Virus record (IMG/VR): IMGVR_UViG_3300005096_000055
Location: 1-58,902 of that record
Direction: 5' to 3' (one strand)
DNA: 58,902 nucleotides
DNA from: a virus
Lineage: Duplodnaviria > Caudoviricetes
The position numbers and the translations under genes are program-made. Shown here piece by piece: positions 1 to 58,902 of this stretch. Positions within the stretch are counted from its first letter, which is position 1; the number at the start of each line of letters is the position of its first letter. The notes beneath the pieces are model-generated. The model searched no databases and was not told where the DNA came from. It saw nothing but the letters and a program-made list of their open reading frames with translations.

Positions 1-91
1 ATCTTGCCTGACTGTACGGCTGATGCGAGCTCGCCTGCCACATTCACCGGGAATTTGCAGGTGATCTTGGCGGAGTGGCCCTTCTTGTCTG
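1..91. repeat. Terminal direct repeat (assembly circularisation overlap), copy 1
   Basis: 1-91 identical to 58812-58902; a minus-strand ORF reads through the junction. Confidence 0.95.
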
Positions 92-179
92 AGGCCTGGG
101 TGTAGAACATGCTCTTGCTGTATCCGGTTGGGGCGGTCGTTTCCCACCGAGAGGCAGCTTTGTCCTGTGCAGTTGTCAT
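1..179 (-). CDS. 5' part of ribbon-helix-helix DNA-binding protein spanning the circular junction
   Basis: ATG at 179 after GAAGGGG RBS; MTTAQDKAASRWE...KITCKFPVNVAGELAS is in frame with ORF 58472-58858. Confidence 0.75.
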   Translation of the reverse strand, partial: MTTAQDKAASRWETTAPTGYSKSMFYTQASDKKGHSAKITCKFPVNVAGELASAVQSGK

Positions 180-383
180 CGATTCCCCTTCGCGTTTGGA
201 CTACGTATTCAACCACCTTCGCGTGCCTACCACAACCACCTTCGCACCCCACCACCAATCGCAGGTTATCGTCCACACACATCCATGATCCGTAGACCAA
301 AACCCGCATATATCTTCACCACAATTTCCCGCTTGGCTGGATATCATATATCCAGGCATTGGGGTGACCTATGGTATTGGGGT

Positions 384-453
384 TGATATCAGTACATCGG
401 GGAAGTGGTCCACACTGTTTTTGGTAGGTACCACTTCCCGGATGTTGATATCA
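384..453. repeat. Imperfect inverted repeat flanked by TGATATCA palindromes (operator/origin candidate)
   Basis: tgatatca-gtacatcggggaagtggt...accacttcccggatgt-tgatatca in the gap between divergent genes. Confidence 0.5.
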
Positions 454-555
454 GATATCCAGGAAAGGGTGCTAAGGTAGTAGTAGCGTAGGTGCACGCG
501 GGTTCGACGCCCGAACTCATTCTACAGTGTTCTGTCAAGGTGTCAAGGAGGCATT

Positions 556-870
556 ATGGAAGGCTACGAGGGGATCCCAGGGTTCGTGATCGAGGGTGAT
601 GACGGCAAGGTCATCGTTGGGAACCCCGGTCAGCAAGCAGGCGGCCGGCGCGTGTATAGGGATGGTACGCAGCAGGATCGAAGTGAAGTGAAGAGGAAGG
701 GTGGAACGCATGACTATCTCTTGCGAGCCCCCAAGGGTCTTTGGGTTGCTTTCAAGCGGAAGTGCGACAACGAGGGCCTGACGATACGAGGGGCGCTGCT
801 GTTCCTTGTCAAGGACTGGACCATGGGCAAGATCGAGATTGAGGACCTTGAAACCCGTATGAACCTGTGA
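556..870 (+). CDS. Hypothetical protein
   Basis: 104 aa, AAGGAGG RBS, followed by a hairpin. Confidence 0.7.
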   Translation: MEGYEGIPGFVIEGDDGKVIVGNPGQQAGGRRVYRDGTQQDRSEVKRKGGTHDYLLRAPKGLWVAFKRKCDNEGLTIRGALLFLVKDWTMGKIEIEDLETRMNL

Positions 871-943
871 GAAGGTGGTAGCGGCGGAAAGGGAGTTCCC
901 GGTAAGAGGTTCGGTCGGTTGCGGCACCGGACCCACGGCGCGA

Positions 944-989
944 AGAAACCCCCGAGCTCGCGTAAGTGATGCGTAGCTCGGGGGTTTCG
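944..989. terminator. Hairpin between convergent genes, probable terminator
   Basis: gaaacccccgagct...agctcgggggtttc. Confidence 0.65.
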
Positions 990-1005
990 TATTGGGTGTT
1001 GCTGC

Positions 1006-1248
1006 CTACAGCATCTTCGGCCGATGCCTGATGGCCCACTTTCGAATCGTCTTCCAGTACCAGAGCGGCTGTGGTCGGCCACCTGGCATGTCTAGGTCGG
1101 GTGGAGGGAACCTGGACGATTCACGCTTCCTCCACGAATGTACGGTGTTGAGCTGAACGCCGAAGTACTCAGCGATCATTGGCATGTTCAGTACGTCTGA
1201 GTCCTTGTACTTGGACTTCGAGGGGTTGATGCCAGGTATCACAGGCAT
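1006..1248 (-). CDS. AlpA/excisionase-like winged-HTH protein
   Basis: LNMPMIAEYFGVQLNTVHSWRKR..FPPPD..PLWYWKTIRKW; start taken at MPVIPG. Confidence 0.7.
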   Translation of the reverse strand: MPVIPGINPSKSKYKDSDVLNMPMIAEYFGVQLNTVHSWRKRESSRFPPPDLDMPGGRPQPLWYWKTIRKWAIRHRPKML

Positions 1249-1472
1249 ATGCGCCTCTCGAAGTTTGCCCACACGTTGTCGAGCCACCACTGTCTTTGGG
1301 TGACCATCACTCCGTGCTCGAGCGACCTCTCCCATTGGATCTCCCAATAGTCGAAGCCCTGCCCAAGGCTCTCGAGGTACTCGTCACGCTCCCAATCGTG
1401 GATCTGGCCTTCGAACATCTTCTCGACCATCTTCTCGATGACGGCTTCCTCGTTTGCGTCTCGTTCGCTCAT
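1239..1472 (-). CDS. Hypothetical protein
   Basis: 77 aa with AGAAAGGGGTGAG RBS. Confidence 0.7.
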   Translation of the reverse strand: MSERDANEEAVIEKMVEKMFEGQIHDWERDEYLESLGQGFDYWEIQWERSLEHGVMVTQRQWWLDNVWANFERRICL

Positions 1473-1655
1473 TTCTCACCCCTTTCTGGTTACGAATCAC
1501 ACCTTTGTAATTCTTGGACTAGTAATACACACACGGATGTGGTTGAATCCACAGTGAGCATGTGATTACCCCTTCATGTTCGGTCGGATCGAGTGGGGGA
1601 GCCATTGAGGGTGCGATGAACCTCTGGCTCCCCCCTCGACTCTTCTCGACTCTCC

Positions 1656-1880
1656 TCAGTCGTTGATGACGAATCCGATCAATCGAACCTCCTCATCACC
1701 TTCGATGTTCGGGATCGAGTCTGCTATGAGCTCCTCGATCTTGGGGAACGGGTCCGTGCAACTCCCGGCTGCTGAATACAGCTTGTTCGACCACCTCTTG
1801 GGTATCTCGAACTCGAGGTGCAACACGGACACGCTTGGGAAGTCTGGCTTCCCTTTCGTTGGTGGCAAGAGCCCACTCAA
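1656..1880 (-). CDS. Hypothetical protein
   Basis: 4-nt overlap with upstream ORF. Confidence 0.6.
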   Translation of the reverse strand: MSGLLPPTKGKPDFPSVSVLHLEFEIPKRWSNKLYSAAGSCTDPFPKIEELIADSIPNIEGDEEVRLIGFVIND

Positions 1881-2101
1881 AGAAGACCCTCACGGATCTC
1901 GTTATCTGCGAGCTTGTCAGTATCGATTGGCGGAAGCCTCAGTGCTATTGCACCAAGGAACCGCGCAACCATTGCTGCTTCTATGAGGTTGTCAGCTTCA
2001 TAGACGCCCAACGTAGGCCCGTCAACATTGATCTCATATGAGGTTTTATCCTCGTCTGATACCGAGTCAACGATGACGCTTATCACGTACTTCGTTGCCA
2101 T
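1877..2101 (-). CDS. Hypothetical protein
   Basis: AAAGGGGTGAG RBS before MATKYV. Confidence 0.7.
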   Translation of the reverse strand: MATKYVISVIVDSVSDEDKTSYEINVDGPTLGVYEADNLIEAAMVARFLGAIALRLPPIDTDKLADNEIREGLL

Positions 2102-2263
2102 TCTCACCCCTTTCACGTACGGTATCTCCGCACTCTTGGAGGATCATCGGACTGTTGTGTTGTCAATCAGCCTGTTACCAGACCCAACTTGTTGTAGTTG
2201 GTTCCGATGATCCCCCAAGGCTACGGAGAACGTAGCCCGTGGATTTGTGGTCCACTGTTGTTG

Positions 2264-2659
2264 TCAGCCTTCCCACCCGATTCGGTGGACTACACGGTCG
2301 TTGAGGTAGACCTTCGTCTTGTCAAGGTACCTTGAGAGAGCTTCGTTCACCTCATCTTGGGTGAAGTCAGCATTGCCGTCCTTCCACAACACGAAGACGT
2401 TTGCACCTTGGTGCGGTTGGACGGTGACACTCTCGACCTCAGTTCCAACCATCTTGATGTCGATGGTTGCCTTCAACGTCCATTCACTCGGCGCTTCTTC
2501 GGGACTTCGGATCTCGAGCCCAACGTCAGTGATGACCTGAGCTACTTCCTCTATGGTCCCTGCATCCCACTCGATCCCGTCAAGGATTCCGTGGATGCGC
2601 TCGATGGCTCTTGCATAGTCCAAGGCGGATCCCAAGGACGTATCTTCTGCTTCTGCCAT
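2264..2659 (-). CDS. Hypothetical protein
   Basis: AAAGGGGTAAG RBS before MAEAED. Confidence 0.75.
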   Translation of the reverse strand: MAEAEDTSLGSALDYARAIERIHGILDGIEWDAGTIEEVAQVITDVGLEIRSPEEAPSEWTLKATIDIKMVGTEVESVTVQPHQGANVFVLWKDGNADFTQDEVNEALSRYLDKTKVYLNDRVVHRIGWEG

Positions 2660-2758
2660 TTGCTTACCCCTTTCGTTCTGGTAACGCTTGTCGCTACCCC
2701 ACAACAAACCTACCCGAATGGATAGGTTTGTTGGTGGCTAGGTACAAGCTCTCGCTCG

Positions 2759-2968
2759 TTACAGGTGCAGCACCTTCCCTGCAACCTTCTTGCCGATCAC
2801 GATGAACTCGCTTTCGGGTCCAGGTGGCATTGGAGATGCGTACCCGCAATCGTCGCACTGGAGTTTCTCGATCCTCTCGATGGCGCCGAAGGCCGTCAGA
2901 ACCACGAGCTCACTGAGGAACCCAAGTTCTTCTGCCTTGGCGTAATCGATCGTGTAGAGATCATTCAT
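2759..2968 (-). CDS. Hypothetical protein
   Basis: 69 aa, overlaps upstream ORF end. Confidence 0.6.
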   Translation of the reverse strand: MNDLYTIDYAKAEELGFLSELVVLTAFGAIERIEKLQCDDCGYASPMPPGPESEFIVIGKKVAGKVLHL

Positions 2969-3293
2969 GGGCGTTCGCTATTACTTCGAGTATCGAAGCG
3001 TTGCAGCGAAGCTCGCCGTCTTTGGCGTAGGTTCGTGCTCGCGCTCGGTACTCTGGATCGAGCATCACCACGAACTTCGAACGCTCTTTGCCCACGATGA
3101 CACCCTGCATTCCTACAAGGTACTTCGGGCGGACGTTTGCGAGTCGCACGATCGTGCCTGGCTTGAGGGAAAGCGCTAGTCGGTCCGTGAGGACCCCCTG
3201 TCGCTTCTTCAGTGCCGTGTAGATCGTGTCGAAGTCATCGTCAACCGCTCCGTTGATGATGGCATCGTAGACCTGCTGTGCATTTGCACTCAT
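2961..3293 (-). CDS. Hypothetical protein, possible KOW/SH3-like fold
   Basis: LKPGTIVRL..RPKYLVGMQGVIVG..FVVML; conserved RBS. Confidence 0.7.
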   Translation of the reverse strand: MSANAQQVYDAIINGAVDDDFDTIYTALKKRQGVLTDRLALSLKPGTIVRLANVRPKYLVGMQGVIVGKERSKFVVMLDPEYRARARTYAKDGELRCNASILEVIANAHE

Positions 3294-3384
3294 TTGCTTA
3301 CCCCTTTCTGGTAGCTCGTTGCTACCCCACGACTCTCGAGGGGTTCTCGAGAGTCGGTGGCTAGTTACGAGCCTGTTTGGCTAG

Positions 3385-3678
3385 TTACGAGCGGCCTGTT
3401 GGAACCGCCGGCGAGATGATCCGAGCCTTCCACCTCTTGTGGCGGAACTCAGCTACCTCTTGCATGGATGGTTCGTTGATGCTCCAGGACAACTGCGCCC
3501 TTTCGGTATCTCCGTTGAGCTCGATGCCACATGATGGGCACCGTGCCCATGCATAGAAGCCTTCGGAGATCTCAAGTTCATATTCGCCAGGTGCCACCAT
3601 ATGGGTGGTGCCTTCTACGAAGCTGTACTCGTAGCAGTTCTCGCAGATCTGGTACATGCCTTGGATTCCCTTAGGCAT
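3385..3678 (-). CDS. Zn-ribbon protein
   Basis: CENC...CPSCG; start taken at MPKGIQ. Confidence 0.65.
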   Translation of the reverse strand: MPKGIQGMYQICENCYEYSFVEGTTHMVAPGEYELEISEGFYAWARCPSCGIELNGDTERAQLSWSINEPSMQEVAEFRHKRWKARIISPAVPTGRS

Positions 3679-3925
3679 TGTCAAGCCAATCGAGCCAGCT
3701 CTGGAAGAACTTTTCGACTGCCTCGATTGCCATGTCCTCTCGCACCTTGTCGCGACCCCACGAGTACTCTCCCGTGTCTTCGCGGTCAGGTTGCCAGATG
3801 TTTTCGTCAGTCTCGACGAACATCCACGGCGCTTCTGAGAAGTCCACCTGTGGTTCATCGACGAGTTCTCCAGTTTCCGTGTCGATCGACACGGCTACCG
3901 GTAGGTACACGACTACTTTCGCCAT
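3671..3925 (-). CDS. Hypothetical acidic protein
   Basis: Conserved RBS before MAKVVV. Confidence 0.75.
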   Translation of the reverse strand: MAKVVVYLPVAVSIDTETGELVDEPQVDFSEAPWMFVETDENIWQPDREDTGEYSWGRDKVREDMAIEAVEKFFQSWLDWLDNA

Positions 3926-3990
3926 GTTGCTTACCCCTTTTCTAGTAGCTGTCGCTACTCCCCGAGGTTCTGTGGAACCCCGAGGGCTAG

Positions 3991-4191
3991 TTACAGCTCT
4001 GCGAGCAGCTCGTGATACATGTCGAGAGCACACGCTGCGCAAAGGCGCATGGTTCGAGCCGTGTAGCCTTCACCTGCTTTTGCAGTCAGCTTCATCCTTG
4101 CATAGCCTTTGGGACATCCATCGCAATGGTTGTCACCGGTAGGCCATACCCTGGGGACTCCATGAGAGTTGTAATCAACCTCAACGCTCAT
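3991..4191 (-). CDS. Small Zn-finger protein
   Basis: CDGC...CAAC. Confidence 0.65.
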   Translation of the reverse strand: MSVEVDYNSHGVPRVWPTGDNHCDGCPKGYARMKLTAKAGEGYTARTMRLCAACALDMYHELLAEL

Positions 4192-4787
4192 TCGCTGCTC
4201 CCCCTCTCATGTATCCACACAGCCGCCTGGAAGTCCCTAGGAGCCATTTCGAACAGCTCTGCAACCTCTCGGTAGCAACTTGCCACCATGGCGTACACAC
4301 CGACCCTCTGGAGGTCGTGAATATCCGCCCAGCGCTTCCCAGTAGCCGCCCGCAACGCCCAGCGGTCTATCACGACTGCATTGGGGTTGCCGGCGATCGC
4401 CCTGTAGAACTCTCGTATCTTGTGCGAGGGCCCGTCGGGCTCAGGAAAGGTGGAGATGATCGAGCCACCTGCAAGGATCCTCTTGACTCGTGCAACGGCA
4501 TGCGAGAACCCTCGAGGGTTTCCAGCAAGTGCCATTTCGGCCATTCGGATGTTGTTAGACCATGATTGGTTTGGACTCATTGCAGCAATCACGCCTGCGG
4601 CTTGATGCTTTGTGACTCCGTACTTTCGCGCCAACCTTCTTGCAAGGTTCTCGGCTCCGGTGTACCAACCCATCCCTGCAATCACCTCGTAGGTTGTCAA
4701 GGAGTTCCCGATATTGGTCAGGTTCTCAATGATCCTTGAGCGATGCTCGGGAAGGTTGTGGACACCTCTTGGTATCGTCGCCTTCAT
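4188..4787 (-). CDS. Phage protein with HhH-glycosylase-like motifs (DUF7178-like)
   Basis: GWY..AAGVIAAMSPNQSW..KIREFYRAI..VVIDRW..FQAAVW; family from recall. Confidence 0.55.
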   Translation of the reverse strand: MKATIPRGVHNLPEHRSRIIENLTNIGNSLTTYEVIAGMGWYTGAENLARRLARKYGVTKHQAAGVIAAMSPNQSWSNNIRMAEMALAGNPRGFSHAVARVKRILAGGSIISTFPEPDGPSHKIREFYRAIAGNPNAVVIDRWALRAATGKRWADIHDLQRVGVYAMVASCYREVAELFEMAPRDFQAAVWIHERGSSE

Positions 4788-4865
4788 TCTTACCCCTTTT
4801 CTGATGTCCTCGTAGACACCGCCCACCCTTGGAGCTTCCCCCAAGGGTGATCGCTGGTTACCAGC

Positions 4866-5459
4866 TCATACGTGGCAGTCGAGGCTAACCACGATTGCAT
4901 CAGGCCGAGCTACGCGAAGGTCATTCCATGCCTTCTCGTAACCCTCTGCTTTGTCCTCCTCGGTCTTGCCGTCCTCATCAGGAATTGAGGAACCGAACCA
5001 ACCCATGCGGGCTCGTTCGATCCATTCTCCGTCTGGGTTGACGAATGCAGTCATCGTGTAGTCGCTATGGACTTCTGATAACCGACAGCGGTTTCGCCCA
5101 AGTGACGTGTAGCGATCATCTGAAGGCCACACGGAACTCTCACCAGTCCCATCACAGCCATTGCAGCCGTTGCAACCGTCGTACCAGGCTTGCCCGAACT
5201 CCTCGAGTCCTCGTGGACGTTCGCCGGTACCGTTGCAAATGCGACAGAGCTCCTTGAGATCGAGCCAATCCAGCCCGCGGATACTGCCATCCCATCTGCC
5301 TCCAACAACCCACCAATCCCATCGCGAACCTTCGCTGAACGCTTCATCGTTCTCGTCGAAGGGCGCCATCAGTCTGGTGACCTCTTCCAGGACATCCTTC
5401 TTCTGTGAGAGATTGTCGAACCTCTCTGGTAGCACAACGGCTACCTTGAAGTGTGTCAT
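4866..5459 (-). CDS. Phage protein with DnaJ-type Zn-finger motifs
   Basis: RWDWWVVGGRW; CRICNGTG and CNGCDGTG. Confidence 0.7.
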   Translation of the reverse strand: MTHFKVAVVLPERFDNLSQKKDVLEEVTRLMAPFDENDEAFSEGSRWDWWVVGGRWDGSIRGLDWLDLKELCRICNGTGERPRGLEEFGQAWYDGCNGCNGCDGTGESSVWPSDDRYTSLGRNRCRLSEVHSDYTMTAFVNPDGEWIERARMGWFGSSIPDEDGKTEEDKAEGYEKAWNDLRVARPDAIVVSLDCHV

Positions 5460-5526
5460 GTCTCTTACCCCTTTCTCGTGTGGTCCATCCACACTCCGCG
5501 AAGTTCCTTGGAACTCCACGGGCTGT

Positions 5527-5709
5527 TTACGAACCTTTGCTCCTGCGTTCCTTGAGGATCTCCTTGGCTATCTCGAGCCTCTCTTCATCCTCTTTGGCGT
5601 TCAGCCACGGCAACGTCTCAAGCGCTTTCACCATGTTGGAAAGCTCCCAGCTCGGCCGGCGACTCCACATCTTCTTGTGATAGTCGCGCGACATTGACTG
5701 AGCTACCAT
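5527..5709 (-). CDS. Hypothetical protein
   Basis: Fills gap; stop overlaps repeat element. Confidence 0.6.
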   Translation of the reverse strand: MVAQSMSRDYHKKMWSRRPSWELSNMVKALETLPWLNAKEDEERLEIAKEILKERRSKGS

Positions 5710-6008
5710 GAGGTATCGGCCATCCGATACGACTGGTGTATGTCGTCGTAGAGCCGTCGTGCATCAGACCATGCATATTCACCGTAGAAGGTCTTGACCC
5801 TCTTTGCGGACTTCTGCGAGATCAGATGGGTTGCATAGACCCTGTGCATTCCATCGGTGTATTCGTAACCACCAACGGTGTCGCGCATGTCGGCCACTTC
5901 ATGTACGAGCTCGATTGCATGATCCTCTGTGTCGCCTCCGACCCAGAACACCATGCTCTTAACCACTCGCCATGAACCAACCTTCGCATATCTCTGCGAT
6001 GCTCTCAT
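5703..6008 (-). CDS. Hypothetical protein
   Basis: Conserved RBS. Confidence 0.75.
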   Translation of the reverse strand: MRASQRYAKVGSWRVVKSMVFWVGGDTEDHAIELVHEVADMRDTVGGYEYTDGMHRVYATHLISQKSAKRVKTFYGEYAWSDARRLYDDIHQSYRMADTSW

Positions 6009-6103
6009 GTTCTCTTACCCCTTTCTTGGTACCTTGTCAGTACCCCACCACCTTCGACCTGAGTGCGTCGAAAGTGGGTGGCTAGTGACAAGCTAGTTCG
6101 TGC

Positions 6104-6652
6104 CTAGTTCGTGATTGGGCGGTCCTTGATTTGATTCCGCGGATCATCGAGGCTCCTGAAGAACTCCTCGATGGGTTCTGCATAGGCGCTGTTGGTGATC
6201 GCCAGCTTCCTTTCGTACTCCACTTCGGCTTCATTGAGTTCCCGGAAGGCTCTTCCGGTTCCACCAGGATCGTACCTAGACGTGAACCTCCGCACCTTCG
6301 GGAGCCCCTGTACGTCCCTCTCGGTGCGATTGACAACGTAGAACCCGTTATCGCCTGGGTCGGTTCGCACCAACTGCAGCGATACCTCGAGGTTGTGTTT
6401 GTCCATCACGCCTAGTGGGACGTTCACGATTCCAACCGAGAGTGTTTCGAACCTCTCGCGGCCATCGAAGAACTCACAGACGATTTGCGCGAACCTCGAA
6501 GCTTCGTACTCCTGGTCGGCGCGAACCTTCCGCCTATCCAGCTCCTTCAGGAAGGCATAGACCGATTCCGGTCCCCCATTCCAGTGAAGGTATATGGCTG
6601 GTGAGAACCTCATCTCGCCATTTGTGAAGATCACGTTGGCTCGATTTCCCAT
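6104..6652 (-). CDS. Hypothetical phage protein
   Basis: MGNRANVIF..IYLHWNGGPES; conserved RBS. Confidence 0.8.
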   Translation of the reverse strand: MGNRANVIFTNGEMRFSPAIYLHWNGGPESVYAFLKELDRRKVRADQEYEASRFAQIVCEFFDGRERFETLSVGIVNVPLGVMDKHNLEVSLQLVRTDPGDNGFYVVNRTERDVQGLPKVRRFTSRYDPGGTGRAFRELNEAEVEYERKLAITNSAYAEPIEEFFRSLDDPRNQIKDRPITN

Positions 6653-6741
6653 TTGCTTACCCCTTTCCGTAGGTGTCCATCACCTACACGCCCTTGCAGG
6701 AACTACACAGCTCCTGCAAGGTCGTCTAGTTGTCGAACGGT

Positions 6742-7566
6742 TCAGAACAGCTTCATGTGAAGCCGGCCGAACTTGACGAGACCCTCGAGGGTTTCCACAA
6801 CACCTTTGACAGTGTTCGGGTTTTCAAAACCACCTTCGCTCTTGACGGTGATCACGGAACCTTCATCGTCCTCATCGGAACCATCGTAGATCCCAATCAT
6901 GGCTCCCTCAAAGTCTGTGAGCCACACGTATAGGTCCTCGTAGCCGTAGCCTTCCTGCCTGTTGAAGTGAACGGCTAGGGCTTGCAGCCCACCACCTAGC
7001 TCTTCAACGAAGGTCTTCGTGTTCACAGGTAGCTTCCCTCGAGCCCTCGACTCTTCAATGGCTTTCGCCAACTCGCCGAAGTGCTTTGAGCGATGGCTAC
7101 GCGCAAGTTCACGACCCTTTGCATCGCGTTCCTCCCTTGCAACTTTCTCCACTGCTAGATGGAGGTTGAAGGGATCCTCGCCAACTTCAAGGGCGATTCT
7201 CGCAGCCCATTCAGTGTCGTAGTAGAAACCCATTGAGGGTTCCGTAGACAGTCCTGAGTAGGCTGTGAAGTACTTCGTGTACGCCGCTTCGCCTCTCCAG
7301 AGCGCTGCGAGTTTTCGGTAGATATGGCTGTTGCCGGACACGCGTGTTTCGCTTGTCCTATGCATTGCCGCAATCTCACCTGTGGAAAGCGGAATTGCTT
7401 CGTCGAGGTTCACGAAAGCCATGTAGGAGCTCGGATGAGCCCTATCCTCGGCCTTCTTGGAAACCTCATGGATCACTTCCACGATTGCACGACCGTCTGC
7501 AGAGAAATAGAGGGTTTTGAACCCCAAATCAGTCTGCATGTCTTTGTGCATACCTCTCGCTTTCAT
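6742..7566 (-). CDS. Hypothetical protein
   Basis: 274 aa; conserved RBS. Confidence 0.8.
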   Translation of the reverse strand: MKARGMHKDMQTDLGFKTLYFSADGRAIVEVIHEVSKKAEDRAHPSSYMAFVNLDEAIPLSTGEIAAMHRTSETRVSGNSHIYRKLAALWRGEAAYTKYFTAYSGLSTEPSMGFYYDTEWAARIALEVGEDPFNLHLAVEKVAREERDAKGRELARSHRSKHFGELAKAIEESRARGKLPVNTKTFVEELGGGLQALAVHFNRQEGYGYEDLYVWLTDFEGAMIGIYDGSDEDDEGSVITVKSEGGFENPNTVKGVVETLEGLVKFGRLHMKLF

Positions 7567-7634
7567 CTCTTACCCCTTTCCGTAGCGGTTGTCGCTACTC
7601 CACAGGGACCTCGTTTGAAGTCCCTGCGGGCTAG

Positions 7635-7844
7635 TTACAACCTGTCTCGTTTGGCCTGGCGACGTAGCTCATCTAAGTCGTCAATCCAGATGCGCTTTCG
7701 GTAACCCGTCCTGTCCGTGTAGACCTTTACGTAAAGGTCGGGATCGATCAGGAGGTTCTCGTGGATGTGTGAGCGAACTTTCTCAATTTCTGATAGCAGC
7801 TCGCTCACAGTTCCCTCGGAGCTTTCGTAAACCACTTCGTACAT
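7635..7844 (-). CDS. Hypothetical protein
   Basis: 69 aa in operon. Confidence 0.65.
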   Translation of the reverse strand: MYEVVYESSEGTVSELLSEIEKVRSHIHENLLIDPDLYVKVYTDRTGYRKRIWIDDLDELRRQAKRDRL

Positions 7845-7847
7845 GGC

Positions 7848-8102
7848 TTACACCTTCTCCGCAAACATGTTCCCGGAAGCCAGTCGCGGCTTCACATAGT
7901 CCTCGAAGGTCCAGCCGGCATCGTCGTAACCCGCTATGGTCACCACGCTCTTGCCGTCACCTTCCGTGTAGCCTCCGGTGACTATTGCATTCCTTGGTAG
8001 GTATGCTGCAACCCTCTTCTTGGAGATGCCGTTGCCGCGAACCTGCGCTATCCAGCTCGAGTTTCGCGAAGACCCATGACCCTTTGTCTGTTGGTCATTC
8101 AT
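7848..8102 (-). CDS. Hypothetical protein
   Basis: Conserved RBS. Confidence 0.75.
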   Translation of the reverse strand: MNDQQTKGHGSSRNSSWIAQVRGNGISKKRVAAYLPRNAIVTGGYTEGDGKSVVTIAGYDDAGWTFEDYVKPRLASGNMFAEKV

Positions 8103-8201
8103 CTACTTACCCCTTTCTCATCTAGTGCAGTTTGCCTACACCCCACCGGACTCGAGCGCTTTCGCCCAAGTCCGAGTGGCTGTTTGCAACCTCTCAGTCG
8201 C

Positions 8202-8762
8202 TCAGTCGATCCGTGAATGCCCGTATACCTTCACCTTGGTTTCGCCCAGCTCCTCGAGCCCTTCGCGCAAGCTCTTGGCCATTGCATAGGCTGCAGCTTC
8301 CTTTCGCGCCATGCTTTGGGAGCTTCTACCAACCGGTAGGTTGATTCGCATCCCTCCACCGTAGGTAGATGATGCACCGAGGTTCTTCTTAGCCCAATGG
8401 GCGAAAGAAGAGTTCCCAGGTCGCGTAGTCAGCCATGCGAAGCCACAGACCCCCTCAGGCACGTTCCAGCTTTGCACAACCTCGCTCGAGTCATCGAACA
8501 GGGTTGCATGTTGCTGAACCACCATTGGGGTTGGTTTCGCATCCTCGAAGGCCTTGATGCCAACCTCGGTCGCTTTCGCCCAGAGTTTGGCATAGGCTTC
8601 GTAGCGCTTTGCGCGCTTTGCGGCTTGCTCGTCGCGGTTCGCAATGAACTTGTCGCGAGCTTCTGTGGCGTGTTGGACGCAGTATTTCGACTTCGATGCA
8701 GAGTACGATGACTTTGCAGCAGTCGTACATGCTTCCCACGCGCATTGTCCGTAGGTTTCCAT
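8202..8762 (-). CDS. Hypothetical phage protein with N-terminal Cys/His finger
   Basis: CAWEAC..YCVQH; GVCGFAW; conserved RBS. Confidence 0.8.
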   Translation of the reverse strand: METYGQCAWEACTTAAKSSYSASKSKYCVQHATEARDKFIANRDEQAAKRAKRYEAYAKLWAKATEVGIKAFEDAKPTPMVVQQHATLFDDSSEVVQSWNVPEGVCGFAWLTTRPGNSSFAHWAKKNLGASSTYGGGMRINLPVGRSSQSMARKEAAAYAMAKSLREGLEELGETKVKVYGHSRID

Positions 8763-8844
8763 CGTTCTTACCCCTTCTCGTAAAGTCGTTCGACCCTACG
8801 CGTAGGTTCCCCGATCTCTCGAGGAACCCTCGCCTAGTTTCGCA

Positions 8845-9123
8845 CTAGTGGTTTCGGCCTCCGCATATGCTGCATCCAGCCTCTTTGCGGTCCTTTGTGT
8901 CTAGGTGATCCTGTAGCTCGTCGATGAGGGTTTGCACATCCTCATCAGTCAAGAGCAGGCCTTTGTAGGAACTCGTGTCGACCAGTATCAGCCGCGTAAA
9001 CTCAGCGGCAGAGGTTTCCAAGACGTTCACCCACGCTGTGGGAGAGGTTTTGGATCCCTCTAGCTGGATCGTGGTGGTTCTCAAGTGGCCTTCGAAGCTC
9101 ACTTCTACCTTCGCCATTGTCAT
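8845..9123 (-). CDS. Hypothetical protein
   Basis: GAGAAGGGGT RBS; C-terminal CSICGGRNH. Confidence 0.7.
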   Translation of the reverse strand: MTMAKVEVSFEGHLRTTTIQLEGSKTSPTAWVNVLETSAAEFTRLILVDTSSYKGLLLTDEDVQTLIDELQDHLDTKDRKEAGCSICGGRNH

Positions 9124-9204
9124 ACCCCTTCTCGCAGTCTCGTTTGAGCCTACGCGCCCTTCCATGAATCCTTGTGGACCCATGGAAGGTCGTCTAGGTT
9201 CACC

Positions 9205-9543
9205 CTAGCGATAGTCGCTTTGGTCGGCGGTTCTTGTGATCTTGACGTCGCTTGCAGTAACTTCCACGCGACTTGTGCGGCTATCGCCACCAGTTGCCCA
9301 GAACCGTCTTTGCACGCTCCCGGTAACCCATATGGCTGCTCCGCGAAGCCCACCAGTTTGGATAACCTCAACGAGCTCGTCATCAGGATCCCACAACACT
9401 ACGGGGATCACATCGATCCTCCTACGCGGTTCGCTGGACCTTACGGTTACCAGCAACCTCACAAGTTGTGAGCCGGATTCGAAGAACTTCAGCTCCGGTT
9501 CCGCGGCTAGTTTCCCAGCCAGTACGGTTAGATTCAAGTCCAT
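9205..9543 (-). CDS. ssb: Single-stranded DNA-binding protein (short, no acidic tail)
   Basis: LNLTVLAGKLAAEPELKFFESG..IPVVLW..G..IWVTGSVQRRFW..SRVEVTA OB-fold pattern. Confidence 0.9.
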   Translation of the reverse strand: MDLNLTVLAGKLAAEPELKFFESGSQLVRLLVTVRSSEPRRRIDVIPVVLWDPDDELVEVIQTGGLRGAAIWVTGSVQRRFWATGGDSRTSRVEVTASDVKITRTADQSDYR

Positions 9544-9785
9544 TCGCTTACCCCTTCTCGCAAGTCACTTCGTACTCACGCGCCCTTGCACGAACCCTAT
9601 GAAGTTCGTGCAAGGTCGCCTGGGAACGAGACTAGATTCGTCAATCCCAAGTTATTCAGTTGTCAGCTTTCGCCACTATCGCTTTCGCATTTGCTTACCC
9701 CTTTCGTATCTCTTTAGAGCCTACGCGCCTCCCCACCAGGCCTACGCACCTTCGCGTAGCCCCGATGGGGAGTCGTCTAGGTTCG

Positions 9786-9902
9786 CTAGAATCCCATGTA
9801 GCTCTGTGCAACGTCCTCGACGTTTGACCAAAGCTCGATCATCCCGGCGCCTAGGGAGGACCCATAGACGCTGAGCACGAACCCCAGCAACGTACCAATC
9901 AC
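9786..9902 (-). CDS. Small hydrophobic peptide (38 aa)
   Basis: Read manually: MIGTLLGFVLSVYGSSLGAGMIELWSNVEDVAQSYMGF; GTGA overlap with upstream stop. Confidence 0.55.
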   Translation of the reverse strand: MIGTLLGFVLSVYGSSLGAGMIELWSNVEDVAQSYMGF

Positions 9903-10201
9903 GTTCGCACCAAGTACTCGTGCGCCGGCGAGACCTTTGCAAAGTACTCACCAACGTCTGTACCTATTGCAAGCTCGGCCTCGATGACCCCACCTACAAC
10001 AGAGTCGCTTGTGGGGTTGGCAAGGCCGTTTGCGCTCTGTAGGTACTTTCGCGCGACTCTCAGGTCCGTAAAGAACCTGCCATCTGCGCGCGTCCATATC
10101 GGCTGTTTGGAACCATCGGGTAGGTATTCCCAATCCTGTATCAGGATCACGAAGACGTTTCCTGCGAGTTGCCCCACAGCCCAGAGCCTTAGGGAAACCA
10201 T
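9899..10201 (-). CDS. Hypothetical protein
   Basis: TAATG coupling with upstream gene. Confidence 0.7.
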   Translation of the reverse strand: MVSLRLWAVGQLAGNVFVILIQDWEYLPDGSKQPIWTRADGRFFTDLRVARKYLQSANGLANPTSDSVVGGVIEAELAIGTDVGEYFAKVSPAHEYLVRT

Positions 10202-10449
10202 TACAGCCTCCCAGCAGCTTCATGGGTTTCAGCAGCCTTGGCGGCTTGCTCGAACATCATGGAGAGCTCAAGCAGCTTTTCACGGCTTGCCTGGAACTCC
10301 ACACGAGTGCTTCCACCCTTGGCGAATGCCTCCACGGTCACGGTAGCTTCAACGCTACCCCTGACGATCACGTAGGCTTCCACCAACGTCTCGCCATCCA
10401 TGAAGGTCAATTCAACCTCTGGTGGGTATGCCATGAATATCGGCATCAT
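10201..10449 (-). CDS. Hypothetical protein
   Basis: Conserved RBS. Confidence 0.75.
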   Translation of the reverse strand: MMPIFMAYPPEVELTFMDGETLVEAYVIVRGSVEATVTVEAFAKGGSTRVEFQASREKLLELSMMFEQAAKAAETHEAAGRL

Positions 10450-10563
10450 TCTCTTACCCCTTCCGGTTCTTGAGAACCTCTCAAGATCCCCGCAACCCTC
10501 GAGGATCTTTCCTCAAGGATTCTGGGGACCCCATGAACCCTCTCGAGTCCACGGGGAAGTTCC

Positions 10564-10689
10564 CTACAAGTTTGCCGCGACCTTCGCTAGTTCCCCTGAG
10601 GCCCATTGGGCCATTTGAAGAACTAGGAACGTACCTATGGCGATTGCCACTAGGTATTTCGCGATTGCTTCGAGCGCACATCGGCTCAT
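10564..10689 (-). CDS. Small membrane peptide (41 aa)
   Basis: Read manually: MSRCALEAIAKYLVAIAIGTFLVLQMAQWASGELAKVAANL after AAAGGGGTAAG. Confidence 0.7.
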   Translation of the reverse strand: MSRCALEAIAKYLVAIAIGTFLVLQMAQWASGELAKVAANL

Positions 10690-10802
10690 TGCTTACCCCT
10701 TTCGTTGGTCGATAGGTTGGTACCTACCCCTAGCCCTACCATGAATCGGTAGAGCTAGGGCTAGGTGCAAGAGCTCTTGTGTGAACCCTTGCACCCTATC
10801 GC

Positions 10803-11330
10803 TTACCCCTTAAAGGTGACAGTTGCCAATTCGTCACCGAGTCCTTGGCTTGAGAGGTTGGCGACCGTATCGGTAGCTATCACCTCTGCTGTCCATCCTT
10901 CATCGGTCGCGACATCGGAATTGGCCAACACACCAGCGAACGCAACAGCATTCGCGAATGAGTCGAACCCCTGCAACAAGGTCCCTCCATACTCGTGGTC
11001 GTTTGAGTCCACGTAGTAATTGACCATTTCCGCTTTCACATGGTACGCGAACCCACTACGGCCGTCAGTAATCCTGACGAACGCCGTAGCATTGTCGGTC
11101 GCATCCGTTGCGTTCGCCTTGGTTGCCGCTTCCCTCACGAGGTTGCGGTAGCCCTTGCGCCGTTTTTCGTTGGCCGCTGCTTTGTGGGCGCGACACAACG
11201 TAGCCTTCCCGACTACTTCGACGTTGCAAGACTCATCAGCGCACACACGAGTAGTTGAGGCTACGGTAGCCTTACTCGCTGCATCGCGTTCGGTCGCTGC
11301 ACTGTCAATCGCTTCTAGGTTGATAGGCAT
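10803..11330 (-). CDS. First early gene, hypothetical protein with Cys/His finger
   Basis: CADESC..LCRAH; conserved RBS. Confidence 0.75.
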   Translation of the reverse strand: MPINLEAIDSAATERDAASKATVASTTRVCADESCNVEVVGKATLCRAHKAAANEKRRKGYRNLVREAATKANATDATDNATAFVRITDGRSGFAYHVKAEMVNYYVDSNDHEYGGTLLQGFDSFANAVAFAGVLANSDVATDEGWTAEVIATDTVANLSSQGLGDELATVTFKG

Positions 11331-12017
11331 TACTTACCCCTTCCGGCACCTTGCCTCAAGCACTTCTCGAGGACTTACATGTACCCTTCGACCTACCAAC
11401 CTATGCCCTAGAAAGGGCTATCGGTCGATAGGTTCAAGGGTACCTATCGACACCGAACACGCTAGACGCGCTCAGTGCCGATAGGTACGGGGTAAGGGGT
11501 AGGTCACTATGTAGACTGACGATACCTACTTGCCATCATCCACATGGACTTACGGCGTCTAACCTCGTATCGTTGTAAATGCCCTAGCGCTATCCCGATT
11601 CAAGACTTGCACCTATCACAAGGTGCCTAGTGCCATAGCAGGGACTTACCCATCACTGTCGATAGTTCATCACGGCGGCATCACCCCTCTAACGATATCC
11701 ACCTAGGTCGATATCGGCAATTCCGTTCCCATCATGGCGTAGTTGACACTAGGCCATGGGGGTATCGGTATCGGGGTACTTGAGTCGAACACGCTAGGAC
11801 CGATAGTCAGTATCGGTAGGGCTCTCATCAGTCAGGTTGTCAAGGTGCAGTGCACCCCTCGAGCGTAGGTACTTGATACGACTCCTGCGATTCACGCAAG
11901 CCCACTGAAGGGCTAGGCCGTGAGTCATCCGATGAGCGATAGTGCCTAGGCTCTATCCATCGGTCGGCTTTCCGTATCGACTTAGGCTATCAAGGTGCCT
12001 GTACCGCTAGGCGGCAC
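11331..12017 (-). ncRNA. ~690-nt structured 5' leader of the early transcript
   Basis: No ORF >=60 aa; many hairpins; 9-bp complementarity between 11991-11999 and 11345-11353. Confidence 0.55.
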
Positions 12018-12023
12018 AAGGGC

Positions 12024-12053
12024 AGTATGGCACAGATCTAGCGATATGGTCAA
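12024..12053 (-). promoter_or_regulatory. Sigma70-type early promoter
   Basis: TTGACC-18 nt-CATACT with extended -10 TG. Confidence 0.7.
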
Positions 12054-12624
12054 TACCCATAGTCAAGAATTCCCTACAACCCTTGCTATGACTGACTTAC
12101 CAACCAACTGCAATCACCCTAGAGCGCCACAATGGCCCTAAATCGGGGGGTTCAGCGTATGTGCCTAGTGGTTGGCTACAACCTCGCCACGAAGCGCTTA
12201 AATCGCCGTGTATGGCGTGTGTGCCAGGTGCTATCAACTAGGGGTAAGCGAGGTTAGTTACCTTTCATCACTATAACTGGGCTCTATTTGGGCTACTTGA
12301 CCTTAACTGCTGTTATTGGAAGGACCTGGTAAATACCGAACATATGTTCGACTCACCCTTACCCCTACCACCATAGGGGGAACTATTCCTTAGTCCCTTA
12401 CTCAACTACTAATCAATAGATCCATAGTTGAGTAGTGAGCAACTAAGGAATTGACTTAACACTATGGCGATAGGGGTAACCCCCGTTACCAGTTTGTATA
12501 GTGATGTGTGAAGCCCCGCTCACAAATTTGACCCCCAATTTTAACCCCCTTGATATCCGTCCATCCAGCCCCACGAATCAGGCAAATGTATATATCCGTC
12601 CATCCGTTACCTCGAAACTGGGGG

Positions 12625-12652
12625 TTGTCACCAATCACCAGGCCCATACAAT
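12625..12652 (+). promoter_or_regulatory. Sigma70-type promoter for 12687 gene and tRNA cluster
   Basis: TTGTCA-16 nt-TACAAT. Confidence 0.6.
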
Positions 12653-12686
12653 GGTGAAGGGAAACCGCATCTACCAAGGAGGATGA

Positions 12687-13067
12687 ATGGACCGACCGAA
12701 CAGACTATCCGAGATCACCGTTGGGGTGGGTGACTTGATCGATACCGTTGTCAAGAATCGCGCCAAGCACCTACAGGACTACAGCGTTGCTCTGGAGAGA
12801 TTCCATGAAGCTGCCAAGGACGCGCTCTATGGGCGCATCACCCAGGTAGTGAATGGGACCATCAAGGACCTCAGGTTCGACCTACCAGTGCCCGAGAACC
12901 ATGTCGACGACTACGACCGCGCGATCAAGATGCTCCAGATGACTCGCGACGCCGGCCAGGACACAGTGGTGCTGAGCGAAAGCGAGCAGGAGTCCTATGT
13001 GATGGACAATTGGGGCTGGAAGCGCAAGTTCACCGAGACCTCGACGTTCTATGTGGGCAAGGGGTAG
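12687..13067 (+). CDS. Hypothetical phage protein
   Basis: 126 aa, AAGGAGG RBS. Confidence 0.8.
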   Translation: MDRPNRLSEITVGVGDLIDTVVKNRAKHLQDYSVALERFHEAAKDALYGRITQVVNGTIKDLRFDLPVPENHVDDYDRAIKMLQMTRDAGQDTVVLSESEQESYVMDNWGWKRKFTETSTFYVGKG

Positions 13068-13243
13068 CGAGAATTGGGGGTTGTGGGGCTCGTAATGGGT
13101 TGATACGATCATGATCCCAGTGGCGGCAGTTAAGCTGGTCGCCAGTGGGACACCCCACTCGGGGTTGGGAATGGGCGCAGTGGCAAGGCGTGCTAGCGAA
13201 CCCTGTCAACACAGTCCGCTCCCTTCGCTCGAGTGGGGTATAC

Positions 13244-13312
13244 GCCGGGGAGGCCATGGGGCCAAGCAGCTTCCAAACCTGTATGGGTGGGGTTCGATTC
13301 CTCGCTCCGGCG
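13244..13312 (+). tRNA. tRNA-Trp(CCA), atypical (Gly-TCC reading possible)
   Basis: 7-bp acceptor gccgggg/ctccggc, GGTTCGATTCC T arm, loop TTCCAAA, G73; C:C mismatch in anticodon stem, short D arm. Confidence 0.6.
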
Positions 13313-13394
13313 CGACCCATCCCCATGGAGGGTGGAGAGGCATCGTGGATTCCGACGGCCGGTCCACACGTACAGATGCACTAGGCGGTCATAA

Positions 13395-13467
13395 CAGTGT
13401 GTAGCTCAGTTGGGAGAGCGCTCGGTTTGGAGCCGAGGGGTCGTAGGTTCAAGTCCTACCACACTGA
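13395..13467 (+). tRNA. tRNA-Pro(TGG)
   Basis: Canonical cloverleaf; ctcgg-TTTGGAG-ccgag. Confidence 0.92.
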
Positions 13468-13564
13468 CGGGGCCTGCCGAGGGAAAATAACTCGGGTGGC
13501 GAGGCGAAAGCGCGTAAGTAACTGAGCTAACAGCGGCGGAAGGATCCGCCAGGTCCCAGATTTT

Positions 13565-13636
13565 GAAGCCATAGCTGAGGGGCATAGCAGCGGACTTTTA
13601 ATCCGCAGTACGTAGGTTCGACTCCTACTGGCTTCA
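13565..13636 (+). tRNA. tRNA-Lys(TTT)
   Basis: Cloverleaf; gcgga-CTTTTAA-tccgc. Confidence 0.92.
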
Positions 13637-13710
13637 CGGTAGGGGGTGCGCGCCGTTTAAGCTGGCGGGTTCATAACCGTTGTCGGAAGGCGGCCCCCGT
13701 ACCAACGCCC

Positions 13711-13782
13711 ACCAGGCTCTTCTAACTGGCAAGATGCTAGGTCCTGACCCTGGCGATCGAGGTTCGAGTCCTTGGCCCGGTG
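13711..13782 (+). tRNA. tRNA-Gln(CTG), C at position 33
   Basis: ctagg-TCCTGAC-cctgg, GGTTCGAGTCC T arm, one acceptor mismatch. Confidence 0.75.
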
Positions 13783-13787
13783 CTCAT

Positions 13788-13861
13788 TCCGGGGTCGGCT
13801 AATGGCAAGCCGCGGGTCCTTGGAGCCCGCTATCAAGGTTCGAACCCTTGCCCCGGAGCCA
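13788..13861 (+). tRNA. tRNA-Gln(TTG), C at position 33, encoded CCA
   Basis: tccgggg/ccccgga acceptor, cgggt-CCTTGGA-gcccg, 3' GCCA. Confidence 0.85.
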
Positions 13862-13881
13862 ACTACGAAGGAATAGCACAC

Positions 13882-14193
13882 ATGACATTCAACTACCTCA
13901 TCGTTGATGGCTATGAACGCGTTGCAAGCCACACGGAACATGAGTGGGGGAGATACAACAGCCACGTCATCCAGACGAACAGTGAGTCAGCATTCAAGGG
14001 CATCTGCTGCATCGACAGGAAGGCAGATGTGGTCGCGACGGTGTGTGATGCAGCACTTACCGGGGTGTCATGGAGCATGCTGAGGGATTATTGGCTACCA
14101 GTGAAGCGCATCGAGGTCGTGTTCGCCAACTGTGGATGCCTACTGGATGCTGCTGAGGCCTTCGCTGATCTCGATGGTGACTGTGGCAGGTAA
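13882..14193 (+). CDS. Hypothetical protein
   Basis: GAAGGA RBS before MTFNYL. Confidence 0.55.
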   Translation: MTFNYLIVDGYERVASHTEHEWGRYNSHVIQTNSESAFKGICCIDRKADVVATVCDAALTGVSWSMLRDYWLPVKRIEVVFANCGCLLDAAEAFADLDGDCGR

Positions 14194-14421
14194 GCCACCG
14201 ACGAGGTAGCGGCTGTTGTTGAGATCAGTGCAGTAGACGGTGAGTGATGAAGTATCCTGGTGGAGATCGATCGTGGCAACACGATCTACGTCAGTGTGGC
14301 GGTTGATGAGCTCGAGGAGCTTGGTGCGGTTCTCGTCGGTGAGGAACCTCATGTGGGAGTGAGAGATGAGGCCCTTGTTCAGCCGGCCGTTTTCATCCTC
14401 GAGGGGTCGATCGCTTGTCAA
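14140..14421 (-). CDS. Hypothetical protein
   Basis: Last of a chain of coupled ORFs. Confidence 0.55.
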   Translation of the reverse strand: MTSDRPLEDENGRLNKGLISHSHMRFLTDENRTKLLELINRHTDVDRVATIDLHQDTSSLTVYCTDLNNSRYLVGGLPATVTIEISEGLSSIQ

Positions 14422-14672
14422 GTCACTGCCTTCTCTGCTCGCTGTGCAAAGTACCTTAGCGCCGATTTGAACTGGTTGGTAGTGATGTCGGGTGGGAGTA
14501 GCTTTTGGGCGGCTTCGACGATGCGATCGTAGTCGTATTGGCCGACTTCATCAAAGCTCTCCCATCCCTGGGTCTCAGTCCAGTCCTCGAATGCCGACCA
14601 CAGCAGTTGGGTTGCCATGGTGTTGAGGTTCCTTTCGAGTTCACGTTCTTCCATCATCATCTCTTCACCCAA
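14418..14672 (-). CDS. Hypothetical protein
   Basis: Acidic 84-aa coupled ORF. Confidence 0.65.
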   Translation of the reverse strand: MGEEMMMEERELERNLNTMATQLLWSAFEDWTETQGWESFDEVGQYDYDRIVEAAQKLLPPDITTNQFKSALRYFAQRAEKAVT

Positions 14673-14950
14673 TTCCCTTGATCATCGACAGCCGCTTGAC
14701 ATGCCTCACCGAACTCTTCGCCCAGGATCGCAAGCCACTCGAAGGCTGTGTGATGCTGGGATCCCCACTTGTGCTCTTGTGAGAGCCGTTCCATCTGGAC
14801 CAGGGTCATGGCAGTGCGGTGAGCGTTGGTTTGCTCACCAATGCCGTTGTAGAGTAAGGTTGAGCCTTGCTCGAGGTCGGTGAGTATGGCAATCGCAACT
14901 GCGGCTACCTGGACGAGCTCGTCTTTGAAGTCCTGGTTCGCTTCACTCAT
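14657..14950 (-). CDS. MazG-like NTP pyrophosphohydrolase, apparently circularly permuted
   Basis: ELVQVAAVAIA precedes ER.SQEHKWG.Q.H..WLAILGEEFGE. Confidence 0.7.
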   Translation of the reverse strand: MSEANQDFKDELVQVAAVAIAILTDLEQGSTLLYNGIGEQTNAHRTAMTLVQMERLSQEHKWGSQHHTAFEWLAILGEEFGEACQAAVDDQGNWVKR

Positions 14951-17766
14951 GCTCGCACCTCACTGCCTTCTAGCTTCACTGCTGGCATCACTTCTCGGGT
15001 CTCAATCCACACAGCCCGGATGAAGCCATGGGGGTTGAGCCTGAGTGCCCATGATTTGGCAGCCTTCTCGGCTGTAGTGATGTCCTTTTTCCCGTACCTC
15101 GTGACCTTGCCCTTGTAGTTCTCGATGCACAGGGTTACTTCCAGCTTCATCTTGCTCATGGCCGGCCTTTCCATACGCACACATAGCAGTACTCAGTGTG
15201 CGGGACATTTCCCCGTCGCTTGATGCCCCTGGTGCACTTGAATCGATACAGCGGCTCACTACCCAGCACTGCTACGAGCATGTGGTCTATGTCTCCACTA
15301 AGCCGCTTCTGGATCTCCCTCTGTATCGATCCAACGCTCACCTGCCGCCTTCGTGCATTGCTCACCACACTTGCCAGGCTCGGCTCGAGCCAGCTCGAGA
15401 TCATCATGACGTACTTCTCTGCTGCTTCCCTGTTGATCATTCCCCCATTGCCTTTCTGTAGGGCCTCGAGAACACTGCACCGCCGTACTGGTCGAGGAAC
15501 GTGACCTCGGCTGACTTGGCTGCAAGCTCAGCAGCCTCAGCTACCTTGAGCGGCACCCTCTTGATTCCTGTGTGCTCCGGGTACTCGAGGTACCACTTGC
15601 CGGCCCTGTCATACCTGACGACCTCGGCCTCAGCGATCAGCGTCACTGCATGGACGACTCTCTCGAGGCTTGGATCGCTCATTTGACTATCCATCCGAAC
15701 TCTCCTTGTCTACTCTTGCCTTCAAGCTCCCTATGGCGCCGGCAAGCGCAAAGAGGCGCCCTGTTCTCACATCCACCCCTCGAGGCGCACCCCCAATGGG
15801 GAACTCCGTAGTAGCCATTGCACACAGGGCAGAAGTGCATGGTGGATACATGAGATGGAAAGCTTGTGTTCTGGTAGACATGGACAGGTTCGTTCCTACT
15901 CATTTGACACTCCATTCTGGCAACATCTGAACCACCCTCATTGAGCTGCAATTGTGGTCGATATGGCGCTCACCGTCATCACACTCAACGTAAATGGCCC
16001 TGTCATTGAATGCAAGGTTGAGGATGTAGTCGAGTGCTGCTTCGTTGAGGGGTTGGTTGTTCTCGATGTGGTCATACATCACATCGAGAAGCCCGTCGCG
16101 CATATCGTCGTAGTTGATGGTCACTTTGATGCCTCAAGCTCTTCGATGGTGGCTACGAGCTCAATGCAGCGCCTCTCGGCATCATCACACCAGCGCTTCC
16201 AATCATCACGCTCCATTGCAAGACGCTTGATCTTATTCGGCCACCACGCCAAGCGGATACGCTGCTTCAGGAAGAACCAGTTGTCGCGTAGGCGCACTGA
16301 TAGGCGGTTGCGCTTTGGTGGTGGTCCCGGGTTACAGGTTGCTGTTTCGTCTTGGTCACTCATCTTCGCTCTCCAATCTGAGACGTTTCACTTTGCGTTT
16401 GCTCAACCGATCCCAATGCTGCCACTCAGCAGATGAACATCTCCACCACCGTCCACAAGAACACTGACGGACCTCTCCAAGCCAGCCGCGATTTCTCCAA
16501 TCGCCCATGAACTCCCCAAGCGTGCCAGCCTCCCTGCATTCCGAGGCGCGGTGTGGGGTGATGATCCTGTCACTCACGATGGTTCCTTTGGTTTGCCATC
16601 ACACCAACAAGGATCTCCTGTAGCTGTTGTAACGATCCACGGAATCCCTTTCCACGAATTCGTTCCGCCGATGATGTGTCCAGAGACATTCCCGTGAACA
16701 CATTGCTCGACTGGAGCGAACAACCCTTCGACTTGCTGCTCAAAGCGTTCACGGTCCCGTTCTGGTCCAACATATTCGTACAGGGTCATACTGCCTCCTC
16801 GTCAAATGGCATGAGTGCCATCTTCACGAATGAACATGGGCCGATTTGGATGAACGCTGTGCAGCGGTCACTGTTGCCGTAGACCAAGTTGCCTCCATGC
16901 GACTTGCACACTGTCATGAACCCGTATGGATCAACTTCGACAGCAACAAGGTCGGCCTCACAACAGCCGTTGGCTGATGGAATGATGAGGCATGATTTCG
17001 ATTCAGTTTTACTGAGCAGTTCGAGTTGGTACAGGGTCATGTTCGCCTCCCACACTTCCGGTGCCGCCACCGTCCAACTGTCAACCGGTGCCAACGCTGC
17101 CACCGCGTTTCATCCTCCCGGGCGATCATGTGGAAACAGCCGCCTGTACGTTTGATGCTCGTGAACCGTTCGGTGCTCACGAGTCACCCCCGTCATCGCC
17201 GTTCACCAGTGCTTCCAGCAATTCGCGTCTCGTCGTCCGATTCAGCACCTCGACGCCATCGAGCATCAATAACCAGATATTCACAGAATCCCACCGATCC
17301 CGCACGACGATGTAGTCGGTGCCGACGACCTCATACACCCCTTCTCCCGCGTTCCTCAATTTCGGGATTCGCGCCTGGGTCACGAGTCACCGCCATTCAA
17401 TGCGACTAACATGCCTTCATAGTTTTGTCCATGGCGACTATATGCGAGTAGGCTTCCACGCACGCCACGATCCCTGCCGCTTCCACAGGTGTTTCCCTTG
17501 ACTGCACATGATCTCCCTCCACTTCCCCTTGAACCACTCAACGACCCATGCAACCATCGTCATTTGGAGTACACCTCGAGCTCGTCGAACTGACTCTCGT
17601 TCCACACGATCATCGCCCTCACCGGCCGGCAAGCTGATGGACGGTGGTACGACTTGTTCAGGAGCTCCACGTACTCACAGTTCGAGTCATCCTCGATCGA
17701 TACCATGATGGAGCGGTGGACCTTGCAGTAGTTCAGGCTTGTGTTCGTGAGTCCCTGGAGCCTCAT
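14947..17766 (-). CDS. Chain of small coupled hypothetical ORFs (14947-15180, 15156-15440, 15437-15694, 15679-15951, 15900-16124, 16121-16363, 16356-16577, 16574-16789, 16786-17040, 17037-17180, 17177-17383, 17560-17766)
   Basis: Same strand, ATGA/GTGA overlaps, several Cys-rich; individual starts uncertain. Confidence 0.55.
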
Positions 17767-18146
17767 GTGCTCACCCTGGCAGCTGCATCAAGCTCGACAA
17801 GCCTCAACCACGAACTCGTGATTGGCTCTGAGCCAGCCGTAGCTCCCCACTCAGCTAGCCACACACCAACGTTCTGATGCATCGTGTACTGCCCACCCTT
17901 ATAGCCCTCCATGACCGTATCGAGCGCACCCTCGAGGACCTTGACCATGGCACCAATAGATGCGGTGGCCGGCTGCACTGCCAACTCCTCGTAGTAACCG
18001 CGGTACGTGTACGCATCGTTGAACCCGTACTTGGTAACAGCATCCTGAGGGAGTCCCTTGAGTGCTTCGATCAGCTTCCCAAGACACATTGCCTCATACA
18101 TGCTCGTATCCCACTGGTTCGCTTCGTTACTCATGATTCGCTCCAT
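17763..18146 (-). CDS. Hypothetical phage protein
   Basis: LGKLIEAL..GF..TYRGYYEELA..GYKGGQY. Confidence 0.7.
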   Translation of the reverse strand: MERIMSNEANQWDTSMYEAMCLGKLIEALKGLPQDAVTKYGFNDAYTYRGYYEELAVQPATASIGAMVKVLEGALDTVMEGYKGGQYTMHQNVGVWLAEWGATAGSEPITSSWLRLVELDAAARVST

Positions 18147-18474
18147 TCGTATTCGTCAGGTACTCGACCAACTCGCTGTTGTCCTGCAACAGCGCAATCA
18201 GCCTTGGTGTCAAGCAACCAACAAGGTCTTCTTCGGTCAGCTCGAGATCACGGATCCCGGCATCCTGCCAGATGCAGTGCATGGCCTCATGGAGCAACGT
18301 GTCGCGGATCACCGGTTCAGCGACTTCATCATCGATGGTGATGGTGAGTGTCGAGTGGTTGGTGTGGCCGAACAGCGACCTTGCTGCTTTGGCGGACTCA
18401 ACCATCGATTCTTTTCGGCTGTAGACAACGGCATATGCCGTTGCCCCAACCGAGATCTCACTAGGCCTCTGCAT
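18127..18474 (-). CDS. Zincin-like metallopeptidase-domain protein
   Basis: DTLLHEAMHCI (HEXXH) with downstream EE. Confidence 0.7.
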   Translation of the reverse strand: MQRPSEISVGATAYAVVYSRKESMVESAKAARSLFGHTNHSTLTITIDDEVAEPVIRDTLLHEAMHCIWQDAGIRDLELTEEDLVGCLTPRLIALLQDNSELVEYLTNTNGANHE

Positions 18475-18615
18475 GGAATCTTCCCTTCTTCACAAGCGCC
18501 CAGGCGCCTTTCTTATGGCCGACCGGATTCCATGCAGCACCACACTCACCACAGATCCAATCGAAGTCCTTGAGGCCCAACCTCCAGCCTCTCACAAGGA
18601 AATGGCGATGGTCGC

Positions 18616-20136
18616 TCATGGCCATTGCCCTGTCGCTGTGAAGCTGAGGTCCCGGATCCTTGGGTCGAAGATCGTGACAACGCAGCCATCGGTTGGTGGA
18701 AGCAGCTCCATCCTCACGATTCTCAGCATCCTGAGTGCCTCCTCATTGTCGGGGCGTTTGCCAAAAGTGGCCTCGAGGCGCTTGAGCGCTTCATCAAGGC
18801 CATTGCGGAACCACTCAAAGGCTTCAACGGACGGTATGTTCTTGAGATCGATGTCGCTCATGGCCTTGGGCCTACCCACTGCGTTGGATCATTCCTGTTG
18901 CTGATGGCACGCCGAGTGTCTCCACGGACTGCATCGCGCATCTTGCCAAGGTCCCATGCCAGCCGGCGAATGAATGTAGCAAGGTCGCGAGAAGTGGCCA
19001 CGGACTCGAGGTCTGTTCCGTCCGCTTCACACATATCGGCATCGTGCTCAAGCAGCATGGCAACGTGATCGAGCTTGAAGATCCTTCCTCTTCCAGGAAC
19101 GAGGTTCTTGACTCGGTTGGTCTGTTGCTCGAGCCGGTTGACCTTCCGTGTCAGGTACCTCACTCGCCGCCTAAGTTCATCGATCTCCTCGTCACAGTTG
19201 ATCACTTCCACTTTGGTCGCTTCATCCATGTCCTTGCTCACTTTCTCGTATCCCATACTGCGTACACGCTGACCAAACAGCCGCGCTCCTTGTCTTGATA
19301 CACACCGGTCACGAGCGAGTCGCACTCACTCTCACCGATGATCGCCTGTATGCCATCCTGTATATGCGCATCGAACCGGCTCAGTGACTTCGTGATGTTC
19401 TCGAACCAGTACCTGCTCTTGCCGAACTCATCCCATGGCATCTCGATGACACGATCGACCTTCCTGCCGGTCCTGAGCTCATTGATGCCGATATCGGTGA
19501 TGATCATCGCTCGCGTCTTCTTGATCACCATCACTTCACCACAGCAATCGTCAATGCCACAATCCCAACCACTGACACCGCATAGATCACAGCCACGATC
19601 AGCTTGTGCTTCATTGGTTCACTCAGCATGGAAATGGCTCGGCTGTGGGTTGGTTGGCTTCTCGGTTGGGTTGTCCCATGCCCACCCACAGACGATGCAG
19701 CGGTAGCGAGCTGGGATCCATTGATCGTCGGTGATCCATGTGGCTTGTGAGTCGCGCACAGCGTCATGGCCACCCTTGCAGGGATCATCGAGTGCTTTGG
19801 GCAGCTTGATTGGCTTGGTATTCGTCATAGCTCTGGATCCGCTGCTACGTCCTCGAGCTCAGCCGGAAGTGCACCATCTTCCCAGGTTGTTCCCCATACG
19901 GTCGTCCATCTTGTGACTGTTCGCGACTGGACTGTCATAGGTAAGCAGTTTCTCCGTGTATATGCGTTGCGTGCCTTGTCCCATTGCGCTGCTGCTCTTG
20001 TTGCAACATCGAAGTTCACCTTCGGGTAGATGTGCCTTGGGCCAGAGTGGTTGCCGGCACAGATGATGCGATACTCGTCTTCTTTGCCAACAGTTGTGTT
20101 GGCACTGGAGACGATAACCCTTTCGCTTTCAGCCAT
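18616..20136 (-). CDS. Small hypothetical ORFs (18616-18879, 18858-~19256, 19238-19534, 19619-19828, 19825-20136)
   Basis: Coupled chain directly downstream of rtcB. Confidence 0.55.
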
Positions 20137-20137
20137 T

Positions 20138-21778
20138 TCATGCCCCCTTGAAGTTGAGCACCTGATGGAGCTCAGTCACGATCTCAACCAAGTCAGCCTG
20201 ATCTGCCATCACGTCCTCGATGTCCTTGTACGAATCGGGGTGCTCATCCAGAAGCTTCTTCCCCATAGAGCTGTTCCACACCTTCCCATCCATTCTCGCA
20301 GTGAGATCCTCAACGCTCAGTTCCTTTCTCGCTCTCGTCCTTGACATCCGTCTCCCAGCACCATGGGCGCTCGAGTCGAACGATGCCTTGTTGCCGAGCC
20401 CCTTGACGATGTAGGAGTTGGTTCCCATCGATCCTGGGATGACTCCGAAGTCACCAACACGGGCACGGATCGCACCCTTGCGGGTCACCCATATGTCGCT
20501 GCGATCATGGCTGCCATCACATACTTGTATGGTATCATTCTGTGGTGACACCAAAGAAGAAACACCCAAGAAGGACAATTCCTGCAATATGCCCGATCTG
20601 TCAATCAGACTTTCGAGCGCGCCAGGTTGGCGGTAAACAGACCGTAAAAACGTGCTCGTCAAGCTGTGGGCGGAAGTTGGCGTGGCGGAGTGGTTTCTAT
20701 GGCAACTACAAGGGCGGTCGGCTTCTCGTAAATGGCTACGTTCTGATTCTTCAACCAGATCATCCAAGGGTGAACAACTCAGGATATGTGCGAGAGCACT
20801 TGCTAGTAATGGAAGGGATTCTTGGTCGCCCCGTTTTGAAGTCAGAACAAGTCCACCACAAGAATGGAAACCGATCTGACAACTCTCCAGAAAACCTCGA
20901 ACTCTGGTCAAAATCTCATCCTTCTGGGGTGAGGCACTCGGACTGGCATTGTCCAGGGTGTCGCTGTCAAGACAAGTAAGGCAATGTGACTCTTTCGCGG
21001 TGTAATTGTGGTGACAATTGATGCGGCGCTTCTCATATGACTGGTTGGGCCAACCAACAACGTAGGCAAGATCCTTCAGCACAGCATCCATCATCGTTTC
21101 ACGATTCGCCAGTGCATAGTCCTGTGCCCAATGCAGGTCCGTCATGTACTCTGCGAATTCACGCGTGCCCTCCACGAAGTAAGCAAGGTCAGGGTCATCG
21201 AGCGTGATGAAGTACCTTTCCATCAGCCCCTTCGCTGTCTTGATGTGGCGCATCGCCAACTTGTTCCCAACACCACGAGAACCTGAGTGCAGCACCACCC
21301 ACACCGTTCCTACTTGGTCGAGGCACACTTCAACGAAGTGATTGCCACTCCCGAGTGTCCCCATCTGTGCCGCGGCACGATCAGCCAGTCCGAGCTTCTG
21401 CACATTCTCGTTGTCAGCAATCAACTCATCTGCATACCCACGATTGCTGTTGTGGCCCCTCCCAACACCAGCCGGGATCGATCTCGAGATCGAGTGGTGG
21501 AGTGGCGTCAAGTCATCTGGCAGGTCCGATGCGTTGAGTGACGTTTCGACGGCGATCATGCCACAGCCAATATCCACACCAACAGCAGCCGGGATGATGG
21601 CGCCAACAGTCGGAATCACTGACCCGATCGTTGCACCCATCCCGATATGGGCATCGGGCATCAGTGCCACATGGTTGACGATGAACGGCAACTGAGCTGC
21701 TCTTGCAGCCTGGTCCAGCGTCCCATCTTCAACGTCGCTACCCCAAGACAGCAGCTTGGTTCTCATCATCCGTGGCAT
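20138..21778 (-). CDS. rtcB: RtcB RNA ligase interrupted by a ~159-codon in-frame insertion
   Basis: MPDAHIG, VGVDIGCG, GTLGSGNHF, HSGSRG, HHNY, RKGA, IPGSMG, SAHGAGR, DEHPDSYK, terminal KG. Confidence 0.95.
   Translation of the reverse strand: MPRMMRTKLLSWGSDVEDGTLDQAARAAQLPFIVNHVALMPDAHIGMGATIGSVIPTVGAIIPAAVGVDIGCGMIAVETSLNASDLPDDLTPLHHSISRSIPAGVGRGHNSNRGYADELIADNENVQKLGLADRAAAQMGTLGSGNHFVEVCLDQVGTVWVVLHSGSRGVGNKLAMRHIKTAKGLMERYFITLDDPDLAYFVEGTREFAEYMTDLHWAQDYALANRETMMDAVLKDLAYVVGWPNQSYEKRRINCHHNYTAKESHCLTCLDSDTLDNASPSASPQKDEILTRVRGFLESCQIGFHSCGGLVLTSKRGDQESLPLLASALAHILSCSPLDDLVEESERSHLREADRPCSCHRNHSATPTSAHSLTSTFLRSVYRQPGALESLIDRSGILQELSFLGVSSLVSPQNDTIQVCDGSHDRSDIWVTRKGAIRARVGDFGVIPGSMGTNSYIVKGLGNKASFDSSAHGAGRRMSRTRARKELSVEDLTARMDGKVWNSSMGKKLLDEHPDSYKDIEDVMADQADLVEIVTELHQVLNFKGA
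20530..20538 (+). promoter_or_regulatory. Extended -10 promoter for leaderless HNH transcript
   Basis: TGgTATCAT with GTG 6 nt downstream at 20545. Confidence 0.55.
20542..20979 (+). CDS. HNH homing endonuclease with N-terminal Zn finger, antisense within rtcB
   Basis: CPICQ..TCSSSC; NYKGG..GYV..HP..GYVREHLLVMEGILGR..EQVHHKNGNRSDNSPENLEL. Confidence 0.93.
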   Translation: MVTPKKKHPRRTIPAICPICQSDFRARQVGGKQTVKTCSSSCGRKLAWRSGFYGNYKGGRLLVNGYVLILQPDHPRVNNSGYVREHLLVMEGILGRPVLKSEQVHHKNGNRSDNSPENLELWSKSHPSGVRHSDWHCPGCRCQDK

Positions 21779-22011
21779 TACTTACCCATCCTTCTTGTCG
21801 CTCTGTCGATCATCTCCTTGTAGTACTTGGTGCGCACATCGAAGGCCTCGCCCGCCTGAGCGAGCATGAAGTACAGGATGATGAGCAGCAGCATGACCTT
21901 CTGGTACGCCTCAACATTGCTCTTGACGACTGGCCCTACGAGCGTCAGCACCACGAGGCTCGAGAGTGCGAGCCACACAAAGCTCAGTCGCATCGATCTT
22001 CGGCTTGTCAT
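21778..22011 (-). CDS. Small membrane protein
   Basis: Two hydrophobic segments; TAATG coupling to rtcB. Confidence 0.7.
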   Translation of the reverse strand: MTSRRSMRLSFVWLALSSLVVLTLVGPVVKSNVEAYQKVMLLLIILYFMLAQAGEAFDVRTKYYKEMIDRATRRMGK

Positions 22012-22087
22012 TGAACTGCCCCTTCACTTGTCGGTTACTTGTCGGTCAAATCCGTACACGTATCTGTACCCTGCCACAAACACCGAC

Positions 22088-22117
22088 TAGACACAACCCC
22101 CTATTTCCCCCTACACT
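22088..22117 (+). promoter_or_regulatory. Leaderless promoter for terS
   Basis: TAGACA-18 nt-TACACT with ATG 7 nt downstream. Confidence 0.55.
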
Positions 22118-22124
22118 GTCAACC

Positions 22125-22871
22125 ATGGCTGAATGGAAAACCAAGGACATCGTTGAACACGACCGAGAGATAACGCGCACGATGACCGTGCTCGAGTACC
22201 TAGACCAAACTGATGATGTCCCATGGGAGAAGATCCCTCACGAATCGATGAAGGCGTACCGAGCGTTCTGCACCTACCGTGATGCAGGCCGGCGCCGCTC
22301 GGTCACCTATCTCCGCGGCCGAGGCGTAGCAGTTGCCAACATGTGGGTCCAGGAGTACAAGTGGACCTTACGCGCTCGCCTCTTCGATGAATACACTCTT
22401 GCTTCTGAGCAGATCGAGCAGCACAAGCTCAACCAGGAGATGAAGCTCAAGCACGCCGAGCAAGCAGCCTCAGCACTCGATGGTCTCATGGCTCCGTTCA
22501 TTGAATTCCAGCGCCGATCGGAACGGGACCCAGCTCAACTTGCCGACGATATGGCTGCCCTCGATGGCAAGAAGCTTCTCTCAACAATGCAGGCATCTGC
22601 TAGAGTCTTACAACCCATCATGTCTGCAGAGCGCCTCGCTCGAGACATGCCAACCGAAATGGTAGAAACGCATGTCCAAGGCCAGATCACCGTTCAAGAT
22701 TCACCGGAGGCCTTAGCTAGTGTCCTCGGAGTCCTTGCTGAAACAGGTATCCTCGCTTCCCTCGTCGGAACGGGCCCGATTATTGACATTGTTGACCCCA
22801 CGGACGAACAAGTGGGTCAAGATGAGCCCACACCCGAAGCAAGCCGCCTTCCTGCTAGCACCTCAGCGTGA
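22125..22871 (+). CDS. terS: Terminase small subunit
   Basis: PWEKIPHESMKAYRAFCTYRD..RS..W...W..RA..FD; directly upstream of TerL. Confidence 0.75.
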   Translation: MAEWKTKDIVEHDREITRTMTVLEYLDQTDDVPWEKIPHESMKAYRAFCTYRDAGRRRSVTYLRGRGVAVANMWVQEYKWTLRARLFDEYTLASEQIEQHKLNQEMKLKHAEQAASALDGLMAPFIEFQRRSERDPAQLADDMAALDGKKLLSTMQASARVLQPIMSAERLARDMPTEMVETHVQGQITVQDSPEALASVLGVLAETGILASLVGTGPIIDIVDPTDEQVGQDEPTPEASRLPASTSA

Positions 22872-25236
22872 AGTCCTCTTTGGTGGAGCTGCAGGTGGGG
22901 GCAAGATGCTGGAAGTATCTACCAGTGTCCCTACCCCAAGCGGGTTCAGGGAACTAGGGTCGATTCATCCTGGTGATCTTGTCTATGGGGTGGACGGAAA
23001 AGCGCATCTCGTTGAGTGGGAATCGCAGGTTCAGTTCGTAGGTGGTTACACAATCACGTTCGACGATGGTTCGACAGTCACGGCAAACGATGACCATTTG
23101 TGGCTTACCTATGATGTGAAGGAGCTTGTGGCACTCACGAAGCGCACGCCAGAGTACAGGGCGAGGCGACGTGCATCGAGGAAGTCTCGAGCGAAGGCGA
23201 ACCCGCAGAAGGGGCTTGCCCATCAACGTCGACGCATAGAGCTCAACAAGACCGACAACCCGTCGAAACCGCAACCACCACCAACTGGCACGGCTCGCAC
23301 AACACGAGAGATCGTTGACACACTCACAGTACGTAACGGCCGCGCCAATCATGCCATACCTGTAGCCCAATCACTGCAACTACCAGAGAAGAGCCTCCTC
23401 ATCGATCCATACGTACTCGGTGCATGGCTAGGCGATGGGTTCACGGCTAATGGTCGCATCTGCGGCATGGATGATGCAGTCTTCGAGAATGTCAACGTCA
23501 CGTACGACCCTGGATCAACAATCTATGACCCCGATAAGGGTGGCGGTGGGTACCGGGTTGCCAACTACCCACAACTCAAGTCCGACCTCGATTCCCTTGG
23601 CCTCATCGGCAACAAGCATGTCCCACATGACTACCTATGGTCATCCGAATCTCAACGCCTTGCACTTCTCCAGGGGCTCCTCGATACCGATGGCAACGTC
23701 AGCAAGGCGTCAGTCGAGTTCACGAATACCAACCAGGATCTCACTGAAGGCGTAGCTCACCTGGCGCGCTCACTTGGGATGAAGGTGACTGTGCGGACAA
23801 GAGATGCAAAGTGCAATGGCAAGAACTATGGAACTGTCTGGACGGTGAAGTTCGCTGCCAACCGTATCGTGTTCAGGATCCCACGCAAGGCCGAAGCCCA
23901 ATCGATCTCGACACGCAGAACCTCGAACTTCCGCTACATCAAGTCCGTCGAGCGCATTAAACCGACTGAGATGAAGTGCCTCAAGGTCTCTTCGCCCGAC
24001 TCACTCTTCCTCGTCACCGAGAACTTCATCCCGACCCACAACTCCGAAGCTGCCCTTGCCGCCTTTGCTCAATACGCCGATGTCCCTTTCTACAAGGGCA
24101 TCATCTTCCGCCGCACCTTCACTGACCTCAAGCTTCCTGGCGCCCTCATGGATCGATCTCACGAATGGTGGGACAACACCGAGGCCAAGTGGAAGGCTCA
24201 GGACCATGCTTGGCAGTTCCCGTCAGGCGCTGTCCTTCAGTTCGGCTTCCTCGAGCGCGAGGCCGACAAGCTCAAGTACCAGGGCGCCAACTTCCACTAC
24301 ATCATGTTCGATGAGCTCACTCAGTTCACCGAGTCCCAATACACCTACCTCTTCTCTCGCCTCCGCAAGCTCACCAAGGAAGAACTCGAGAAGTTCGGGA
24401 TCAGCTTCGATATCCCACTCCGCATGCGATCAGCATCGAACCCTGGTGGGCCCGGTCACGAATGGGTCAAGAAGCGCTTCATCGGCACTCCCGAGGAACC
24501 AGTCAATCACCCCAACCGCATCTTCATCTCGTCGCGCCTTGAGGACAACCCCTCGCTCGACCAGGCCGAATACGAACTCTCACTCTCCGAACTCGATCCC
24601 ATCACTCGCGCCCAACTCCGGCTTGGTGACTGGACGGCCGACGCTCGAGGTGGCATGTTCAAGAAGGTTTGGTTCAACCTCAAAGAGGACAGACCTCGCC
24701 ACTTCACCTACATCTGTCGGTTCTGGGATCTCGCTGCAACCGAGGCAAAGATCGGTGAGGATCCTGACTACACGGTCGGCTTGCTCTACGGCCTCGACGA
24801 GGACGGTGAGACATGGATCCTCGACATCCAGCGCCTCCGTGAGTCCTCAGCTACCGTTGAACGCACCATCAAGGCAACGGCACTCGCTGACGGCCCTGAT
24901 GTCGAGATCTGGATGGAACAGGAACCGGGAGCATCGGGCAAGGCACTCATCTCTCACTACCGACGCAACATCTTGGCTGGCTACACCTTCCGGCGCTATC
25001 TCCCATCAGGCAAGAAGGATGTGCGCGCTCGTCCAGTCTCTGGCGCTGCAGAGGAAGGAACGGTGAATGTGATCTATGGTGGATGGAACCTTGCTTTCTT
25101 CGATGAGGTATCTAACTATCCCGATTCACTCCACGATGACCAGATCGATGCACTGTCTGGTGCCCATGATGTGACGCAAAAGGTGCAGAGGTTGACTGAT
25201 ACGAAGAAGCAAGCGAAACAGACATCGGGGTATTGA
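22720..25236 (+). CDS. terL: Terminase large subunit with intein
   Basis: Walker A GGAAGGGK/S, Walker B IMFDELTQF, ASNPGG, FWDLA, EQEPG, HDDQIDA. Confidence 0.95.
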   Translation: MSSESLLKQVSSLPSSERARLLTLLTPRTNKWVKMSPHPKQAAFLLAPQREVLFGGAAGGGKMLEVSTSVPTPSGFRELGSIHPGDLVYGVDGKAHLVEWESQVQFVGGYTITFDDGSTVTANDDHLWLTYDVKELVALTKRTPEYRARRRASRKSRAKANPQKGLAHQRRRIELNKTDNPSKPQPPPTGTARTTREIVDTLTVRNGRANHAIPVAQSLQLPEKSLLIDPYVLGAWLGDGFTANGRICGMDDAVFENVNVTYDPGSTIYDPDKGGGGYRVANYPQLKSDLDSLGLIGNKHVPHDYLWSSESQRLALLQGLLDTDGNVSKASVEFTNTNQDLTEGVAHLARSLGMKVTVRTRDAKCNGKNYGTVWTVKFAANRIVFRIPRKAEAQSISTRRTSNFRYIKSVERIKPTEMKCLKVSSPDSLFLVTENFIPTHNSEAALAAFAQYADVPFYKGIIFRRTFTDLKLPGALMDRSHEWWDNTEAKWKAQDHAWQFPSGAVLQFGFLEREADKLKYQGANFHYIMFDELTQFTESQYTYLFSRLRKLTKEELEKFGISFDIPLRMRSASNPGGPGHEWVKKRFIGTPEEPVNHPNRIFISSRLEDNPSLDQAEYELSLSELDPITRAQLRLGDWTADARGGMFKKVWFNLKEDRPRHFTYICRFWDLAATEAKIGEDPDYTVGLLYGLDEDGETWILDIQRLRESSATVERTIKATALADGPDVEIWMEQEPGASGKALISHYRRNILAGYTFRRYLPSGKKDVRARPVSGAAEEGTVNVIYGGWNLAFFDEVSNYPDSLHDDQIDALSGAHDVTQKVQRLTDTKKQAKQTSGY
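22906..24042 (+). mobile_element. Class 3 intein (379 aa) with LAGLIDADG endonuclease, in TerL Walker A
   Basis: Starts with Met after GGGK, ends PTHN before Ser; HLW, MKCL, THN; LGAWLGDG and LQGLLDTDG. Confidence 0.92.
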
Positions 25237-25237
25237 C

Positions 25238-25601
25238 ATGAAGAAGTTCAAGTGGATTCGGCTGGCGATCTCAAGTTGGACGGCCAACGATGACTGCGCA
25301 GGCAAGCACATTCGGATCAAGGCAATGTGGCTGATAGGGAAGAAGAATGGGTGGCGCATAGCGCTGATTGTCCCTGGGAAGCAAGACAACGGTCATGCAT
25401 AGATCCCAACTCAAGCCATCATTCTTCGCCCTCCTTCGTTGCCACTTCCTCGGCCACTTCTACAAGTTCAGTGGCATGGAGCCACCGCACGCCCACAATG
25501 GGATGGGCTACATAGTCCACACATCATGCTTGCGTTGTGGGAAAACGAGGACTCTCGTGAATCCCGCTACTAGCATTGCAGCTAAACGAACACAGGAGTG
25601 A
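25238..25601 (+). CDS. Two small ORFs between terL and portal (25238-25402; ~25395-25601)
   Basis: MKKFKWIRL...; LRCHFLGH..CLRCGK Cys/His motif. Confidence 0.5.
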
Positions 25602-27142
25602 ACGTGGGCTTGCCTATAACTGATTTGCCTCAAGGGGACCTGGCACAGCTCTCCGACGAGCAGGCCTATGCCATCATCCGTGCTGTCGTCACCGAGATGG
25701 AGTCATCCAACACGGAGATGGACGAATCCCGCGACTACTACAACGGCGAGCAGGCACTCAAGTACTCAACTACTGAGTTCAAGCGCGCCTTCGGTGATCT
25801 CTTCGATGACTTCAAAGCCAACTGGTGCGACGTTGCCATCACAGCAACTCAGAACCGCCTTGAGATGGATCGCATCGTCTTCCGTGATGGTGAACTCGGT
25901 GAGATCGATGAGGAGTCAACCTCTGCCGTCTGGAACGTGCTGCGCGACAACGAGATCGATGAACTCGAGAACGACCTCTACTCGTCTGCCATGATCGAAT
26001 CGAAGGCTGCCGTCATCGTATGGCCTGGTGGCGAAGACGACGACCAAGAAGTTCTCCTCACTGTCGAGCGCGGTCAGGTCATCTTCGTTTCCTACTACGA
26101 CGACAACCCACACCGGCCACAGTTCGCTGTCAAGAAGTGGCGCACATCCCTTGGCGAGGTCTTCGTCACCCTCTACACCGAGAGCTTCGTCTACAAGTAC
26201 AAGGTACCCCAGCAGTTCGTTGACTTCTCATCGGACATCTTCAATCAGTCCACATTCGATACCTCAGGCTGGGAGAAGCGGGAACTTCCCGATGAGGAAT
26301 GGCCGCTTGCCAATCCATTTGATCGTATCCCGATCGTCGAGTTCCGTGCTCGCAAGAACCGCTCCGAGCTCAAGAACATCATCCCGATCCAGGATGCAAT
26401 CAACAAGACCATCATCAACATGATGGTGGCTGGCGAGTACGCATCACACACCCAAACCTACATCATCTCGTCCAACGAGGAGCCAAAGGGTGGGTGGAAG
26501 AAGCGCCCGGGTGGCGTGTGGCAGATCCAGCCCGAGGTTGACCTTGATGGCAAGGCACTCCCAACAACGGTTGGCTCGCTTGACTCTGAAGACCCATCCA
26601 ACTTCATTCAGATCATCGAGCACTTCCTTGCAGAGTTCTCAAACCTCTCATCCACTCCTGGCTACTACATCTTCAACTCCAACTCTCAATCCGGCCGCGG
26701 CGATGCACCATCCGGTGACTCACTCAAGGTGTCTGAGACCACCCTCATCAAGAAGGTGGAGAACTACCAACAGCGCTTTGACCATCGTTGGATCAGAGTG
26801 GCCAAGCTCATCCTCGAGGCTCTCGGCAAGCGCCGCGTACCTGAATATGCTGAGGTCAACTGGACCAACCCACAGAAGCACTTCATGGGGATGATCCTTG
26901 AAGAGGGCCGTAAGATGATCGCTGAGCTCGATCTCCCACATGAATACGCATGGGCACATATCGGCCTATCAGAGGCTCAAATCCGCGATGCCAAGCGCGA
27001 GATGGAACAGCGCAAAGAGGAAGAGTTCAAGCGCGAGCAGGCCATGAAAGCCCCCACTGCTGCTGATGGCTCAGCCGACTCATCCACCACCCGCTCAACC
27101 GAAGATCAGATGAAGAACGGCTCCACGCCAAACAACACCTGA
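25598..27142 (+). CDS. Portal protein (SPP1 gp6-like)
   Basis: DYYNGEQ, NWC..I...NRL, NPFDRIPIVEF, SELKNIIPIQDAINK, APSGDSLK. Confidence 0.92.
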   Translation: MNVGLPITDLPQGDLAQLSDEQAYAIIRAVVTEMESSNTEMDESRDYYNGEQALKYSTTEFKRAFGDLFDDFKANWCDVAITATQNRLEMDRIVFRDGELGEIDEESTSAVWNVLRDNEIDELENDLYSSAMIESKAAVIVWPGGEDDDQEVLLTVERGQVIFVSYYDDNPHRPQFAVKKWRTSLGEVFVTLYTESFVYKYKVPQQFVDFSSDIFNQSTFDTSGWEKRELPDEEWPLANPFDRIPIVEFRARKNRSELKNIIPIQDAINKTIINMMVAGEYASHTQTYIISSNEEPKGGWKKRPGGVWQIQPEVDLDGKALPTTVGSLDSEDPSNFIQIIEHFLAEFSNLSSTPGYYIFNSNSQSGRGDAPSGDSLKVSETTLIKKVENYQQRFDHRWIRVAKLILEALGKRRVPEYAEVNWTNPQKHFMGMILEEGRKMIAELDLPHEYAWAHIGLSEAQIRDAKREMEQRKEEEFKREQAMKAPTAADGSADSSTTRSTEDQMKNGSTPNNT

Positions 27143-27327
27143 CCTCCATGGTTACTATTGGTGCGCGTAACTAACCACATATGCGTATACTCAAAATCGC
27201 CTGTTCGATAAACCGAACAGTTGGTAAATCACATCACTGTGGTTTACCATGGCAACAGCTAGAGCGTGCAACTAGAACAACACGCATGGAAGCCTGATCG
27301 GCAAGCAGGCACCGAATGGAGGTTCGG

Positions 27328-28026
27328 ATGAATGGATGGCCTTTCGCCCTCTGGGGTGGAGACGGTTCAGATGATGGTGATACCGGTGATGGTGCTGGTG
27401 ATGACGGCGATAAGGGTAAAGGCCCTGACGACGACGACACTGGTAGCGATGAATCGGTATCGATGACCAAGAAGGATCTCGAGGCTACGATCGCAAAGGC
27501 GGTCTCTCGAGCTACTCGCAAGGACAGGAAGTCCCAGCGCGAATCCCTCGGATTCGAATCGCAGGAGGCCCTGGCCGAGTTCGTGAAGGCAGCCAAGGAA
27601 GCTGAAGACACGAGCAAGAGTGAGGCTGAACGAGCAGCCGCCGAGCTGGAAGCAGCAAGGCTCAAGCTATCGGCCGACGAAACGTCCCTTGGTCAGCAGC
27701 GCATCGACTTAACAGTCGAGCGTGCAGTCATTATGACCGGCATCACCGACGAGGCCACCGTCAAGCGGATTCGAACGCTTGTTCGTTCTGAGCTTGGTGA
27801 CGACTTTGATGCTGACTCACTCGCTGAGGAAGTAGCAGATGCACTGGATGCGGTCAAGACCGATATCCCGGCGCTGTTCGACTCGCAGAAGAAGTCCTCG
27901 GGATCCGGGGATGGCGGGAAGGGCAACGTCAAGCCAGACACAGACGAGGAAGCCGAGAAGAAGCAGCTCGAGAAGTACCGTGTGGAATACGAACGCAAGT
28001 ACGGAACCGTCACGGTAGGCCAGTAA
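27328..28026 (+). CDS. Capsid scaffolding protein
   Basis: Asp/Gly-rich N-terminus, coiled coil, IPALF, position before capsid genes; GGAGG RBS. Confidence 0.8.
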   Translation: MNGWPFALWGGDGSDDGDTGDGAGDDGDKGKGPDDDDTGSDESVSMTKKDLEATIAKAVSRATRKDRKSQRESLGFESQEALAEFVKAAKEAEDTSKSEAERAAAELEAARLKLSADETSLGQQRIDLTVERAVIMTGITDEATVKRIRTLVRSELGDDFDADSLAEEVADALDAVKTDIPALFDSQKKSSGSGDGGKGNVKPDTDEEAEKKQLEKYRVEYERKYGTVTVGQ

Positions 28027-28047
28027 GCAACCAAGGAGATCCTGAAT

Positions 28048-28479
28048 ATGTCGAGACCCGACAAGATCACAGGTCGATTCCGCGGTGTTGTGGCACAGGC
28101 GACTGCTATCGCCGGAGTCTTCGGACCCGCTGGTAGTGAGGACCTCGCTCTCGTGAAGATCGACGGCAGTGGAGAGCTCGTTCTGGCTACCCAGGGCGAA
28201 GCAGTCGGCGTCATCGTGACGACCGAAGGCAAGGCAAGCTCCAGTGTTGCGAACTTCCGAACGGCAGCAGCAGGTTCAGTCGTCACGGTGTACACGCATT
28301 GTGAGATCGTAGATGACGGTGCAACCGTTGGCGACGAGTACTGGTCCACTGCGGCCGGCGATGTCGTGACCGTCGTACCTGGCGCCACACCAGTCCAGAA
28401 GGTTGGCGTCGTCCTCAACAACGATGCAGCCAAGGGTGGCACACGCACCCTGTTCAACATCGTTCCGTACAGCTTCTAG
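28048..28479 (+). CDS. Capsid decoration/cement protein
   Basis: Small Ala/Gly/Val-rich protein between scaffold and MCP. Confidence 0.65.
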   Translation: MSRPDKITGRFRGVVAQATAIAGVFGPAGSEDLALVKIDGSGELVLATQGEAVGVIVTTEGKASSSVANFRTAAAGSVVTVYTHCEIVDDGATVGDEYWSTAAGDVVTVVPGATPVQKVGVVLNNDAAKGGTRTLFNIVPYSF

Positions 28480-28492
28480 GAAGGGAGTCAAC

Positions 28493-29668
28493 ATGAGTGA
28501 AAACGCAGTGGCTTCTTTTGATGAAGCTCTCGAACGGTTCACGGCCCTCTACGGCCCTGTTCCCAAGCACATCTCCGGGATGGCCCCGTTCCTCTTTGGT
28601 GCAGACGATGCACCAGGTGGTTATCACCAGCGCTCTGACGTTGGTGAACGGTCGACTGTCGACGGAACCCCCCTCGAGACCCTCTGGGATGAGTTCCGTA
28701 CTCGCCTGAGTGTCTTCAACCAACAGCACTCTCTGTGGGTCGGTACCTTCGGGTCTCCCGTCACGCAGACCACCATGCGTGTTGCGATTCCGCGTCGGGC
28801 GAAGATGGAAAGGGCGACCGAGTTCGGCCAGCCTTCCCTGATCCGCACCGAGCGTGTGGCGCGAGCGTTCTACCTTGACCATTGGGATATCGGTATCGGC
28901 TTCACCCAGGAGTTCCTGGATGATGCAACCGACGCCGAGATCCAGGCCAACCGTCTCCTCGTCGAGGAAGCATGGATGTCCCGTCAGCGTCAGAACGTCC
29001 TCGAGCTGCTCATGCGGAGTTCGAACTTCACTGATCCCAAGGAAGGGCTCGCTGTCAAGCGGCTCTACAACGGTGATGGCGAAGTTCCACCGGAGTACGA
29101 CATCTACACGTTCGCCGGTTCGCACACCCACTACCTGACGACTGCTGGTGCAGCGCTCGTCGAGGCTGACCTCACGACCATCGAGGATGACCTCATCTCT
29201 CATGGCTATGGGGACAACAGCGCTGGTGGTGCTGGTGGCGAGCTCCTGCTCTTTGCTCCACGAGACCTCGTGGCGAAGATCCGGACGTTCACCTCGTTCA
29301 TCCCTGCGGCTACTTCTCAGATCGCTGAGATCCTGCCGAACAGTGGTGTGATCGTTGGTAACCGTCCAACGGGTGCAGGTTGGAAGATCGAAGGAACCCT
29401 TGGCAAGCTGGCGATCATCGAATCGACAGCAATCCCTGCAGGCAACCTTGTGGCAACCACCACAGCCGGTCAGCTTGCTCCTGGGAACGTCCTGGGCATC
29501 CGTCAGCACACCAACCCATCAGTGAGAGGCCTTCGCCTCAATCCTGGGCGCAATGACTATCCACTCCTCGACTCCTTCTACGACGGCTACATTGGTGGCG
29601 GCGTGAAGCATCGTGGTGCGGCTCTGATCATGCAGGAAACTGCAGGCGCATACACCGATCCGGTCTAG
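28493..29668 (+). CDS. Major capsid protein
   Basis: ~390 aa, position, ATEFGQP, followed by terminator. Confidence 0.8.
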   Translation: MSENAVASFDEALERFTALYGPVPKHISGMAPFLFGADDAPGGYHQRSDVGERSTVDGTPLETLWDEFRTRLSVFNQQHSLWVGTFGSPVTQTTMRVAIPRRAKMERATEFGQPSLIRTERVARAFYLDHWDIGIGFTQEFLDDATDAEIQANRLLVEEAWMSRQRQNVLELLMRSSNFTDPKEGLAVKRLYNGDGEVPPEYDIYTFAGSHTHYLTTAGAALVEADLTTIEDDLISHGYGDNSAGGAGGELLLFAPRDLVAKIRTFTSFIPAATSQIAEILPNSGVIVGNRPTGAGWKIEGTLGKLAIIESTAIPAGNLVATTTAGQLAPGNVLGIRQHTNPSVRGLRLNPGRNDYPLLDSFYDGYIGGGVKHRGAALIMQETAGAYTDPV

Positions 29669-29690
29669 GAAACTAGACCCTGAACAATGA

Positions 29691-29726
29691 GAGAGCGGCA
29701 GGAAGGTACCCCTGCCGCTCTCTTTG
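29691..29726 (+). terminator. Rho-independent terminator
   Basis: agagagcggcagg...cctgccgctctct-ttg. Confidence 0.8.
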
Positions 29727-29775
29727 CGTTATGGTTATCAACGAGCACCGAAGATCGAAACCGAAAGGGATCCAT

Positions 29776-30306
29776 ATGAGAGACATCTGGAACGACAATG
29801 ACTACACCAACGATCAGGTAGAAGCCCTCGTCAAGGCCAACCGCGAGTATCGCACCGGTGGTGAGCCACAGAAGGCGCAGATCCTTGCCATGCAGGTCGA
29901 GCAGGGCCTCCCCTTCGACCAGATCAAGCTCCCAGGCGATGTGTCTGATGCTCGAGCGCGCCGGCTTGCCCTCCGTCCTGAGACAACTGTTGACCCCAGC
30001 CTCCTCGATGTTCCACCGCGTCACGGCAAGGGTTCAGGCCAGACTGTCTGGCAGGAGTTCGCCACCCTCGTCTCCACGATGGATGAAGAGGTCATCGATC
30101 AGTTCACTCGTGACGAGATCATCCAGATCCTCATTGACCGCGACATCATCGATGGTGACAAGACGGCGGCTGAAGATGACCTTGACAGAGCGATTGCCGC
30201 TAAGGACATCGTTCATGTTGATGAACCTGAGCTCGACGTTGCTGATGGCATTGTTGATGATGACGGCAGCAACGAAGTTGAAAGTAACCTCAACGAAGCA
30301 GGTTGA
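29776..30306 (+). CDS. Hypothetical head-associated protein
   Basis: PPRHGKGSG..WQEFA..TRDEII; acidic tail. Confidence 0.7.
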   Translation: MRDIWNDNDYTNDQVEALVKANREYRTGGEPQKAQILAMQVEQGLPFDQIKLPGDVSDARARRLALRPETTVDPSLLDVPPRHGKGSGQTVWQEFATLVSTMDEEVIDQFTRDEIIQILIDRDIIDGDKTAAEDDLDRAIAAKDIVHVDEPELDVADGIVDDDGSNEVESNLNEAG

Positions 30307-30365
30307 CGTCAATTGATGGCAACTGCCCCAAACTTGGGGTAACATAGCGATGCGTCAAAGAATCA

Positions 30366-30983
30366 ATGTCCGGGCAAGGAGACGATGAGATGAGCCAAAG
30401 TACTGACAAGATGGGTGTTCGCGATTCGGTCACTGCCGAACTTGGGCATCTCACCTCAATCCCGAACCGTGGCGAATTCATCGCGGAGAAGAACCGTGTT
30501 CGTGTGAACGTTCATGCGGTGTTGACGGGTCCGGATGGTGAGATCAAGTATGAGTCGTGGGGTGAGAACCTTGTCACCGATCATGGCGACAACTTCATGG
30601 CTGCCCGTCTCTACGACAACGCACAGAACATCGTCACCGGGATGCGGTTGGGTACAGGTGCTACCGCTGTCGCGAAGTCTGGCGCCGGTGCAGTCATCGT
30701 CACCTACATCGCTGCATCCCAACAGGCACTTGATGCTGCTGCGACTGATGCAACGAAGGGTGCCGGTCTTGGCTGGAGAACCACCTACCTCACGACCTAC
30801 ATTGCAGGCGACGTAACGAACGCTGCGATCGCTGAAGTCGTGCTCACGGACGAAACACCGCTCACTGACGTTGCCGGTGCAGTCGCGAACACTGTCGCGA
30901 GGCATGTGTTCCCTGCAACGATCGACAAGCAGGTCGGGGACTCGCTGGCAGTGACATGGCAGATCGACGTTCTTGGGTCATAA
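30366..30983 (+). CDS. Virion structural protein
   Basis: ENLVTDHG..MRLGTG..IAEVVL..IDKQVGDSLAVTWQI. Confidence 0.7.
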   Translation: MSGQGDDEMSQSTDKMGVRDSVTAELGHLTSIPNRGEFIAEKNRVRVNVHAVLTGPDGEIKYESWGENLVTDHGDNFMAARLYDNAQNIVTGMRLGTGATAVAKSGAGAVIVTYIAASQQALDAAATDATKGAGLGWRTTYLTTYIAGDVTNAAIAEVVLTDETPLTDVAGAVANTVARHVFPATIDKQVGDSLAVTWQIDVLGS

Positions 30984-30993
30984 GGGGCTGTAG

Positions 30994-31956
30994 ATGCCAT
31001 TTACGATCCCAAACGAGGCTGATGCCGGTGCCGCTGACCAGGCTGAACCTGACTCCGTAGACTTCGACATCCTGGCGTTCGGTGCGAAAGCTACTGGTGT
31101 CGTTGACGGGTGTGCCGTGACAGCACAGGGTGTGCCGGATATGACGGTTGCGGTCGCTGCTGGTTCCGTGTCGATCGCTGGGCGTCAGGTAGCTGTCGCT
31201 GCTGCAGATGGGACAATCACGGCTGCCGACGGGACGAACCCACGATTTGATCTCGTGTCTATCAACACGGCAGGCACGATCGTCGTGACGGTAGGTACGG
31301 CGGCTGCTTCACCGGTGTTCCCTGCCCACCCTGCGAACGTCGTGGTGCTGGCTGCTGTGTATGTCCCCGCATCAGATACTGCGATTGGTGCGACACAGAT
31401 CATCGACAAGCGGATGATGCTTGCATCAACAAACTTCAATCGTTTCGTTGACGGGAAGTATTACGCATTCGGGCAGGGCCAATCAACACAATCGACAGGC
31501 ACGGTGACATTCCAAAACGTGTTGCTGTGTTGGCCGCTATGGATACCGCAAGCCGTGTCGATCGACGGATGTTTCTTCTACAACAATGCGATCACGACTG
31601 GTCTACTAAGAGTCGGACTGTACTCGTCTGGTGCTGACGGGCTTCCGGAGACGGTACTTGCCGATTCGGGTGACATTGATGTTGCAACAGTCGGGTACAA
31701 GACGGGTGCATGGACAGCCGTAACTGTTGGCCCTGGTCTTGTGTGGGGAGCAATCAACACGAATGACGCAGCAACCGCAGTTAGGGTGTGGGGTTCCGTA
31801 GATTCCCTTCCCGATATTGGGTCTGTAGCCTCTACCAATACGATGTACAGGGCATACAGCGCCGCCCAAACGTATGCAGCGTTTATAGGCAATCCGGTAG
31901 TTATCGGAACGACGACGAGAAACGCTCCGATGGTCAGGTTCAAGGTGATGATATGA
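30994..31956 (+). CDS. Virion fibre/accessory structural protein
   Basis: GCAVTAQGVPDMTVAVAAG..NPRFDLV..LAAVYVPA..IIDKR plus variable C-domain. Confidence 0.7.
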   Translation: MPFTIPNEADAGAADQAEPDSVDFDILAFGAKATGVVDGCAVTAQGVPDMTVAVAAGSVSIAGRQVAVAAADGTITAADGTNPRFDLVSINTAGTIVVTVGTAAASPVFPAHPANVVVLAAVYVPASDTAIGATQIIDKRMMLASTNFNRFVDGKYYAFGQGQSTQSTGTVTFQNVLLCWPLWIPQAVSIDGCFFYNNAITTGLLRVGLYSSGADGLPETVLADSGDIDVATVGYKTGAWTAVTVGPGLVWGAINTNDAATAVRVWGSVDSLPDIGSVASTNTMYRAYSAAQTYAAFIGNPVVIGTTTRNAPMVRFKVMI

Positions 31957-32327
31957 GTTGGCGTGTAGAGAACTATCGTGACGGGGTGCTCGTCGATACT
32001 GAGGAACTGATCGACATTGCCGGAGCCATCACCTATCGCCGCACCGTGTTAGGGTCTGTCGTTGAGGAACGGCCAGCCACCACCGAGGAACGGGCAGTCT
32101 ACACAGACGAAGTGCGGCAGCAACGCATCGACATTCTCGGCACCGACTTCACGAACGGCATCAAGACACTCCGCAAATGGTCAACTCAGGCACAAGCAAC
32201 GACCGTCACGAAGACCAACGCTATCGCAATTCTACAGGTCATGGTCGATAGGCAGGGTGTGTTCTTCGACCGTTTCGCAGACCTCCTCGTCCTGCTCGGC
32301 CAGGCCGACATAGACGACTTCGACTGA
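31953..32327 (+). CDS. Hypothetical protein
   Basis: ATGA overlap, MSWRVEN. Confidence 0.65.
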   Translation: MSWRVENYRDGVLVDTEELIDIAGAITYRRTVLGSVVEERPATTEERAVYTDEVRQQRIDILGTDFTNGIKTLRKWSTQAQATTVTKTNAIAILQVMVDRQGVFFDRFADLLVLLGQADIDDFD

Positions 32328-32333
32328 TAGCCG

Positions 32334-33263
32334 ATGGCTGTCTTCACACTCCGCAAAGCAGCGGGCGGTTCAACTGTCCGTGGCGGAGATACACTTCAAG
32401 GTGTCTCTGGTGGCGTCAACTACACGCGTACCGTCACCGATGCTGTCGGAGTCACAGATGCTACCTCACGCATTGCTCCTGCCTCCCGCACTGCAACCGA
32501 GTCTGCCAACGTCACCGATACAACTTCAGCAGCCAAGTCCTCCCAGGCAACGGCAACCGAACCGGTCGCGGTCACTGACTCTGTTTCCGTCGTCCTGACA
32601 CGCACTGCATCAATCACTGACCCTGTTGGCGTGACTGACGCGATTACAGCAGTCAAGTCCGCTGCCGCAACTATCACGGAACCGATCACAACAACCGATG
32701 CTGTCTCCACAGCCAAGACCATCTCTGAAACGATCACTGATTCCGTATCGGTCACTGATGTAACCGCATTCTCCAAGTCCGGCGACAAGGCTGAGACGAT
32801 TACTGAAGCTGTCGGTGTCACGGATACGGTGTCCCGTGTCGCTCCCGCTGTCCGTACTGTCACTGAAGCAGCATCGGTCACTGACTCGACTTCAACAGCG
32901 AAGACCATCGTCGTCACAGTCACGGAAGCCGTCAGCATCATCGATGCAACCAGTGCGCCAAAACTCAGCTCGGTCACCATAATCGAACCGGTCTCAACAA
33001 CTGACATCATCTCAAGAACCCGATCAGTGTTCAGGGTGATCAATGAGCCCATCTTGGTGACTGACTCGCCATCCCGTATTGCAACTGCAGTGCGTACCAT
33101 CACGGATCCTGTTGTCATAACCGACTCGACAACCAAGGCCCTATCCGTCACGGGCCTGATCACCTGTGTTGGGTTCCAACGTCATCCAAATCCATCGCTG
33201 GCACGCAATCCTGACAATGCCGGTACGCGCACACCGCCCCAAGGTGGCTGCTCATCTCCATAA
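32334..33263 (+). CDS. Thr/Val-rich repeat virion protein
   Basis: ~19-aa repeats of T(I/V)T(E/D)xVxVTD. Confidence 0.75.
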   Translation: MAVFTLRKAAGGSTVRGGDTLQGVSGGVNYTRTVTDAVGVTDATSRIAPASRTATESANVTDTTSAAKSSQATATEPVAVTDSVSVVLTRTASITDPVGVTDAITAVKSAAATITEPITTTDAVSTAKTISETITDSVSVTDVTAFSKSGDKAETITEAVGVTDTVSRVAPAVRTVTEAASVTDSTSTAKTIVVTVTEAVSIIDATSAPKLSSVTIIEPVSTTDIISRTRSVFRVINEPILVTDSPSRIATAVRTITDPVVITDSTTKALSVTGLITCVGFQRHPNPSLARNPDNAGTRTPPQGGCSSP

Positions 33264-33361
33264 CCTCTCCATAACCGATGCCAATCACTCTCAATGAATG
33301 GCTACTCGTCAACTACAATCCAACCATGTAGACTGGCGTAAAAGCAGAAAGGAATCGCATC

Positions 33362-33748
33362 ATGGCATTGGCTCAAGCGGTAATTGACCTCATACGTGAT
33401 GAGATTGGTGACATCGAAACGAACGAAGTTGATTTCGTTGACAACGACACAGATCTTCCAGGTGTTCCACCTGCACTCGGCTCCCTCGAGGGCATCTACA
33501 CGGACACTGCTCGAGGCAACTTCTCCCCACTTGGCACTGCACTCATTGTCTACCGCCGTCGCCTCCACAACCATCGCAACCGAGCTTTCGACATATCAAA
33601 GGAAGGCAACTGGATCGCTCGATCACAGAAGACACGTTTCCTTGCCGGCCGCATCAAGGAGCTCGAGGCGCTCACAGGCGCCGGCAAGCGATCCAAGAAC
33701 ATGGCAATCATATCCGATGCTGAGCTCGACACGATTGCATCAGCGTAA
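33362..33748 (+). CDS. Putative head-tail adaptor
   Basis: IDLIRDEIGD N-terminus, position. Confidence 0.6.
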   Translation: MALAQAVIDLIRDEIGDIETNEVDFVDNDTDLPGVPPALGSLEGIYTDTARGNFSPLGTALIVYRRRLHNHRNRAFDISKEGNWIARSQKTRFLAGRIKELEALTGAGKRSKNMAIISDAELDTIASA

Positions 33749-34011
33749 TGGCGGTACCCGACATGCCCGAACACCAATCACTCAAGTTCTCGGATGGCAT
33801 CATGATCAGCGGATCTAACTGCGACATCGAGGGCATCGGTCACTCAAAGACCAACATCATCCTTGCCTATGACTTCAAGGGCACTGTAGCTTGCATCTGT
33901 TCGCGTCCTTGGTGCCACGAGGTCATCAACACGATTGCAGTCGACGATCTCACCTCTACCGAATACGATGAGCTCATGTCGCTCCTTCACTCGCTCTCTG
34001 AGCCAGACTGA
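33748..34011 (+). CDS. Hypothetical protein
   Basis: TAATG coupling. Confidence 0.6.
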   Translation: MAVPDMPEHQSLKFSDGIMISGSNCDIEGIGHSKTNIILAYDFKGTVACICSRPWCHEVINTIAVDDLTSTEYDELMSLLHSLSEPD

Positions 34012-34013
34012 AC

Positions 34014-34403
34014 GTGAATCAACGAGCCCTTACCAACCTCGAGGCCCACTTCCACGATGAACCTGACTACGAGTGCGTAGGCCTCCTCCTCGCTGACGGC
34101 TCAACCATTCGTCTCAAGAACCAAGCTCGATCACGCAAGCGCTTCTTCGTCAACCCCGTTCAGTTTGCTGGCCTCGACATCCACCCAACCAACAATCCCA
34201 TTGCTGCCCTCTACCACTCACACCTCGACACACCACCTGCACCATCGGGTGAAGACCGCCGCATGATGCGCTATCTTGTCACGGTCTGGCCGAACGTCTA
34301 CCACATCATCCTCTCACCGAGCGGCCACATGGGGTACCATGTAGTCGATGACGGCGTTATCGAGAGGAAAGATCTACCGTGGCTATCGAAACCGGATCCC
34401 TGA
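34014..34403 (+). CDS. JAB/MPN (Mov34) metalloprotease-domain protein
   Basis: ECVGLL..N..F..YHSH..PSGED (JAMM motif). Confidence 0.85.
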   Translation: MNQRALTNLEAHFHDEPDYECVGLLLADGSTIRLKNQARSRKRFFVNPVQFAGLDIHPTNNPIAALYHSHLDTPPAPSGEDRRMMRYLVTVWPNVYHIILSPSGHMGYHVVDDGVIERKDLPWLSKPDP

Positions 34404-34795
34404 CAGATGCAGAGCTTGATGCTGTCCGGCTCGACAATGAATACGAGATGGAAGACACCTGTCGCATCTATGAAGTCACAACCAAGGGATCCCTTCAGCC
34501 TGATGGCACGATGACGCCTGATGTAGAGGCAACCGTCTACACGGGCAAATGCTCGATCTCACCTATCATTGCACGCCGTGATCGCTTTGATGAGTTCGGC
34601 CAAGGCCTCGTCTACTCAGTCCAGTACCGGCTCACCGTCCCCTACACAGTCGTCGGTGTCCGCATCACTCACCGCGTCACCATGGTTACCACCCGCGACC
34701 CCGACTTTGTCGGCCGTGACTTCGAGGTCCGTGACGTTCACCGCACCACAGACATCTCGCAACGCCGCATCACACTCCACGATCTCGATAGGTAG
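34379..34795 (+). CDS. Head closure/stopper protein (DUF6093-like)
   Basis: MEDTCRI..VYTGKC..Y.L.VP..DPDFVGR.FEV. Confidence 0.75.
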   Translation: MAIETGSLTDAELDAVRLDNEYEMEDTCRIYEVTTKGSLQPDGTMTPDVEATVYTGKCSISPIIARRDRFDEFGQGLVYSVQYRLTVPYTVVGVRITHRVTMVTTRDPDFVGRDFEVRDVHRTTDISQRRITLHDLDR

Positions 34796-34804
34796 CCACC
34801 CCAT

Positions 34805-35803
34805 ATGGCACGACGACCACCCCGCTCCTCGATGGTCTCACCGCGTGGTAGCGGTGGTGCTGTCGTTGCTGTTCCGAAGCCAGGCACGAGCGTCCAGTGG
34901 AACGTGTTCAGGTCGCCATCGATGGATCGCATCAATGGGCTTCCCGGGAATCGTAAGTCACCGAAGTTCTCTCGAGCAGACCTCAAGAGCGGCAAGTACC
35001 AGGTCTTCCGTAAGTTCGGCGGTGCCTACCATGTAGAGATCCAGCTCATCGGCTGGCGTACGTTGATCATCGATCAGCATGCTGTTGCATCACTCGTCAC
35101 ATCCCTTGCTACTCAAGTGACACAACTGGCCGGCGAGCTCGCTCGCGACTCAGCCATTCGCGACTCAACCTTCCAGGACCGGACTGGCGAGACCCGTCGC
35201 TCCATGCTCAAGGACCCTGCGATGATCCGTGAAGGCGATGACATCATCGCTGAAATGGGGCCTACCACCTTCTATGCACCCTTCCTCGAGTTCGGCTGGG
35301 TCAAGAACGGCACACCCTATGCCTTCCCCTTCATGATCCCGGCACTCGATAAGCACACCATTGACTTCATCAACGGACACATCGATGTCATGGGGATCGT
35401 GGCAGGCGAACGCCCTTACGTACTGCGCGGAGCCATGGGCCGAGACAGACGCATCACCTCAACGATGTCCAGGGCTCGCAACTTCCTCTACACCCAAGAG
35501 AAGGCCCTCGGTGACATTGCTGTCCTCACTGGCTCATCCTTCATTGGTCCAGTGCGTTCGATCATGCTGATGATGGCCAAGCAGCTTGGTGACCTTTCAG
35601 CATCGATGAATGGAACCGTTGCATCTCGCATCTCGACTCGCATCTCGGGACGTATCACCGGCCGTGGTCTTGGTTACGTCAACACGGTTGTCGTTTCAAG
35701 AACGTACTCAGGAAGCCCAGGCGGAAGCTCTGGCGTTGGTTCCCGCGTCTACAACCGTGTTGCAGGTAGAGTTACTGCACCACTTGCTCGAGGGGGCATC
35801 TAG
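34805..35803 (+). CDS. HK97 gp10-like neck protein with long basic extensions
   Basis: DRTGETRRS..YAPFLEFG..PFMIPA. Confidence 0.7.
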   Translation: MARRPPRSSMVSPRGSGGAVVAVPKPGTSVQWNVFRSPSMDRINGLPGNRKSPKFSRADLKSGKYQVFRKFGGAYHVEIQLIGWRTLIIDQHAVASLVTSLATQVTQLAGELARDSAIRDSTFQDRTGETRRSMLKDPAMIREGDDIIAEMGPTTFYAPFLEFGWVKNGTPYAFPFMIPALDKHTIDFINGHIDVMGIVAGERPYVLRGAMGRDRRITSTMSRARNFLYTQEKALGDIAVLTGSSFIGPVRSIMLMMAKQLGDLSASMNGTVASRISTRISGRITGRGLGYVNTVVVSRTYSGSPGGSSGVGSRVYNRVAGRVTAPLARGGI

Positions 35804-36252
35804 TGCCAAGAACCGTAGTCCTGCTCAACGACCACCTCACAGCCATAGTCACGCGTCTCACATCAACCATGACGGCCCTTGCCTCACCCGTGTACGTTGG
35901 CTATGGCGAACGTCCTGTAAACCCAGCAACGAAGCAGCACTATCCACCACCCTACCTTGTTGTCTCATACCTCCCTGGCGGCACGCTTGATGGCTCTCTC
36001 AGCGATTCACAGGCAGATGTGGCCATCCGGATCCTGATCAACTCGATGGGCAACTCGGCTCAAGAGGCAACCATCGTGCGCGATATCGCCCATGCCGACA
36101 TGATGGATAAGTCAAACTTCACCATCACCAATCGCAAGATCCGCAACCTATCTCTCGAGATCCCCTCTGATGGAACCTACAGAGATGATGATGCACCTAC
36201 ACCGATCTTCTATACTCGTCAGATATACATCCTCGACACCACTCCCACATAG
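35803..36252 (+). CDS. Tail terminator protein
   Basis: VYVGYG..PPY.VV..GG.LDGSL..RDDD..PIFY. Confidence 0.7.
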   Translation: MPRTVVLLNDHLTAIVTRLTSTMTALASPVYVGYGERPVNPATKQHYPPPYLVVSYLPGGTLDGSLSDSQADVAIRILINSMGNSAQEATIVRDIAHADMMDKSNFTITNRKIRNLSLEIPSDGTYRDDDAPTPIFYTRQIYILDTTPT

Positions 36253-36261
36253 GAGGAACCC

Positions 36262-36477
36262 ATGACAGACTTCGTAGCCATGTTCCACGAGGAGCTCGAC
36301 ACTATCTACAAGTGCCCTGAGGCTGCCGTATCCCATTACGAGGATCGTGGCTGGGTTCGTGTAGACTCCGTTGAGCCAGAGTTTCCCGTTGCAAATGATG
36401 ACGGGGAAATTGATTGGGAAGATACGGGTGATGCCGTAGACTCCCAGCAAGAAGCTTCGAACCAGGAGGATGACTGA
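36262..36477 (+). CDS. Small acidic hypothetical protein
   Basis: AGGAGG RBS; AVSHYEDRGW. Confidence 0.7.
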   Translation: MTDFVAMFHEELDTIYKCPEAAVSHYEDRGWVRVDSVEPEFPVANDDGEIDWEDTGDAVDSQQEASNQEDD

Positions 36478-36944
36478 TGTCCAGAACTATTGCCGATGGT
36501 GAAGTCCTTATCAACTTCGCCCCCGCCATTGCCAACACGGCGGCGCCAACCGTTGCGGAACTCGCTGCAGGCACGGATGTGACTCCGTTCCTCTCGACGA
36601 TCGATACCCCGCTTGACGGCGATGCTGTCGATTCGTCTGACCTTGCCTCCGCATTCAACAAGACTGTGGCCGGCACGTACGGTGGAAACATCTCCGCTGA
36701 GATGTACCGCGATGACACCACCGACACTGCATGGACGACCTTTGACCGCAACGTCGAGGGCTACTTCGTCATCCGGCGCTTCGGTGGTTCCGGAACTGCT
36801 TGGGCTGTGGCTGATTCGGCCGAGGTCTATCACGTTCGCATCATCACGAAGTCGCCAGGTACCCTTGATCGGAACAACGTCCAGATGTTCTCGGTTGACG
36901 CTGCCGTCCTCGACGAGCCCGTGCTCACAGCAGTAGTCGCCTAA
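36477..36944 (+). CDS. Major tail protein
   Basis: PAIANTAAPTVAELAAGTDVT..GYFVIRR. Confidence 0.85.
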   Translation: MSRTIADGEVLINFAPAIANTAAPTVAELAAGTDVTPFLSTIDTPLDGDAVDSSDLASAFNKTVAGTYGGNISAEMYRDDTTDTAWTTFDRNVEGYFVIRRFGGSGTAWAVADSAEVYHVRIITKSPGTLDRNNVQMFSVDAAVLDEPVLTAVVA

Positions 36945-36969
36945 GCGACGAAACTCCTGGTACACAAAG

Positions 36970-37008
36970 AGCTACCAGTAGGTTACGATGCCTACTGGTA
37001 GCTTCTTT
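36970..37008 (+). terminator. Rho-independent terminator
   Basis: agctaccagtagg...cctactggtagct-tcttt. Confidence 0.75.
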
Positions 37009-37043
37009 GCGTTGCTACAAGTCACCTACGAAGGGATCGAACC

Positions 37044-37643
37044 ATGGGGCAGAAGTTCACGAGCGATTCACCATCCATCCAAGAGATCATGAGGCTGAAG
37101 AACAAGCACACGGTCTCGATCGACATCCTCTATGATGCAACGCTTGCAGCGCGCATCAAGGATCTCGAGCGCCAGCTTATGATCGAGATGCGCATCGATG
37201 TCAAGGAGAACCGCACCCCCAAGGCCCCGGACATCAAGAAGCAGATCGAAGAGCTCACCGACGAAGCGATCGCCAAGACCGTCAAGTTCACCTTCGAGGA
37301 CCTCGGTCGCAAGCGATTTGAGGATCTCTGGAAAACCTGCCCTCCAACTGATGAGCAGCGCGAGAAGGGCTATGAATGGAACCCCGATGAGTTCGGTCCA
37401 GTCATCATTGCTGCATCGTGCATCAAGGCTGGGTCGTCTGATGGGCTGACCCTCGAGGAAGCCACCGAGATCTACAATGGCTGGTCAACGGCCGAAGCAG
37501 AGATGCTTGTCATGACGGCGGTGAACGCCAACATGGGGGCGACTTCCGTCCCTTTCTCCGGGATCGGTACCGAAGATCCACCAAGTTCAGGATTGAGCTT
37601 GATTACTGCGCCGATCGAGGAATCCCCTACTCCCACTTCATAG
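37044..37643 (+). CDS. Tail assembly chaperone (G)
   Basis: Between major tail and tape measure; slippery C CCT TTC at 37550-37556. Confidence 0.8.
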   Translation: MGQKFTSDSPSIQEIMRLKNKHTVSIDILYDATLAARIKDLERQLMIEMRIDVKENRTPKAPDIKKQIEELTDEAIAKTVKFTFEDLGRKRFEDLWKTCPPTDEQREKGYEWNPDEFGPVIIAASCIKAGSSDGLTLEEATEIYNGWSTAEAEMLVMTAVNANMGATSVPFSGIGTEDPPSSGLSLITAPIEESPTPTS

Positions 37644-37960
37644 GTGGACCACTCGAGTGGACTGAAGATGATCGATCGATGGTCATGGCTTGGACCATTG
37701 AGAAGTCGCTTCGTTGCCCTGACTGCAACACCTACTACGAGGTATGGGATGAGGACAAGGGTGGCCATCGTCATGCCTACTTCCCTAAGGTCCAGTACTG
37801 CATGGGATGCAAGGCGAAAGAGGATGCGTACTCAGCGATTCGCGAGAACCACAAGGACAATGACAGTGCCACCCATGGGATCCAGATGAACCTCACGCTC
37901 AATGAGGCAGCTCCTGGGTTGCGTTCGCCCCTGAACCACAAACCTATTCAGCACAACTAG
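37550..37960 (+). CDS. Tail assembly chaperone -1 frameshift extension (GT)
   Basis: -1 frame open from the slippery site: FLRDRYRR..ELDYC..GIPYSHF..WTEDDR..AW..CPDC. Confidence 0.75.
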   Translation, partial: PFLRDRYRRSTKFRIELDYCADRGIPYSHFIGGPLEWTEDDRSMVMAWTIEKSLRCPDCNTYYEVWDEDKGGHRHAYFPKVQYCMGCKAKEDAYSAIRENHKDNDSATHGIQMNLTLNEAAPGLRSPLNHKPIQHN

Positions 37961-37985
37961 CCCTTCTTGGGCTATCCTGTGCCCA

Positions 37986-40976
37986 ATGGCTGACAAAACT
38001 GTAGTAGTTCGATATATAGCGCGCGGTGCAAGCCAGGTTGGCGCTCAGGCACTTGCTGTTGCTCGATCTCACACTACAGCGGCTCAACAGATGGCTCGAG
38101 CCGGTGAACAGGTTGCCGCAAAGTCACGTTCCATAGCTGGCGTTGCTGCATTCGCCGGCAAGGCTGTTCTTGTCGGCCTTGGTGCTGCATTTGCCGTCTC
38201 AGCCAAGGCAGCTATCGACTTCGAATCTGCAATGGCCGGTGTCTACAAGACCCTTGGTGACACAGCCACCGATCAACAGATCGTTGCCCTCGGTGATGCC
38301 CTTCGCGACATGTCGCTTGTCACTCCCGTCAACGTCAATGACCTGGCTGAGATCGCTGAGCTCGGTGGTCAGCTTGGTGTTGGCATCCAGGACATGGAGA
38401 AGTTCGTCAAGACCATTGCTGCGCTTGACGTCTCAACCAACCTGAACTTCGATGATGCAGCAAAGGGGCTTGCACGGTTCTCGAACATCCTCCAGCTCCC
38501 CATCTCGGACGTAGACAAGCTCGGTAACGTCATCGTGGACCTGGGTAACAACCTGGCTACGACCGAATCCGAGATCCTCACGTTCGCCCTTCGCCTTGCA
38601 CCTATTGGCAAGACCATTGGAGCAACCGAAGAGCAGATCCTCGGCATCTCAGCAGCCTTCTCGTCTCTTGGTATACCTGCCGAGCGTGGCGCCACTGCAC
38701 TCCAGCGTTCGTTCCTTGACATCGAGAAGGCAGTCGACTCCGGTGGTCCCAAGCTGCTCAAGTTCGCTCAAGCTGCCGGCATGTCTACTGAGGAATTCAT
38801 CAAGCTCGATGCCATCGGCCGCTTCACTGCATTCACCGAGGGCCTTCGTCGCATCCAGGACGAGGGTGGATCGGCCCTCACGACGCTCAAGAACCTCAAG
38901 ATCAACCAGCAGCGCACGATCCAGGTCCTCCTTGCTGCTGCCGGCGCTGGTGACTTGCTCTCCCTCTCACTCGAGCGGGCAAACACTGCTGGTGACAATG
39001 GCAATGCAATGTGGGAAGAAGCTGCCAGGCGTTATGGGACAACTGAGTCACAGATCCGCCTGATGGCCAATGCATTCAACGACCTGCGCATTGAGCTTGG
39101 CGCCGGGATGATCCCATTCATCAGGGAGATACTTGGTTGGATGAAGGACCTCTTCATGTCAATGAAGGACAATGCCGACACGATCAAGGTATTCGCCAAG
39201 GCACTTCTCTTGATCGTCGGAGCCAAGGGTCTTCTTGGCCTGGGCGTCTCGATATTCAAGGCCGTAGATGCATTGAAAGCAATGAAAGCTGCATGGGCCT
39301 CATCGATGCTCATGGGTGGCGGCATCACGCGTCAGCTTACTGGCGTCTCAACGGCCCTTGGTGGGCTAGTAGGCGTACTCGGCGTGGCAGTGATTGCCTT
39401 CACTGCATACACAGCATGGCAGGCACGCTCGGCACGCAAGGCTCGCATCCTCAGGGAACAGGTTGAAGGGCTCAATGATGCGATCGATGCTGGGTCGTCA
39501 GTCGAATCAACCCTTGCTGACTTCATTGGTGAGTCCTTGGGTGAAAGTGACAAGTTGCTCGAGTTCTTCCGCTTTGCAGGGATTGGAACGCGTGAGCTTG
39601 CAGTTGCAGTGAGTGACCTCGATGGAACGGGCATGGAGGACCTCATTGCACGGATGGTTGAGTACAAGAGTGCAACCGAAGATGCGTTCTTCGAGACGGA
39701 CACCATCACAGAAGAACAGATGAAGAGCACCAGGATGCTGGGTCAGGCGATCTCCTTTGTTGGTGACATGAGGGTCATTGCAACCGAACGGCAGATCGAC
39801 GCTGACAGGCGCCTCACCGATGAGCTGCTGAACCAAGATGCAGCAACACAGCGACTCATTGCTCAGGCACGCCAGCTCTTCAAGGCCTACGAGGCACCAA
39901 AGCGGAAGATCTCATTCCTTGATGCTGTGTATGGAGGATCCAAGGAAGCTGTGAAGGCATGGGAGGATTTCGTCAAGGACTCCGACGAAGCCCTTGACCA
40001 GTACGGCAAGAACGTCATCGATGCATTTGACAATGCGCGCGATGCGATCACGAGCGGAATGGGTGCTTGGGACGAGTACAGCGGTGCCGTGAAACTGAAC
40101 CTGACAAAGGCACGCAAGGCCATGAAGCTGCGCCTCAAGGATGCTGTTGAGTGGAACGAAACGCTCAAGACACTCATTGCATCCGGTGCAACATCTGAGA
40201 CCATCACATTTTTTGAGAACTACTCCCTCGAGGAGAAGGCTGCCCTCACATCACTGCTCAAGGAAAGTCCAGAAGAGTTCTTCAAGTATGTCGGCCAGTG
40301 GGAAGATTTCATCGACGACATCAACTCAACCGTAGAAGACAACCTCAGGATACGCGGGATCTTCAAGCAGAAGATGGATGAGTTCGTGATCGAGATGATT
40401 GCTGGTGCTCGCAAGCTTGAGGATACGGGTACAAGTGCTTGGGAGGGGTTCGTTACCCAGACATTCGAGGAACTCGCCAAGCTTCCTATCGGCGGGAAGA
40501 AGCTGATGATCGAGACGATACGCGCCATGGGTGACTCGGGTGTGCTGGCCGATATGTTCGGTGTTGGGCAGAACGTCATCGATGCCCTCATCAAGGGCAT
40601 GATTGCTATGCGCGGACCGCTGATAGGTGCCATGGGTGGTCTTGCCGATGTGACGATGACAACAGCTAACGGGAAATTCGAGATCACTTCCCCATCCAAG
40701 GTCTTCATGGGCATCGGTGAGAACGTCACCAAGGGCCTGATGCTCGGCATGGAGAAGGGTATGAACCTCGACCAGTATGACAACTTCATTGGCGGGTTCA
40801 GAAAGTCGGCTTTCGGTGGCGGCAATGGCGCTCCAACCACAGTCAACAACTCGAGCTCGCAAGCAACGACAGTGGTTGTCCAGGATGCGAACTATCGTGA
40901 CCTACGTTCAGACATCTCAGCCGGCTTGATCGCTGGTGGGGTGAACCGTCAAGTAGAGGTGTTGGTGAAACGATGA
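37986..40976 (+). CDS. Tape measure protein (TP901-like)
   Basis: 996 aa; AAIDFESAMAGV.K, LAEIAELGGQLG, ITSPSKVF. Confidence 0.93.
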   Translation: MADKTVVVRYIARGASQVGAQALAVARSHTTAAQQMARAGEQVAAKSRSIAGVAAFAGKAVLVGLGAAFAVSAKAAIDFESAMAGVYKTLGDTATDQQIVALGDALRDMSLVTPVNVNDLAEIAELGGQLGVGIQDMEKFVKTIAALDVSTNLNFDDAAKGLARFSNILQLPISDVDKLGNVIVDLGNNLATTESEILTFALRLAPIGKTIGATEEQILGISAAFSSLGIPAERGATALQRSFLDIEKAVDSGGPKLLKFAQAAGMSTEEFIKLDAIGRFTAFTEGLRRIQDEGGSALTTLKNLKINQQRTIQVLLAAAGAGDLLSLSLERANTAGDNGNAMWEEAARRYGTTESQIRLMANAFNDLRIELGAGMIPFIREILGWMKDLFMSMKDNADTIKVFAKALLLIVGAKGLLGLGVSIFKAVDALKAMKAAWASSMLMGGGITRQLTGVSTALGGLVGVLGVAVIAFTAYTAWQARSARKARILREQVEGLNDAIDAGSSVESTLADFIGESLGESDKLLEFFRFAGIGTRELAVAVSDLDGTGMEDLIARMVEYKSATEDAFFETDTITEEQMKSTRMLGQAISFVGDMRVIATERQIDADRRLTDELLNQDAATQRLIAQARQLFKAYEAPKRKISFLDAVYGGSKEAVKAWEDFVKDSDEALDQYGKNVIDAFDNARDAITSGMGAWDEYSGAVKLNLTKARKAMKLRLKDAVEWNETLKTLIASGATSETITFFENYSLEEKAALTSLLKESPEEFFKYVGQWEDFIDDINSTVEDNLRIRGIFKQKMDEFVIEMIAGARKLEDTGTSAWEGFVTQTFEELAKLPIGGKKLMIETIRAMGDSGVLADMFGVGQNVIDALIKGMIAMRGPLIGAMGGLADVTMTTANGKFEITSPSKVFMGIGENVTKGLMLGMEKGMNLDQYDNFIGGFRKSAFGGGNGAPTTVNNSSSQATTVVVQDANYRDLRSDISAGLIAGGVNRQVEVLVKR

Positions 40977-41767
40977 GCTGGGATGTTGCCTACAAAGCTG
41001 GACCACCAGGAGGTGCGCTCTCCACCATCCTGGACTACGCCACCATGGTGCGCATCACCAATGAGTGGTCACTTGGGTACCGCGGGTCCGATCCCATGTC
41101 ACAGTACAAGCATGGGGAAGAGTCCTCACCACGCAAGTTCATGCCATCAGCGAACTTCAACATCGAATGCACACTGCGCGACACCAACGCTGCAGGGCTC
41201 ATCGTTCATGCTGACGGAGCCCCTGGCCATCGCCTTGAGAACTTCTCAACCCTCAAGCAGCTATTCGCCGGCACGCAAGGCAAACTCGTCCGCATTGAGC
41301 GCACCATGCCTGATACCGGCACCACCTACATCGATTGCTGGCAAGTTGGCGTTGCAATGCCAACACAGAACCGCATGACATACTCGTGGCCGATGCGCGC
41401 GCCGAGACCGTTCTGGATAGGAGCAGCCGACCTCCTCAATGCAACACCGGTCTTCACCATTGCAGGTGATGCACCGATCGATGATGCAGTCCTTGACTTC
41501 ACTGGTGGCTCAACCGACTCGCGCCTCACTCACAGCCCAACAGGTGATTGGATCGAAATCGCCGGCGTGCTCCCTGCTGGTGGTGTGCGTGTTGATATCG
41601 GAGCCGGTACCTGTGTCAAGATCACAGGCGGTGCGGACTACTCGAACAACCTACGCGTGTTGACTCCATGGTGGATGGAGCTTGACCCTGGTGCAAACAG
41701 CGTTGTGGTGAGCCAGTCTGCCGGAGTCGCTGTCGTTACTGCCGACTGGTACACAAAGTGGCGGTGA
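40973..41767 (+). CDS. Distal tail protein
   Basis: Follows TMP; APRPFW..GDAP..W.ELDPGANSV. Confidence 0.7.
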   Translation: MSWDVAYKAGPPGGALSTILDYATMVRITNEWSLGYRGSDPMSQYKHGEESSPRKFMPSANFNIECTLRDTNAAGLIVHADGAPGHRLENFSTLKQLFAGTQGKLVRIERTMPDTGTTYIDCWQVGVAMPTQNRMTYSWPMRAPRPFWIGAADLLNATPVFTIAGDAPIDDAVLDFTGGSTDSRLTHSPTGDWIEIAGVLPAGGVRVDIGAGTCVKITGGADYSNNLRVLTPWWMELDPGANSVVVSQSAGVAVVTADWYTKWR

Positions 41768-41775
41768 TCTGAACC

Positions 41776-43869
41776 ATGACTGCCATCAGATACGAAGTGT
41801 GGACGAGACAGGAGTCCGGTTCGTTCACGCGCAAGTTCCCTATCCGCGGAGAGGTCTCTGCATCATTCCAAACGGACCTGTTCGGGCGTGCGACGCTATC
41901 TCTCCCCGTCAACCATGCACGGCTTGACGACCTGCTCTACATCGACAAGTCCAACCGCGCCCTCGACAACGCATCCGTCATACGCGCCTACATCGGTACC
42001 ACCCCTATCTATGACTTCTACGTTGAATCACTTGACATGAACTTCACCGATACAGGCTCGAGGACAGCGATAGTTGAGGGCGGTAGTCGCGGCACATGCC
42101 TGGATCGAGTGTCAGTCCGGCAGTACGACTGGAACGTGAAGCCTTCTATCGATCCCGATTGGGAGTATGGGGTCGGTGGGAGCAACGGTCTTGTTAACCC
42201 AGGCTTCGAGGATTGGGACTGGAATGGTGACGCAGAATCCGGTGCCATCACGCCGTGGAAAGACACACCGAACGATTCGATATTCGACACACCCGCCGTG
42301 TCCCTCATCGTGCAGTCAACCGATGTGTTCGCAGGGACCTATGCCTTCGAGGTCGACCCGTCAACAGTCCACTCTGGGATGCAATCACCACCGATCAAGG
42401 TTGAAGGCGGTAAGCAGTACGTCTTTACAGCGAAACTGAAGGACCCCGCCGCTTCCGGCGATCGTTACACGATGTACGTCAAGATGGGCGATGGGTCGGT
42501 TCTGAATGTTGGGGCCGCTGTCTGGTCCGGATATGGGATTGCAGAACTCGCAGGCGCAGCATATGAGGCCGGTGCGTCGGACGGTACGTGGCAGAACTTG
42601 ACCTTGACGATCACGTTTGGGTCAGACGTAACGGAGACAACGATTTCGATCATTTACGACGACCATGTTGGTGGTGTCGGCGGGCTGTTCCGTGTCGACA
42701 ACATTACGATCTCTGGACCTGGTATCGGGTTGGATCCATGGGAAGCGGTTGGCTACTTCGATACGTTCGAGTTGAATTCAACGATCAAGCGCAATGGTGC
42801 GAACTCGCTGCAATTGAAGGTCAATGCAGCGTCACCGCTCGGCGGGTCCGGAGTACGTGAGAAAGTCGAAGGCCTGATCATTGGCAAAACCTACACTTGG
42901 GGTGGCTGGTTCCAGCATGACGGGGCAGGAAATGAACCGATTCGCATCGTCGCGAAACGCCCAGCAGGGTCCTATGTTGGGCAGTCACTCACCCAAATCC
43001 CTACGGGCGTCGTCAACTGGACGTTCGCCTATGTCACTTTCGTAGCAGACACAACCGAGCTGTGGCTTGACTTCCGGTACGACGCTGCCGGCGCATCACC
43101 AAACATCTACTTCGAGGATGCATCATTCACGAACAGCCTTCCTGCTGCAACGGTCGGCAAGATACTCAATGACCTTCTCGATGATGCTGGCATCAACCAT
43201 GTAGCCGACAGCCGCACCGCATTGGCATGGTTGTCTCGCACCTTCACCGATACCTTGGATTCCTCCGGCGTTGCCTGGGACCAAGACATCGATATCCGCA
43301 TTCGACGGGGAGTCACTTACCGCTCTGTGATCGAGACCATGGAAGGCATGGGGTACGAGTTCTCCATCGATGTCAATCCGGCTGACGAAACCGATTGGCG
43401 CCTCAATGCCTACAACCCGGGGAACATGGGCACTGACCACTCTGTACTCGATGGTCCAGCAATCCTTTCCCGCCCAGGCTTAATGGCTGCTGGACCATTC
43501 ATCCGTCGCGAGCCCGTCTCAACCTACACCATGGTTGAGGGTGACAACTTCTATTGGGAGGAGTACCGCGACACAGCAATCGAAACGAATTGGGGTGAGC
43601 TCGAGACCTACCTTGGATCCCCTGATTCATTGTCAGGAGTACTGCTCAAGCATGCCACCGAGATCGTTACGTCCGATGCAAGTGAGTCGCTCATCTTGTC
43701 GTTCGCCGGCCACCTTCTCACCCCCGGTATCAACTACGACGTTGGCGACACTATTCGCATCACACTTGGCGACATGTACTACCCTTCATCGAAGTTCAGG
43801 GTTGCAGCAATCTCGGTGAGCGACAATGAGATAGAGCCACAGTTCCAAGTCGAATTCCAACCGGTGTAA
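41776..43869 (+). CDS. Baseplate hub/minor tail protein with inserted carbohydrate-binding-like modules
   Basis: LVNPGFE, VEGGKQYVFTA, FRVDNITI, GKTYTWGGW, YFEDASF. Confidence 0.7.
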   Translation: MTAIRYEVWTRQESGSFTRKFPIRGEVSASFQTDLFGRATLSLPVNHARLDDLLYIDKSNRALDNASVIRAYIGTTPIYDFYVESLDMNFTDTGSRTAIVEGGSRGTCLDRVSVRQYDWNVKPSIDPDWEYGVGGSNGLVNPGFEDWDWNGDAESGAITPWKDTPNDSIFDTPAVSLIVQSTDVFAGTYAFEVDPSTVHSGMQSPPIKVEGGKQYVFTAKLKDPAASGDRYTMYVKMGDGSVLNVGAAVWSGYGIAELAGAAYEAGASDGTWQNLTLTITFGSDVTETTISIIYDDHVGGVGGLFRVDNITISGPGIGLDPWEAVGYFDTFELNSTIKRNGANSLQLKVNAASPLGGSGVREKVEGLIIGKTYTWGGWFQHDGAGNEPIRIVAKRPAGSYVGQSLTQIPTGVVNWTFAYVTFVADTTELWLDFRYDAAGASPNIYFEDASFTNSLPAATVGKILNDLLDDAGINHVADSRTALAWLSRTFTDTLDSSGVAWDQDIDIRIRRGVTYRSVIETMEGMGYEFSIDVNPADETDWRLNAYNPGNMGTDHSVLDGPAILSRPGLMAAGPFIRREPVSTYTMVEGDNFYWEEYRDTAIETNWGELETYLGSPDSLSGVLLKHATEIVTSDASESLILSFAGHLLTPGINYDVGDTIRITLGDMYYPSSKFRVAAISVSDNEIEPQFQVEFQPV

Positions 43870-43879
43870 GCGGGCGCAC

Positions 43880-44368
43880 ATGACAATCAAACGAAGACGA
43901 TACGACAAGGAGTCGTCGCAAGCTGCCGGGTTGGACTACCTGTTGCGGAGAATCGACCGGCTCACTACGGAACCATTGACGAGCGCAAAAGCGACGGGCG
44001 GCTACACGTTTACCGGCCCGATCGAACCGACATTTCTTGTCGCATCGGTTGATGCACGGTCTGCCATACGCGACGTTGCAGACTTCGTATGTGACGGTGT
44101 GAACGACGAGGAAGAAATCCAGTATGCGTTGGACCTTCTCAAATTCACAGGCGGATGTGTCGTGTTGTCCCGCGGCCAGTTCCACATGGGGAACGATGTC
44201 GCTGCCGTCACAATTGTTGTCCATGCAAACGTCGCTCTGGTTGGCCGCGGTGAACATGTGACCCAGTTTGTGTCTGATCCTTTGGCTGCAATGTTCGACT
44301 TCCAAATCACATATACGACGAACTCTAAGCTGGCAGACTTCTCAATCATCGAGGTAGGGTTCGACTGA
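43880..44368 (+). CDS. Tail spike N-terminal part (pectate-lyase-like start)
   Basis: ADFVCDGVNDEEEIQYALD..GG.V.LSRGQF..NVALVGRG. Confidence 0.65.
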   Translation: MTIKRRRYDKESSQAAGLDYLLRRIDRLTTEPLTSAKATGGYTFTGPIEPTFLVASVDARSAIRDVADFVCDGVNDEEEIQYALDLLKFTGGCVVLSRGQFHMGNDVAAVTIVVHANVALVGRGEHVTQFVSDPLAAMFDFQITYTTNSKLADFSIIEVGFD

Positions 44369-45333
44369 TGGCTATCACAGGACTCCCCGTAATCGCACCG
44401 GCATCCGGAATGGCAGGCGTGCTGCATCACATGTCGAACCTCGACGTGACTGCGTTGACGAGCCAAGACGGTGTTTGGTCGTGTCCCGACACCGGGTCGA
44501 CGATAGAGAACGTGTCGGTGACTGGCGGTAATGGTGCAACGAAATACGGGATGCGTGTCGGGGCCACCGTGTCAGCTACGAGAGGCAAATACGCGAACGT
44601 GTCGGTTGCTGCTTCGTCAGGCGACGGACTGTGGCTGACCTATGTCGAAGAATGCCAGTTCGTGAATCTCAGCGTGGACCGGCCGATCAAGCACGGCATC
44701 AACGTCGATTTGGCATCGAACCGCAACCAGTTCGACAATGTGATATTGAACAATCCGTCGAATGCGAACTCGGGGATATCGGATGGTATTCACGTCGCAG
44801 ATGGCGACTCGAATATCTTCGACAATGTGACGTTCGACCCTCTGCTAGTAGCGACACACAAGTCGGCATTCGATTTGTCGGGCGGGGTCGACAACCGTGT
44901 CGGCCAATGTGTGTTGATACCGGGAACAGCAGAGGCATATTTGGAAACTGCTGTAGGGGACAACGACTTTGGCATGGACGTTGTTCGGTTCGTCATCCCG
45001 GGCACCGCTACCGTTGGTACTGGAGTTGAGCGCATTTACGCCGAGGTCGACCGTCAGGTGTTCGCCTGTCGAGTCACTGCGAATACAGCACCAACTGGCG
45101 CTGACCTGATCGTCGATGTGAACAAAGATGCAGTGACGATCTTCACGACTGCAGCGAACCGTCCAAAGATCCTTGCAACAGCGGTATTGGGTGCGTGGGC
45201 ACTACCCGACCGTGTAGCATCCGCTGGTACGAAAGTCGCGAAGGGTTCCTACCTCACCGTTGATCGAGATCAGATAGGTGCCACTGTGGCAGGTGCAGAC
45301 CTGACAGTCGAGATCATGTGGAGGAAAGAATGA
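44368..45333 (+). CDS. Beta-helix tail protein
   Basis: Repeated IENVSV/YANVSV/FVNLSV/FDNV with DG(I/L) turns. Confidence 0.7.
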   Translation: MAITGLPVIAPASGMAGVLHHMSNLDVTALTSQDGVWSCPDTGSTIENVSVTGGNGATKYGMRVGATVSATRGKYANVSVAASSGDGLWLTYVEECQFVNLSVDRPIKHGINVDLASNRNQFDNVILNNPSNANSGISDGIHVADGDSNIFDNVTFDPLLVATHKSAFDLSGGVDNRVGQCVLIPGTAEAYLETAVGDNDFGMDVVRFVIPGTATVGTGVERIYAEVDRQVFACRVTANTAPTGADLIVDVNKDAVTIFTTAANRPKILATAVLGAWALPDRVASAGTKVAKGSYLTVDRDQIGATVAGADLTVEIMWRKE

Positions 45334-45692
45334 CGGCGGATGGATACCTACGGTTTGCAGCGATGGTTGCTGCTGCTGGTGGAGTAGCGTTGGCGCTTCA
45401 TCTCATTTGGCGACACATCCTCATCCCTACATGGGAGTTCATGAAGCATGTAGTGGCGATCACAAGGGCAATCGTTGTATTCATCGAGGCACAACCTACG
45501 CTTATCGATATCGCACATGAGTTCAAACCGAATGACGGTGACTCATTGCGTGACCAGATCGATACTGCCAACATCAGGCTCGGGAACATTGAGGGCCAGA
45601 TGGAGATCCTCATACAAAGACACCTGTGGGATGGTGAAGTAGATCGTGGGCAAGCGACCATAGCCATCGATCAGCAGGATGATGAGGTGTGA
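45330..45692 (+). CDS. Membrane protein (lysis-associated?)
   Basis: N-terminal TM; EFKPNDGDSLRDQI. Confidence 0.65.
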   Translation: MTADGYLRFAAMVAAAGGVALALHLIWRHILIPTWEFMKHVVAITRAIVVFIEAQPTLIDIAHEFKPNDGDSLRDQIDTANIRLGNIEGQMEILIQRHLWDGEVDRGQATIAIDQQDDEV

Positions 45693-45748
45693 ACTGCAGG
45701 GTATTTCCTGTACGATGATTGTTGATCACGACAGAAGGGGCTGGGTGA

Positions 45749-46054
45749 ATGTCCGATTACGCTCGAGAACTACGTCAGATGAACGGAACAAGATTCCCAC
45801 CGAACCCATGCAAGGTACTCCGCATATGGGTTGACGGTGATGAAGAGAAGTACCACGAAGTGCTTGCTGCGATGTTCATGCGCGACGAGCTCACAAACCA
45901 GCTCTATGAGCTCGAACACGTTGCTCGCGTCCTCACCAAGGACCTGGAGCCCACCACCAACATTCGCATCACACGCAACGATGTCTGGAAGCACCGCAAG
46001 GGCCAATGCAATGGCTGCAACATCATGGCAGATAGGGCTGAGAACCAATCGTGA
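45749..46054 (+). CDS. Small putative DNA-binding protein
   Basis: CKV...VARVL..I....VWKHRKGQC. Confidence 0.6.
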   Translation: MSDYARELRQMNGTRFPPNPCKVLRIWVDGDEEKYHEVLAAMFMRDELTNQLYELEHVARVLTKDLEPTTNIRITRNDVWKHRKGQCNGCNIMADRAENQS

Positions 46055-47238
46055 CAGACTACCTTGCCCAACTCGAAGAGCTCAAGCTCCCTGGAGATCG
46101 ATCCGGTTACGAAACGAAGCGCCGTAACCACGACTCGTATCCAGAAGGTTGGCGCCCAGGCCTTGACGTCGATTCAGAATCTGGTGGCTACATCACGACC
46201 GAGGCCTACCAACCTGGTTCCGAACCCGACAACGAAGCAGTCCTCGAGGAGTTCGGATACGACCCCGCAGCATGGACGATTGTCTCCATTCGGCATGGAA
46301 AGTGGCAAACGTACGACGAGCGTTGGCTGGAGACCAAGAAGATCTTCATTGAGCCACAAAAGCGTACCGCATTGGTACGGTTCGACACCGAGCAGATCAT
46401 GGCACGCATCTTGACTTGGAAGCCTAAGAAGCCATCCTCGAGGCTCTCAGAGGCATCGTTCTTTGCCCTCTCGGGAGACACTCAATTCGGGAAGATCGAG
46501 AATGGTGGAACCGAAGCGATCATTGAGCAATACATGAGTGAGTTATCGCGCACCCTTCATCGTCAGAAGAAGATCAAAGCCGCGACCGTAGTCCTTCCAT
46601 GGCTCGGTGACTGCATCGAAGGCAACCAATCACAAGGCGGCAGAGTCAAAGGCCGGATCGACCTGTCCCTCACCCAGCAGATACGGATCCTGCGCCGCAT
46701 CATCATGTGGCAGATCAAACAGTTCACGCCGACAGCAGACAGGGTGATCGTTGTCGTCATACCGGGAAACCATGATGATGTTGATAGGCAAATCTTGACT
46801 TCGATGACGGATTCGTGGGCGATAGAAGCGATCTCTGCTGTAGCCGATGCCGTGGCCGAGAACGAAGACCTCAACGAGCGAGTGAGCTTCATCTTCCCCG
46901 ACGAAGACACCATGTCAGTCACCGATGAATTCTCCGGCGTAGTCACTTCTATGGTTCACGGCCACCAATTCGGGACAGGAGTCAACGGTTGGAAGACTTG
47001 GTGGGATGGGCAGTGTGCAGGGAGGACACCAGTAGGTGACGCCGATCTTCTGCTATCTGCCCATCGCCACCATCTCAGGATCCAGGACTACGGTGGCTCG
47101 AGGCTATGGATACAGCAACCCTCGCTTGACATGGGTTCATCCTGGTGGACGGAGAGGAAAGGTGACCAATCGCCTGGTCGCATGATATCGTTCATAGCAA
47201 TCGATGGGCGAGTGGTCGAACTAGATCCCGTCCTATAA
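46051..47238 (+). CDS. Calcineurin-like metallophosphoesterase
   Basis: GDTQFG, LGDCIE, PGNHD, HGH, AHRH. Confidence 0.85.
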   Translation: MTDYLAQLEELKLPGDRSGYETKRRNHDSYPEGWRPGLDVDSESGGYITTEAYQPGSEPDNEAVLEEFGYDPAAWTIVSIRHGKWQTYDERWLETKKIFIEPQKRTALVRFDTEQIMARILTWKPKKPSSRLSEASFFALSGDTQFGKIENGGTEAIIEQYMSELSRTLHRQKKIKAATVVLPWLGDCIEGNQSQGGRVKGRIDLSLTQQIRILRRIIMWQIKQFTPTADRVIVVVIPGNHDDVDRQILTSMTDSWAIEAISAVADAVAENEDLNERVSFIFPDEDTMSVTDEFSGVVTSMVHGHQFGTGVNGWKTWWDGQCAGRTPVGDADLLLSAHRHHLRIQDYGGSRLWIQQPSLDMGSSWWTERKGDQSPGRMISFIAIDGRVVELDPVL

Positions 47239-47250
47239 GGAGAAGCACCT

Positions 47251-48213
47251 ATGAAGCGGATACCAGAATCGGTAATCAGCATGATCGAGGCACTTGGTGT
47301 CAGTGTTGTTGTCGTGGATGGGGCGTGGGAGCGTGGCAGTGATTTCCCAACTGGCATTGTTGGTGGCATGGTTCATCATTGGGGGAGCGAGGCTGCTCGT
47401 CGGGGTGACGTACAGGCTGGCCATTCGTACCCGAAGTCACAGGGTGGATTAAGGACCGATGAACGGATCGTTGACAACTGGTTCGTTGATCAGGACGGAA
47501 CCATCTATCTGATTGCTGCCGGGGCTTCCAACTACTCGTCATGCTACGGGTCACGCCAGGTGCTCAATGAGGTACGTGAAGGAAGGTGGCCGGGTGGTAC
47601 GGCGCGACAGCGCAAGCTGACTCATAACACGATCTGTGGGAACAAGTACTTCTGGAATGTTGAGACTGAACACCCAGGTGATGGCTCGCCAATGCCTGAC
47701 ATCCAGGAAGTTGCGGTCGCTGCACTTGTTGCATGCATGGCTCGGGCACTCAACCAGTCGATCGACCAGGTGATTGGGCATTCAGAATGGACAACGCGCA
47801 AGGTCGATCCACGCTGGGAGGGCCCAGGTAACCGTATGCCAGCTATCCGTGCTGAAGCGCTTTCGATCTTCGCCGGCAATCTACCCCTACCACTACCACC
47901 ACAGGAGACAGACATGCTCCAGATGCCACCAACACTCAAGTACGGCGACGGTGCCTGGGTCAACCAACGACAAGATGCACCGAATGGTGACTTCAGCATT
48001 GAGGCGATCTATGCAGTCGAGAACCTCCAGGCCCTCATGGCTTTGCGTGGGTTCATTGATGAGAACAGCGAAGATGACGGATCGATCCCGGCCGATGGGA
48101 AGTTCGGTCGCGGAACAGAAGCAGCAGTGAAGGCATTCCAGACATCAGTTGGGCTAGCATCTGACGGTGTTGCCGGACCAATGACCTGGACGGCACTCAT
48201 ACTTGCAACCTAG
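47251..48213 (+). CDS. Endolysin: Amidase_2-type domain plus peptidoglycan-binding domain
   Basis: GMVHHW..VETE..IGHSEW..RKVDP; ADGKFGRGTEAAVKAFQ..DGVAGPMTW. Confidence 0.9.
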   Translation: MKRIPESVISMIEALGVSVVVVDGAWERGSDFPTGIVGGMVHHWGSEAARRGDVQAGHSYPKSQGGLRTDERIVDNWFVDQDGTIYLIAAGASNYSSCYGSRQVLNEVREGRWPGGTARQRKLTHNTICGNKYFWNVETEHPGDGSPMPDIQEVAVAALVACMARALNQSIDQVIGHSEWTTRKVDPRWEGPGNRMPAIRAEALSIFAGNLPLPLPPQETDMLQMPPTLKYGDGAWVNQRQDAPNGDFSIEAIYAVENLQALMALRGFIDENSEDDGSIPADGKFGRGTEAAVKAFQTSVGLASDGVAGPMTWTALILAT

Positions 48214-48225
48214 GAAGGGAGCTAC

Positions 48226-48441
48226 ATGCTCGAACGAATCAAGCAAGAACCAGTGAGGTTCTGGTCGACACTGACTGGCATCATCACGGCAGGGTTCGGG
48301 ATCCTCATTGGGTTCGGGATCCTCGACTGGACAGCCGAACAGATCGGCCTCATCCTGGTACTGTGGGCAGCCGTTGGGTCCCTGTTCCAGTTCTTCTACG
48401 TGAGGAACAAGGTCACGCCCACACAACCGCCCAACCAGTAA
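48226..48441 (+). CDS. Holin
   Basis: EPV..two TM..VRNKVTP, after endolysin. Confidence 0.8.
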   Translation: MLERIKQEPVRFWSTLTGIITAGFGILIGFGILDWTAEQIGLILVLWAAVGSLFQFFYVRNKVTPTQPPNQ

Positions 48442-48454
48442 CCACACACAAGAT

Positions 48455-48505
48455 CAGAGAAAGCCCCCTCCCCGTCTAGGTGCCGGGTCAGAAGGGGGCT
48501 TCTCT
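48455..48505. terminator. Hairpin between convergent late and repair operons
   Basis: cagagaaagccccct...agggggcttctctg. Confidence 0.7.
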
Positions 48506-48738
48506 GTGTCTGTGCAACGTGAGTACACGCTATTCGTGTAGCCGTGAGCTCTGGTCCTTCCAGTGCCAGAAGTGAGCCTCATCCCTCGAGCGGTAATGCA
48601 TGACCATCTGTGAGCGTTTCCACTGCCTCTTACCTGGGCGCCCACGCATCGATCTGATCACGGTAGAGAAGTGCGTTGAATCAGCTTCACAGGCACAATC
48701 GATCTTCGACTCCTTCGCTGCCATCCACTGCACGGCCA

Positions 48739-49020
48739 TCAGCGACCCTCGTACTGCCACATACGGGCATTGCAGTAGGCGTGTACGGCACCTTCAGTTA
48801 GGTCGGTGTCGTGATCATGCTGGAGGTGGATGAGGTGGTCAAAGAAGCCCAAAGGGAACAAGGTTGGATTGACGACCCTGTCAAACACCCAATCTGCCGG
48901 TTCTCCATGAATATCCACTTGACAGTAGAAGCACTTGCCATCTTGCCGCTTCACATACTCTTCTCTGACCGCACGCCTATCCCTCCATGTCAACTGTGAG
49001 TACTCCACTGGCAGGTTCAT
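48739..49020 (-). CDS. Endonuclease VII-like His-Me finger protein
   Basis: QDGKCFYC..HLQHDHDT...GAVHAYCN. Confidence 0.75.
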   Translation of the reverse strand: MNLPVEYSQLTWRDRRAVREEYVKRQDGKCFYCQVDIHGEPADWVFDRVVNPTLFPLGFFDHLIHLQHDHDTDLTEGAVHAYCNARMWQYEGR

Positions 49021-49742
49021 CGCGCCACCGTCGCACCGAGATGCTTCTTGATCAGCCATGCACCCCTAACCATCTCAGGGCTCGGCTTCATGCCAACGAA
49101 GTGCCTGAGCTTCAACAGCTCCGTCAATGTGAACTGTGGCACGCCAGCATGCACACCCTGAGGCAGCATCACATCCTCATCCTTTGTGATCACGACATAC
49201 TCACCCACCGTCCCGAGGTACACTTTTGCATACCCCTTCGACTCGAGATCCCACTTGAGTTGTTCGGCGGCTGCAACCGATGTCAGGCCCTTGAGCTTCT
49301 TGGGTAGCCTTGGCAGCCGAGCCTCGCCATTGATGGCAGCGCTCACCTTCGTTGCCTGCTTGGACCAACTGTACAGCTCCCTCTTCTTGACGAACTGAGG
49401 GTGCTTCCAGAACAGCGTGAACCAGGACCGACCGGCGTTCTCGCGTGGTAACGCTTCGGTGATCGATCCACCCTTATGGAACTCGATCTCATACAGGGCG
49501 CCGGTAGCTCTCATGATTTGATCGCGATGGAGGCGGCAGGTTGTGTCGGCAGCCTCGAGGAAGTCGACACTGAGCTTGTCAGTCAAGCTTGAATATTGCC
49601 TGGAAAGCCTTTTGGAGGCCCCGAGCCGCCTCCACAGAACTAACTCCACCGTAGGGATGAGGGAGCTTACCTTGGGTAGCTCCGTGCAGGCCTTGCACTT
49701 CTTCATCGACTTGCGGATCTTGATCGCTCTCTTCGTCTCCAT
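49017..49742 (-). CDS. Hypothetical protein
   Basis: 241 aa basic ORF in operon. Confidence 0.7.
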   Translation of the reverse strand: METKRAIKIRKSMKKCKACTELPKVSSLIPTVELVLWRRLGASKRLSRQYSSLTDKLSVDFLEAADTTCRLHRDQIMRATGALYEIEFHKGGSITEALPRENAGRSWFTLFWKHPQFVKKRELYSWSKQATKVSAAINGEARLPRLPKKLKGLTSVAAAEQLKWDLESKGYAKVYLGTVGEYVVITKDEDVMLPQGVHAGVPQFTLTELLKLRHFVGMKPSPEMVRGAWLIKKHLGATVAR

Positions 49743-49823
49743 GTTGACCCCTCAACTGTTCTTGTACTTCGGTCGGAAGTACTTCACCTTGCCCACTGAA
49801 TCCTCTTGCTGTTCCCATGGCCA

Positions 49824-50501
49824 TCACGATAACGCATCCCACAAGCGCTCGGCTGTCTTTGGTCCGATTCCCTTGATCTTGAGCAACTCTGCCTTGTCAT
49901 CGAACAACCAGGTGAAGGGGAGGCCACCGAAGTGATCCATAATTGCAGTTGCTTGTACCGGCCCAACACCATCGAATCCTTGTAGGAAGTGAATCTGCCA
50001 GGACCTCGAGTCTCGCGTCCCCCACTTGGTTCTTGGCGATGATGGGCGCCTATCCAGTGAGCTCCTGCCGTTCTGATGGTCGGGTGATTCGGTCCACTTC
50101 TTGATGGCCTTGATCACCTGCACCATCTCGGCTTGGTCGCGCACGCGATAGGTCGGCATGTCGTAGAGGAGTGCCACTGAGGTCAGGAGCACGAACATGC
50201 CTTCCTTGGTGAGCTTGTCGTATCTCCCCATAGGTTGGCCATCCGTAGTCCACTGTCCGAACCCCTCGAGCACCAGGAACGCCTGATCGATCGAATCGAT
50301 TTGCCCGAGCTCCTTGGCCAATCTCCCGTCGTCCAGTGACGACTCAAGGTCATTGGGGTACTGCTTCCTCTGGACCCCGTACCATCGCTTACCGGCCATC
50401 CACATGAAGTCGACACCGTGCTTCTCGGGCTTCGAGCTGGTGCGCCCGAGCTCGCGCACTAGGGACTTGGGTTCAGTGGGTGAACAGAGGATCTTCTTCA
50501 T
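49824..50501 (-). CDS. ERCC4/XPF-family nuclease with tandem HhH
   Basis: GVDF..VQRK..DL.SSL.DGRL..LVLEG; FDGVGP and IKGIGPKTAE. Confidence 0.85.
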   Translation of the reverse strand: MKKILCSPTEPKSLVRELGRTSSKPEKHGVDFMWMAGKRWYGVQRKQYPNDLESSLDDGRLAKELGQIDSIDQAFLVLEGFGQWTTDGQPMGRYDKLTKEGMFVLLTSVALLYDMPTYRVRDQAEMVQVIKAIKKWTESPDHQNGRSSLDRRPSSPRTKWGTRDSRSWQIHFLQGFDGVGPVQATAIMDHFGGLPFTWLFDDKAELLKIKGIGPKTAERLWDALS

Positions 50502-51358
50502 TTCCCCTTCTTCTTCTGAGCAGCTTTCCTCTCGGCAACCGTCATCTTCGGCTTCTTCTTGCCCTTCTCTTTCCACCCAGCAACGTCCCTGAGGTAGTCG
50601 TAGGCGAAGTTCTCGACGGGCTCGTTCTTGAGCATCTCTCTCTCACGGTCCTTGGCGGTCGTGATGCTCCAGCCCTTCTTGTCCTGGGTGAACAGAATCG
50701 CTGTGTGGACATTGTGCATGAGGCGCTTGTTGCCAGTCGGCTTCAACCCGACATGGCCGAAGGTGCTGATCACATCCTTGCTGTCACCAAAGCTCCCTCC
50801 ACCCCTCGAGACGGCAGCGGCGCCGGCTGTAACGAACGTATGACCGCGGTGCATGTAGAAGACGGCTTTGGAGAACGAGTTGTACAGGGGCTTGATGACG
50901 TTCCAGTCAGTGAAGCCCTCGAACAGGTTCTCCTTGGCTGGGTTCTTCATGACCTTTCTCCGGCTCACGAAGTAGTCACCCTTGTCCTCGCCGTACACCT
51001 CGTTGGAGTAGTGGTTCTGCGCTTCTTCCCACGACACATCCATGAGATCAGCAACGGCCCAATCGTCGTTACCCATGTTCTTCTTGATCATCTTGCCGAA
51101 GGCCACGTAGTCTTCCCAACCGTCATAAGGGATGGTGAGATTGATGCGGCCGGACTCAGCTAGATCAGGGTAGCCGTCATAGAGCATGCGCTCGATGGCG
51201 TAGTCGGTGTCCAAGACGTAGAAGTCGCCATCGATGTCGGCCTCGAGCAATGCTTGAGCAATGTCCAACCAGGCCTTGGACTTACCTGCGCCCGACCCAC
51301 CGTACCCGAGAATCCTCTCGCGCGGCTTGCCCTTCGGTATGTAGAGTTGCTTCCCCAT
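50498..51358 (-). CDS. P-loop ATPase (AAA_24/Sak4-like)
   Basis: GYGGSGAGKS, YVLDTD, WAVAD. Confidence 0.75.
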   Translation of the reverse strand: MGKQLYIPKGKPRERILGYGGSGAGKSKAWLDIAQALLEADIDGDFYVLDTDYAIERMLYDGYPDLAESGRINLTIPYDGWEDYVAFGKMIKKNMGNDDWAVADLMDVSWEEAQNHYSNEVYGEDKGDYFVSRRKVMKNPAKENLFEGFTDWNVIKPLYNSFSKAVFYMHRGHTFVTAGAAAVSRGGGSFGDSKDVISTFGHVGLKPTGNKRLMHNVHTAILFTQDKKGWSITTAKDREREMLKNEPVENFAYDYLRDVAGWKEKGKKKPKMTVAERKAAQKKKGK

Positions 51359-51361
51359 GTA

Positions 51362-52354
51362 CTACCCCTTCTCTTTGCGTGGTGTGATGCTCCAACGGTC
51401 ATAGTTGCTCGTTTTCGTGTACCTGTCAACCAGCTCTTTGCCCTCGCCGGCGATCAGTGCAGTCTTGTCGAGCCTCTGACTGGAGACCTCGGTGATCTTG
51501 ACTTGGAAGTGGTCACTACCAAACCGCAGCCTGTTGTTGCGGTACCCACCATCAAGCTGCTTCTTGATGCGGTCCTTCTCTTTCTTGGCCCACTTCTCGG
51601 TCTCAACGACCTCGTAATACCCAGCCAGCATGTCGTCGAGTTCAGCGATGTTGTCGATCGGGATCTCACCGTCACCAACTTCGGTGTCATCGACCTCATC
51701 CTCATCATGGAGGAACCAGAACTCACAGAAGTACGAGGCCCCGCCATCAACATCGCACTTGGGCATCTCGCCCTTCTTGAACATGTTGTAGAGGCGCACC
51801 GCTCTCGAGCGTATCTGGCGCAACGTCTTGGGTGGCTCGTTGATCAGCCAGGTATCGATGAGGCCATCATCGCGGCGCTTGACCGTGTAGTGGGCAGTGA
51901 GGTGCTCGGAAGCAAGCATGTAGATGGCAAGTTGCCATGCGTAGCTTGGACGAGCGTTGAAGCGACCGTTGATCCACTGATCAAACGACGACCTCGAGGC
52001 CGACTTACACTCCCACAGCCGCTCTCCACCGTACTCGCCGGAGTCGAACTGGTCTGAGGTGCCGAGGTTGATGTACCCATCGATGTGGCCGACGATGTGG
52101 AGTTTCCCAGGTAAGATCTTGAGCACGACTTCGGCCTGATCACCGTTGAACTCGTATCCCTCTTGAGTGAGCTGCTCAACGGCCGCAGCTTCGTGGAGGT
52201 GCCCCTCAGAGAACGCTCTCTTGATGACATCCTTGTGCTCCATGGGCTGGACACCATCGTAGATGGCCCACAGCTTTCTCGAGCACCCGCCGAACGACGA
52301 TGCGCGCACATAGATGATGCCGTCCTTGGTGTAGACAGATGGTCCGTCAGCCAC
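51362..52354 (-). CDS. Cas4-like/PD-(D/E)XK exonuclease
   Basis: RASSFGGCSR..GHLHE..GHIDG..WECKS..WQLAIY..C..FCEF. Confidence 0.85.
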   Translation of the reverse strand: MADGPSVYTKDGIIYVRASSFGGCSRKLWAIYDGVQPMEHKDVIKRAFSEGHLHEAAAVEQLTQEGYEFNGDQAEVVLKILPGKLHIVGHIDGYINLGTSDQFDSGEYGGERLWECKSASRSSFDQWINGRFNARPSYAWQLAIYMLASEHLTAHYTVKRRDDGLIDTWLINEPPKTLRQIRSRAVRLYNMFKKGEMPKCDVDGGASYFCEFWFLHDEDEVDDTEVGDGEIPIDNIAELDDMLAGYYEVVETEKWAKKEKDRIKKQLDGGYRNNRLRFGSDHFQVKITEVSSQRLDKTALIAGEGKELVDRYTKTSNYDRWSITPRKEKG

Positions 52355-53000
52355 GTTGGTTCCTTTCGGGGAAGTCGGTTACCTTGAGCTTGGTGATGAT
52401 GCGCTGGCCCATGCGGTTGCGGAGTTCAACAACTGGTCGTAGTACCCAGCCCTCGGCCTCGGTGTCGCGTTCGTACGATGGAACCATCCCACCACCACGG
52501 AACCAATCGACTGCATGACGGAGTGGCATCATCGCTGCGACGAACACATGATTGATGCCAAGCTGATTGGCGATGTCGAAGACGTTCTCTCGCTCAAGGA
52601 ACACGCCGGTCTCGGTTACCATCACATCGTACAGGATGAAGCCCTTGTCTGATCGATAGTCACCGCCACCCTTCTGAATCCCAGCGCCATAGCCCTCACC
52701 GTAGAGCGTGAGGCCGTCGAGGTTCAGCCTCACCGTCCTGTCACCAATCTCGTTGAGGTGGTTCATGAGGTCAACGTGGAGCTGTGCATTGTCTGTTCTG
52801 CCGCCGATACTGAACCCTGATGTACCAACGTGAATGCGCGTGTTGGTCCCATCGATCTTCTCGGTAGCCTCCCACATGTCCTCAGCTAGGTAGCTGAACT
52901 CAGGCTCACTCCATTTCCACATGAGGAACGTCTTGTGGTGGTTGTTGGGGTCGCGCTTGAACACGGACTGGATCTTTGGGTATGTGGGGGTGGTGGTCAT
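52347..53000 (-). CDS. ATP-dependent RNA ligase (Rnl2-like adenylyltransferase domain)
   Basis: TEKIDGTN, LYGEGYG, FILYDV, EGWVLRP, TKLK. Confidence 0.85.
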   Translation of the reverse strand: MTTTPTYPKIQSVFKRDPNNHHKTFLMWKWSEPEFSYLAEDMWEATEKIDGTNTRIHVGTSGFSIGGRTDNAQLHVDLMNHLNEIGDRTVRLNLDGLTLYGEGYGAGIQKGGGDYRSDKGFILYDVMVTETGVFLERENVFDIANQLGINHVFVAAMMPLRHAVDWFRGGGMVPSYERDTEAEGWVLRPVVELRNRMGQRIITKLKVTDFPERNQRG

Positions 53001-53430
53001 GTCGTCCCTCTCTCTGCTGGGAACCTCACCAGGAGCCGGTAACCAGTTCCGTAGTACCCATTTCCGTCATCGCCCTCAACCGCATACAGGTTGATGCGCT
53101 TGTCCTCAGCCACGACGAACACGGAGTAGATGGTTTCACGTTCCCATTCACTTTCGTCATCAGACACGCCTTCTTCAAACTCGACTGCTGTGATGATGTT
53201 GTCGCAGTCGTTCAGTTCCGTGAGGCCATACCAGCCGCTCGCGCATCCGCCACATCCTTCGTTCGCGACAACCCTGACAACGGTTCCGTCATCGAGCTCA
53301 AGATGATCATCGGCAACCTTCGCTACCTTGTGCCCAAGAAGGAGATCACGGATCTTGTCGTGGTCGAATTCACTGTACTCGGTAATCGTCTTGTCGTTGT
53401 ACGGATAGGCCTCATTGATCAGTTTGGTCA
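52997..53430 (-). CDS. Hypothetical phage protein
   Basis: NEGCGGCASG..GDDGNGYYGTG; start at MTKLIN. Confidence 0.7.
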
Positions 53431-54574
53431 TGTCTTCTCCCTGTCCATAGGTACTAGCGCACATATCTTCCCGTCGAATATCACTTCGTTGCATCCAGTC
53501 AACGTGAGGGTGTCGCCGCCGTCGATCCATGCCAACGAGGTGATGATGCTGCCGATCGATTCGTTCTTGATGTTGCTGAACCCGATGGAGATGTTCGGTG
53601 TTTGTTCCTTGTACGCTGGTCTCTTGTTCTTGGTGCGTCGGAATATCATGTCGTCTCCCATCGATTCAGGTAGAGCTTCTCGAACTTCTTCTGGTAAGCA
53701 ACCTCATGCTTGCGACATAGGAATATGTCCATGTTGCTAGCTGGCCCCGTTGCCGAGCAGTCACATTCACTGGCCTTCACGCCGTACTCGTCTCTCTCAC
53801 AGCCTTCACAGACATCAGGCACTTGAGATACAACATCTAGAAGGATCCCGCACTCGCTGCAGAAGTGCTCAGTGAATGGTCTGAGGTCTCCAGGCGTCCA
53901 TCCTTCAGGCTCTCTGCAACACCCATCACATCCGTGGACTGCCTCGAACTCAGTCCCAACTTCCTTCCAGTAGGGAAGCTGATCGGGATCAGGGTGCCCA
54001 ATGCCGTGCTCACAGATCCTCTCGAAGATGTTGCGGTCGTCGCGGTAGAGCAGGTCCATGGAGCGCATGTGGTGAATTGATGGGTTGTGGATCACACAGT
54101 TGCGACCCTTGCAGTTCTGCCGGTAATGGACTCCGATGATGCGGTGGCCATGGATCAGCCAGACCTCGCCAGGGATCGTGACGGTGTCGACGTACTCGAG
54201 GGCTGGATCAGGTTCGTTACTCATGACATCTCCACGTTCTCTTTGATGGAAATGTGCCTGTGTCCGTTCATTTCGTACCAAGATGCGTGTTCGCTGAATT
54301 CGTAGCCGCATGCGATGCATCTCGAGACGACCGGCGGTCTGGACTCGTTCAGCTTGTCCGTCCACATGCACCTGAGGCAGATGGATTCTGTCTCGTTGAT
54401 GATGAGATCCCCGTCAACTACTACCTGCTTGATTCTGCCACCAGACCCGCAGATAGGCGCCAGAGCCCCGCTTGGACTTTCCTTCACCAAGTGCCAGGTG
54501 CCGGCCTTAGTCATCCCTAGGTCTAGGTGCTCGGCTACATACGGAACGCTGGGATCAAAGTCTAGGTTGCTCAT
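53428..54574 (-). CDS. Three hypothetical ORFs (53428-53661, 53646-54224, 54221-54574)
   Basis: Middle ORF is Cys/His-rich (CVIHNPS, CEHGIGHPDPD, HGCDGCC). Confidence 0.65.
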
Positions 54575-54693
54575 CTCGTACCCCTCTCATCGGTCATTAT
54601 GAGGGCGCATGACTCTGTTGGACTCGAGCAGCCTACGCCCTCTTTGGGGTTCTCTCTGCGACTGAGATAGGACAGCCGCTCCAACAAACCGTA

Positions 54694-54787
54694 GGTGGGG
54701 GCGGATTCGAACCACTTTCCTAATCAACCGCATCCAACGGCCACCTGCCTGCACTTACCAGCTCTCACTGGCTCTCGTTCAGCCCAC
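54694..54787 (-). ncRNA. tRNA-like RNA (T arm plus partial acceptor)
   Basis: GTGG-TTCGAAT-CCGC then CCCCAC, complementary to 5' GTGGG; internal hairpins. Confidence 0.4.
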
Positions 54788-54852
54788 TAACAGTACTCGT
54801 ACCCGTGTAACCGAACCTCGAGGCTGTGCAATAACCCCGTGTCTCTCGAGAC

Positions 54853-55530
54853 CTACGAGTCAAAGATCCCATCCTCGTCAAGCACCTCATCGTAGAGGTC
54901 ACTGAAGTCCTCTACCTCAGGGAACTTGTCGAGAGCAGCCTCAACGAACTCGTCGTGATCATCGTGCTTGCCGGCCAGCTTGACAAGCGCCTTTCTCAGG
55001 TCCTTCTCGCTGGCCTTACTTGCTTTTCCCTTGGATTTGTCCTTGTCCTTGGACTTCTTCTTCTTCTTCTTGCCAGCCTCACCGATGAACTTTGTCGGCA
55101 GGAGAAGGAACTTCTCTTCACCATCGAAGCCCTTGTACGACTTGCGCTCGAAGTCGAAGATGAGATCGCGGTAGATGGAGGCATCTGCAGGTCCTTCGCC
55201 GGACTCTTCTGCCCTTGCCATCACCAGGTCAGCAGCATCTGTCTCGAGAACTGCACGGAAGAACCGAGCGTAGTTCGTGCTGCCGTTGAACTGGTCACGA
55301 CCCTCAACGATGATGTTGTCATCCGTCTCCCAGCCCTTGCCGATGGAGTACAGGATGCTTCCCTGCCAGTGCTCGTGATCGCAGTCGCCTTCAAGGATGA
55401 AGACGAGAACTTCGCCTTCACCATACGAAGCGTCGTAGTTGAACGACTGGTCCGTGATGGCGACTCTTACCGGCCCGTCTGAACCTGGCAGTGCGCCACC
55501 TTCTGTGGTTTCCCACTTGTTCTTACTCAA
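54853..55530 (-). CDS. Hypothetical protein, possible ssDNA-binding/recombination protein
   Basis: Beta-rich core, Lys-rich linker, acidic C-terminus; context. Confidence 0.55.
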   Translation of the reverse strand: MSKNKWETTEGGALPGSDGPVRVAITDQSFNYDASYGEGEVLVFILEGDCDHEHWQGSILYSIGKGWETDDNIIVEGRDQFNGSTNYARFFRAVLETDAADLVMARAEESGEGPADASIYRDLIFDFERKSYKGFDGEEKFLLLPTKFIGEAGKKKKKKSKDKDKSKGKASKASEKDLRKALVKLAGKHDDHDEFVEAALDKFPEVEDFSDLYDEVLDEDGIFDS

Positions 55531-55660
55531 GGTTGACTCCCTTGGTAGGGAGCAGGAATAGAGCCACCCCTTCGGCGGTTACCCTCTGCTCGTCGGTCGT
55601 GTCTCACTACAGTACTACTCCAGCGAGACTTGTCTACCCCCTCTTTGAGGGGAAGTTCGG

Positions 55661-56198
55661 TCACGTTTCCGTGCCCATGATCTTGTCGTCCTTGCCCTTG
55701 CGTTTGCTCACCTCGAGCCTGGGCGAAAGGACCTTCTTCTTACCAATAGTGACCCTCACTACGTTCACTTCTTCCTGGGTGAACGAGCCCTTGTCGCCAC
55801 CGATCTCGGTGCAGTAGAGCCATGCTCCGCGCAGGGGGTGTACCCATGGGGACTTTCCACATCGATCGCATACGCCGAGCTCACTCACTGTGACCACACC
55901 CCTTCTTCTTGTGTTGACACACCCTCTTCCTATACTCGCGTAGCACGGCTTCATTCAGTTGCTCCATTAGCTCGCTTGAGCTGCTGTGAGGATCCACGAG
56001 GAATCCTTTCGGCACATTGGCCTCATGGCGCATCCGCTCTATGACCTCATCGATGGCTGCTCGGACATCCTTTACAGCCTGCTTCCTTCTCTTCCGCCGC
56101 TCCTGCTCGAGCACCCAATCATCAAGTGCCTTAGTAATCAACGCCGGAATCCCCTTGTAGATCGCAACGATGTCCCTCGCTATAACCCTCAACCTCAT
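55661..56198 (-). CDS. Two hypothetical ORFs (55661-~55890, 55881-56198)
   Basis: Coupled downstream of helicase. Confidence 0.55.
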
Positions 56199-58276
56199 CT
56201 CAATCCCCTGTCTCTCGGTGCTCCGGACTTCACTAACGCCTCACTCCACCACTTCGGCAGCATCTTGCGGTTCTTGTTCATGATGTTCTTGACGAACTGC
56301 TTGTCCAAGATGTAGGTCTCTGACGAATCGTCCCTTGACCTCATCGCTCTACCCGTCATCTGCACGACGCTTCTGATCGTCAGCATCGAGTACCAGCCTT
56401 GGCCACCCTTGCTATACAGCCTCCCGTTCACCTGCTTATCCTTGAGGTTCGGGTACGGGATCTTGGCAACCACCACCACACGGCAGAGATCACCCTTCAA
56501 GTCAACGCCTCTATCGAAGCTCGGCGCCAACATCACACCATCGGTAGATCGATCCAGCCACCTTCTCAGTGCTGGTTCCCTCTCCCTTGAGTTTGAGTAC
56601 GTGTGGACACGATGCTTCTGACTCCCCACCATGTTGTCCTCAAGGTACCGTGCAAGTGCATATGAGACAGTATGTACCAACACCCGCTCACCCTGGTGAT
56701 ACTCAGCAATCTTGCCAACAGTCTTTGCCATTGCCGGCCACGCCACATCCTTCTCTTTCCAGGTCATGTTGGCAACAGGCATGACGTAGATAGGCCTTGA
56801 CTCAACAGGGAAGCCACTCTCCATTGTCACAACGCCCCACTCATCATCATCAAGGCCGAGGTCCTCAGCCATCTGTTGGGCTGAGATGATGGTGGCCGAC
56901 ATGAGCAACCACTTCTTGGCATGGCTCCACAAGATGTCTTGGGCATAGTCGGCCACTGTGATGGGCTTGAACGTGGCATCGCCCTTCTCGTAGTCCATGT
57001 AGACCCAGCCCTCGAGGCCATGTTCTTCGTCGCTCCATGCTCTAGCCTCATAGTCCCAGCCACCGAGCGCTTTCAGCCTCGAGACCAACTGCTGGAGCTT
57101 TGAGCGCTCATCCTCGAGCTTCTTGTCTCGTGAGTACCCAGGTGTGTCCTTGATCTCTTCGATACGACCCACGAGCTTTGGGTGAGCCTCATTGCGGATC
57201 CACTCAACCCACGAGCTCATCACGGTCTTCTTCTCGGGAGGATTGATGCCGTACCTGACCATGTTGCGTTTCGAGATCGATACGGTGACAAATCCGAGGA
57301 GCTGCTGCTCGAGCACATCAGCCTCATCGATGATGATGAGGGGCTCGTCAGTGAACTTGTTCTGGTAGTTGGCCATGGTCAAGAGGTAAGCGATGTTGGC
57401 CACTGCAAGCTTCGACTTCAGTGCCGTTGCCTTAGCTGACTCGTATGGACACAGGCCAATCTCGTCGCACAGCTCGCACTCAGTCTTGTTGCCACCTGTG
57501 CGCGTACACTGGCTGGCATTGATCGTTGGGAATCTGGTTGGGTGGTTCAGTGTGGGGTAGTTTGCTCGCCCCTTGATGACATCGGCGTAATCGAAGTCCT
57601 CAAGGAACTGGTCTTGGAGTGTCAGGGTCGAGCATGTGTAGATGACCCTACCTGGGGACTCTTTTCTCCTGATGAGCTCACCGATGAGTGTCTTGCCTGC
57701 TCCAGTCGGTGCATCGAGGAACACGATCTTCTTTCCCTCGGCGTACATCTCGAGCACTTGCTCGAGTGCATCCACCTGCCCTTGCCTCAAGTACTCCACC
57801 CATTTCGGCAGTGGTCGGTACTCCCTGTCTGAGTTGAACTCTCGATCTAATGCCTCTCGTGCTTCCTCGATGGAAGCACCGGAACCCTCGACAAAGGGGA
57901 GCATCTCGCGTAAGGGGTAGGTAACGCTAGATGGTGAAGCTTCGTCGAGGGCCCCAGTGTTCTGTTGCGGTTCTTCTTGGATGTCCACATCGATGTCGAC
58001 CTTGCCTTTGCGTGCAAGTGTGATGTAGACGATGTGTGAGCAGATCTTGCGGTACTCGCCACCTTGATGGCCCTGGCAAGAGCAGCGGTATTTGCGCTCA
58101 CCTTCAGGCAGCACGATGAAGTACTGATCGTACTGGTCACCGAGCTTTGGGTTCCCCTCAACGATCCACTTGCCCTGGCCAACCTGGATTCCGTGCCTCT
58201 TCTTGGCGCGGTTCACGAGCGTCGGCCTGAACGAGTCCTCTATCTTGTGGCTTCTTGTGGTGTCCCACGATGCCAT
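56195..58276 (-). CDS. DinG/XPD-family SF2 helicase with N-terminal SWIM finger
   Basis: CSCQ..CSH; APTGAGKT, IIDEAD, MSAT, GVDLKGD, QMTGRAMRS; Cys cluster C..C..C..CPY. Confidence 0.9.
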   Translation of the reverse strand: MASWDTTRSHKIEDSFRPTLVNRAKKRHGIQVGQGKWIVEGNPKLGDQYDQYFIVLPEGERKYRCSCQGHQGGEYRKICSHIVYITLARKGKVDIDVDIQEEPQQNTGALDEASPSSVTYPLREMLPFVEGSGASIEEAREALDREFNSDREYRPLPKWVEYLRQGQVDALEQVLEMYAEGKKIVFLDAPTGAGKTLIGELIRRKESPGRVIYTCSTLTLQDQFLEDFDYADVIKGRANYPTLNHPTRFPTINASQCTRTGGNKTECELCDEIGLCPYESAKATALKSKLAVANIAYLLTMANYQNKFTDEPLIIIDEADVLEQQLLGFVTVSISKRNMVRYGINPPEKKTVMSSWVEWIRNEAHPKLVGRIEEIKDTPGYSRDKKLEDERSKLQQLVSRLKALGGWDYEARAWSDEEHGLEGWVYMDYEKGDATFKPITVADYAQDILWSHAKKWLLMSATIISAQQMAEDLGLDDDEWGVVTMESGFPVESRPIYVMPVANMTWKEKDVAWPAMAKTVGKIAEYHQGERVLVHTVSYALARYLEDNMVGSQKHRVHTYSNSREREPALRRWLDRSTDGVMLAPSFDRGVDLKGDLCRVVVVAKIPYPNLKDKQVNGRLYSKGGQGWYSMLTIRSVVQMTGRAMRSRDDSSETYILDKQFVKNIMNKNRKMLPKWWSEALVKSGAPRDRGLR

Positions 58277-58471
58277 TCGTACCCCTTTGCGATGTCAGTC
58301 ATCATATCTTGTGCTTCCCGCCGCCAAGCGTCAACCCCCTGTTTGCGAGGATCACCAGTGCAACGGATCGACGGAAATCCTTGTCCTCGAGGATGTTGAT
58401 CCCCTTCTTGCGAGCGATGCGAATAGCGGCATCGATCACCTGCTTATCGCTGTACCTACCCACCACCGTAC

Positions 58472-58902
58472 CTATCGGCCGACAGTCTTGAGTCTCGAGT
58501 TCAGGTCAGAGACATAGCCGGCCCTGAACTCCTCGGGTATTGCGGACTCAGCTTTGTCAAGGAGGTCGTTGAGGTAGAGCCGTAGCTTCTTGTCCTGTCT
58601 CGTGCCAGTGAGGTGTGCGATGTGCTCCTCGATCGCTGACATCATGTCGACGTACTCCTCGCGCTGTTGCCTTGCACGCAGCGCTTCGTTGTGGATCGTC
58701 CACATCGTGATCTTACGCTCGAGGTCTGGGTCATCAACAAGAGCTTGGATGTCGTGGAGGCGATGGATAACGGCATCTCGGATGAAGTCTTGAGCGGTCT
58801 TGTAGTCAGGGATCTTGCCTGACTGTACGGCTGATGCGAGCTCGCCTGCCACATTCACCGGGAATTTGCAGGTGATCTTGGCGGAGTGGCCCTTCTTGTC
58901 TG
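58472..58902 (-). CDS. 3' part of ribbon-helix-helix protein (continues from 179..1)
   Basis: ITCKFP....ELASAV....YKTAQDFIRDAVIHRL. Confidence 0.75.
   Translation of the reverse strand, partial: DKKGHSAKITCKFPVNVAGELASAVQSGKIPDYKTAQDFIRDAVIHRLHDIQALVDDPDLERKITMWTIHNEALRARQQREEYVDMMSAIEEHIAHLTGTRQDKKLRLYLNDLLDKAESAIPEEFRAGYVSDLNSRLKTVGR
58812..58902. repeat. Terminal direct repeat, copy 2
   Basis: Identical to 1-91. Confidence 0.95.

Follow-up and report, generated by a model that had tools for sequence, protein, structure and literature searches.

The closest known systems to the elements described here are the RNase III sites of phage T7, the SAS/ESAS of cluster K phages and the PeSLs of T4-type phages. 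Phage T7 has the early RNase III sites R0.3-R1.3, of which R1.1 is a model substrate, and RNase III cuts the early transcripts of SPO1/SP82 into separate mRNAs. As described for cluster K (2011, PMC3203893), SAS/ESAS are asymmetric conserved blocks with a Shine-Dalgarno core, 3-7 nt before the ATG, present in 11-19 copies of one orientation and with a function stated to be unknown. They occur only in the non-structural half of the genome, at genes with long upstream spacers, and many copies have an inverted repeat just upstream; the elements described here share these traits. PeSLs are described as repeated composite regulatory units that flank small non-essential early genes, and the insertions, deletions and replacements of close relatives end at these units (Arbiol et al. 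2010, PMC2839356; Comeau et al. 2014, PMC4122927).

The window, meaning the whole stretch of DNA that was analysed, is the complete 58.9-kb genome of a siphovirus, and this virus is uncultured and actinophage-like. We found 14 intergenic elements of one shared anatomy on the minus strand, between 2.66 and 10.77 kb, located before early genes (Table 1). Each element comprises a basal stem, a 3-bp helix, a conserved G-versus-G loop, an apical hairpin, a second hairpin (H2), the block GAAAGGGGTAAG and the ATG. Two more spacers, which precede the motifs at 11341 and 10461, have structure of an atypical kind, so the figure of about 15 elements in the initial annotation was a fair one; the example quoted there lies at 3291-3373 on the minus strand. 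With up to one mismatch allowed, the motif AAGGGGTAAG has 29 matches against 1.47 expected, and 29 was reached in 0 of 100 shuffles. All 16 exact matches fall in the range 2663-11342 of the minus strand, the exact form being restricted to the early block. As in T7, the elements are interrupted hairpins, about two helical turns long, that lie between the cistrons of a putative long early transcript and carry an internal loop where the cut would be expected, and there are several related copies per genome; the product would also keep a hairpin as an end protector.

Table 1. Coordinates and main features of the structured elements of the early block, with their matches to the covariance model R1.
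Element	Position	Strand	Features	Search result
Atypical spacer	11328..11445	-	long hairpin, second hairpin, AAGGGGTAAG; before the block's first gene (10803-11330)	weak R1 match, motif end only, E=0.23
E10700	10687..10773	-	basal ACCUA/UAGGU, 13-bp apical hairpin, H2, GAAAGGGGTAAG, ATG of 41-aa ORF	R1 non-seed match, E=6.4e-8
Atypical spacer	10447..10575	-	three consecutive hairpins and AAGGGGTAAG motif	partial R1 match, E=7.6e-4
E9702	9688..9789	-	type B, CCUAGACGA...GCGCGUAGG; extended 20-bp apical stem	R1 non-seed match, E=6e-6
E9555	9541..9632	-	degenerate type B, CCA/UGA; before SSB gene (9205-9543)	R1 non-seed match, E=3.2e-6
E9129	9115..9206	-	type B, motif variant AAGGGGTATG, ATG at 9117	descriptor scan positive, R1 negative
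E8775	8760..8846	-	type B, CUAGGCGA...ACGCGUAGG	R1 non-seed match, E=1.3e-7
E8114	8100..8192	-	ACA/UGU variant	
E7577	7564..7643	-	type A, GGUUGU-AA-CUA-G...AG-UAG-CG-ACAACC	
E6664	6650..6738	-	type B	R1 non-seed match, E=1.1e-9
E6022	6006..6094	-	type A variant, CUUGUCA/UGACAAG, UAC in place of UAG	
E5472	5457..5535	-	ACA/UGU variant; basal stem contains stop codon	
E4797	4785..4866	-	CCA/UGU variant; before DUF7178 gene	
E3938	3923..3999	-	type A, AGCUGU/ACAGCU	
E3305	3291..3373	-	type A, GCUCGU/ACGAGC	best R1 score, 86.1 bits
E2671	2657..2750	-	type A, GCUUGU/ACAAGC	

We compared 16 copies, the 14 from the window and two from a metagenomic relative, L124. The 5' and 3' flanks pair in register in all of them, typically as three pairs, two unpaired positions and five pairs. 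Each copy's own partner gave better basal pairing than permuted partners in 20000 of 20000 permutations, for k=3-9 and k=0-2 alike, which bears out the covariation first proposed for this stem. An unfitted MAFFT alignment covering 10 copies had 85.2% of its cells paired against 35-51% with slid partners, a level reached by 0 of 500 shuffles, and both sides had changed in 14 of 19 pairs; the covariation is drawn from paralogues of one genome and two copies of one relative, and shared descent inflates these cell counts. The initial annotation also described a conserved YAG/NGTR internal loop. Its G opposite (N)G is indeed conserved and unpaired, but the rest mostly forms a 3-bp helix, and this helix covaries too (CUA/UAG, ACA/UGU and CAA/UUG). 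The 5' side has an invariant A-G and the 3' side an invariant G-N-G-U in 16/16 copies, while the flanking helices all vary. The apical stem is 11-20 bp long and never shorter, gives a total helix of 20-29 bp with internal loops, and ends in a tetraloop in 11/16 copies. It is free in sequence, as had been noted, and some copies are still clearly paralogous (e.g. the CCTTGCA... stems of E9555 and E6664).

The elements are sense-strand structures, because 15/16 copies fold more stably as the sense strand than as the antisense strand (mean -36.1 vs -29.5 kcal/mol) and helical positions hold 33 G.T against 11 A.C. Full-length matches of the covariance model (E<=6e-6) fell on the gene strand only, with 13 in the window (2.66-10.77 kb) and two in L124; they include five copies left out of model building and miss one canonical copy, E9129. 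A descriptor scan gave 13 matches on the minus strand and two on the plus strand, compared with 0-2 per shuffle in 20 shuffles. Among distant relatives (29 loci, 487 kb, helicase 25-47% identical), the model had no match and the descriptor matched at background only, so the element design is limited to a narrow lineage. One distant relative, L135, has two hairpins with CTAG flanks, one of them also with GTAG.

No Rfam family was matched at the gathering score, or at E<=1, over positions 1-13000. Self-cleaving ribozymes, a suggestion of the initial annotation that draws on the conserved loop letters, are therefore extremely improbable: known small ribozymes have folds with junctions or pseudoknots, and the element is a plain interrupted hairpin that has neither. 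A role at the level of DNA or transcription is likewise highly improbable. The elements might serve a DNA-binding protein as operators or promoters, a role proposed for the cluster K ESAS, or they might be factor-independent terminators or attenuators that lack a U tract. Inverted repeats before a subset of non-structural genes do resemble the ESAS as described (PMC3203893), and the 1.3-kb non-coding region upstream of the block is also filled by CTAG-containing repeats. However, the strand asymmetry and the G.T pairs speak against double-stranded sites. The scan for sigma-70-like promoters (promoter-like hexamers) and for U-tract terminators (T runs) found none at any element, and no phage sigma factor was found in the genome. 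In the cluster K account, ESAS arms are conserved in sequence and the authors consider RNA pairing unsupported, whereas the arms here are free in sequence and covary (PMC3203893).

H2 is a hairpin of 6-9 bp that begins at the invariant G-U and reuses the 3' strand of the basal stem. It is present in 16/16 copies, has its first base at position -1 or 0 relative to the invariant G (with a mean z of -3.9 vs shuffles) and shows compensatory change in three of five aligned pairs, in agreement with the alternative, mutually exclusive hairpin starting at GTR that had been proposed. In predicted folds that include the 5' flank, the long hairpin is favoured over H2 by 0.2-8.4 kcal/mol in 15/16 copies; with the 5' flank removed or blocked, H2 is predicted to form. 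The modelling thus supports two mutually exclusive states.

Such a switch, together with the fixed GAAAGGGGTAAG, might couple the translation of each gene to its upstream neighbour, in the manner of SAS. We consider this rather unlikely, and give the same low credence to its specific form, in which a ribosome that has come to the upstream stop codon opens the basal stem and allows H2 to form, so that stop and start are held close or the Shine-Dalgarno sequence is presented for re-initiation. The motif lies 3-6 nt before the ATG in every element, which matches the start-associated sequences reported for cluster K (PMC3203893), and blocking of the 5' flank yields H2 in the predictions. The upstream stop codon is 5-13 nt from the anchor in 8/14 window copies and in both L124 copies. 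However, it is 17-57 nt away in the other 6/14, a distance over which a terminating ribosome could not open the stem. The predicted accessibility of the Shine-Dalgarno sequence also does not depend on the state (means: full RNA, 0.65; 5' flank blocked, 0.71; cut RNA, 0.70) and is worse after the change in 4/14 copies. AAGGGG-type sites that lack any hairpin serve other genes of the phage. The motif itself is GAAAGGGGTAAG here and GGGATAGGAGCCC in cluster K, and the bistable H2 has no counterpart in the cluster K elements as described (PMC3203893).

We tentatively prefer, at somewhat less than an even chance, to interpret the elements as cis-acting RNA structures of one long leftward early transcript that act as signals for mRNA processing and stability and also as cassette joints. 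We infer that the block is transcribed as one unit and cleaved, and that the cleavage has a protective effect. The negative scan of the elements for sigma-70-like promoters and U-tract terminators favours a single unit. The transcribed spacer would fold into a 20-29 bp interrupted hairpin (basal P1a, 3-bp P1b, conserved G/(N)G loop and apical P2). An RNase III-type double-strand-specific endonuclease would then cleave at or beside the conserved loop; the phage genome encodes no RNase III gene, so the host enzyme would be used. Cleavage would take off the 5' strand of the basal stem, and the released 3' strand would refold as H2 from the invariant G-U, giving the downstream mRNA a flush 5'-terminal stem-loop. 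The strong invariant Shine-Dalgarno block GAAAGGGGTAAG would follow 1-8 nt after H2, and then the ATG.

The predicted helices fit the form of bacterial RNase III substrates, which are described as typically two helical turns long, with internal loops that limit the enzyme to cleavage of a single strand and leave protective hairpins (PMC1540722). In the predicted folds, cutting at the conserved loop would place H2 exactly at the new 5' end. Stabilisation of mRNA by 5'-terminal stem-loops has been described, as have RNase E and RNase J in actinobacterial degradosomes (PMC7509114). Unlike the T7 sites, these elements have conserved loop letters, a covarying 3-bp helix and an exclusive second hairpin, by which the downstream 5' end and not the upstream 3' end would be protected. 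A fixed ribosome-binding block also belongs to the unit here, the virus is actinophage-like and the cleavage is putative. Against processing, the basal 5' strand overlaps or adjoins the upstream stop codon in 8/14 window copies (offset <=13 nt), where the cleavable helix would have to form in competition with translating ribosomes.

We know of no requirement of RNase III for a conserved sequence, so the invariant A-G / G-N-G-U may point to another, sequence-specific factor. This would be an RNA-binding protein, or an endoribonuclease other than RNase III, of phage or host, reading the loop letters on the helix. We regard such a factor as unlikely, although the letters are invariant between helices that vary. 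CTAG is rare genome-wide (91 vs 224 expected), yet 52 of the 91 sites are in the first 12.3 kb, and the CTAG-flanked hairpins of L135 would fit too. Most early proteins have no family assignment. Against this reading, no candidate protein was found. The letters could also stem from duplication of one ancestral element, and the helix length fits RNase III with no additional assumptions.

Returning to the cassettes, in a comparison of two relatives only (L124 and X2, one of them without its letters), gain, loss and replacement of genes were bounded by elements, as the initial annotation had anticipated. In L124, one unrelated small ORF stands in the place of three genes of the window, each of which is bracketed by elements. 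X2 replaces 4800-5538, a segment that begins at the 5' edge of an element and extends to the following motif, and another divergence patch starts at the 5' edge of E6664 (6739). E10700 is entirely replaced or absent in X2 (joint 10689->10782); E9129 is kept and the cassette downstream of it is missing. A length of 250 nt in X2 versus 599 nt in the window fits a loss that runs between two start codons and covers one ORF and one element.

Recombination could even be the primary role, with the elements as joints that shuffle early-gene cassettes by homologous exchange, like PeSLs, or as folded single-strand sites, like integron attC. Both relatives differ from the window by cassette-sized changes whose ends coincide with edges of elements or motifs. 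At 692-765, L124 has an element whose best match is E5472; its 5' half is similar to E5472 and its 3' half to E4797. Short direct repeats of upstream gene ends occur at E6022, which is preceded by a repeat of the last 9 nt of that gene, and at E3305, whose 5' end has a 15-nt tandem copy at about 3375-3392. The motif of E9702 precedes a 4-codon remnant ORF (9690-9676) between two elements. As precedent, PeSLs are described as a sigma-70 promoter with a working terminator, whereas the units here combine a bistable hairpin with a ribosome-binding site and have no promoter hexamer or U tract (PMC2839356, PMC4122927). Like attC, the elements are imperfect hairpins whose ends are conserved and whose centre is free, with one copy per gene cassette and a single orientation; unlike attC, they have no integrase and no R/L box consensus, are found 5' of the gene along with its ribosome-binding site and are bound to the transcript strand. 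We find a primarily recombinational role improbable: it needs no precise bistable sense-strand fold, G.U pairs or fixed start-codon distance, and phages of all kinds commonly have mosaic joints at gene boundaries. Of the single-stranded recombination sites proposed earlier, the coincidence of gene gain and loss with elements stands in both relatives, but site-specific action is unsupported, as no tyrosine recombinase or integrase was found in the phage genome.

RNase III-type processing of the early transcript would give this phage separate, stabilised and well-translated early-gene mRNAs. The motif ends may also serve as recombination joints for gain, loss and replacement of early-gene cassettes, since there are about 15 near-identical copies in one orientation.

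Inside a long run of small minus-strand genes that reads leftwards from about 12.3 kb, the motif AAGGGGTAAG occurs in 16 exact copies between 2663 and 11342, all 16 on the minus strand and each with an ATG 3-6 nt downstream (29 matches against 1.47 expected when at most one mismatch is allowed). Fourteen of these copies are preceded by a spacer of one shared plan, which we call an element; the two other spacers, ahead of the motifs at 11341 and 10461, have structure but depart from the common plan. Except for SSB and a DUF7178 protein, the products of these small genes mostly belong to no family. One motif copy includes the stop of the gene preceding it (AAG GGG TAA), the motif being a stop signal in one frame, and a 33-aa ORF starting with GTG would cross E10700, one of the elements, and end within the next motif.

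The genome (58,902 bp, the entire IMG/VR virus record, with a 91-bp terminal repeat) carries terminase, portal, major head and tape-measure genes, and its portal protein is about 25% identical to portals of Thermobifida, Arthrobacter, Gordonia and Streptomyces phages. Judged by this gene set and portal identity, the virus is an actinophage-like siphovirus distant from every cultured phage. The early region found no match by megablast among 50,697 phage records.

Positions of the elements, genes and other features named in the text
Feature	Position	Strand
Element E3305	3291-3373	minus
DUF7178 gene	4188-4787	minus
Element E4797	4785-4866	minus
Element E5472	5457-5535	minus
Element E6022	6006-6094	minus
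Protein used as a query in IMG/VR	6742-7566	
Element E8775	8760-8846	minus
ORF between E8775 and E9129	8845-9117	
Element E9129	9115-9206	minus
SSB gene	9205-9543	minus
Element E9555	9541-9632	minus
Four-codon ORF MRKR	9676-9690	minus
Element E9702	9688-9789	minus
Element E10700	10687-10773	minus
33-aa GTG ORF	10693-10794	minus
Motif copy including a stop codon	10802-10811	
Gene ending in that motif	10803-11330	
Stretch upstream of the early block	11343-12686	
Weak promoter-like site in that stretch	12053-12024	minus
tRNA genes Pro-TGG, Lys-TTT, Gln-CTG, Gln-TTG	13395-13861	plus
RtcB-type RNA ligase gene	20138-21778	minus
Terminase, portal, major head and tape-measure genes	22.7-48.2 kb	plus
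Terminase gene	22720-25236	
Second RNA ligase domain protein (PF09414)	52347-53000	minus
Helicase gene	56195-58276	

Upstream of the early block lie 1.3 kb without a convincing ORF, which hold 14 CTAG sites at a mean spacing of about 45 nt, numerous TATCG/CGATAGG repeats, the motif in inverted copies (TTACCCCT / AGGGGTAA) and a weak promoter-like site; this stretch may be an early control region or origin. The genome as a whole is poor in CTAG, with 91 sites where base composition predicts 224; of the 91, 52 fall within the initial 12.3 kb, many inside elements. Elsewhere, four tRNA genes lie on the strand opposite the early genes (the Rfam gathering score gives three), and two RNA ligase proteins are encoded. 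The RtcB match comes in two parts, residues 6-264 and residues 428-545, a gap suggestive of an insertion such as an intein, and the terminase (838 aa) is also unusually long.

We describe the elements from 16 copies, 14 from the window and two from L124, a metagenome contig of a relative. Each begins at its 5' end with the variable 5' strand of a basal stem (P1a, 5-7 nt). Two unpaired letters separate this from the 5' strand of a 3-bp helix (P1b; three letters with terminal A, namely CUA, ACA, CCA or CAA), and a single invariant G leads into the apical hairpin (P2), which has 11-20 bp and, in 11 of the 16 copies, a tetraloop. On the 3' side come the letters G-N-G-U, the strands that pair with P1b and, beyond it, with P1a, and then the 3' arm of a small alternative hairpin (H2) with 1-8 letters after it; GAAAGGGGTAAG, 3-6 letters and the ATG complete the plan. 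The initial annotation had described a conserved YAG/NGTR internal loop. Most of this proved to be the covarying helix P1b (CUA/UAG, ACA/UGU, CAA/UUG), and the part that stands as unpaired and conserved is a G opposite (N)G, with an A-U pair beneath and a C-G pair on top in predicted folds. Because the supposed loop is mostly helix, the element as a whole is predicted to be a single interrupted hairpin of 20-29 bp.

Covariation of the basal stem, also proposed from the sequence alone, was borne out. With the copies anchored on the invariant A and U and in-register pairs counted, three pairs, two unpaired positions and five further pairs, or a near variant of this pattern, were present in 16/16 copies. 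Own partners formed a mean of 4.88 pairs against 3.58 for swapped partners in the stem part k=3-9, and 2.81 against 2.20 in the part k=0-2, the observed sum being reached in 0 of 20,000 permutations in each case. On a MAFFT alignment of 10 copies made without structure fitting, 85.2% of P1 and P2 cells were paired against a shuffle mean of 65.2% (0/500 shuffles as high); the copies are paralogues of one genome plus two from one relative, and such cell counts exceed the number of independent events. Sliding the partner columns by 1-3 positions lowered the paired cells to 35-51%, and both sides changed in 14 of the 19 P1 and P2 pairs. For the 3' segment, the fold of minimum energy was H2 in every copy; it always started at -1 or 0 of the invariant G and had a mean z-score of -3.9 (range -1.5 to -5.3); its five aligned pairs were 81.6% paired, three of them with compensatory change.

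A covariance model built from 10 copies (R1) recovered five copies outside its seed (E=1e-9 to 6e-6) and missed the canonical copy E9129. Its full-length matches in the window were on the gene strand only, all within 2.66-10.77 kb. A hand-made descriptor matched 13 times on the minus strand and twice on the plus strand, against 0-2 matches per shuffled genome (20 shuffles); as it was taken from the elements themselves, its evidence lies in clustering and strand bias alone. Two earlier versions, with about 50 matches per strand in shuffles, were dropped as too loose.

In 15 of 16 copies the sense strand gave a more stable fold than its complement (-36.1 versus -29.5 kcal/mol on average), and the helical positions held 33 G.T against 11 A.C. 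Taken with the strict gene orientation and the constant spacing to the start codon, these predicted folds point to mRNA, rather than a double-stranded DNA site, as the folding molecule. The long hairpin was preferred by 0.2-8.4 kcal/mol in 15/16 copies as long as the 5' flank was there; once the flank was cut off or blocked, the predicted fold became P2 plus H2. H2 builds its stem with the 3' strand of P1b and its loop from that of P1a. Both forms need these strands and thus exclude each other, in agreement with the two mutually exclusive states first proposed. The predicted accessibility of the Shine-Dalgarno block (0.65 for the intact RNA, 0.71 with the 5' flank blocked and 0.70 once cut) does not differ systematically between states, which speaks against occlusion of this block as the purpose of the switch; from these predictions, it does not look like on/off control of ribosome binding. 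We also considered that a terminating ribosome opens the stem. The distance between the upstream stop and the anchor is 5-13 nt in 8 of the 14 window copies and 17-57 nt in the remaining six, so such opening cannot be a general trigger.

Neither promoters nor terminators coincide with the elements. No sigma-70-type promoter was found at any of them (14 kb contain three promoter-like sites where 6.5 are expected, and all three lie away from the elements), and none of the seven terminator-like sites in 1-14000 is an element; no element combines a G+C-rich hairpin with a U tract behind it. For T7-type RNA polymerase, the search control matched in no genome. Rfam 15 at the gathering score matched the tRNAs alone, and at E<=1 over 1-13000 gave one chance-level match (E=0.41), so the elements do not appear, among the Rfam 15 covariance models, as a known structured RNA or self-cleaving ribozyme family.

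The initial annotation had proposed RNA processing sites, for which the T7 RNase III sites offer a working model by analogy. RNase III substrates usually span two helical turns, with stacked short helices possible; internal loops confine the cut to one phosphodiester, and the products keep protective hairpins (PMC1540722). By these descriptions the elements resemble substrates, since all 16 copies have a helix of 20-29 bp (at least about two turns, or ~20 bp) and the predicted folds contain, between helices, a 2x2 loop as well as the conserved G/(N)G loop. Were the conserved loop cut on its 3' side, the downstream RNA would start at the base of H2. 5'-terminal stem-loops stabilise bacterial mRNA, and RNases E and J, both dependent on the 5' end, are part of actinobacterial degradosomes (PMC7509114). 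On the strength of the RNase III-like structure and this stabilising effect, we rank first, tentatively and at somewhat less than even chance, a processing site that turns into a 5' cap hairpin before a strong ribosome-binding site; everything beyond the structure we infer.

The known properties of RNase III give no account of the invariant loop letters. We therefore retain the reading that a sequence-specific factor recognises them, although we consider it improbable. The rules for inhibitory base pairs in the proximal and distal boxes are defined on E. coli RNase III. A search of the genome found no phage-encoded RNase III, tyrosine recombinase or sigma-70 region 2. Among the sequencing runs listed as containing window sequence, none is RNA. 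Among the literature matches listed for RNase III and mycobacteriophage, none concerned phage mRNA processing, and a search for actinophage intergenic stem-loops returned unrelated papers alone.

The closest genomic pattern is that of the SAS repeats of cluster K mycobacteriophages, a 13-bp block present in 11-19 copies in the non-structural half of the genome, 3-7 nt before the start and at genes with long spacers (PMC3203893). The window likewise has a conserved asymmetric block at the ribosome-binding position of some non-structural genes, in many copies of one orientation, 16 exact and all minus, but its block is GAAAGGGGTAAG and departs from the SAS consensus 5'-GGGATAGGAGCCC (<=2 deviations) as stated there. 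The accompanying ESAS are 17-bp inverted repeats conserved in sequence, whose departures, in the authors' words, do not support RNA pairing (PMC3203893); the arms of the window elements are free in sequence and covary, the opposite of ESAS so described. The PeSL cassettes of T4-type phages (PMC2839356, PMC4122927) are similar in evolutionary behaviour, with indels at units, but the elements lack the strong sigma-70-like early promoter of PeSLs. PeSLs also have a stem-loop that works as a terminator; the elements have strong stem-loops that no T run follows. Likeness to integron attC sites is formal alone. attC sites go with the tyrosine recombinase IntI in the same element; the tyrosine recombinase family PF00589 had 0 matches in the genome (control matched in 14/14 genomes).

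Gene gain and loss could be compared in two relatives only, L124 and the source of contigs in sequencing run X2. L124, a 1360-nt contig from a single-metagenome scan, encodes a DUF7178 protein 65% identical to that of the window and carries the motif too, together with two elements of the canonical plan. A single unrelated 57-aa ORF separates its g11-like gene (33% identity, E=1e-7) from the DUF7178 gene, an interval that in the window contains three genes. Its second element is closest to E5472 (71% over 70 nt), and by eye its 3' half (GUGUC...GACAC, AAGAATG) resembles E4797; judged from sequence, recombination between two elements would produce just such a combination. Runs X1-X3, from one study and labelled hydrothermal vent metagenome, gave contigs about 90% identical to window 1-15000, long pieces being compared for X2 only. 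The X2 contigs, from a relative roughly 90% identical, were placed on the window without their letters. In one of them, 786 other letters replace 4800-5538, a stretch bounded by the 5' edge of E5472 and the opening letters of the motif that follows. A second contig has 250 nt against the window's 599 (8694-9292) and keeps E9129; by arithmetic, this gap equals the loss of E8775 and the ORF between it and E9129, start codon to start codon. E10700 is absent or replaced (joint 10689->10782).

Within the window, E3305 has a 15-nt tandem copy at its 5' end and E6022 holds a 9-nt copy of the end of the upstream gene. A four-codon ORF, MRKR, is stranded between E9702 and E9555, with a full element and motif upstream and the next element about 50 nt on, and looks like the remnant of a lost cassette. 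The weaker form of the recombination claim, that gene gain and loss coincide with the elements, is thus supported by the joints in these two relatives, where indels and replacements end at units as in PeSL cassettes, and by the tandem copies and the stranded ORF. Such coincidence, read from sequence, does not show recombination to be the selected function.

The helicase has 342 homologues at E<=1e-20, the best of which (90, 66, 64 and 63% identical) are on short metagenome contigs; homologues P0001-P0008, with identities of 56-90%, sit on contigs measuring 2.7-11.3 kb. Across 29 distant IMG/VR loci (487,045 bases) chosen by a helicase alignment (25-47% identical), R1 had 0 matches and the descriptor 15 scattered matches on both strands, near its background of ~0.65 per 59-kb strand. 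The locus L135, one of the 29 (helicase 39% identical), has a start-associated block of its own, GAAAGGAAC, with 9/9 copies on the gene strand (plus), and at 560-1100 two paralogous hairpins after CTAG, one then followed by GGTAGG with a matching basal stem. In another locus, L126, a repeat of 9-10 copies was taken for hairpin elements and rejected, being in fact the conserved ends of tandem small genes. There (16750-18780, plus strand), nine such genes with overlapping stops and starts each end in a common ~25-nt block (…ATCATCGAAGGGAGCGAGGAGTGA), a different manner of start-region repetition. In IMG/VR, the exact motif with ATG gave, among the matches listed, single and chance-like ones alone, the type-A pattern had 0 matches and the query protein no relatives; a DUF7178 alignment found relatives neither there nor in genome contigs. 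A portal protein search yielded one 8.5-kb contig (L123) that does not include the early region. As the distant loci lack R1 matches and the descriptor stays at background, the exact design is, by these searches, that of a narrow lineage; the general habit may be wider.

A broader reading, which we think rather unlikely, is an integrase-free, RNA-structured cassette system with a bistable module per early gene. The long form would be cut, or opened by the ribosome, at A-G/G-N-G-U by a sequence-reading factor, perhaps not RNase III; the short form would cap the new 5' end, and the module ends would serve as joints for gene swap, loss and gain. If this were true, a single element would govern the boundaries and the life span of mRNAs, the start of translation, and evolutionary modularity. 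The start-associated repeats of actinobacteriophages have had no known function since 2011. The comparable repeat in the window shows clear covariation, and both its sense strand and its alternative fold are defined, which makes an RNA-level role directly testable. If cutting and then refolding does occur, the arrangement would offer a compact and natural way to divide an operon into mRNAs that are stable and well translated, one that could be used in high-GC Gram-positive hosts, and would show regulatory repeats shaping the mosaic early regions of phages.

Follow-up and report, generated by a model that had tools for sequence, protein, structure and literature searches.

Organization of the early gene region

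The window analyzed here spans an entire virus record (58,902 bp, with completeness rated at 100%) and has a terminal direct repeat of 91 bp. Its gene set is of the siphovirus type and includes a terminase, a portal, a major head protein, a tape measure protein, a helicase, exonucleases, an RtcB ligase, and four tRNAs. The nearest cultured phages are actinophages, whose portals share 25% identity with the one encoded here, and the phage has no close cultured relative. A blastn search of 11000-12700 against GenBank phages matched nothing.

A noncoding gap of 1,356 bp (11331-12686) separates two divergent genes. On the minus strand, a gene encoding 175 amino acids (10803-11330, with its ATG at 11330) stands at the head of a long run of small genes and is referred to here as the first early gene; on the plus strand, a 126-amino-acid gene (12687-13067) is followed by the tRNAs. 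Codon log-odds are positive in both flanking genes, whereas between 11331 and approximately 12600 every one of the six frames scores below zero. The gene-proximal part of the gap, 11331-12017, had been described in a sequence-only reading as an ORF-free, structured leader RNA of about 690 nt at the head of the early operon, and we refer to this segment as the leader. It occurs once in the phage record and lies 1.4 kb from the tRNA cluster, and the RtcB ligase gene is found elsewhere in the genome. No ORF lying wholly within the leader is longer than 44 amino acids, in agreement with that reading, and two plus-strand ORFs enter it from outside (109 amino acids at 11155-11484 and 48 amino acids at 11995-12141). 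Every sequence feature listed in the earlier reading was recovered at its position; the statistical weights of these features differ, as set out below.

The 175-amino-acid product of the first early gene matched no protein family. Its translation contains a Cys/His cluster with a basic stretch after it; an AlphaFold2 model was too poor for use (pLDDT of 46), and an ESM Atlas search returned only sub-threshold matches. One relative was found in the protein collection, 76% identical, on a 13,095-nt contig. The same contig carries a relative of the 126-amino-acid protein (72% identical), and further relatives of the latter lie on contigs of 1,304 nt (86%), 58,259 nt (68%), and 3,774 nt (43%). Searches of metagenome and viral loci with the flanking genes gave only relatives of 29 to 39% identity in other gene contexts. 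The portal has a relative at 91% identity on an 8.5-kb fragment that lacks the leader region, and a close relative present in one DNA sequencing run is represented by short contigs, all of which leave 10670-12172 uncovered.

A ribosome-site cassette at the early cistrons

Genome-wide there are 18 copies of the word AGGGGTAAG, where 0.18 would be expected. Sixteen of these copies lie on the minus strand, from 2663 to 11341, at the 16 early cistrons. An ATG follows 2 to 5 nt downstream of all but one of them, the exception being the copy at 10810, which has only a more distant GTG. The 16 copies extend to (G/A)AAGGGGTAAG. Most of them are preceded by a small hairpin: a hairpin of -7 kcal/mol or better lies within the 28 nt upstream at 14 of the 16 cassettes, compared with 21% of 3,000 control windows (P of 8e-8). 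The stems of these hairpins vary in sequence, and they fold better as minus-strand than as plus-strand RNA (-8.70 versus -6.15 kcal/mol; Wilcoxon P of 0.003), with 14 G-U pairs among 115. A consensus computed with MAFFT and RNAalifold misaligned the hairpins and was replaced by folding of each site with controls. The cassette stem-loops have no U-tracts, and no promoter-like match was found at any of the 16 sites in a scan of 1-20000.

This recurrent pairing of a hairpin with AGGGGTAAG suggests operon-wide control of early translation, and it supplies 16 built-in controls for the analysis of any one site. A scan of IMG/VR for the cassette word gave 27 single matches, which is the chance level. 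The word GGGGTAAG is not unique to this phage, since two unrelated phage loci (L039 and L042) have it before start codons.

A perfect cassette also precedes an ORF of only four codons at 9702-9675, and a cassette word stands without a gene at 12366. Both cases show that genes can be lost from behind cassettes.

A candidate promoter and a hairpin at the predicted transcript start

A sigma-70-type promoter-like site lies on the minus strand at 12024-12053, with TTGACC (12053-12048) separated by an 18-nt spacer from CATACT (12029-12024); the spacer includes a TGn element, with its TG one base upstream of CATACT. This site had been called near-consensus. The site is present as described, but the term overstates it because 9 of 12 positions match. 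In a scan of 10500-14000, two such sites were found where 2.0 were expected by chance, and 12053-12024 was the only match on the minus strand. Across 1-20000, the scan gave 4 promoter-like sites, fewer than the 10.4 expected, and half of them fall in the 1.36-kb gap, one for each divergent gene. These scores measure the match to a sigma-70-type consensus only. Going by the 12053-12024 site, the transcript most likely starts at approximately 12017. Tandem promoters at three GCACC-TTGAYA words were also considered and rejected, as inspection by eye gave no -10 element at a spacing of 16 to 19 nt.

At this predicted start lies a hairpin (12000-12018, minus strand) composed of UGUGCCGC, a CUA loop, and GCGGUACA. 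The hairpin at the 5' end proposed in the earlier reading is thereby upheld: it folds at -12.0 kcal/mol (z of -4.3), and none of 200 shuffles folded equally well. Of its 8 bp, 7 have a probability of at least 0.8, including one G-U pair, and the hairpin begins at the predicted first transcribed base (approximately 12017).

A predicted strand-specific fold engages the first Shine-Dalgarno sequence

The segment adjoining the first early gene is predicted to fold much more strongly on the minus strand. There, 11331-11520 reaches -102.5 kcal/mol (z of -9.4), versus -74.4 kcal/mol (z of -4.6) on the plus strand, and the sliding 200-nt window at 11300-11499 gives z of -11.0 versus -5.0. The predicted structure is strand specific within 11331-11520, and this specificity does not extend to 11521-12030. 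The minimum free energy and centroid structures of this 3' domain agree on a four-way junction. Its closing helix is formed by the word UACCCCUU-A-CC (11501-11491, minus strand) and the Shine-Dalgarno (SD) sequence of the first gene, GGAAGGGGUA (11344-11335), a pairing predicted in both structures and visible as an inverted repeat.

Enclosed by this helix are three hairpins, all on the minus strand. The first (11440-11488) is an uninterrupted 23-bp helix with a CUA loop (-38.5 kcal/mol; z of -9.5); the 14-bp stem that had been noticed from the sequence is part of it. Its 19-bp core contains five G-U pairs, each of which would turn into a C-A mismatch in plus-strand RNA. The second (11381-11443) consists of three segments of 8, 11, and 5 bp (-40.2 kcal/mol; z of -7.5; 0 of 200 shuffles as good). 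Among the 35 bp of these hairpins' helices with a probability of at least 0.8, seven are G-U and would be mismatched on the plus strand. The third (11354-11372), CCUCGAG / AAGUG / CUUGAGG, folds at -8.6 kcal/mol and is the counterpart of the small hairpins that precede the early-gene ribosome sites. It is followed by the ribosome binding cassette of the first early gene (11328-11344), which comprises GGAAGGGGTAAGTA and the ATG. Double-stranded helices of about 23 bp are the classical type of RNase III substrate, and helices of at least approximately 20 bp are predicted here in the 23-bp first hairpin and in the 8+11+5-bp second hairpin.

The 15 other early cistrons were used as internal controls for the pairing of the SD sequence. 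In folds that include 200 nt of upstream context, the unpaired probability of the GGGG is 0.0001 at the first-gene SD and 0.14 to 0.71 at the 15 other sites. After dinucleotide shuffling of the upstream 200 nt, 1 of 300 shuffles was as low as the native 0.0001; 15% of shuffles gave 0.01 or less, and the ease with which G-rich SD sequences pair counts against the significance of the sequestration. When the upstream context is cut to 60 nt, the first-gene SD is open (0.74), so the pairing depends on a word lying about 150 nt upstream, and a transcript start near the gene would abolish it. The predicted leader fold is stable and has the SD base paired within it, as in an SD-sequestering leader, and the gene-proximal 190 nt are a strong candidate RNA lock on translation. 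Because the 3' domain is strand specific and engages the SD, at least 11331-11507 behaves as minus-strand RNA.

The upstream 500 nt and alternative readings of the locus

The whole of the 687-nt leader folds at -295.1 kcal/mol with z of -8.1 on the minus strand (20 shuffles) and z of -7.0 on the plus strand. The last 190 nt account for most of this excess. For the first 510 nt, z is -2.9 on the minus strand (-189.3 kcal/mol) and, at least as good, -4.7 on the plus strand (-195.8 kcal/mol); some excess structure is thus predicted there, and strand specificity is absent. The description of the entire 690 nt as a structured early-operon leader is consequently borne out for the 3' 190 nt, which are strongly structured, but not in the same way for the upstream 500 nt or so, where structure is modest and shared by both strands. 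The energies of the two parts (-102.5 and -189.3 kcal/mol, for stretches that differ by 13 nt) add up to nearly that of the whole, and long-range pairings therefore add little. Minimum-energy models are approximate and unreliable for RNAs as long as this leader.

As the upstream 510 nt have no strand-specific support, most of the supposed 690-nt structured RNA could act as DNA. According to this reading, the region would be mostly a DNA-level control region, with operators, activator sites, or an origin, and the mRNA would start at or after approximately 11520, or near 11400. Several features of the gap are in keeping with it. Near-perfect Watson-Crick palindromes are numerous, with CCTAGG at the centre of two (11957-11938 and 11716-11693); CTATCG is enriched (6 copies, 0.22 expected) and, counted over 11418-12473, accounts for 8 of the 32 copies in the genome; two tandem repeats of about 64 nt lie elsewhere in the gap, as does a pair of 14-nt direct repeats next to the promoter-like site of the plus strand; and 12300-12600 is the AT-richest stretch. 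GC skew at the 200-nt scale was uninformative. Against this reading, no promoter-like site nearer the gene passes the scan, the palindromes share neither a half-site nor a spacing, and the 3' domain is strand specific and engages the SD. An origin marked by a DnaA-box cluster was rejected, as the 134 matches in the genome (124 expected) include only four in the region, and these are scattered. We consider a mainly DNA-level role unlikely, although it deserves some weight.

The full-length fold is better defined on the minus strand, where 156 bp have a probability of at least 0.8, versus 84 bp on the plus strand, and it takes the form of a nested series of long-range helices. Together with the lack of coding potential over 690 nt, this raises the question of a free-standing large noncoding RNA, or several small ones, between the promoter and the first gene, akin to the ornate RNAs of phages. 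GOLLD and ROOL are such large phage-associated RNAs, several hundred nucleotides long, without an ORF, and located near tRNA genes. The leader resembles them in length, in being ORF-free and phage borne, and in its proximity to a tRNA cluster, and the RtcB ligase gene is present in the genome. Long-range inverted words are in excess (fifteen 8-mers versus 2.95 expected, 0 of 500 shuffles; four 9-mers, P of 0.022), and z values near -3 over 500 nt, as found for the upstream part, fall in the range of real structured RNAs. However, unlike GOLLD and ROOL, the leader is fused to the ribosome site of a gene, which forms its 3' end with no terminator-like site before it, its 5' 510 nt lack strand specificity, and no Rfam family was matched even at E values of up to 5. 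A free-standing RNA is accordingly rather improbable.

The middle of the leader (11521-11999, minus strand) is rich in repeated words and has many short hairpins or palindromes. GCACCTTG occurs three times (at 11998, 11848, and 11626), TCAAGTACC twice (at 11876 and 11783), GTAAGTCC three times, and CTAGCGTGTTCG twice, in addition to CGATA/TATCG and CTAG; CTAG reaches 14 copies in the gap where 1.8 are expected from the rest of the genome, and TAAGTC is enriched as well (6 versus 0.08). CUAG lies in or beside the loops of several leader hairpins. Two tandem modules with identical ends had been proposed at 11998-11868 and 11848-11775. Their shared 9-mer ends are real, but folding above chance was not found for either (z of -1.6, with 9 of 200 shuffles as good, and z of -0.65, with 45 of 200). 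Another pairing in the same reading joins CAAGGTGCC (11345-11353, minus strand), beside the first ribosome site, with GGCACCTTG at 11999-11991, and a second copy of GGCACCTTG lies at 11627-11619. This complementarity is genuine, and the helix 11999-11992 / 11352-11345 has a probability of at least 0.8 in the full-length fold; a single 9-mer complementary pair of this kind is close to the chance level (0.73 expected).

Repeats of this sort might instead be evolutionary debris from early-gene cassettes that were duplicated and then decayed, leaving only the hairpins next to the ribosome sites under selection. Short direct repeats are indeed in excess (ten direct 9-mers versus 1.08 expected), the three GTAAGTCC words resemble a decayed form of the GGGGTAAG ribosome-site word, and the two cassettes without a proper gene at 9702-9675 and 12366 are in keeping with such loss. 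Yet no repeat unit can be aligned: the contexts of GTAAGTCC, tried as such a unit, gave an alignment without real homology, and TRF found no repeat units. Phage genomes seldom retain 0.7 to 1.4 kb of useless DNA, and both the well-defined long-range helices and the hairpin found where the transcript is predicted to begin speak for a function. Debris is about as improbable as a free-standing RNA.

The sequence-only reading had also suggested a put/nut-like antitermination leader. No intrinsic-terminator-like site was found on the minus strand in the leader or in 10500-14000; across 1-20000 there is one weak site on that strand, and all seven sites together stay below the shuffled mean of 15.5. 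No terminator hairpin carrying a U-tract, which would mark a transcription attenuator, was found in the leader. The boxA consensus used was GCTCTTTA, and no word within one mismatch of it is present in 11331-12060, which would leave the boxA-boxB order of a lambda-type nut site without its boxA. Rfam returned only tRNAs at the gathering threshold and nothing relevant at E values of up to 5, where the only matches in 11000-12800 were two microRNA precursors (12361-12480) at 19 to 21 bits, against cut-offs of 102 to 140. The put RNA of phage HK022 is described as about 70 nt long, with two long stems, and as acting on terminators up to 10 kb away (PMC9378689). By that description, put acts as RNA and shares with the leader its stem-loops and its place, typical of nut sites too, just downstream of an early promoter, which here is a candidate one; neither two long stem-loops nor downstream terminators were found at the corresponding place, the first 250 nt of the leader holding an 8-bp hairpin and the two modules that fold at chance. 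Processive antitermination that overrides terminators of the early operon is therefore very improbable, even though the CUAG-loop hairpins could be repeated protein-binding sites and the first gene product combines a Cys/His cluster with a basic stretch.

A proposed long leader with a locked first cistron

Collectively, 11331-12017 is best read as a long, noncoding, structured minus-strand leader before the early operon, because the promoter-proximal hairpin, the lack of an ORF, and the stable, strand-specific 3' domain at the first ribosome site all fit. We tentatively propose, at somewhat less than an even chance, that it is a long 5' leader with translational control that probably depends on processing. 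The sequence features, the lack of coding potential, the strand-specific fold excess of the 3' domain, and the predicted sequestration of the SD relative to internal controls were computed directly; we infer transcription, its start site, processing by RNase III, and the regulatory outcome.

In this proposal, the operon would be transcribed on the minus strand from the sigma-70-type site at 12053-12024, with a start at approximately 12017. The RNA would begin with the small terminal hairpin, which may protect its 5' end, by analogy with other bacterial mRNAs. The approximately 480 nt between this hairpin and the 3' domain would serve as a spacer, rich in repeated words and containing small hairpins. 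The last 170 nt or so would fold into the four-way junction, in which the word at 11501-11491 pairs with the SD at 11344-11335, and the first of the 16 early cistrons would be the only one made with its ribosome site locked. Set apart in this way, it would be translated only once the lock was opened. As the first early cistron, it would lack ribosomes arriving from upstream that could open its start. The most likely opener would be cleavage of the long hairpins by a host RNase III-type enzyme, with a bound factor as the alternative.

If the 3' domain works as predicted, this would be a clean natural case of a single cistron distinguished from the others of a uniform polycistronic early operon by an RNA lock over its ribosome site. 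The phage lineage is without cultured relatives, and processing may be what opens the lock. In practical terms, the value is modest for as long as neither a host nor a transcriptome is at hand.

Comparison with known early leaders

In the lambda N leader, a hairpin sensitive to RNase III stands after nutL and influences the translation of N. The early region of T7 has promoters, a leader of several hundred nucleotides, and RNase III sites before gene 0.3 and between the early genes. In both the lambda N leader and the T7 site before gene 0.3, the processing of a leader hairpin shapes the expression of the first early gene. The leader described here resembles that of lambda N in having large hairpins beside the first ribosome site, in this case two predicted helices of about 23 bp and a helix that would close over the SD. 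It differs in being approximately three times longer, with no boxA-like word and no predicted terminators, and in belonging to an unrelated phage whose portal is only 25% identical to those of the nearest cultured phages; processing here is a prediction. With T7 it shares a long untranslated head followed by small early genes, with hairpins before the ribosome sites, here 14 of 16. Unlike the T7 intergenic sites, the cassette hairpins are 6 to 9 bp long and too short for classical RNase III sites, whereas the leader hairpins are long enough. Tandem promoters as in T7 were not found in the leader, either by the scan or by eye.

The PeSLs of T4-type phages are a further point of comparison, described as units of a strong sigma-70 promoter and a terminator stem-loop that stand before small, nonessential early ORFans (PMC2839356). 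Going by that description, the likeness lies in a short, conserved stem-loop cassette that is repeated before many small early genes. The cassette found here, a hairpin with a ribosome site, carries neither a promoter nor a U-tract and so is not a PeSL. A second paper on the PeSL cassettes of T4-type phages is PMC4122927.

The gap upstream of the candidate promoter

The ribosome-site word AGGGGUAAG is present without variation at all 16 early cistrons, and its complement, UUACCCC, occurs three times in the gap (0.04 expected). One copy lies in the 3' domain and another in a second strong hairpin at 12359-12479 (z of -6.4), upstream of the candidate promoter, which pairs a copy of AGGGGTAAG with a copy of its complement. 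The third, at 12248-12240, has no local partner and shows 12 nt of complementarity to the cassette sites at 9555 and 10810. It is conceivable, though distinctly doubtful, that the 1.36-kb gap is an RNA control hub built on this one word pair, AGGGGUAAG and its complement. If so, translation of the whole early block could be silenced at once, either by a transcript that includes the free copy or by a protein or nuclease recognizing the word. The leader would then be more than a passive 5' untranslated region, namely a large regulatory RNA of a kind new among phages.

A third closed domain at 12262-12080 was considered and set aside (z of +1.1), as was homology between the 3' domain and the 12359-12479 hairpin, for which alignment gave nothing real. 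The close relative found in the DNA sequencing run differs from the 12359-12479 hairpin at nine places, seven of which are listed. Among these seven, five are single changes at paired positions, and the minus-strand RNA keeps its pair in all five, versus one of five for the plus strand; of the remaining two, one breaks a pair and one is unpaired. These changes are weak evidence because A-to-G opposite U always preserves the pair. They do hint that a minus-strand RNA may begin upstream of 12480, which would count against a start at approximately 12017.

An invariant ribosome-site cassette in the early operon

The ribosome-site word AGGGGTAAG occurs in 18 copies, against 0.18 expected, and is invariant at 16 minus-strand sites of the early operon between positions 2663 and 11341, where its extended form is (G/A)AAGGGGTAAG. 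A 6-9-bp hairpin of variable sequence lies upstream of each of these 16 copies, and a start codon lies downstream of all of them. In 15 of the 16 an ATG is found 2-5 nt away; at the copy at 10810, the sole start codon that follows is a GTG, located farther off. The cassette word may offer a handle for control across the whole operon, or one by which cassettes recombine with each other. On the plus strand, the gene at 12687 has AAGGAGG as its ribosome site in place of AGGGGTAAG, and the ribosome site of an RtcB-type RNA ligase gene (20138-21778, minus strand), GATGGGTAAGTAATG, is similar to the early cassette.

The apparent gaps inside the early operon are also strongly structured, with z scores (fold energy relative to shuffled sequence, negative values being more stable than chance) of -6 to -8 in 200-nt windows. 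Within them lie two small hydrophobic minus-strand ORFs, of 38 aa (9786-9902) and 41 aa (10564-10689). At 9675-9702, on the same strand, a perfect cassette is followed by an ORF of only four codons (ATG at 9689).

The form GGGGTAAG was found 2-5 nt ahead of ATG or GTG starts in two unrelated IMG/VR phage contigs with a GC content of 45-49%, at three sites in L039 and two in L042, and on a single strand in each contig. Since unrelated phages use it, the word may therefore be a strong ribosome-site type of a host lineage.

Cassette words, repeats and promoter-like sites in the divergent gap

The non-coding gap between the divergent genes contains a 120-nt hairpin (12359-12479, minus strand; z -6.4), positioned upstream of the proposed minus-strand promoter, in which a AGGGGTAAG copy without a gene is paired to its own complement. 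Sequence changes in a related contig, a close relative from a sequencing run, are compatible with a minus-strand RNA here. Two Rfam matches to microRNA precursors both arise from this hairpin and are spurious. A plus-strand copy of AGGGGTAAGCGA at 12240-12248 has no ORF downstream; the minus strand at this position presents a free complement, with a 12-nt match to the early-gene sites 9555 and 10810.

Two tandem repeats of ~64 nt (12106-12236; CAC..GGCACA.ACGC...CGATTTA.G...TGTGGCG), identical in 40 of 71 alignment columns, precede the minus-strand promoter-like site by 50-180 bp and show no folding above chance (z +1.1). Toward the other gene, two direct copies of ATATCCGTCCATCC (12553-12566 and 12592-12605), 39 bp apart, stand immediately upstream of a plus-strand promoter-like site (12625-12652, 10/12 matches) and look like operators. 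The AT-richest part of the gap is 12300-12600 (43-44% GC).

Other features of the window

A plus-strand cluster at 13395-13861 comprises four tRNA genes (Pro-TGG, Lys-TTT, Gln-CTG, and Gln-TTG). The top sigma-70-type match found in positions 1-20000, TTGACA-16-TAGAAT (11/12), lies on the minus strand at 519-546 and is oriented leftward, to the left end of the window. Should the genome be circular or concatemeric, as the 91-bp end repeat may indicate, this promoter-like site would read over the junction into the minus-strand replication-gene block (49017-58276).

What the first reader, a model, noticed from the sequence alone, without database searches (positions are those of the whole stretch)
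20507..20983. Antisense HNH endonuclease hidden in a stop-free, in-frame, non-intein insertion in rtcB
Seen: RtcB motifs HHNYTAKESH and DRSDIWVTRKGA are separated by 159 extra codons with no stop. Almost the whole insert (20542/20545-20979) is an intact HNH gene on the opposite strand, with its own extended -10. The rtcB-frame translation lacks the intein C-terminal HN plus Cys/Ser/Thr, and only ~40 nt lie outside the HNH gene, leaving no room for a separate group I core. Established: homing endonucleases normally sit in introns or inteins in the sense orientation, or stand free. Inference: a distinct kind of selfish element that avoids destroying its host gene by keeping the antisense frame open. 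A rough 3/64-per-codon estimate puts chance absence of stops near 1e-3.
Basis: partly seen in the sequence, partly recalled or inferred. Interest (0 to 1): 0.95.

Follow-up and report, generated by a model that had tools for sequence, protein, structure and literature searches.

The report
Antisense hidden HNH cassette inside rtcB
A small selfish nuclease gene sits backwards inside a phage RNA-ligase gene without breaking that gene's reading frame, a new antisense version of the recently described "hidden HNH" insertion elements.

Summary
rtcB (20138-21778, minus strand, 546 aa) carries an exact 477-nt (159-codon) stop-free insert at 20507-20983. An intact HNH_3 gene (20542-20979, plus strand) with its own promoter-like site fills 438 of those 477 nt. 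Chance absence of stops in that antisense frame is 5e-4 to 1.2e-3.

None of 91 related rtcB loci has the insert. Two metagenome contigs bridge the site lacking exactly 477 nt. A second, distant RtcB (P0002, about 54% identical outside the insert) has a homologous open insert at the same codon. The RtcB tree forces at least two gains or losses. I found no intein or intron signal.

Best reading: a homing HNH cassette that RtcB tolerates as a translated, poorly ordered excursion at a beta-hairpin tip.

It is not a wholly new kind. The "ShiLan domain" (PMC11855218) is an in-frame, stop-free, non-intein insert hiding an HNH in another sense frame, and this HNH is homologous to it. Antisense endonucleases inside inteins are also reported (bioRxiv 10.1101/2025.01.02.630785). 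What is new is the antisense orientation without an intein, and the host gene. Expression, RtcB activity and nuclease activity are untested.

The parts
20138..21778 (-). rtcB open reading frame, 546 aa, read through the insert
   Evidence: ORF listing. Pfam RtcB E 2.7e-110 in two stretches. The AF2 model is closest to RtcB structures, 8odp_A E 1e-28, TMq 0.63. All 43 columns invariant in the 30-sequence alignment are by definition kept in the window's protein.
20984..21778 (-). rtcB part upstream of the insert (residues 1-265, ends ..NCHHNYTAKESH)
   Evidence: Alignments A1 and A2. pLDDT is mostly above 90. dN/dS against L047 is 0.065.
20507..20983 (+). 477-nt insert (159 rtcB codons, residues 266-424). 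The boundary can slide by up to 3 nt because CAT is repeated.
   Evidence: Clean gap in 4 of 4 and 29 of 29 insert-free homologues. Two contigs of run X1 bridge the site with a net 477 nt missing. GC is 49.9% against 55.4% for the genome. No Pfam family at E<=10 in the rtcB frame. pLDDT 27-66.
20542..20979 (+). HNH_3 endonuclease gene, 145 aa (GTG 20542, or GTG 20545; TAA 20977-20979), with an N-terminal CxxC..CxxxC zinc ribbon and a C-terminal HCPGCRC motif
   Evidence: Pfam HNH_3 E 1.5e-9. PHROG 20891 E 1e-31. 92 homologues found, the best 71% identical. All invariant columns of two alignments are kept, including C17, H105, H106 and N118. AF2 mean pLDDT is 84.3. The best structural match is I-HmuI, Z 5.4, rmsd 3.2 over 66 residues, which is weak.
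20511..20538 (+). promoter-like site inside the insert (CTGCCA, 16-nt spacer, TATCAT, TG before the -10). It ends 4 nt before GTG 20542 and 7 nt before GTG 20545, which suggests a leaderless mRNA.
   Evidence: Consensus scan: 2 sites found in 20000-22100 against 1.0 +/- 1.0 in shuffles, so this is not significant on its own. No Shine-Dalgarno-like run lies upstream. Function is inferred.
20138..20506 (-). rtcB part downstream of the insert (residues 425-546, starts DRSDIWVTRKGA and holds the SAHGAGR histidine motif)
   Evidence: pLDDT 94-98. dN/dS against L047 is 0.127.

Best explanation
The 477-nt insert is a minimal mobile homing-endonuclease cassette. It consists of an HNH_3 gene with its own promoter, inserted backwards into the codons for the tip of a conserved beta hairpin of RtcB, between the metal-binding HHNY motif and the TRKGA strand.

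Because the gene lies antisense, its start and stop codons are not stops for rtcB. Codon choice in the HNH gene avoids every antisense stop, and the length is a multiple of three. RtcB is therefore still made as one 546-aa chain, with a 159-residue, poorly ordered excursion that is not spliced out.

The HNH is made from a short, probably leaderless antisense transcript. It cuts or nicks insert-free rtcB alleles of co-infecting relatives, and recombinational repair copies the cassette in (homing).

Shown here: the anatomy; the excess openness of the host frame; presence/absence polymorphism at exactly this site; a second, diverged instance; an intact HNH; homology to the ShiLan hidden HNH.

Inferred: HNH expression and activity, homing, lack of splicing, and retained RtcB function.
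For: Anatomy.

Selection on the host frame: 0 stops where 5.3-6.0 are expected; P 0.0005-0.00115; 0 of 317 control windows open in that antisense offset.

Insert-free state:
- None of the 91 rtcB loci has a match span over 1,244 nt, against 1,641 nt for the window. This includes the closest relatives, L047/L048 at 83% and L049 at 77%.
- 29 of 29 aligned homologues have no residue at the site.
- Two contigs of run X1 join across the site, skipping 499 and 496 nt with 22 and 19 other letters between. That is a net 477 nt in both cases, and the letters between encode an ordinary hairpin.

Second instance:
- P0002 is a 550-aa RtcB. Its residues 267-424 match the window's insert (E 5.5e-12, 38% identity). 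It is the only related hit among 1.84 billion representatives.
- The whole proteins are 49% identical (270 of 550).
- Its insert could encode, in the same antisense offset, a protein matching the window's HNH at up to 113 of 144 positions. In 200 shuffles the mean was 74 and the maximum 83. No stop is forced.

Disjunct distribution: the window sits in a starred clade with insert-free L047 and L049, and P0002 in another starred clade with insert-free L054, L055, L128 and L129. At least 2 changes are forced, and 0 of 200 bootstrap trees give one origin.

No splicing signal:
- 0 Pfam families at E<=10 for the insert in the rtcB frame.
- No Rfam family in the insert at E<=10.
- Junction pairing is -22.6 against -21.8 +/- 3.4 in shuffles, and the fold z-score is +0.6.

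Tolerance: AF2 keeps the RtcB core above pLDDT 90 on both sides. The insert leaves between strands 258-266 and 426-434.

Both rtcB halves show low dN/dS against L047, 0.065 and 0.127.

Kinship with a published element of the same logic: tblastn of the HNH hits the ShiLan-domain region of DNA methyltransferase genes in the 14 listed records of phages ShiLan, Mantra, Totinger, Starcevich, Filuzino, Bipolar, Pollywog, MISSy, Murica and OwlsT2W, at 34-36% identity and E 1e-10 to 2e-7.

The same lifestyle is common in this HNH family. Of 34 related viral loci, 7 lie inside a much longer host frame that stays open. L029, L030, L036, L038 and L040 are in a sense frame of DNA methylase genes, although L029 itself was not scanned with Pfam. 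L045 is in a UDG-family gene. L032 is antisense in a TerL intein.
Against: - No RNA or protein data exist. No RNA run holds the stretch, so translation through the insert, HNH expression and RtcB activity are all untested.
- The DNA of P0002 could not be fetched, so whether its HNH is intact is unknown. One search gives only an upper bound.
- The insert lies 8 residues after a metal-binding histidine motif, and the usual hairpin glycine is replaced (H-x-G-x-x-V/L-W becomes H[insert]DRSDIW). This could impair the enzyme.
- dS is saturated, and low dN/dS does not date the insertion. A recent insertion into a now-dead gene would look similar.
- The promoter match alone is at chance level.
- The window is a metagenome assembly, and no run holds its own insert.
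- The first residue of the insert is Cys in both instances, which an unrecognised splicing chemistry could use.
- The structural match of the HNH model is weak: no Foldseek hit at E<=0.001, and Z 5.4 to I-HmuI.
Confidence: 0.7

Rival explanations
1. The insert is removed by a splicing process that current models do not recognise. This could be a degenerate or novel protein-splicing domain co-encoded antisense to the HNH, or an unconventional intron. Mature RtcB would then be about 387 aa.
For: - The insert starts with Cys in both instances (H|CLTC).
- 159 aa is the size of a mini-intein (size range recalled, not tested).
- The site is in a conserved active-site region, as for inteins and introns.
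- rtcB is a known intein host: Corynebacterium phage Lederberg has a classical intein at DIGC|..GN|C.
- A relative of this HNH lies antisense inside a real intein in L032.
Against: - The insert ends ..SH (P0002..TH) and is followed by Asp in both instances. There is no terminal Asn and no Cys/Ser/Thr at +1.
- 0 Pfam families, Hint or other, at E<=10.
- The AF2 prediction for the insert is low-confidence and mostly helical, not a beta-rich Hint fold.
- Homologous HNH sequence covers residues 11-143 of the 145-aa ORF, leaving 39 nt outside the ORF.
- No Rfam family matches, and none of the four possible exact boundaries ends in G.
- RNA folding is no better than in shuffles.
- An intron would not need an open frame.
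Confidence: 0.12
2. rtcB was inactivated by a free-standing HNH that landed in it. The open, in-frame state is luck or is very recent, and the gene is on its way to decay.
For: - Free-standing homing endonuclease genes are known to disrupt or split phage genes (recalled, for example mobE in nrdA of phage Aeh1; not checked here).
- RtcB is absent from many phages, so it may be dispensable.
- A scan of very many windows can turn up a 1-in-1000 event.
- The hairpin glycine is lost.
Against: - P is about 1e-3 for the frame alone, and about 3e-4 with the one-in-three chance of a length divisible by three.
- A second insert at the same codon, only 38% identical in the rtcB frame, is also open over 158 residues in a 550-aa ORF.
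- There are no stops, no frameshifts and no loss of any invariant RtcB residue in either half.
- The same open-frame habit recurs in 7 of 34 loci of this HNH family and in the published ShiLan elements.
Confidence: 0.13
3. Assembly artefact: the contig joins an rtcB phage with an unrelated HNH-bearing fragment.
For: - The window is a metagenome-assembled virus record.
- No public run laid here covers 20510-20964.
- The insert's GC content is 5.5 points lower than the genome's.
Against: - An artefact would not be expected to give an exact 477-nt, in-frame insert that restores the native hairpin length.
- An independent contig of 173,437 bp from other sources encodes the same architecture at the same codon.
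Confidence: 0.03

Closest known systems
ShiLan domain / 'hidden HNH' insertion element in mycobacteriophage DNA methylases (Arsenault, Gosselin & Gogarten 2025, PMC11855218; earlier PMC9957025, seen in a search listing only)
   Same: - In-frame, stop-free insertion at a conserved site of a phage gene.
- No intein motifs and no intron model.
- The HNH, with flanking zinc fingers, is encoded in another reading frame and fills almost the whole insert.
- GTG start a few nt in (18 bp there, 35 bp here); TAA within the last 4-7 nt.
- Disjunct distribution among close relatives.
- The host-frame product is predicted to be a poorly ordered loop.
- Leaderless GTG initiation is proposed.
- The HNH proteins are homologous (34-36% identity).
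   Different: - There the HNH is on the same strand, in the third sense frame, and must be translated from the host gene's own transcript. Here it is on the opposite strand with its own promoter-like site.
- The host gene is a DNA methylase there and rtcB here.
- The insert is 202 aa there and 159 aa here.
- I did not see a chance estimate for the open frame in the parts of the paper that I read.
Inteins with homing endonucleases encoded on the antisense strand or out of frame (bioRxiv 10.1101/2025.01.02.630785; passages read)
   Same: An endonuclease ORF lies antisense within an in-frame insert whose host frame stays open. The authors propose an origin by invasion of a free-standing endonuclease gene.
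   Different: - Those inserts keep intein splicing blocks, so the host protein is restored by protein splicing. The rtcB insert has none.
- In the passages I read, the antisense types are LAGLIDADG and VSR-like, and HNH is listed only as in-frame.
- L032 shows an antisense HNH in a TerL intein.
Fractured genes: split inteins with a free-standing endonuclease gene between the halves (Dassa et al. 2009, PMC2677866; abstract and passages read)
   Same: [quoted passage not shown]
   Different: There the host gene is broken into two ORFs that are rejoined by trans-splicing. Here there is one continuous ORF and no intein.
Antisense homing endonuclease genes in nuclear rDNA group I introns (PMC9548176; title and abstract from a search listing only)
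   Same: An endonuclease gene lies antisense to the host gene.
   Different: Those are carried by self-splicing introns in rRNA genes, so no host reading frame has to be kept open.
I-HmuI, the HNH nicking homing endonuclease of Bacillus phage SPO1 (PDB 1u3e)
   Same: It is the best structural match of the HNH model (Z 5.4, rmsd 3.2, 66 residues, 21% identity). Both belong to the HNH/His-Me finger class.
   Different: I-HmuI is encoded in sense orientation inside a group I intron (recalled). The match is weak, and no activity is known for the window's protein.

Membership tests
Hidden-HNH in-frame insertion element (ShiLan-domain type, PMC11855218) | Insertion at a conserved site of a phage gene, present or absent among close relatives (disjunct distribution) | tested here: met
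   0 of 91 related rtcB loci carry it. 29 of 29 aligned homologues are empty at the site. Two contigs bridge the empty site. Two separated clades carry it.
Hidden-HNH in-frame insertion element (ShiLan-domain type, PMC11855218) | No stop codon in the host frame; length a multiple of three | tested here: met
   477 nt with 0 stops; P 0.0005-0.00115 by chance. P0002 is also open.
Hidden-HNH in-frame insertion element (ShiLan-domain type, PMC11855218) | An HNH ORF in another reading frame fills nearly the whole insert, with a GTG start near one end and a stop within the last few nt | tested here: met
   GTG lies 35 nt in, and TAA is followed by 4 nt.
Hidden-HNH in-frame insertion element (ShiLan-domain type, PMC11855218) | HNH encoded on the same strand as the host gene (third sense frame) | tested here: not met
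   The HNH is on the opposite strand, offset 1. I therefore file it as a variant, not as a plain member.
Hidden-HNH in-frame insertion element (ShiLan-domain type, PMC11855218) | No recognisable intein or intron | tested here: met
   Pfam gives 0 families at E<=10. Rfam gives no family in the insert at E<=10. RNA folding is no better than in shuffles.
Hidden-HNH in-frame insertion element (ShiLan-domain type, PMC11855218) | HNH homologous to the ShiLan hidden HNH | tested here: met
   tblastn matches under the DNA methyltransferase genes of ShiLan, Mantra, Starcevich, Filuzino and others: 34-36% identity, E 1e-10 to 2e-7.
Intein (Hint domain, class 1-3) | N-terminal Cys, Ser or Thr | tested here: met
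   The insert starts with Cys266; P0002 does the same.
Intein (Hint domain, class 1-3) | C-terminal Asn (usually His-Asn) followed by Cys, Ser or Thr | tested here: not met
   The insert ends ..GSH followed by Asp; P0002 ends ..PTH followed by Asp.
Intein (Hint domain, class 1-3) | Hint fold / splicing blocks | tested here: inconclusive
   No Pfam Hint or intein family at E<=10. The AF2 prediction for the insert has pLDDT 27-66 and is mostly helical. No dedicated fold search of the insert alone was run.
Group I intron | Match to a covariance model, a conserved core, and a 3'-terminal G | tested here: not met
   No Rfam match at E<=10. None of the four equivalent boundaries ends in G. The fold z-score is +0.6 on the rtcB strand. 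A very divergent intron cannot be excluded without RNA data.
HNH_3 (PF13392) homing-type endonuclease | Profile match above the curated cut-off, with catalytic His, Asn and zinc-binding Cys kept | tested here: met
   37.8 bits against a cut-off of 24.8. C17, H105, H106, N118 and the other columns invariant in both alignments are kept.
HNH_3 (PF13392) homing-type endonuclease | Site-specific cleavage or nicking of the insert-free allele | not testable with these tools
   Needs a purified protein and a substrate carrying the empty site.
RtcB 3'-phosphate/5'-hydroxyl RNA ligase (PF01139) | Profile match, fold and conserved active-site residues | tested here: met
   E 2.7e-110. Foldseek 8odp_A E 1e-28. 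43 invariant columns are kept.
RtcB 3'-phosphate/5'-hydroxyl RNA ligase (PF01139) | Ligase activity of the insert-bearing protein | not testable with these tools
   Needs an enzyme assay.

The most novel reading that the evidence does not exclude
HNH_3 cassettes of this family have a general third way, besides introns and inteins, of colonising conserved coding sequence. They stay unspliced, but they are 'frame-neutral': a second reading frame through them is kept open by selection.

The antisense form seen in rtcB would be the most autonomous version. It has its own promoter, its own leaderless start and its own stop, all invisible to the host frame. HNH expression is therefore uncoupled from translation of the host gene, and its transcript may also act as an antisense regulator of rtcB.

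The host enzyme then carries a 159-residue passenger loop that is tolerated or even co-opted.
Probability: 0.45. Interest if true: 0.75.

Novelty: new variant of a known kind. Interest (0 to 1): 0.6.

Why it matters
Homing endonuclease genes are usually thought to survive inside essential genes only by riding on self-splicing introns or inteins. The ShiLan work proposed a third solution, an unspliced but frame-preserving insert, but it left open how the hidden HNH gets translated.

The rtcB element answers that question in a different way. By lying antisense with its own promoter and a leaderless GTG, the nuclease needs nothing from the host gene's mRNA. Its start and stop codons are harmless to the host frame.

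This report also adds three things I did not see in the parts of the papers I read:
- a quantitative test showing that the open frame is selected (P about 1e-3 here, 0 of 20,000 shuffles in L032);
- a second, diverged instance at the same codon;
- evidence that 7 of 34 loci of this HNH family live inside open host frames, in methylase, UDG-family, TerL-intein and now rtcB genes.

There are practical consequences. Gene callers will annotate only one of the two overlapping genes. Long "disordered inserts" in phage enzymes should be checked in all six frames. Such sites mark loops that tolerate about 160-residue insertions, which is useful for protein engineering.

Tried and rejected
- Group I, group II or other structured intron: Rfam at E<=10 over 19800-21900 gave only two chance-level snoRNA rows, at 20191-20262, outside the insert. 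Folding of the insert and of the two junctions was no better than in shuffles.
- A bulge-helix-bulge-like pairing of the junctions, an idea prompted by the host gene being an RNA ligase: no support.
- Intein: no Pfam family and the terminal residues are wrong.
- Terminal inverted or direct repeats of the insert: only short matches at chance level. One example is the 10-mer TGTGGTGACA at 20541 and 21007; by my own arithmetic about 0.18 such repeats are expected in 611 nt.
- Megablast of 19000-24000 against phage genomes: no match.
- Word-index protein search with the insert region: only the window's own protein was returned.
- Scans with the two-insert alignment A3 in genome contigs and viral contigs: no relative found.
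- Scan of viral contigs with P0002: only the insert-free L128 and L129.
- Looking among 92 database HNH proteins for the antisense partner of P0002 by codon compatibility: the best was 86 of 165, which is background. The positive control scored 145 of 145.
- Scan with L032's HNH returned the same loci.
- Foldseek of the HNH model against the PDB: no match at E<=0.001.
- Sequencing runs: no RNA holder was listed. The three DNA contig runs, all from one study, hold relatives only (shares 0.13, 0.05, 0.00). There is no cover on 20510-20964, so neither expression nor the window's own junctions could be checked.
- L013's 365-aa antisense ORF over its HNH was judged spurious. It is in offset 0, which is often open at high GC; its translation is low-complexity; and it overlaps another ORF.
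Supplementary files of the two Gogarten-lab papers were not opened; they may list further hidden or antisense HNH inserts that bear on the novelty claim.
- The statement that an antisense, intein-less hidden HNH is not in print rests on searches only.
Full report
**What is there**

The window is a complete virus record of 58,902 bp with direct terminal repeats and 55.4% GC. On the minus strand, 20138-21778 is one ORF of 546 aa. It matches Pfam RtcB at E 2.7e-110, in two separate stretches.

On the plus strand, 20542-20979 encodes 145 aa. This product matches Pfam HNH_3 above its cut-off (E 1.5e-9) and PHROG 20891, 'HNH endonuclease' (E 1e-31). It is the only HNH_3 match in the genome.

I aligned the RtcB with 4 and then 29 insert-free relatives. 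Both alignments give a clean gap of 159 codons between ..HHNYTAKESH and DRSDIWVTRKGA.., that is, 20507-20983. The boundary can slide by up to 3 nt because CAT is repeated. The HNH ORF fills 438 of the 477 nt. Thirty-five nt lie upstream of its GTG and 4 nt follow its TAA. The insert has 49.9% GC.

**Is the open frame more than chance?**

The rtcB frame is the antisense frame shifted by one base relative to the HNH codons. In this phage's other long ORFs that offset carries the most stops: 0.055 per codon, and 0 of 317 windows of 146 codons are open. For the HNH gene the expected number of stops is 5.3 by codon-order shuffling and 6.0 by synonymous resampling with the phage's codon usage. The observed number is 0. 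P(no stop) is 0.00115 and 0.0005 respectively, from 20,000 trials each. The other two antisense frames hold 6 and 8 stops within the ORF, or 6 and 11 over 20501-21000.

**Presence and absence**

None of the 11 viral loci or 80 metagenome loci that encode relatives has a match span longer than 1,244 nt, against 1,641 nt for the window. The nearest relatives, L047/L048 (83%), L049 (77%) and L050 (67%), read ..E-x-H-[Y/M]-[N/G]-K-[D/N]-[V/L]-W.. at the site.

I laid three public DNA contig runs, all from one study, on 19600-22300 at 80% likeness. Relatives cover rtcB on both sides, and nothing covers 20510-20964. Two contigs of run X1 join 20491 to 20991 and 20497 to 20994, with 22 and 19 other letters between. 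In both cases the net absence is exactly 477 nt, and the letters between encode an ordinary H-H-Y-G-K-D-V hairpin. The sides of these joints are short (39 and 21 letters), and the contigs come from relatives, not from the window's own population.

**A second instance**

I searched the 159-aa rtcB-frame translation of the insert against 1.84 billion representative proteins. Two hits came back. One is an unrelated repeat protein. The other is P0002, a 550-aa RtcB whose residues 267-424 align with the whole insert (E 5.5e-12, 38% identity). P0002 also reads ..H|CLTC.. at the start and ..TH|DVRDLWITRKGA at the end. The whole proteins are 49% identical (270 of 550). Subtracting the insert columns gives about 54% identity outside the insert; this last figure is my own arithmetic.

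P0002 is a singleton cluster from one 173,437-bp contig, and I could not fetch its DNA. As a substitute I computed, from its protein sequence alone, which residues its antisense frame could encode at the same offset. They can match the window's HNH at up to 113 of 144 positions. In 200 shuffles the mean was 74 and the maximum 83; the score was 644 against 360 +/- 15. The H-H-K-N-G..N motif is possible, and no stop is forced. This is an upper bound, not proof of an intact gene.

In a maximum-likelihood tree of 26 RtcBs, the window groups with insert-free L047 and L049 (support 100/99). P0002 groups with insert-free L054, L055, L128 and L129 (97/90). At least two gains or losses are forced, and 0 of 200 bootstrap trees allow one origin. 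This is the pattern expected of a homing element.

**Not an intein, not an intron, by any test available**

- The insert in the rtcB frame matches no Pfam family even at E<=10.
- It ends in His followed by Asp, in both instances.
- In the AF2 model its pLDDT is 27-66 and it is mostly helical.
- Rfam at E<=10 finds nothing in it.
- None of the four equivalent boundaries ends in G.
- The RNA folds no better than shuffles: z = +0.6 on the rtcB strand, and the junction duplex is -22.6 against -21.8 +/- 3.4.
- By contrast, the same DNA read in the HNH frame folds with mean pLDDT 84.3, and 92-96 across residues 61-120.
- It keeps every invariant residue of two HNH alignments.
- Its best structural match is the homing nickase I-HmuI, at Z 5.4 and rmsd 3.2 over 66 residues, which is weak. 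Foldseek found nothing at E<=0.001.

**Where it sits in RtcB**

AF2 with a 30-sequence alignment gives pLDDT mostly above 90 for residues 1-266 and 425-546. The insert leaves between strands 258-266 and 426-434, at the tip of a hairpin. The model's best matches are RtcB structures (8odp_A, E 1e-28).

The site is 8 residues after the HHN metal-binding motif; that role is recalled from the P. horikoshii structure literature and was not tested here. Both halves show low dN/dS against L047, 0.065 and 0.127, with dS saturated. The glycine found at this hairpin position in at least 90% of the 30 aligned sequences is replaced in both insert-bearing alleles, which read D-R-S-D-I and D-V-R-D-L. This could be a co-conversion tract or a change that protects the site from cleavage; that is inference.

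**Expression of the HNH**

The only plus-strand promoter-like site in 20000-22100 is CTGCCA, a 16-nt spacer, then TATCAT with TG upstream, at 20511-20538. It ends 4 nt before the first GTG and 7 nt before the second. There is no Shine-Dalgarno run. A leaderless GTG-initiated mRNA is the simplest reading. The match itself is at chance level (2 sites found, 1.0 +/- 1.0 expected), so this step is inferred.

**Comparison with what is known**

Arsenault, Gosselin and Gogarten (Genes 2025, PMC11855218; I read the abstract and sections 1, 3 and 4) describe the 'ShiLan domain'. It is a 202-aa, stop-free, in-frame insertion in mycobacteriophage DNA methylases with no intein or intron features. It hides a 195-aa HNH in the third sense frame, with a GTG 18 bp in and a TAA in the last four bases. 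Its distribution is disjunct, the host-frame product is predicted to loop out, and leaderless GTG initiation is proposed.

The window's HNH is a homologue of that hidden HNH. tblastn hits lie under the DNA methyltransferase genes of ShiLan, Mantra, Totinger, Starcevich, Filuzino, Bipolar, Pollywog, MISSy, Murica and OwlsT2W, at 34-36% identity and E 1e-10 to 2e-7. In ShiLan the match is on the CDS strand, in a different frame.

[quoted passage not shown] Dassa et al. 2009 (PMC2677866; abstract and passages read) describe free-standing endonuclease genes between split-intein halves.

In six searches I found no report of an antisense HNH in an intein-less in-frame insert, and none of such an element in rtcB. 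Supplements were closed.

**The habit is common in this HNH family**

Of the 34 viral loci that encode relatives of the window's HNH, 7 lie inside a much longer frame that stays open across them:
- L029, L030, L036, L038 and L040 are in a second sense frame. Pfam N6_N4 DNA methylase matches in the four of these I scanned, split into two stretches in L030, L036 and L038 and as one stretch across the insert in L040; L029 was not scanned.
- L045 is in a UDG-superfamily gene.
- L032 is antisense, at the same offset 1, inside an 871-aa TerL.

In L032 the insert is a real intein at the Walker B site: it begins C-V-A-K-G.., ends ..V-S-S-N|C, and gives weak Hint hits. Zero of 20,000 codon shuffles of its HNH ORF leave that frame open, with 9.4 stops expected.

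**Verdict**

It is not a new kind of element. It is a new, antisense, intein-less variant of the hidden-HNH insertions, in a new host gene.

Not shown: that RtcB is active with the insert, that nothing is spliced, that the HNH is expressed and cuts the empty site, and that the window's own junctions are supported by reads.

Noticed in passing
window 22720-25236 (+): The large terminase (838 aa) carries a LAGLIDADG-type intein inserted right after the P-loop GGGK. It ends ..THN followed by Ser (Pfam Hom_end E 8.5e-10, LAGLIDADG_3 E 9.2e-10). By my reading its first residue is not Cys, Ser or Thr, so it may be a class 3 intein. The class was not determined.
   Followed up: partly
L032 2030-4645 (-) and 2929-3765 (+): An HNH_3 plus HTH gene (278-codon ORF) lies antisense inside an intein at the Walker B site of a related TerL. 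The intein frame is open at the same offset 1, and 0 of 20,000 codon shuffles are open. In the preprint passages I read, antisense intein endonucleases were LAGLIDADG or VSR-like, not HNH.
   Followed up: partly
L045 2382-3593 (+): A UDG-superfamily gene (Pfam UDG E 1.4e-23, in two stretches) stays open across a same-strand, out-of-frame HNH of this family. This is a ShiLan-type hidden HNH in a host gene other than a methylase.
   Followed up: partly
L030 2057-4300, L036 2294-3979, L038 2291-4048, L040 473-1987 (all +): Metagenomic viral N6_N4 DNA methylase genes carry a same-strand out-of-frame HNH of this family. They look like further ShiLan-type elements outside cultured actinophages.
   Followed up: partly
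L164 977-2827 (Cylindrospermopsis phage Cr-LKS3) and L165 1275-2162 (Gordonia phage GAL1): The annotated 'DNA methylase' of a cyanophage, and the annotated 'nucleotide kinase' of GAL1, each overlap a same-strand HNH reading frame in a different frame (open stretches of 252 and 167 codons). The first looks like a hidden HNH. The second may be a hidden HNH or a mis-called gene.
   Followed up: partly
L127 495-2606 (Corynebacterium phage Lederberg gp59): This RtcB carries a classical intein at the DIGC|..GN|CGM site, a different position from the window's insert. rtcB is therefore a repeated target of mobile elements.
   Followed up: partly
L092 2462-3747: An rtcB relative is split into two overlapping ORFs (2462-3172 and 3112-3747) by a frameshift. 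This could be a sequencing error, a pseudogene or recoding; I did not examine it.
   Followed up: no
window 20541-20550 and 21007-21016: The 10-mer TGTGGTGACA at the HNH start is repeated in the rtcB Cys-His-His codons, 24 nt outside the far end of the insert. By my arithmetic about 0.18 such repeats are expected in the 611 nt examined, so it is probably chance.
   Followed up: no
window 13395-13861 (+): A cluster of four tRNA genes (Pro-TGG, Lys-TTT, Gln-CTG, Gln-TTG). This fits a phage that keeps RtcB for tRNA repair; the link is inference.
   Followed up: no
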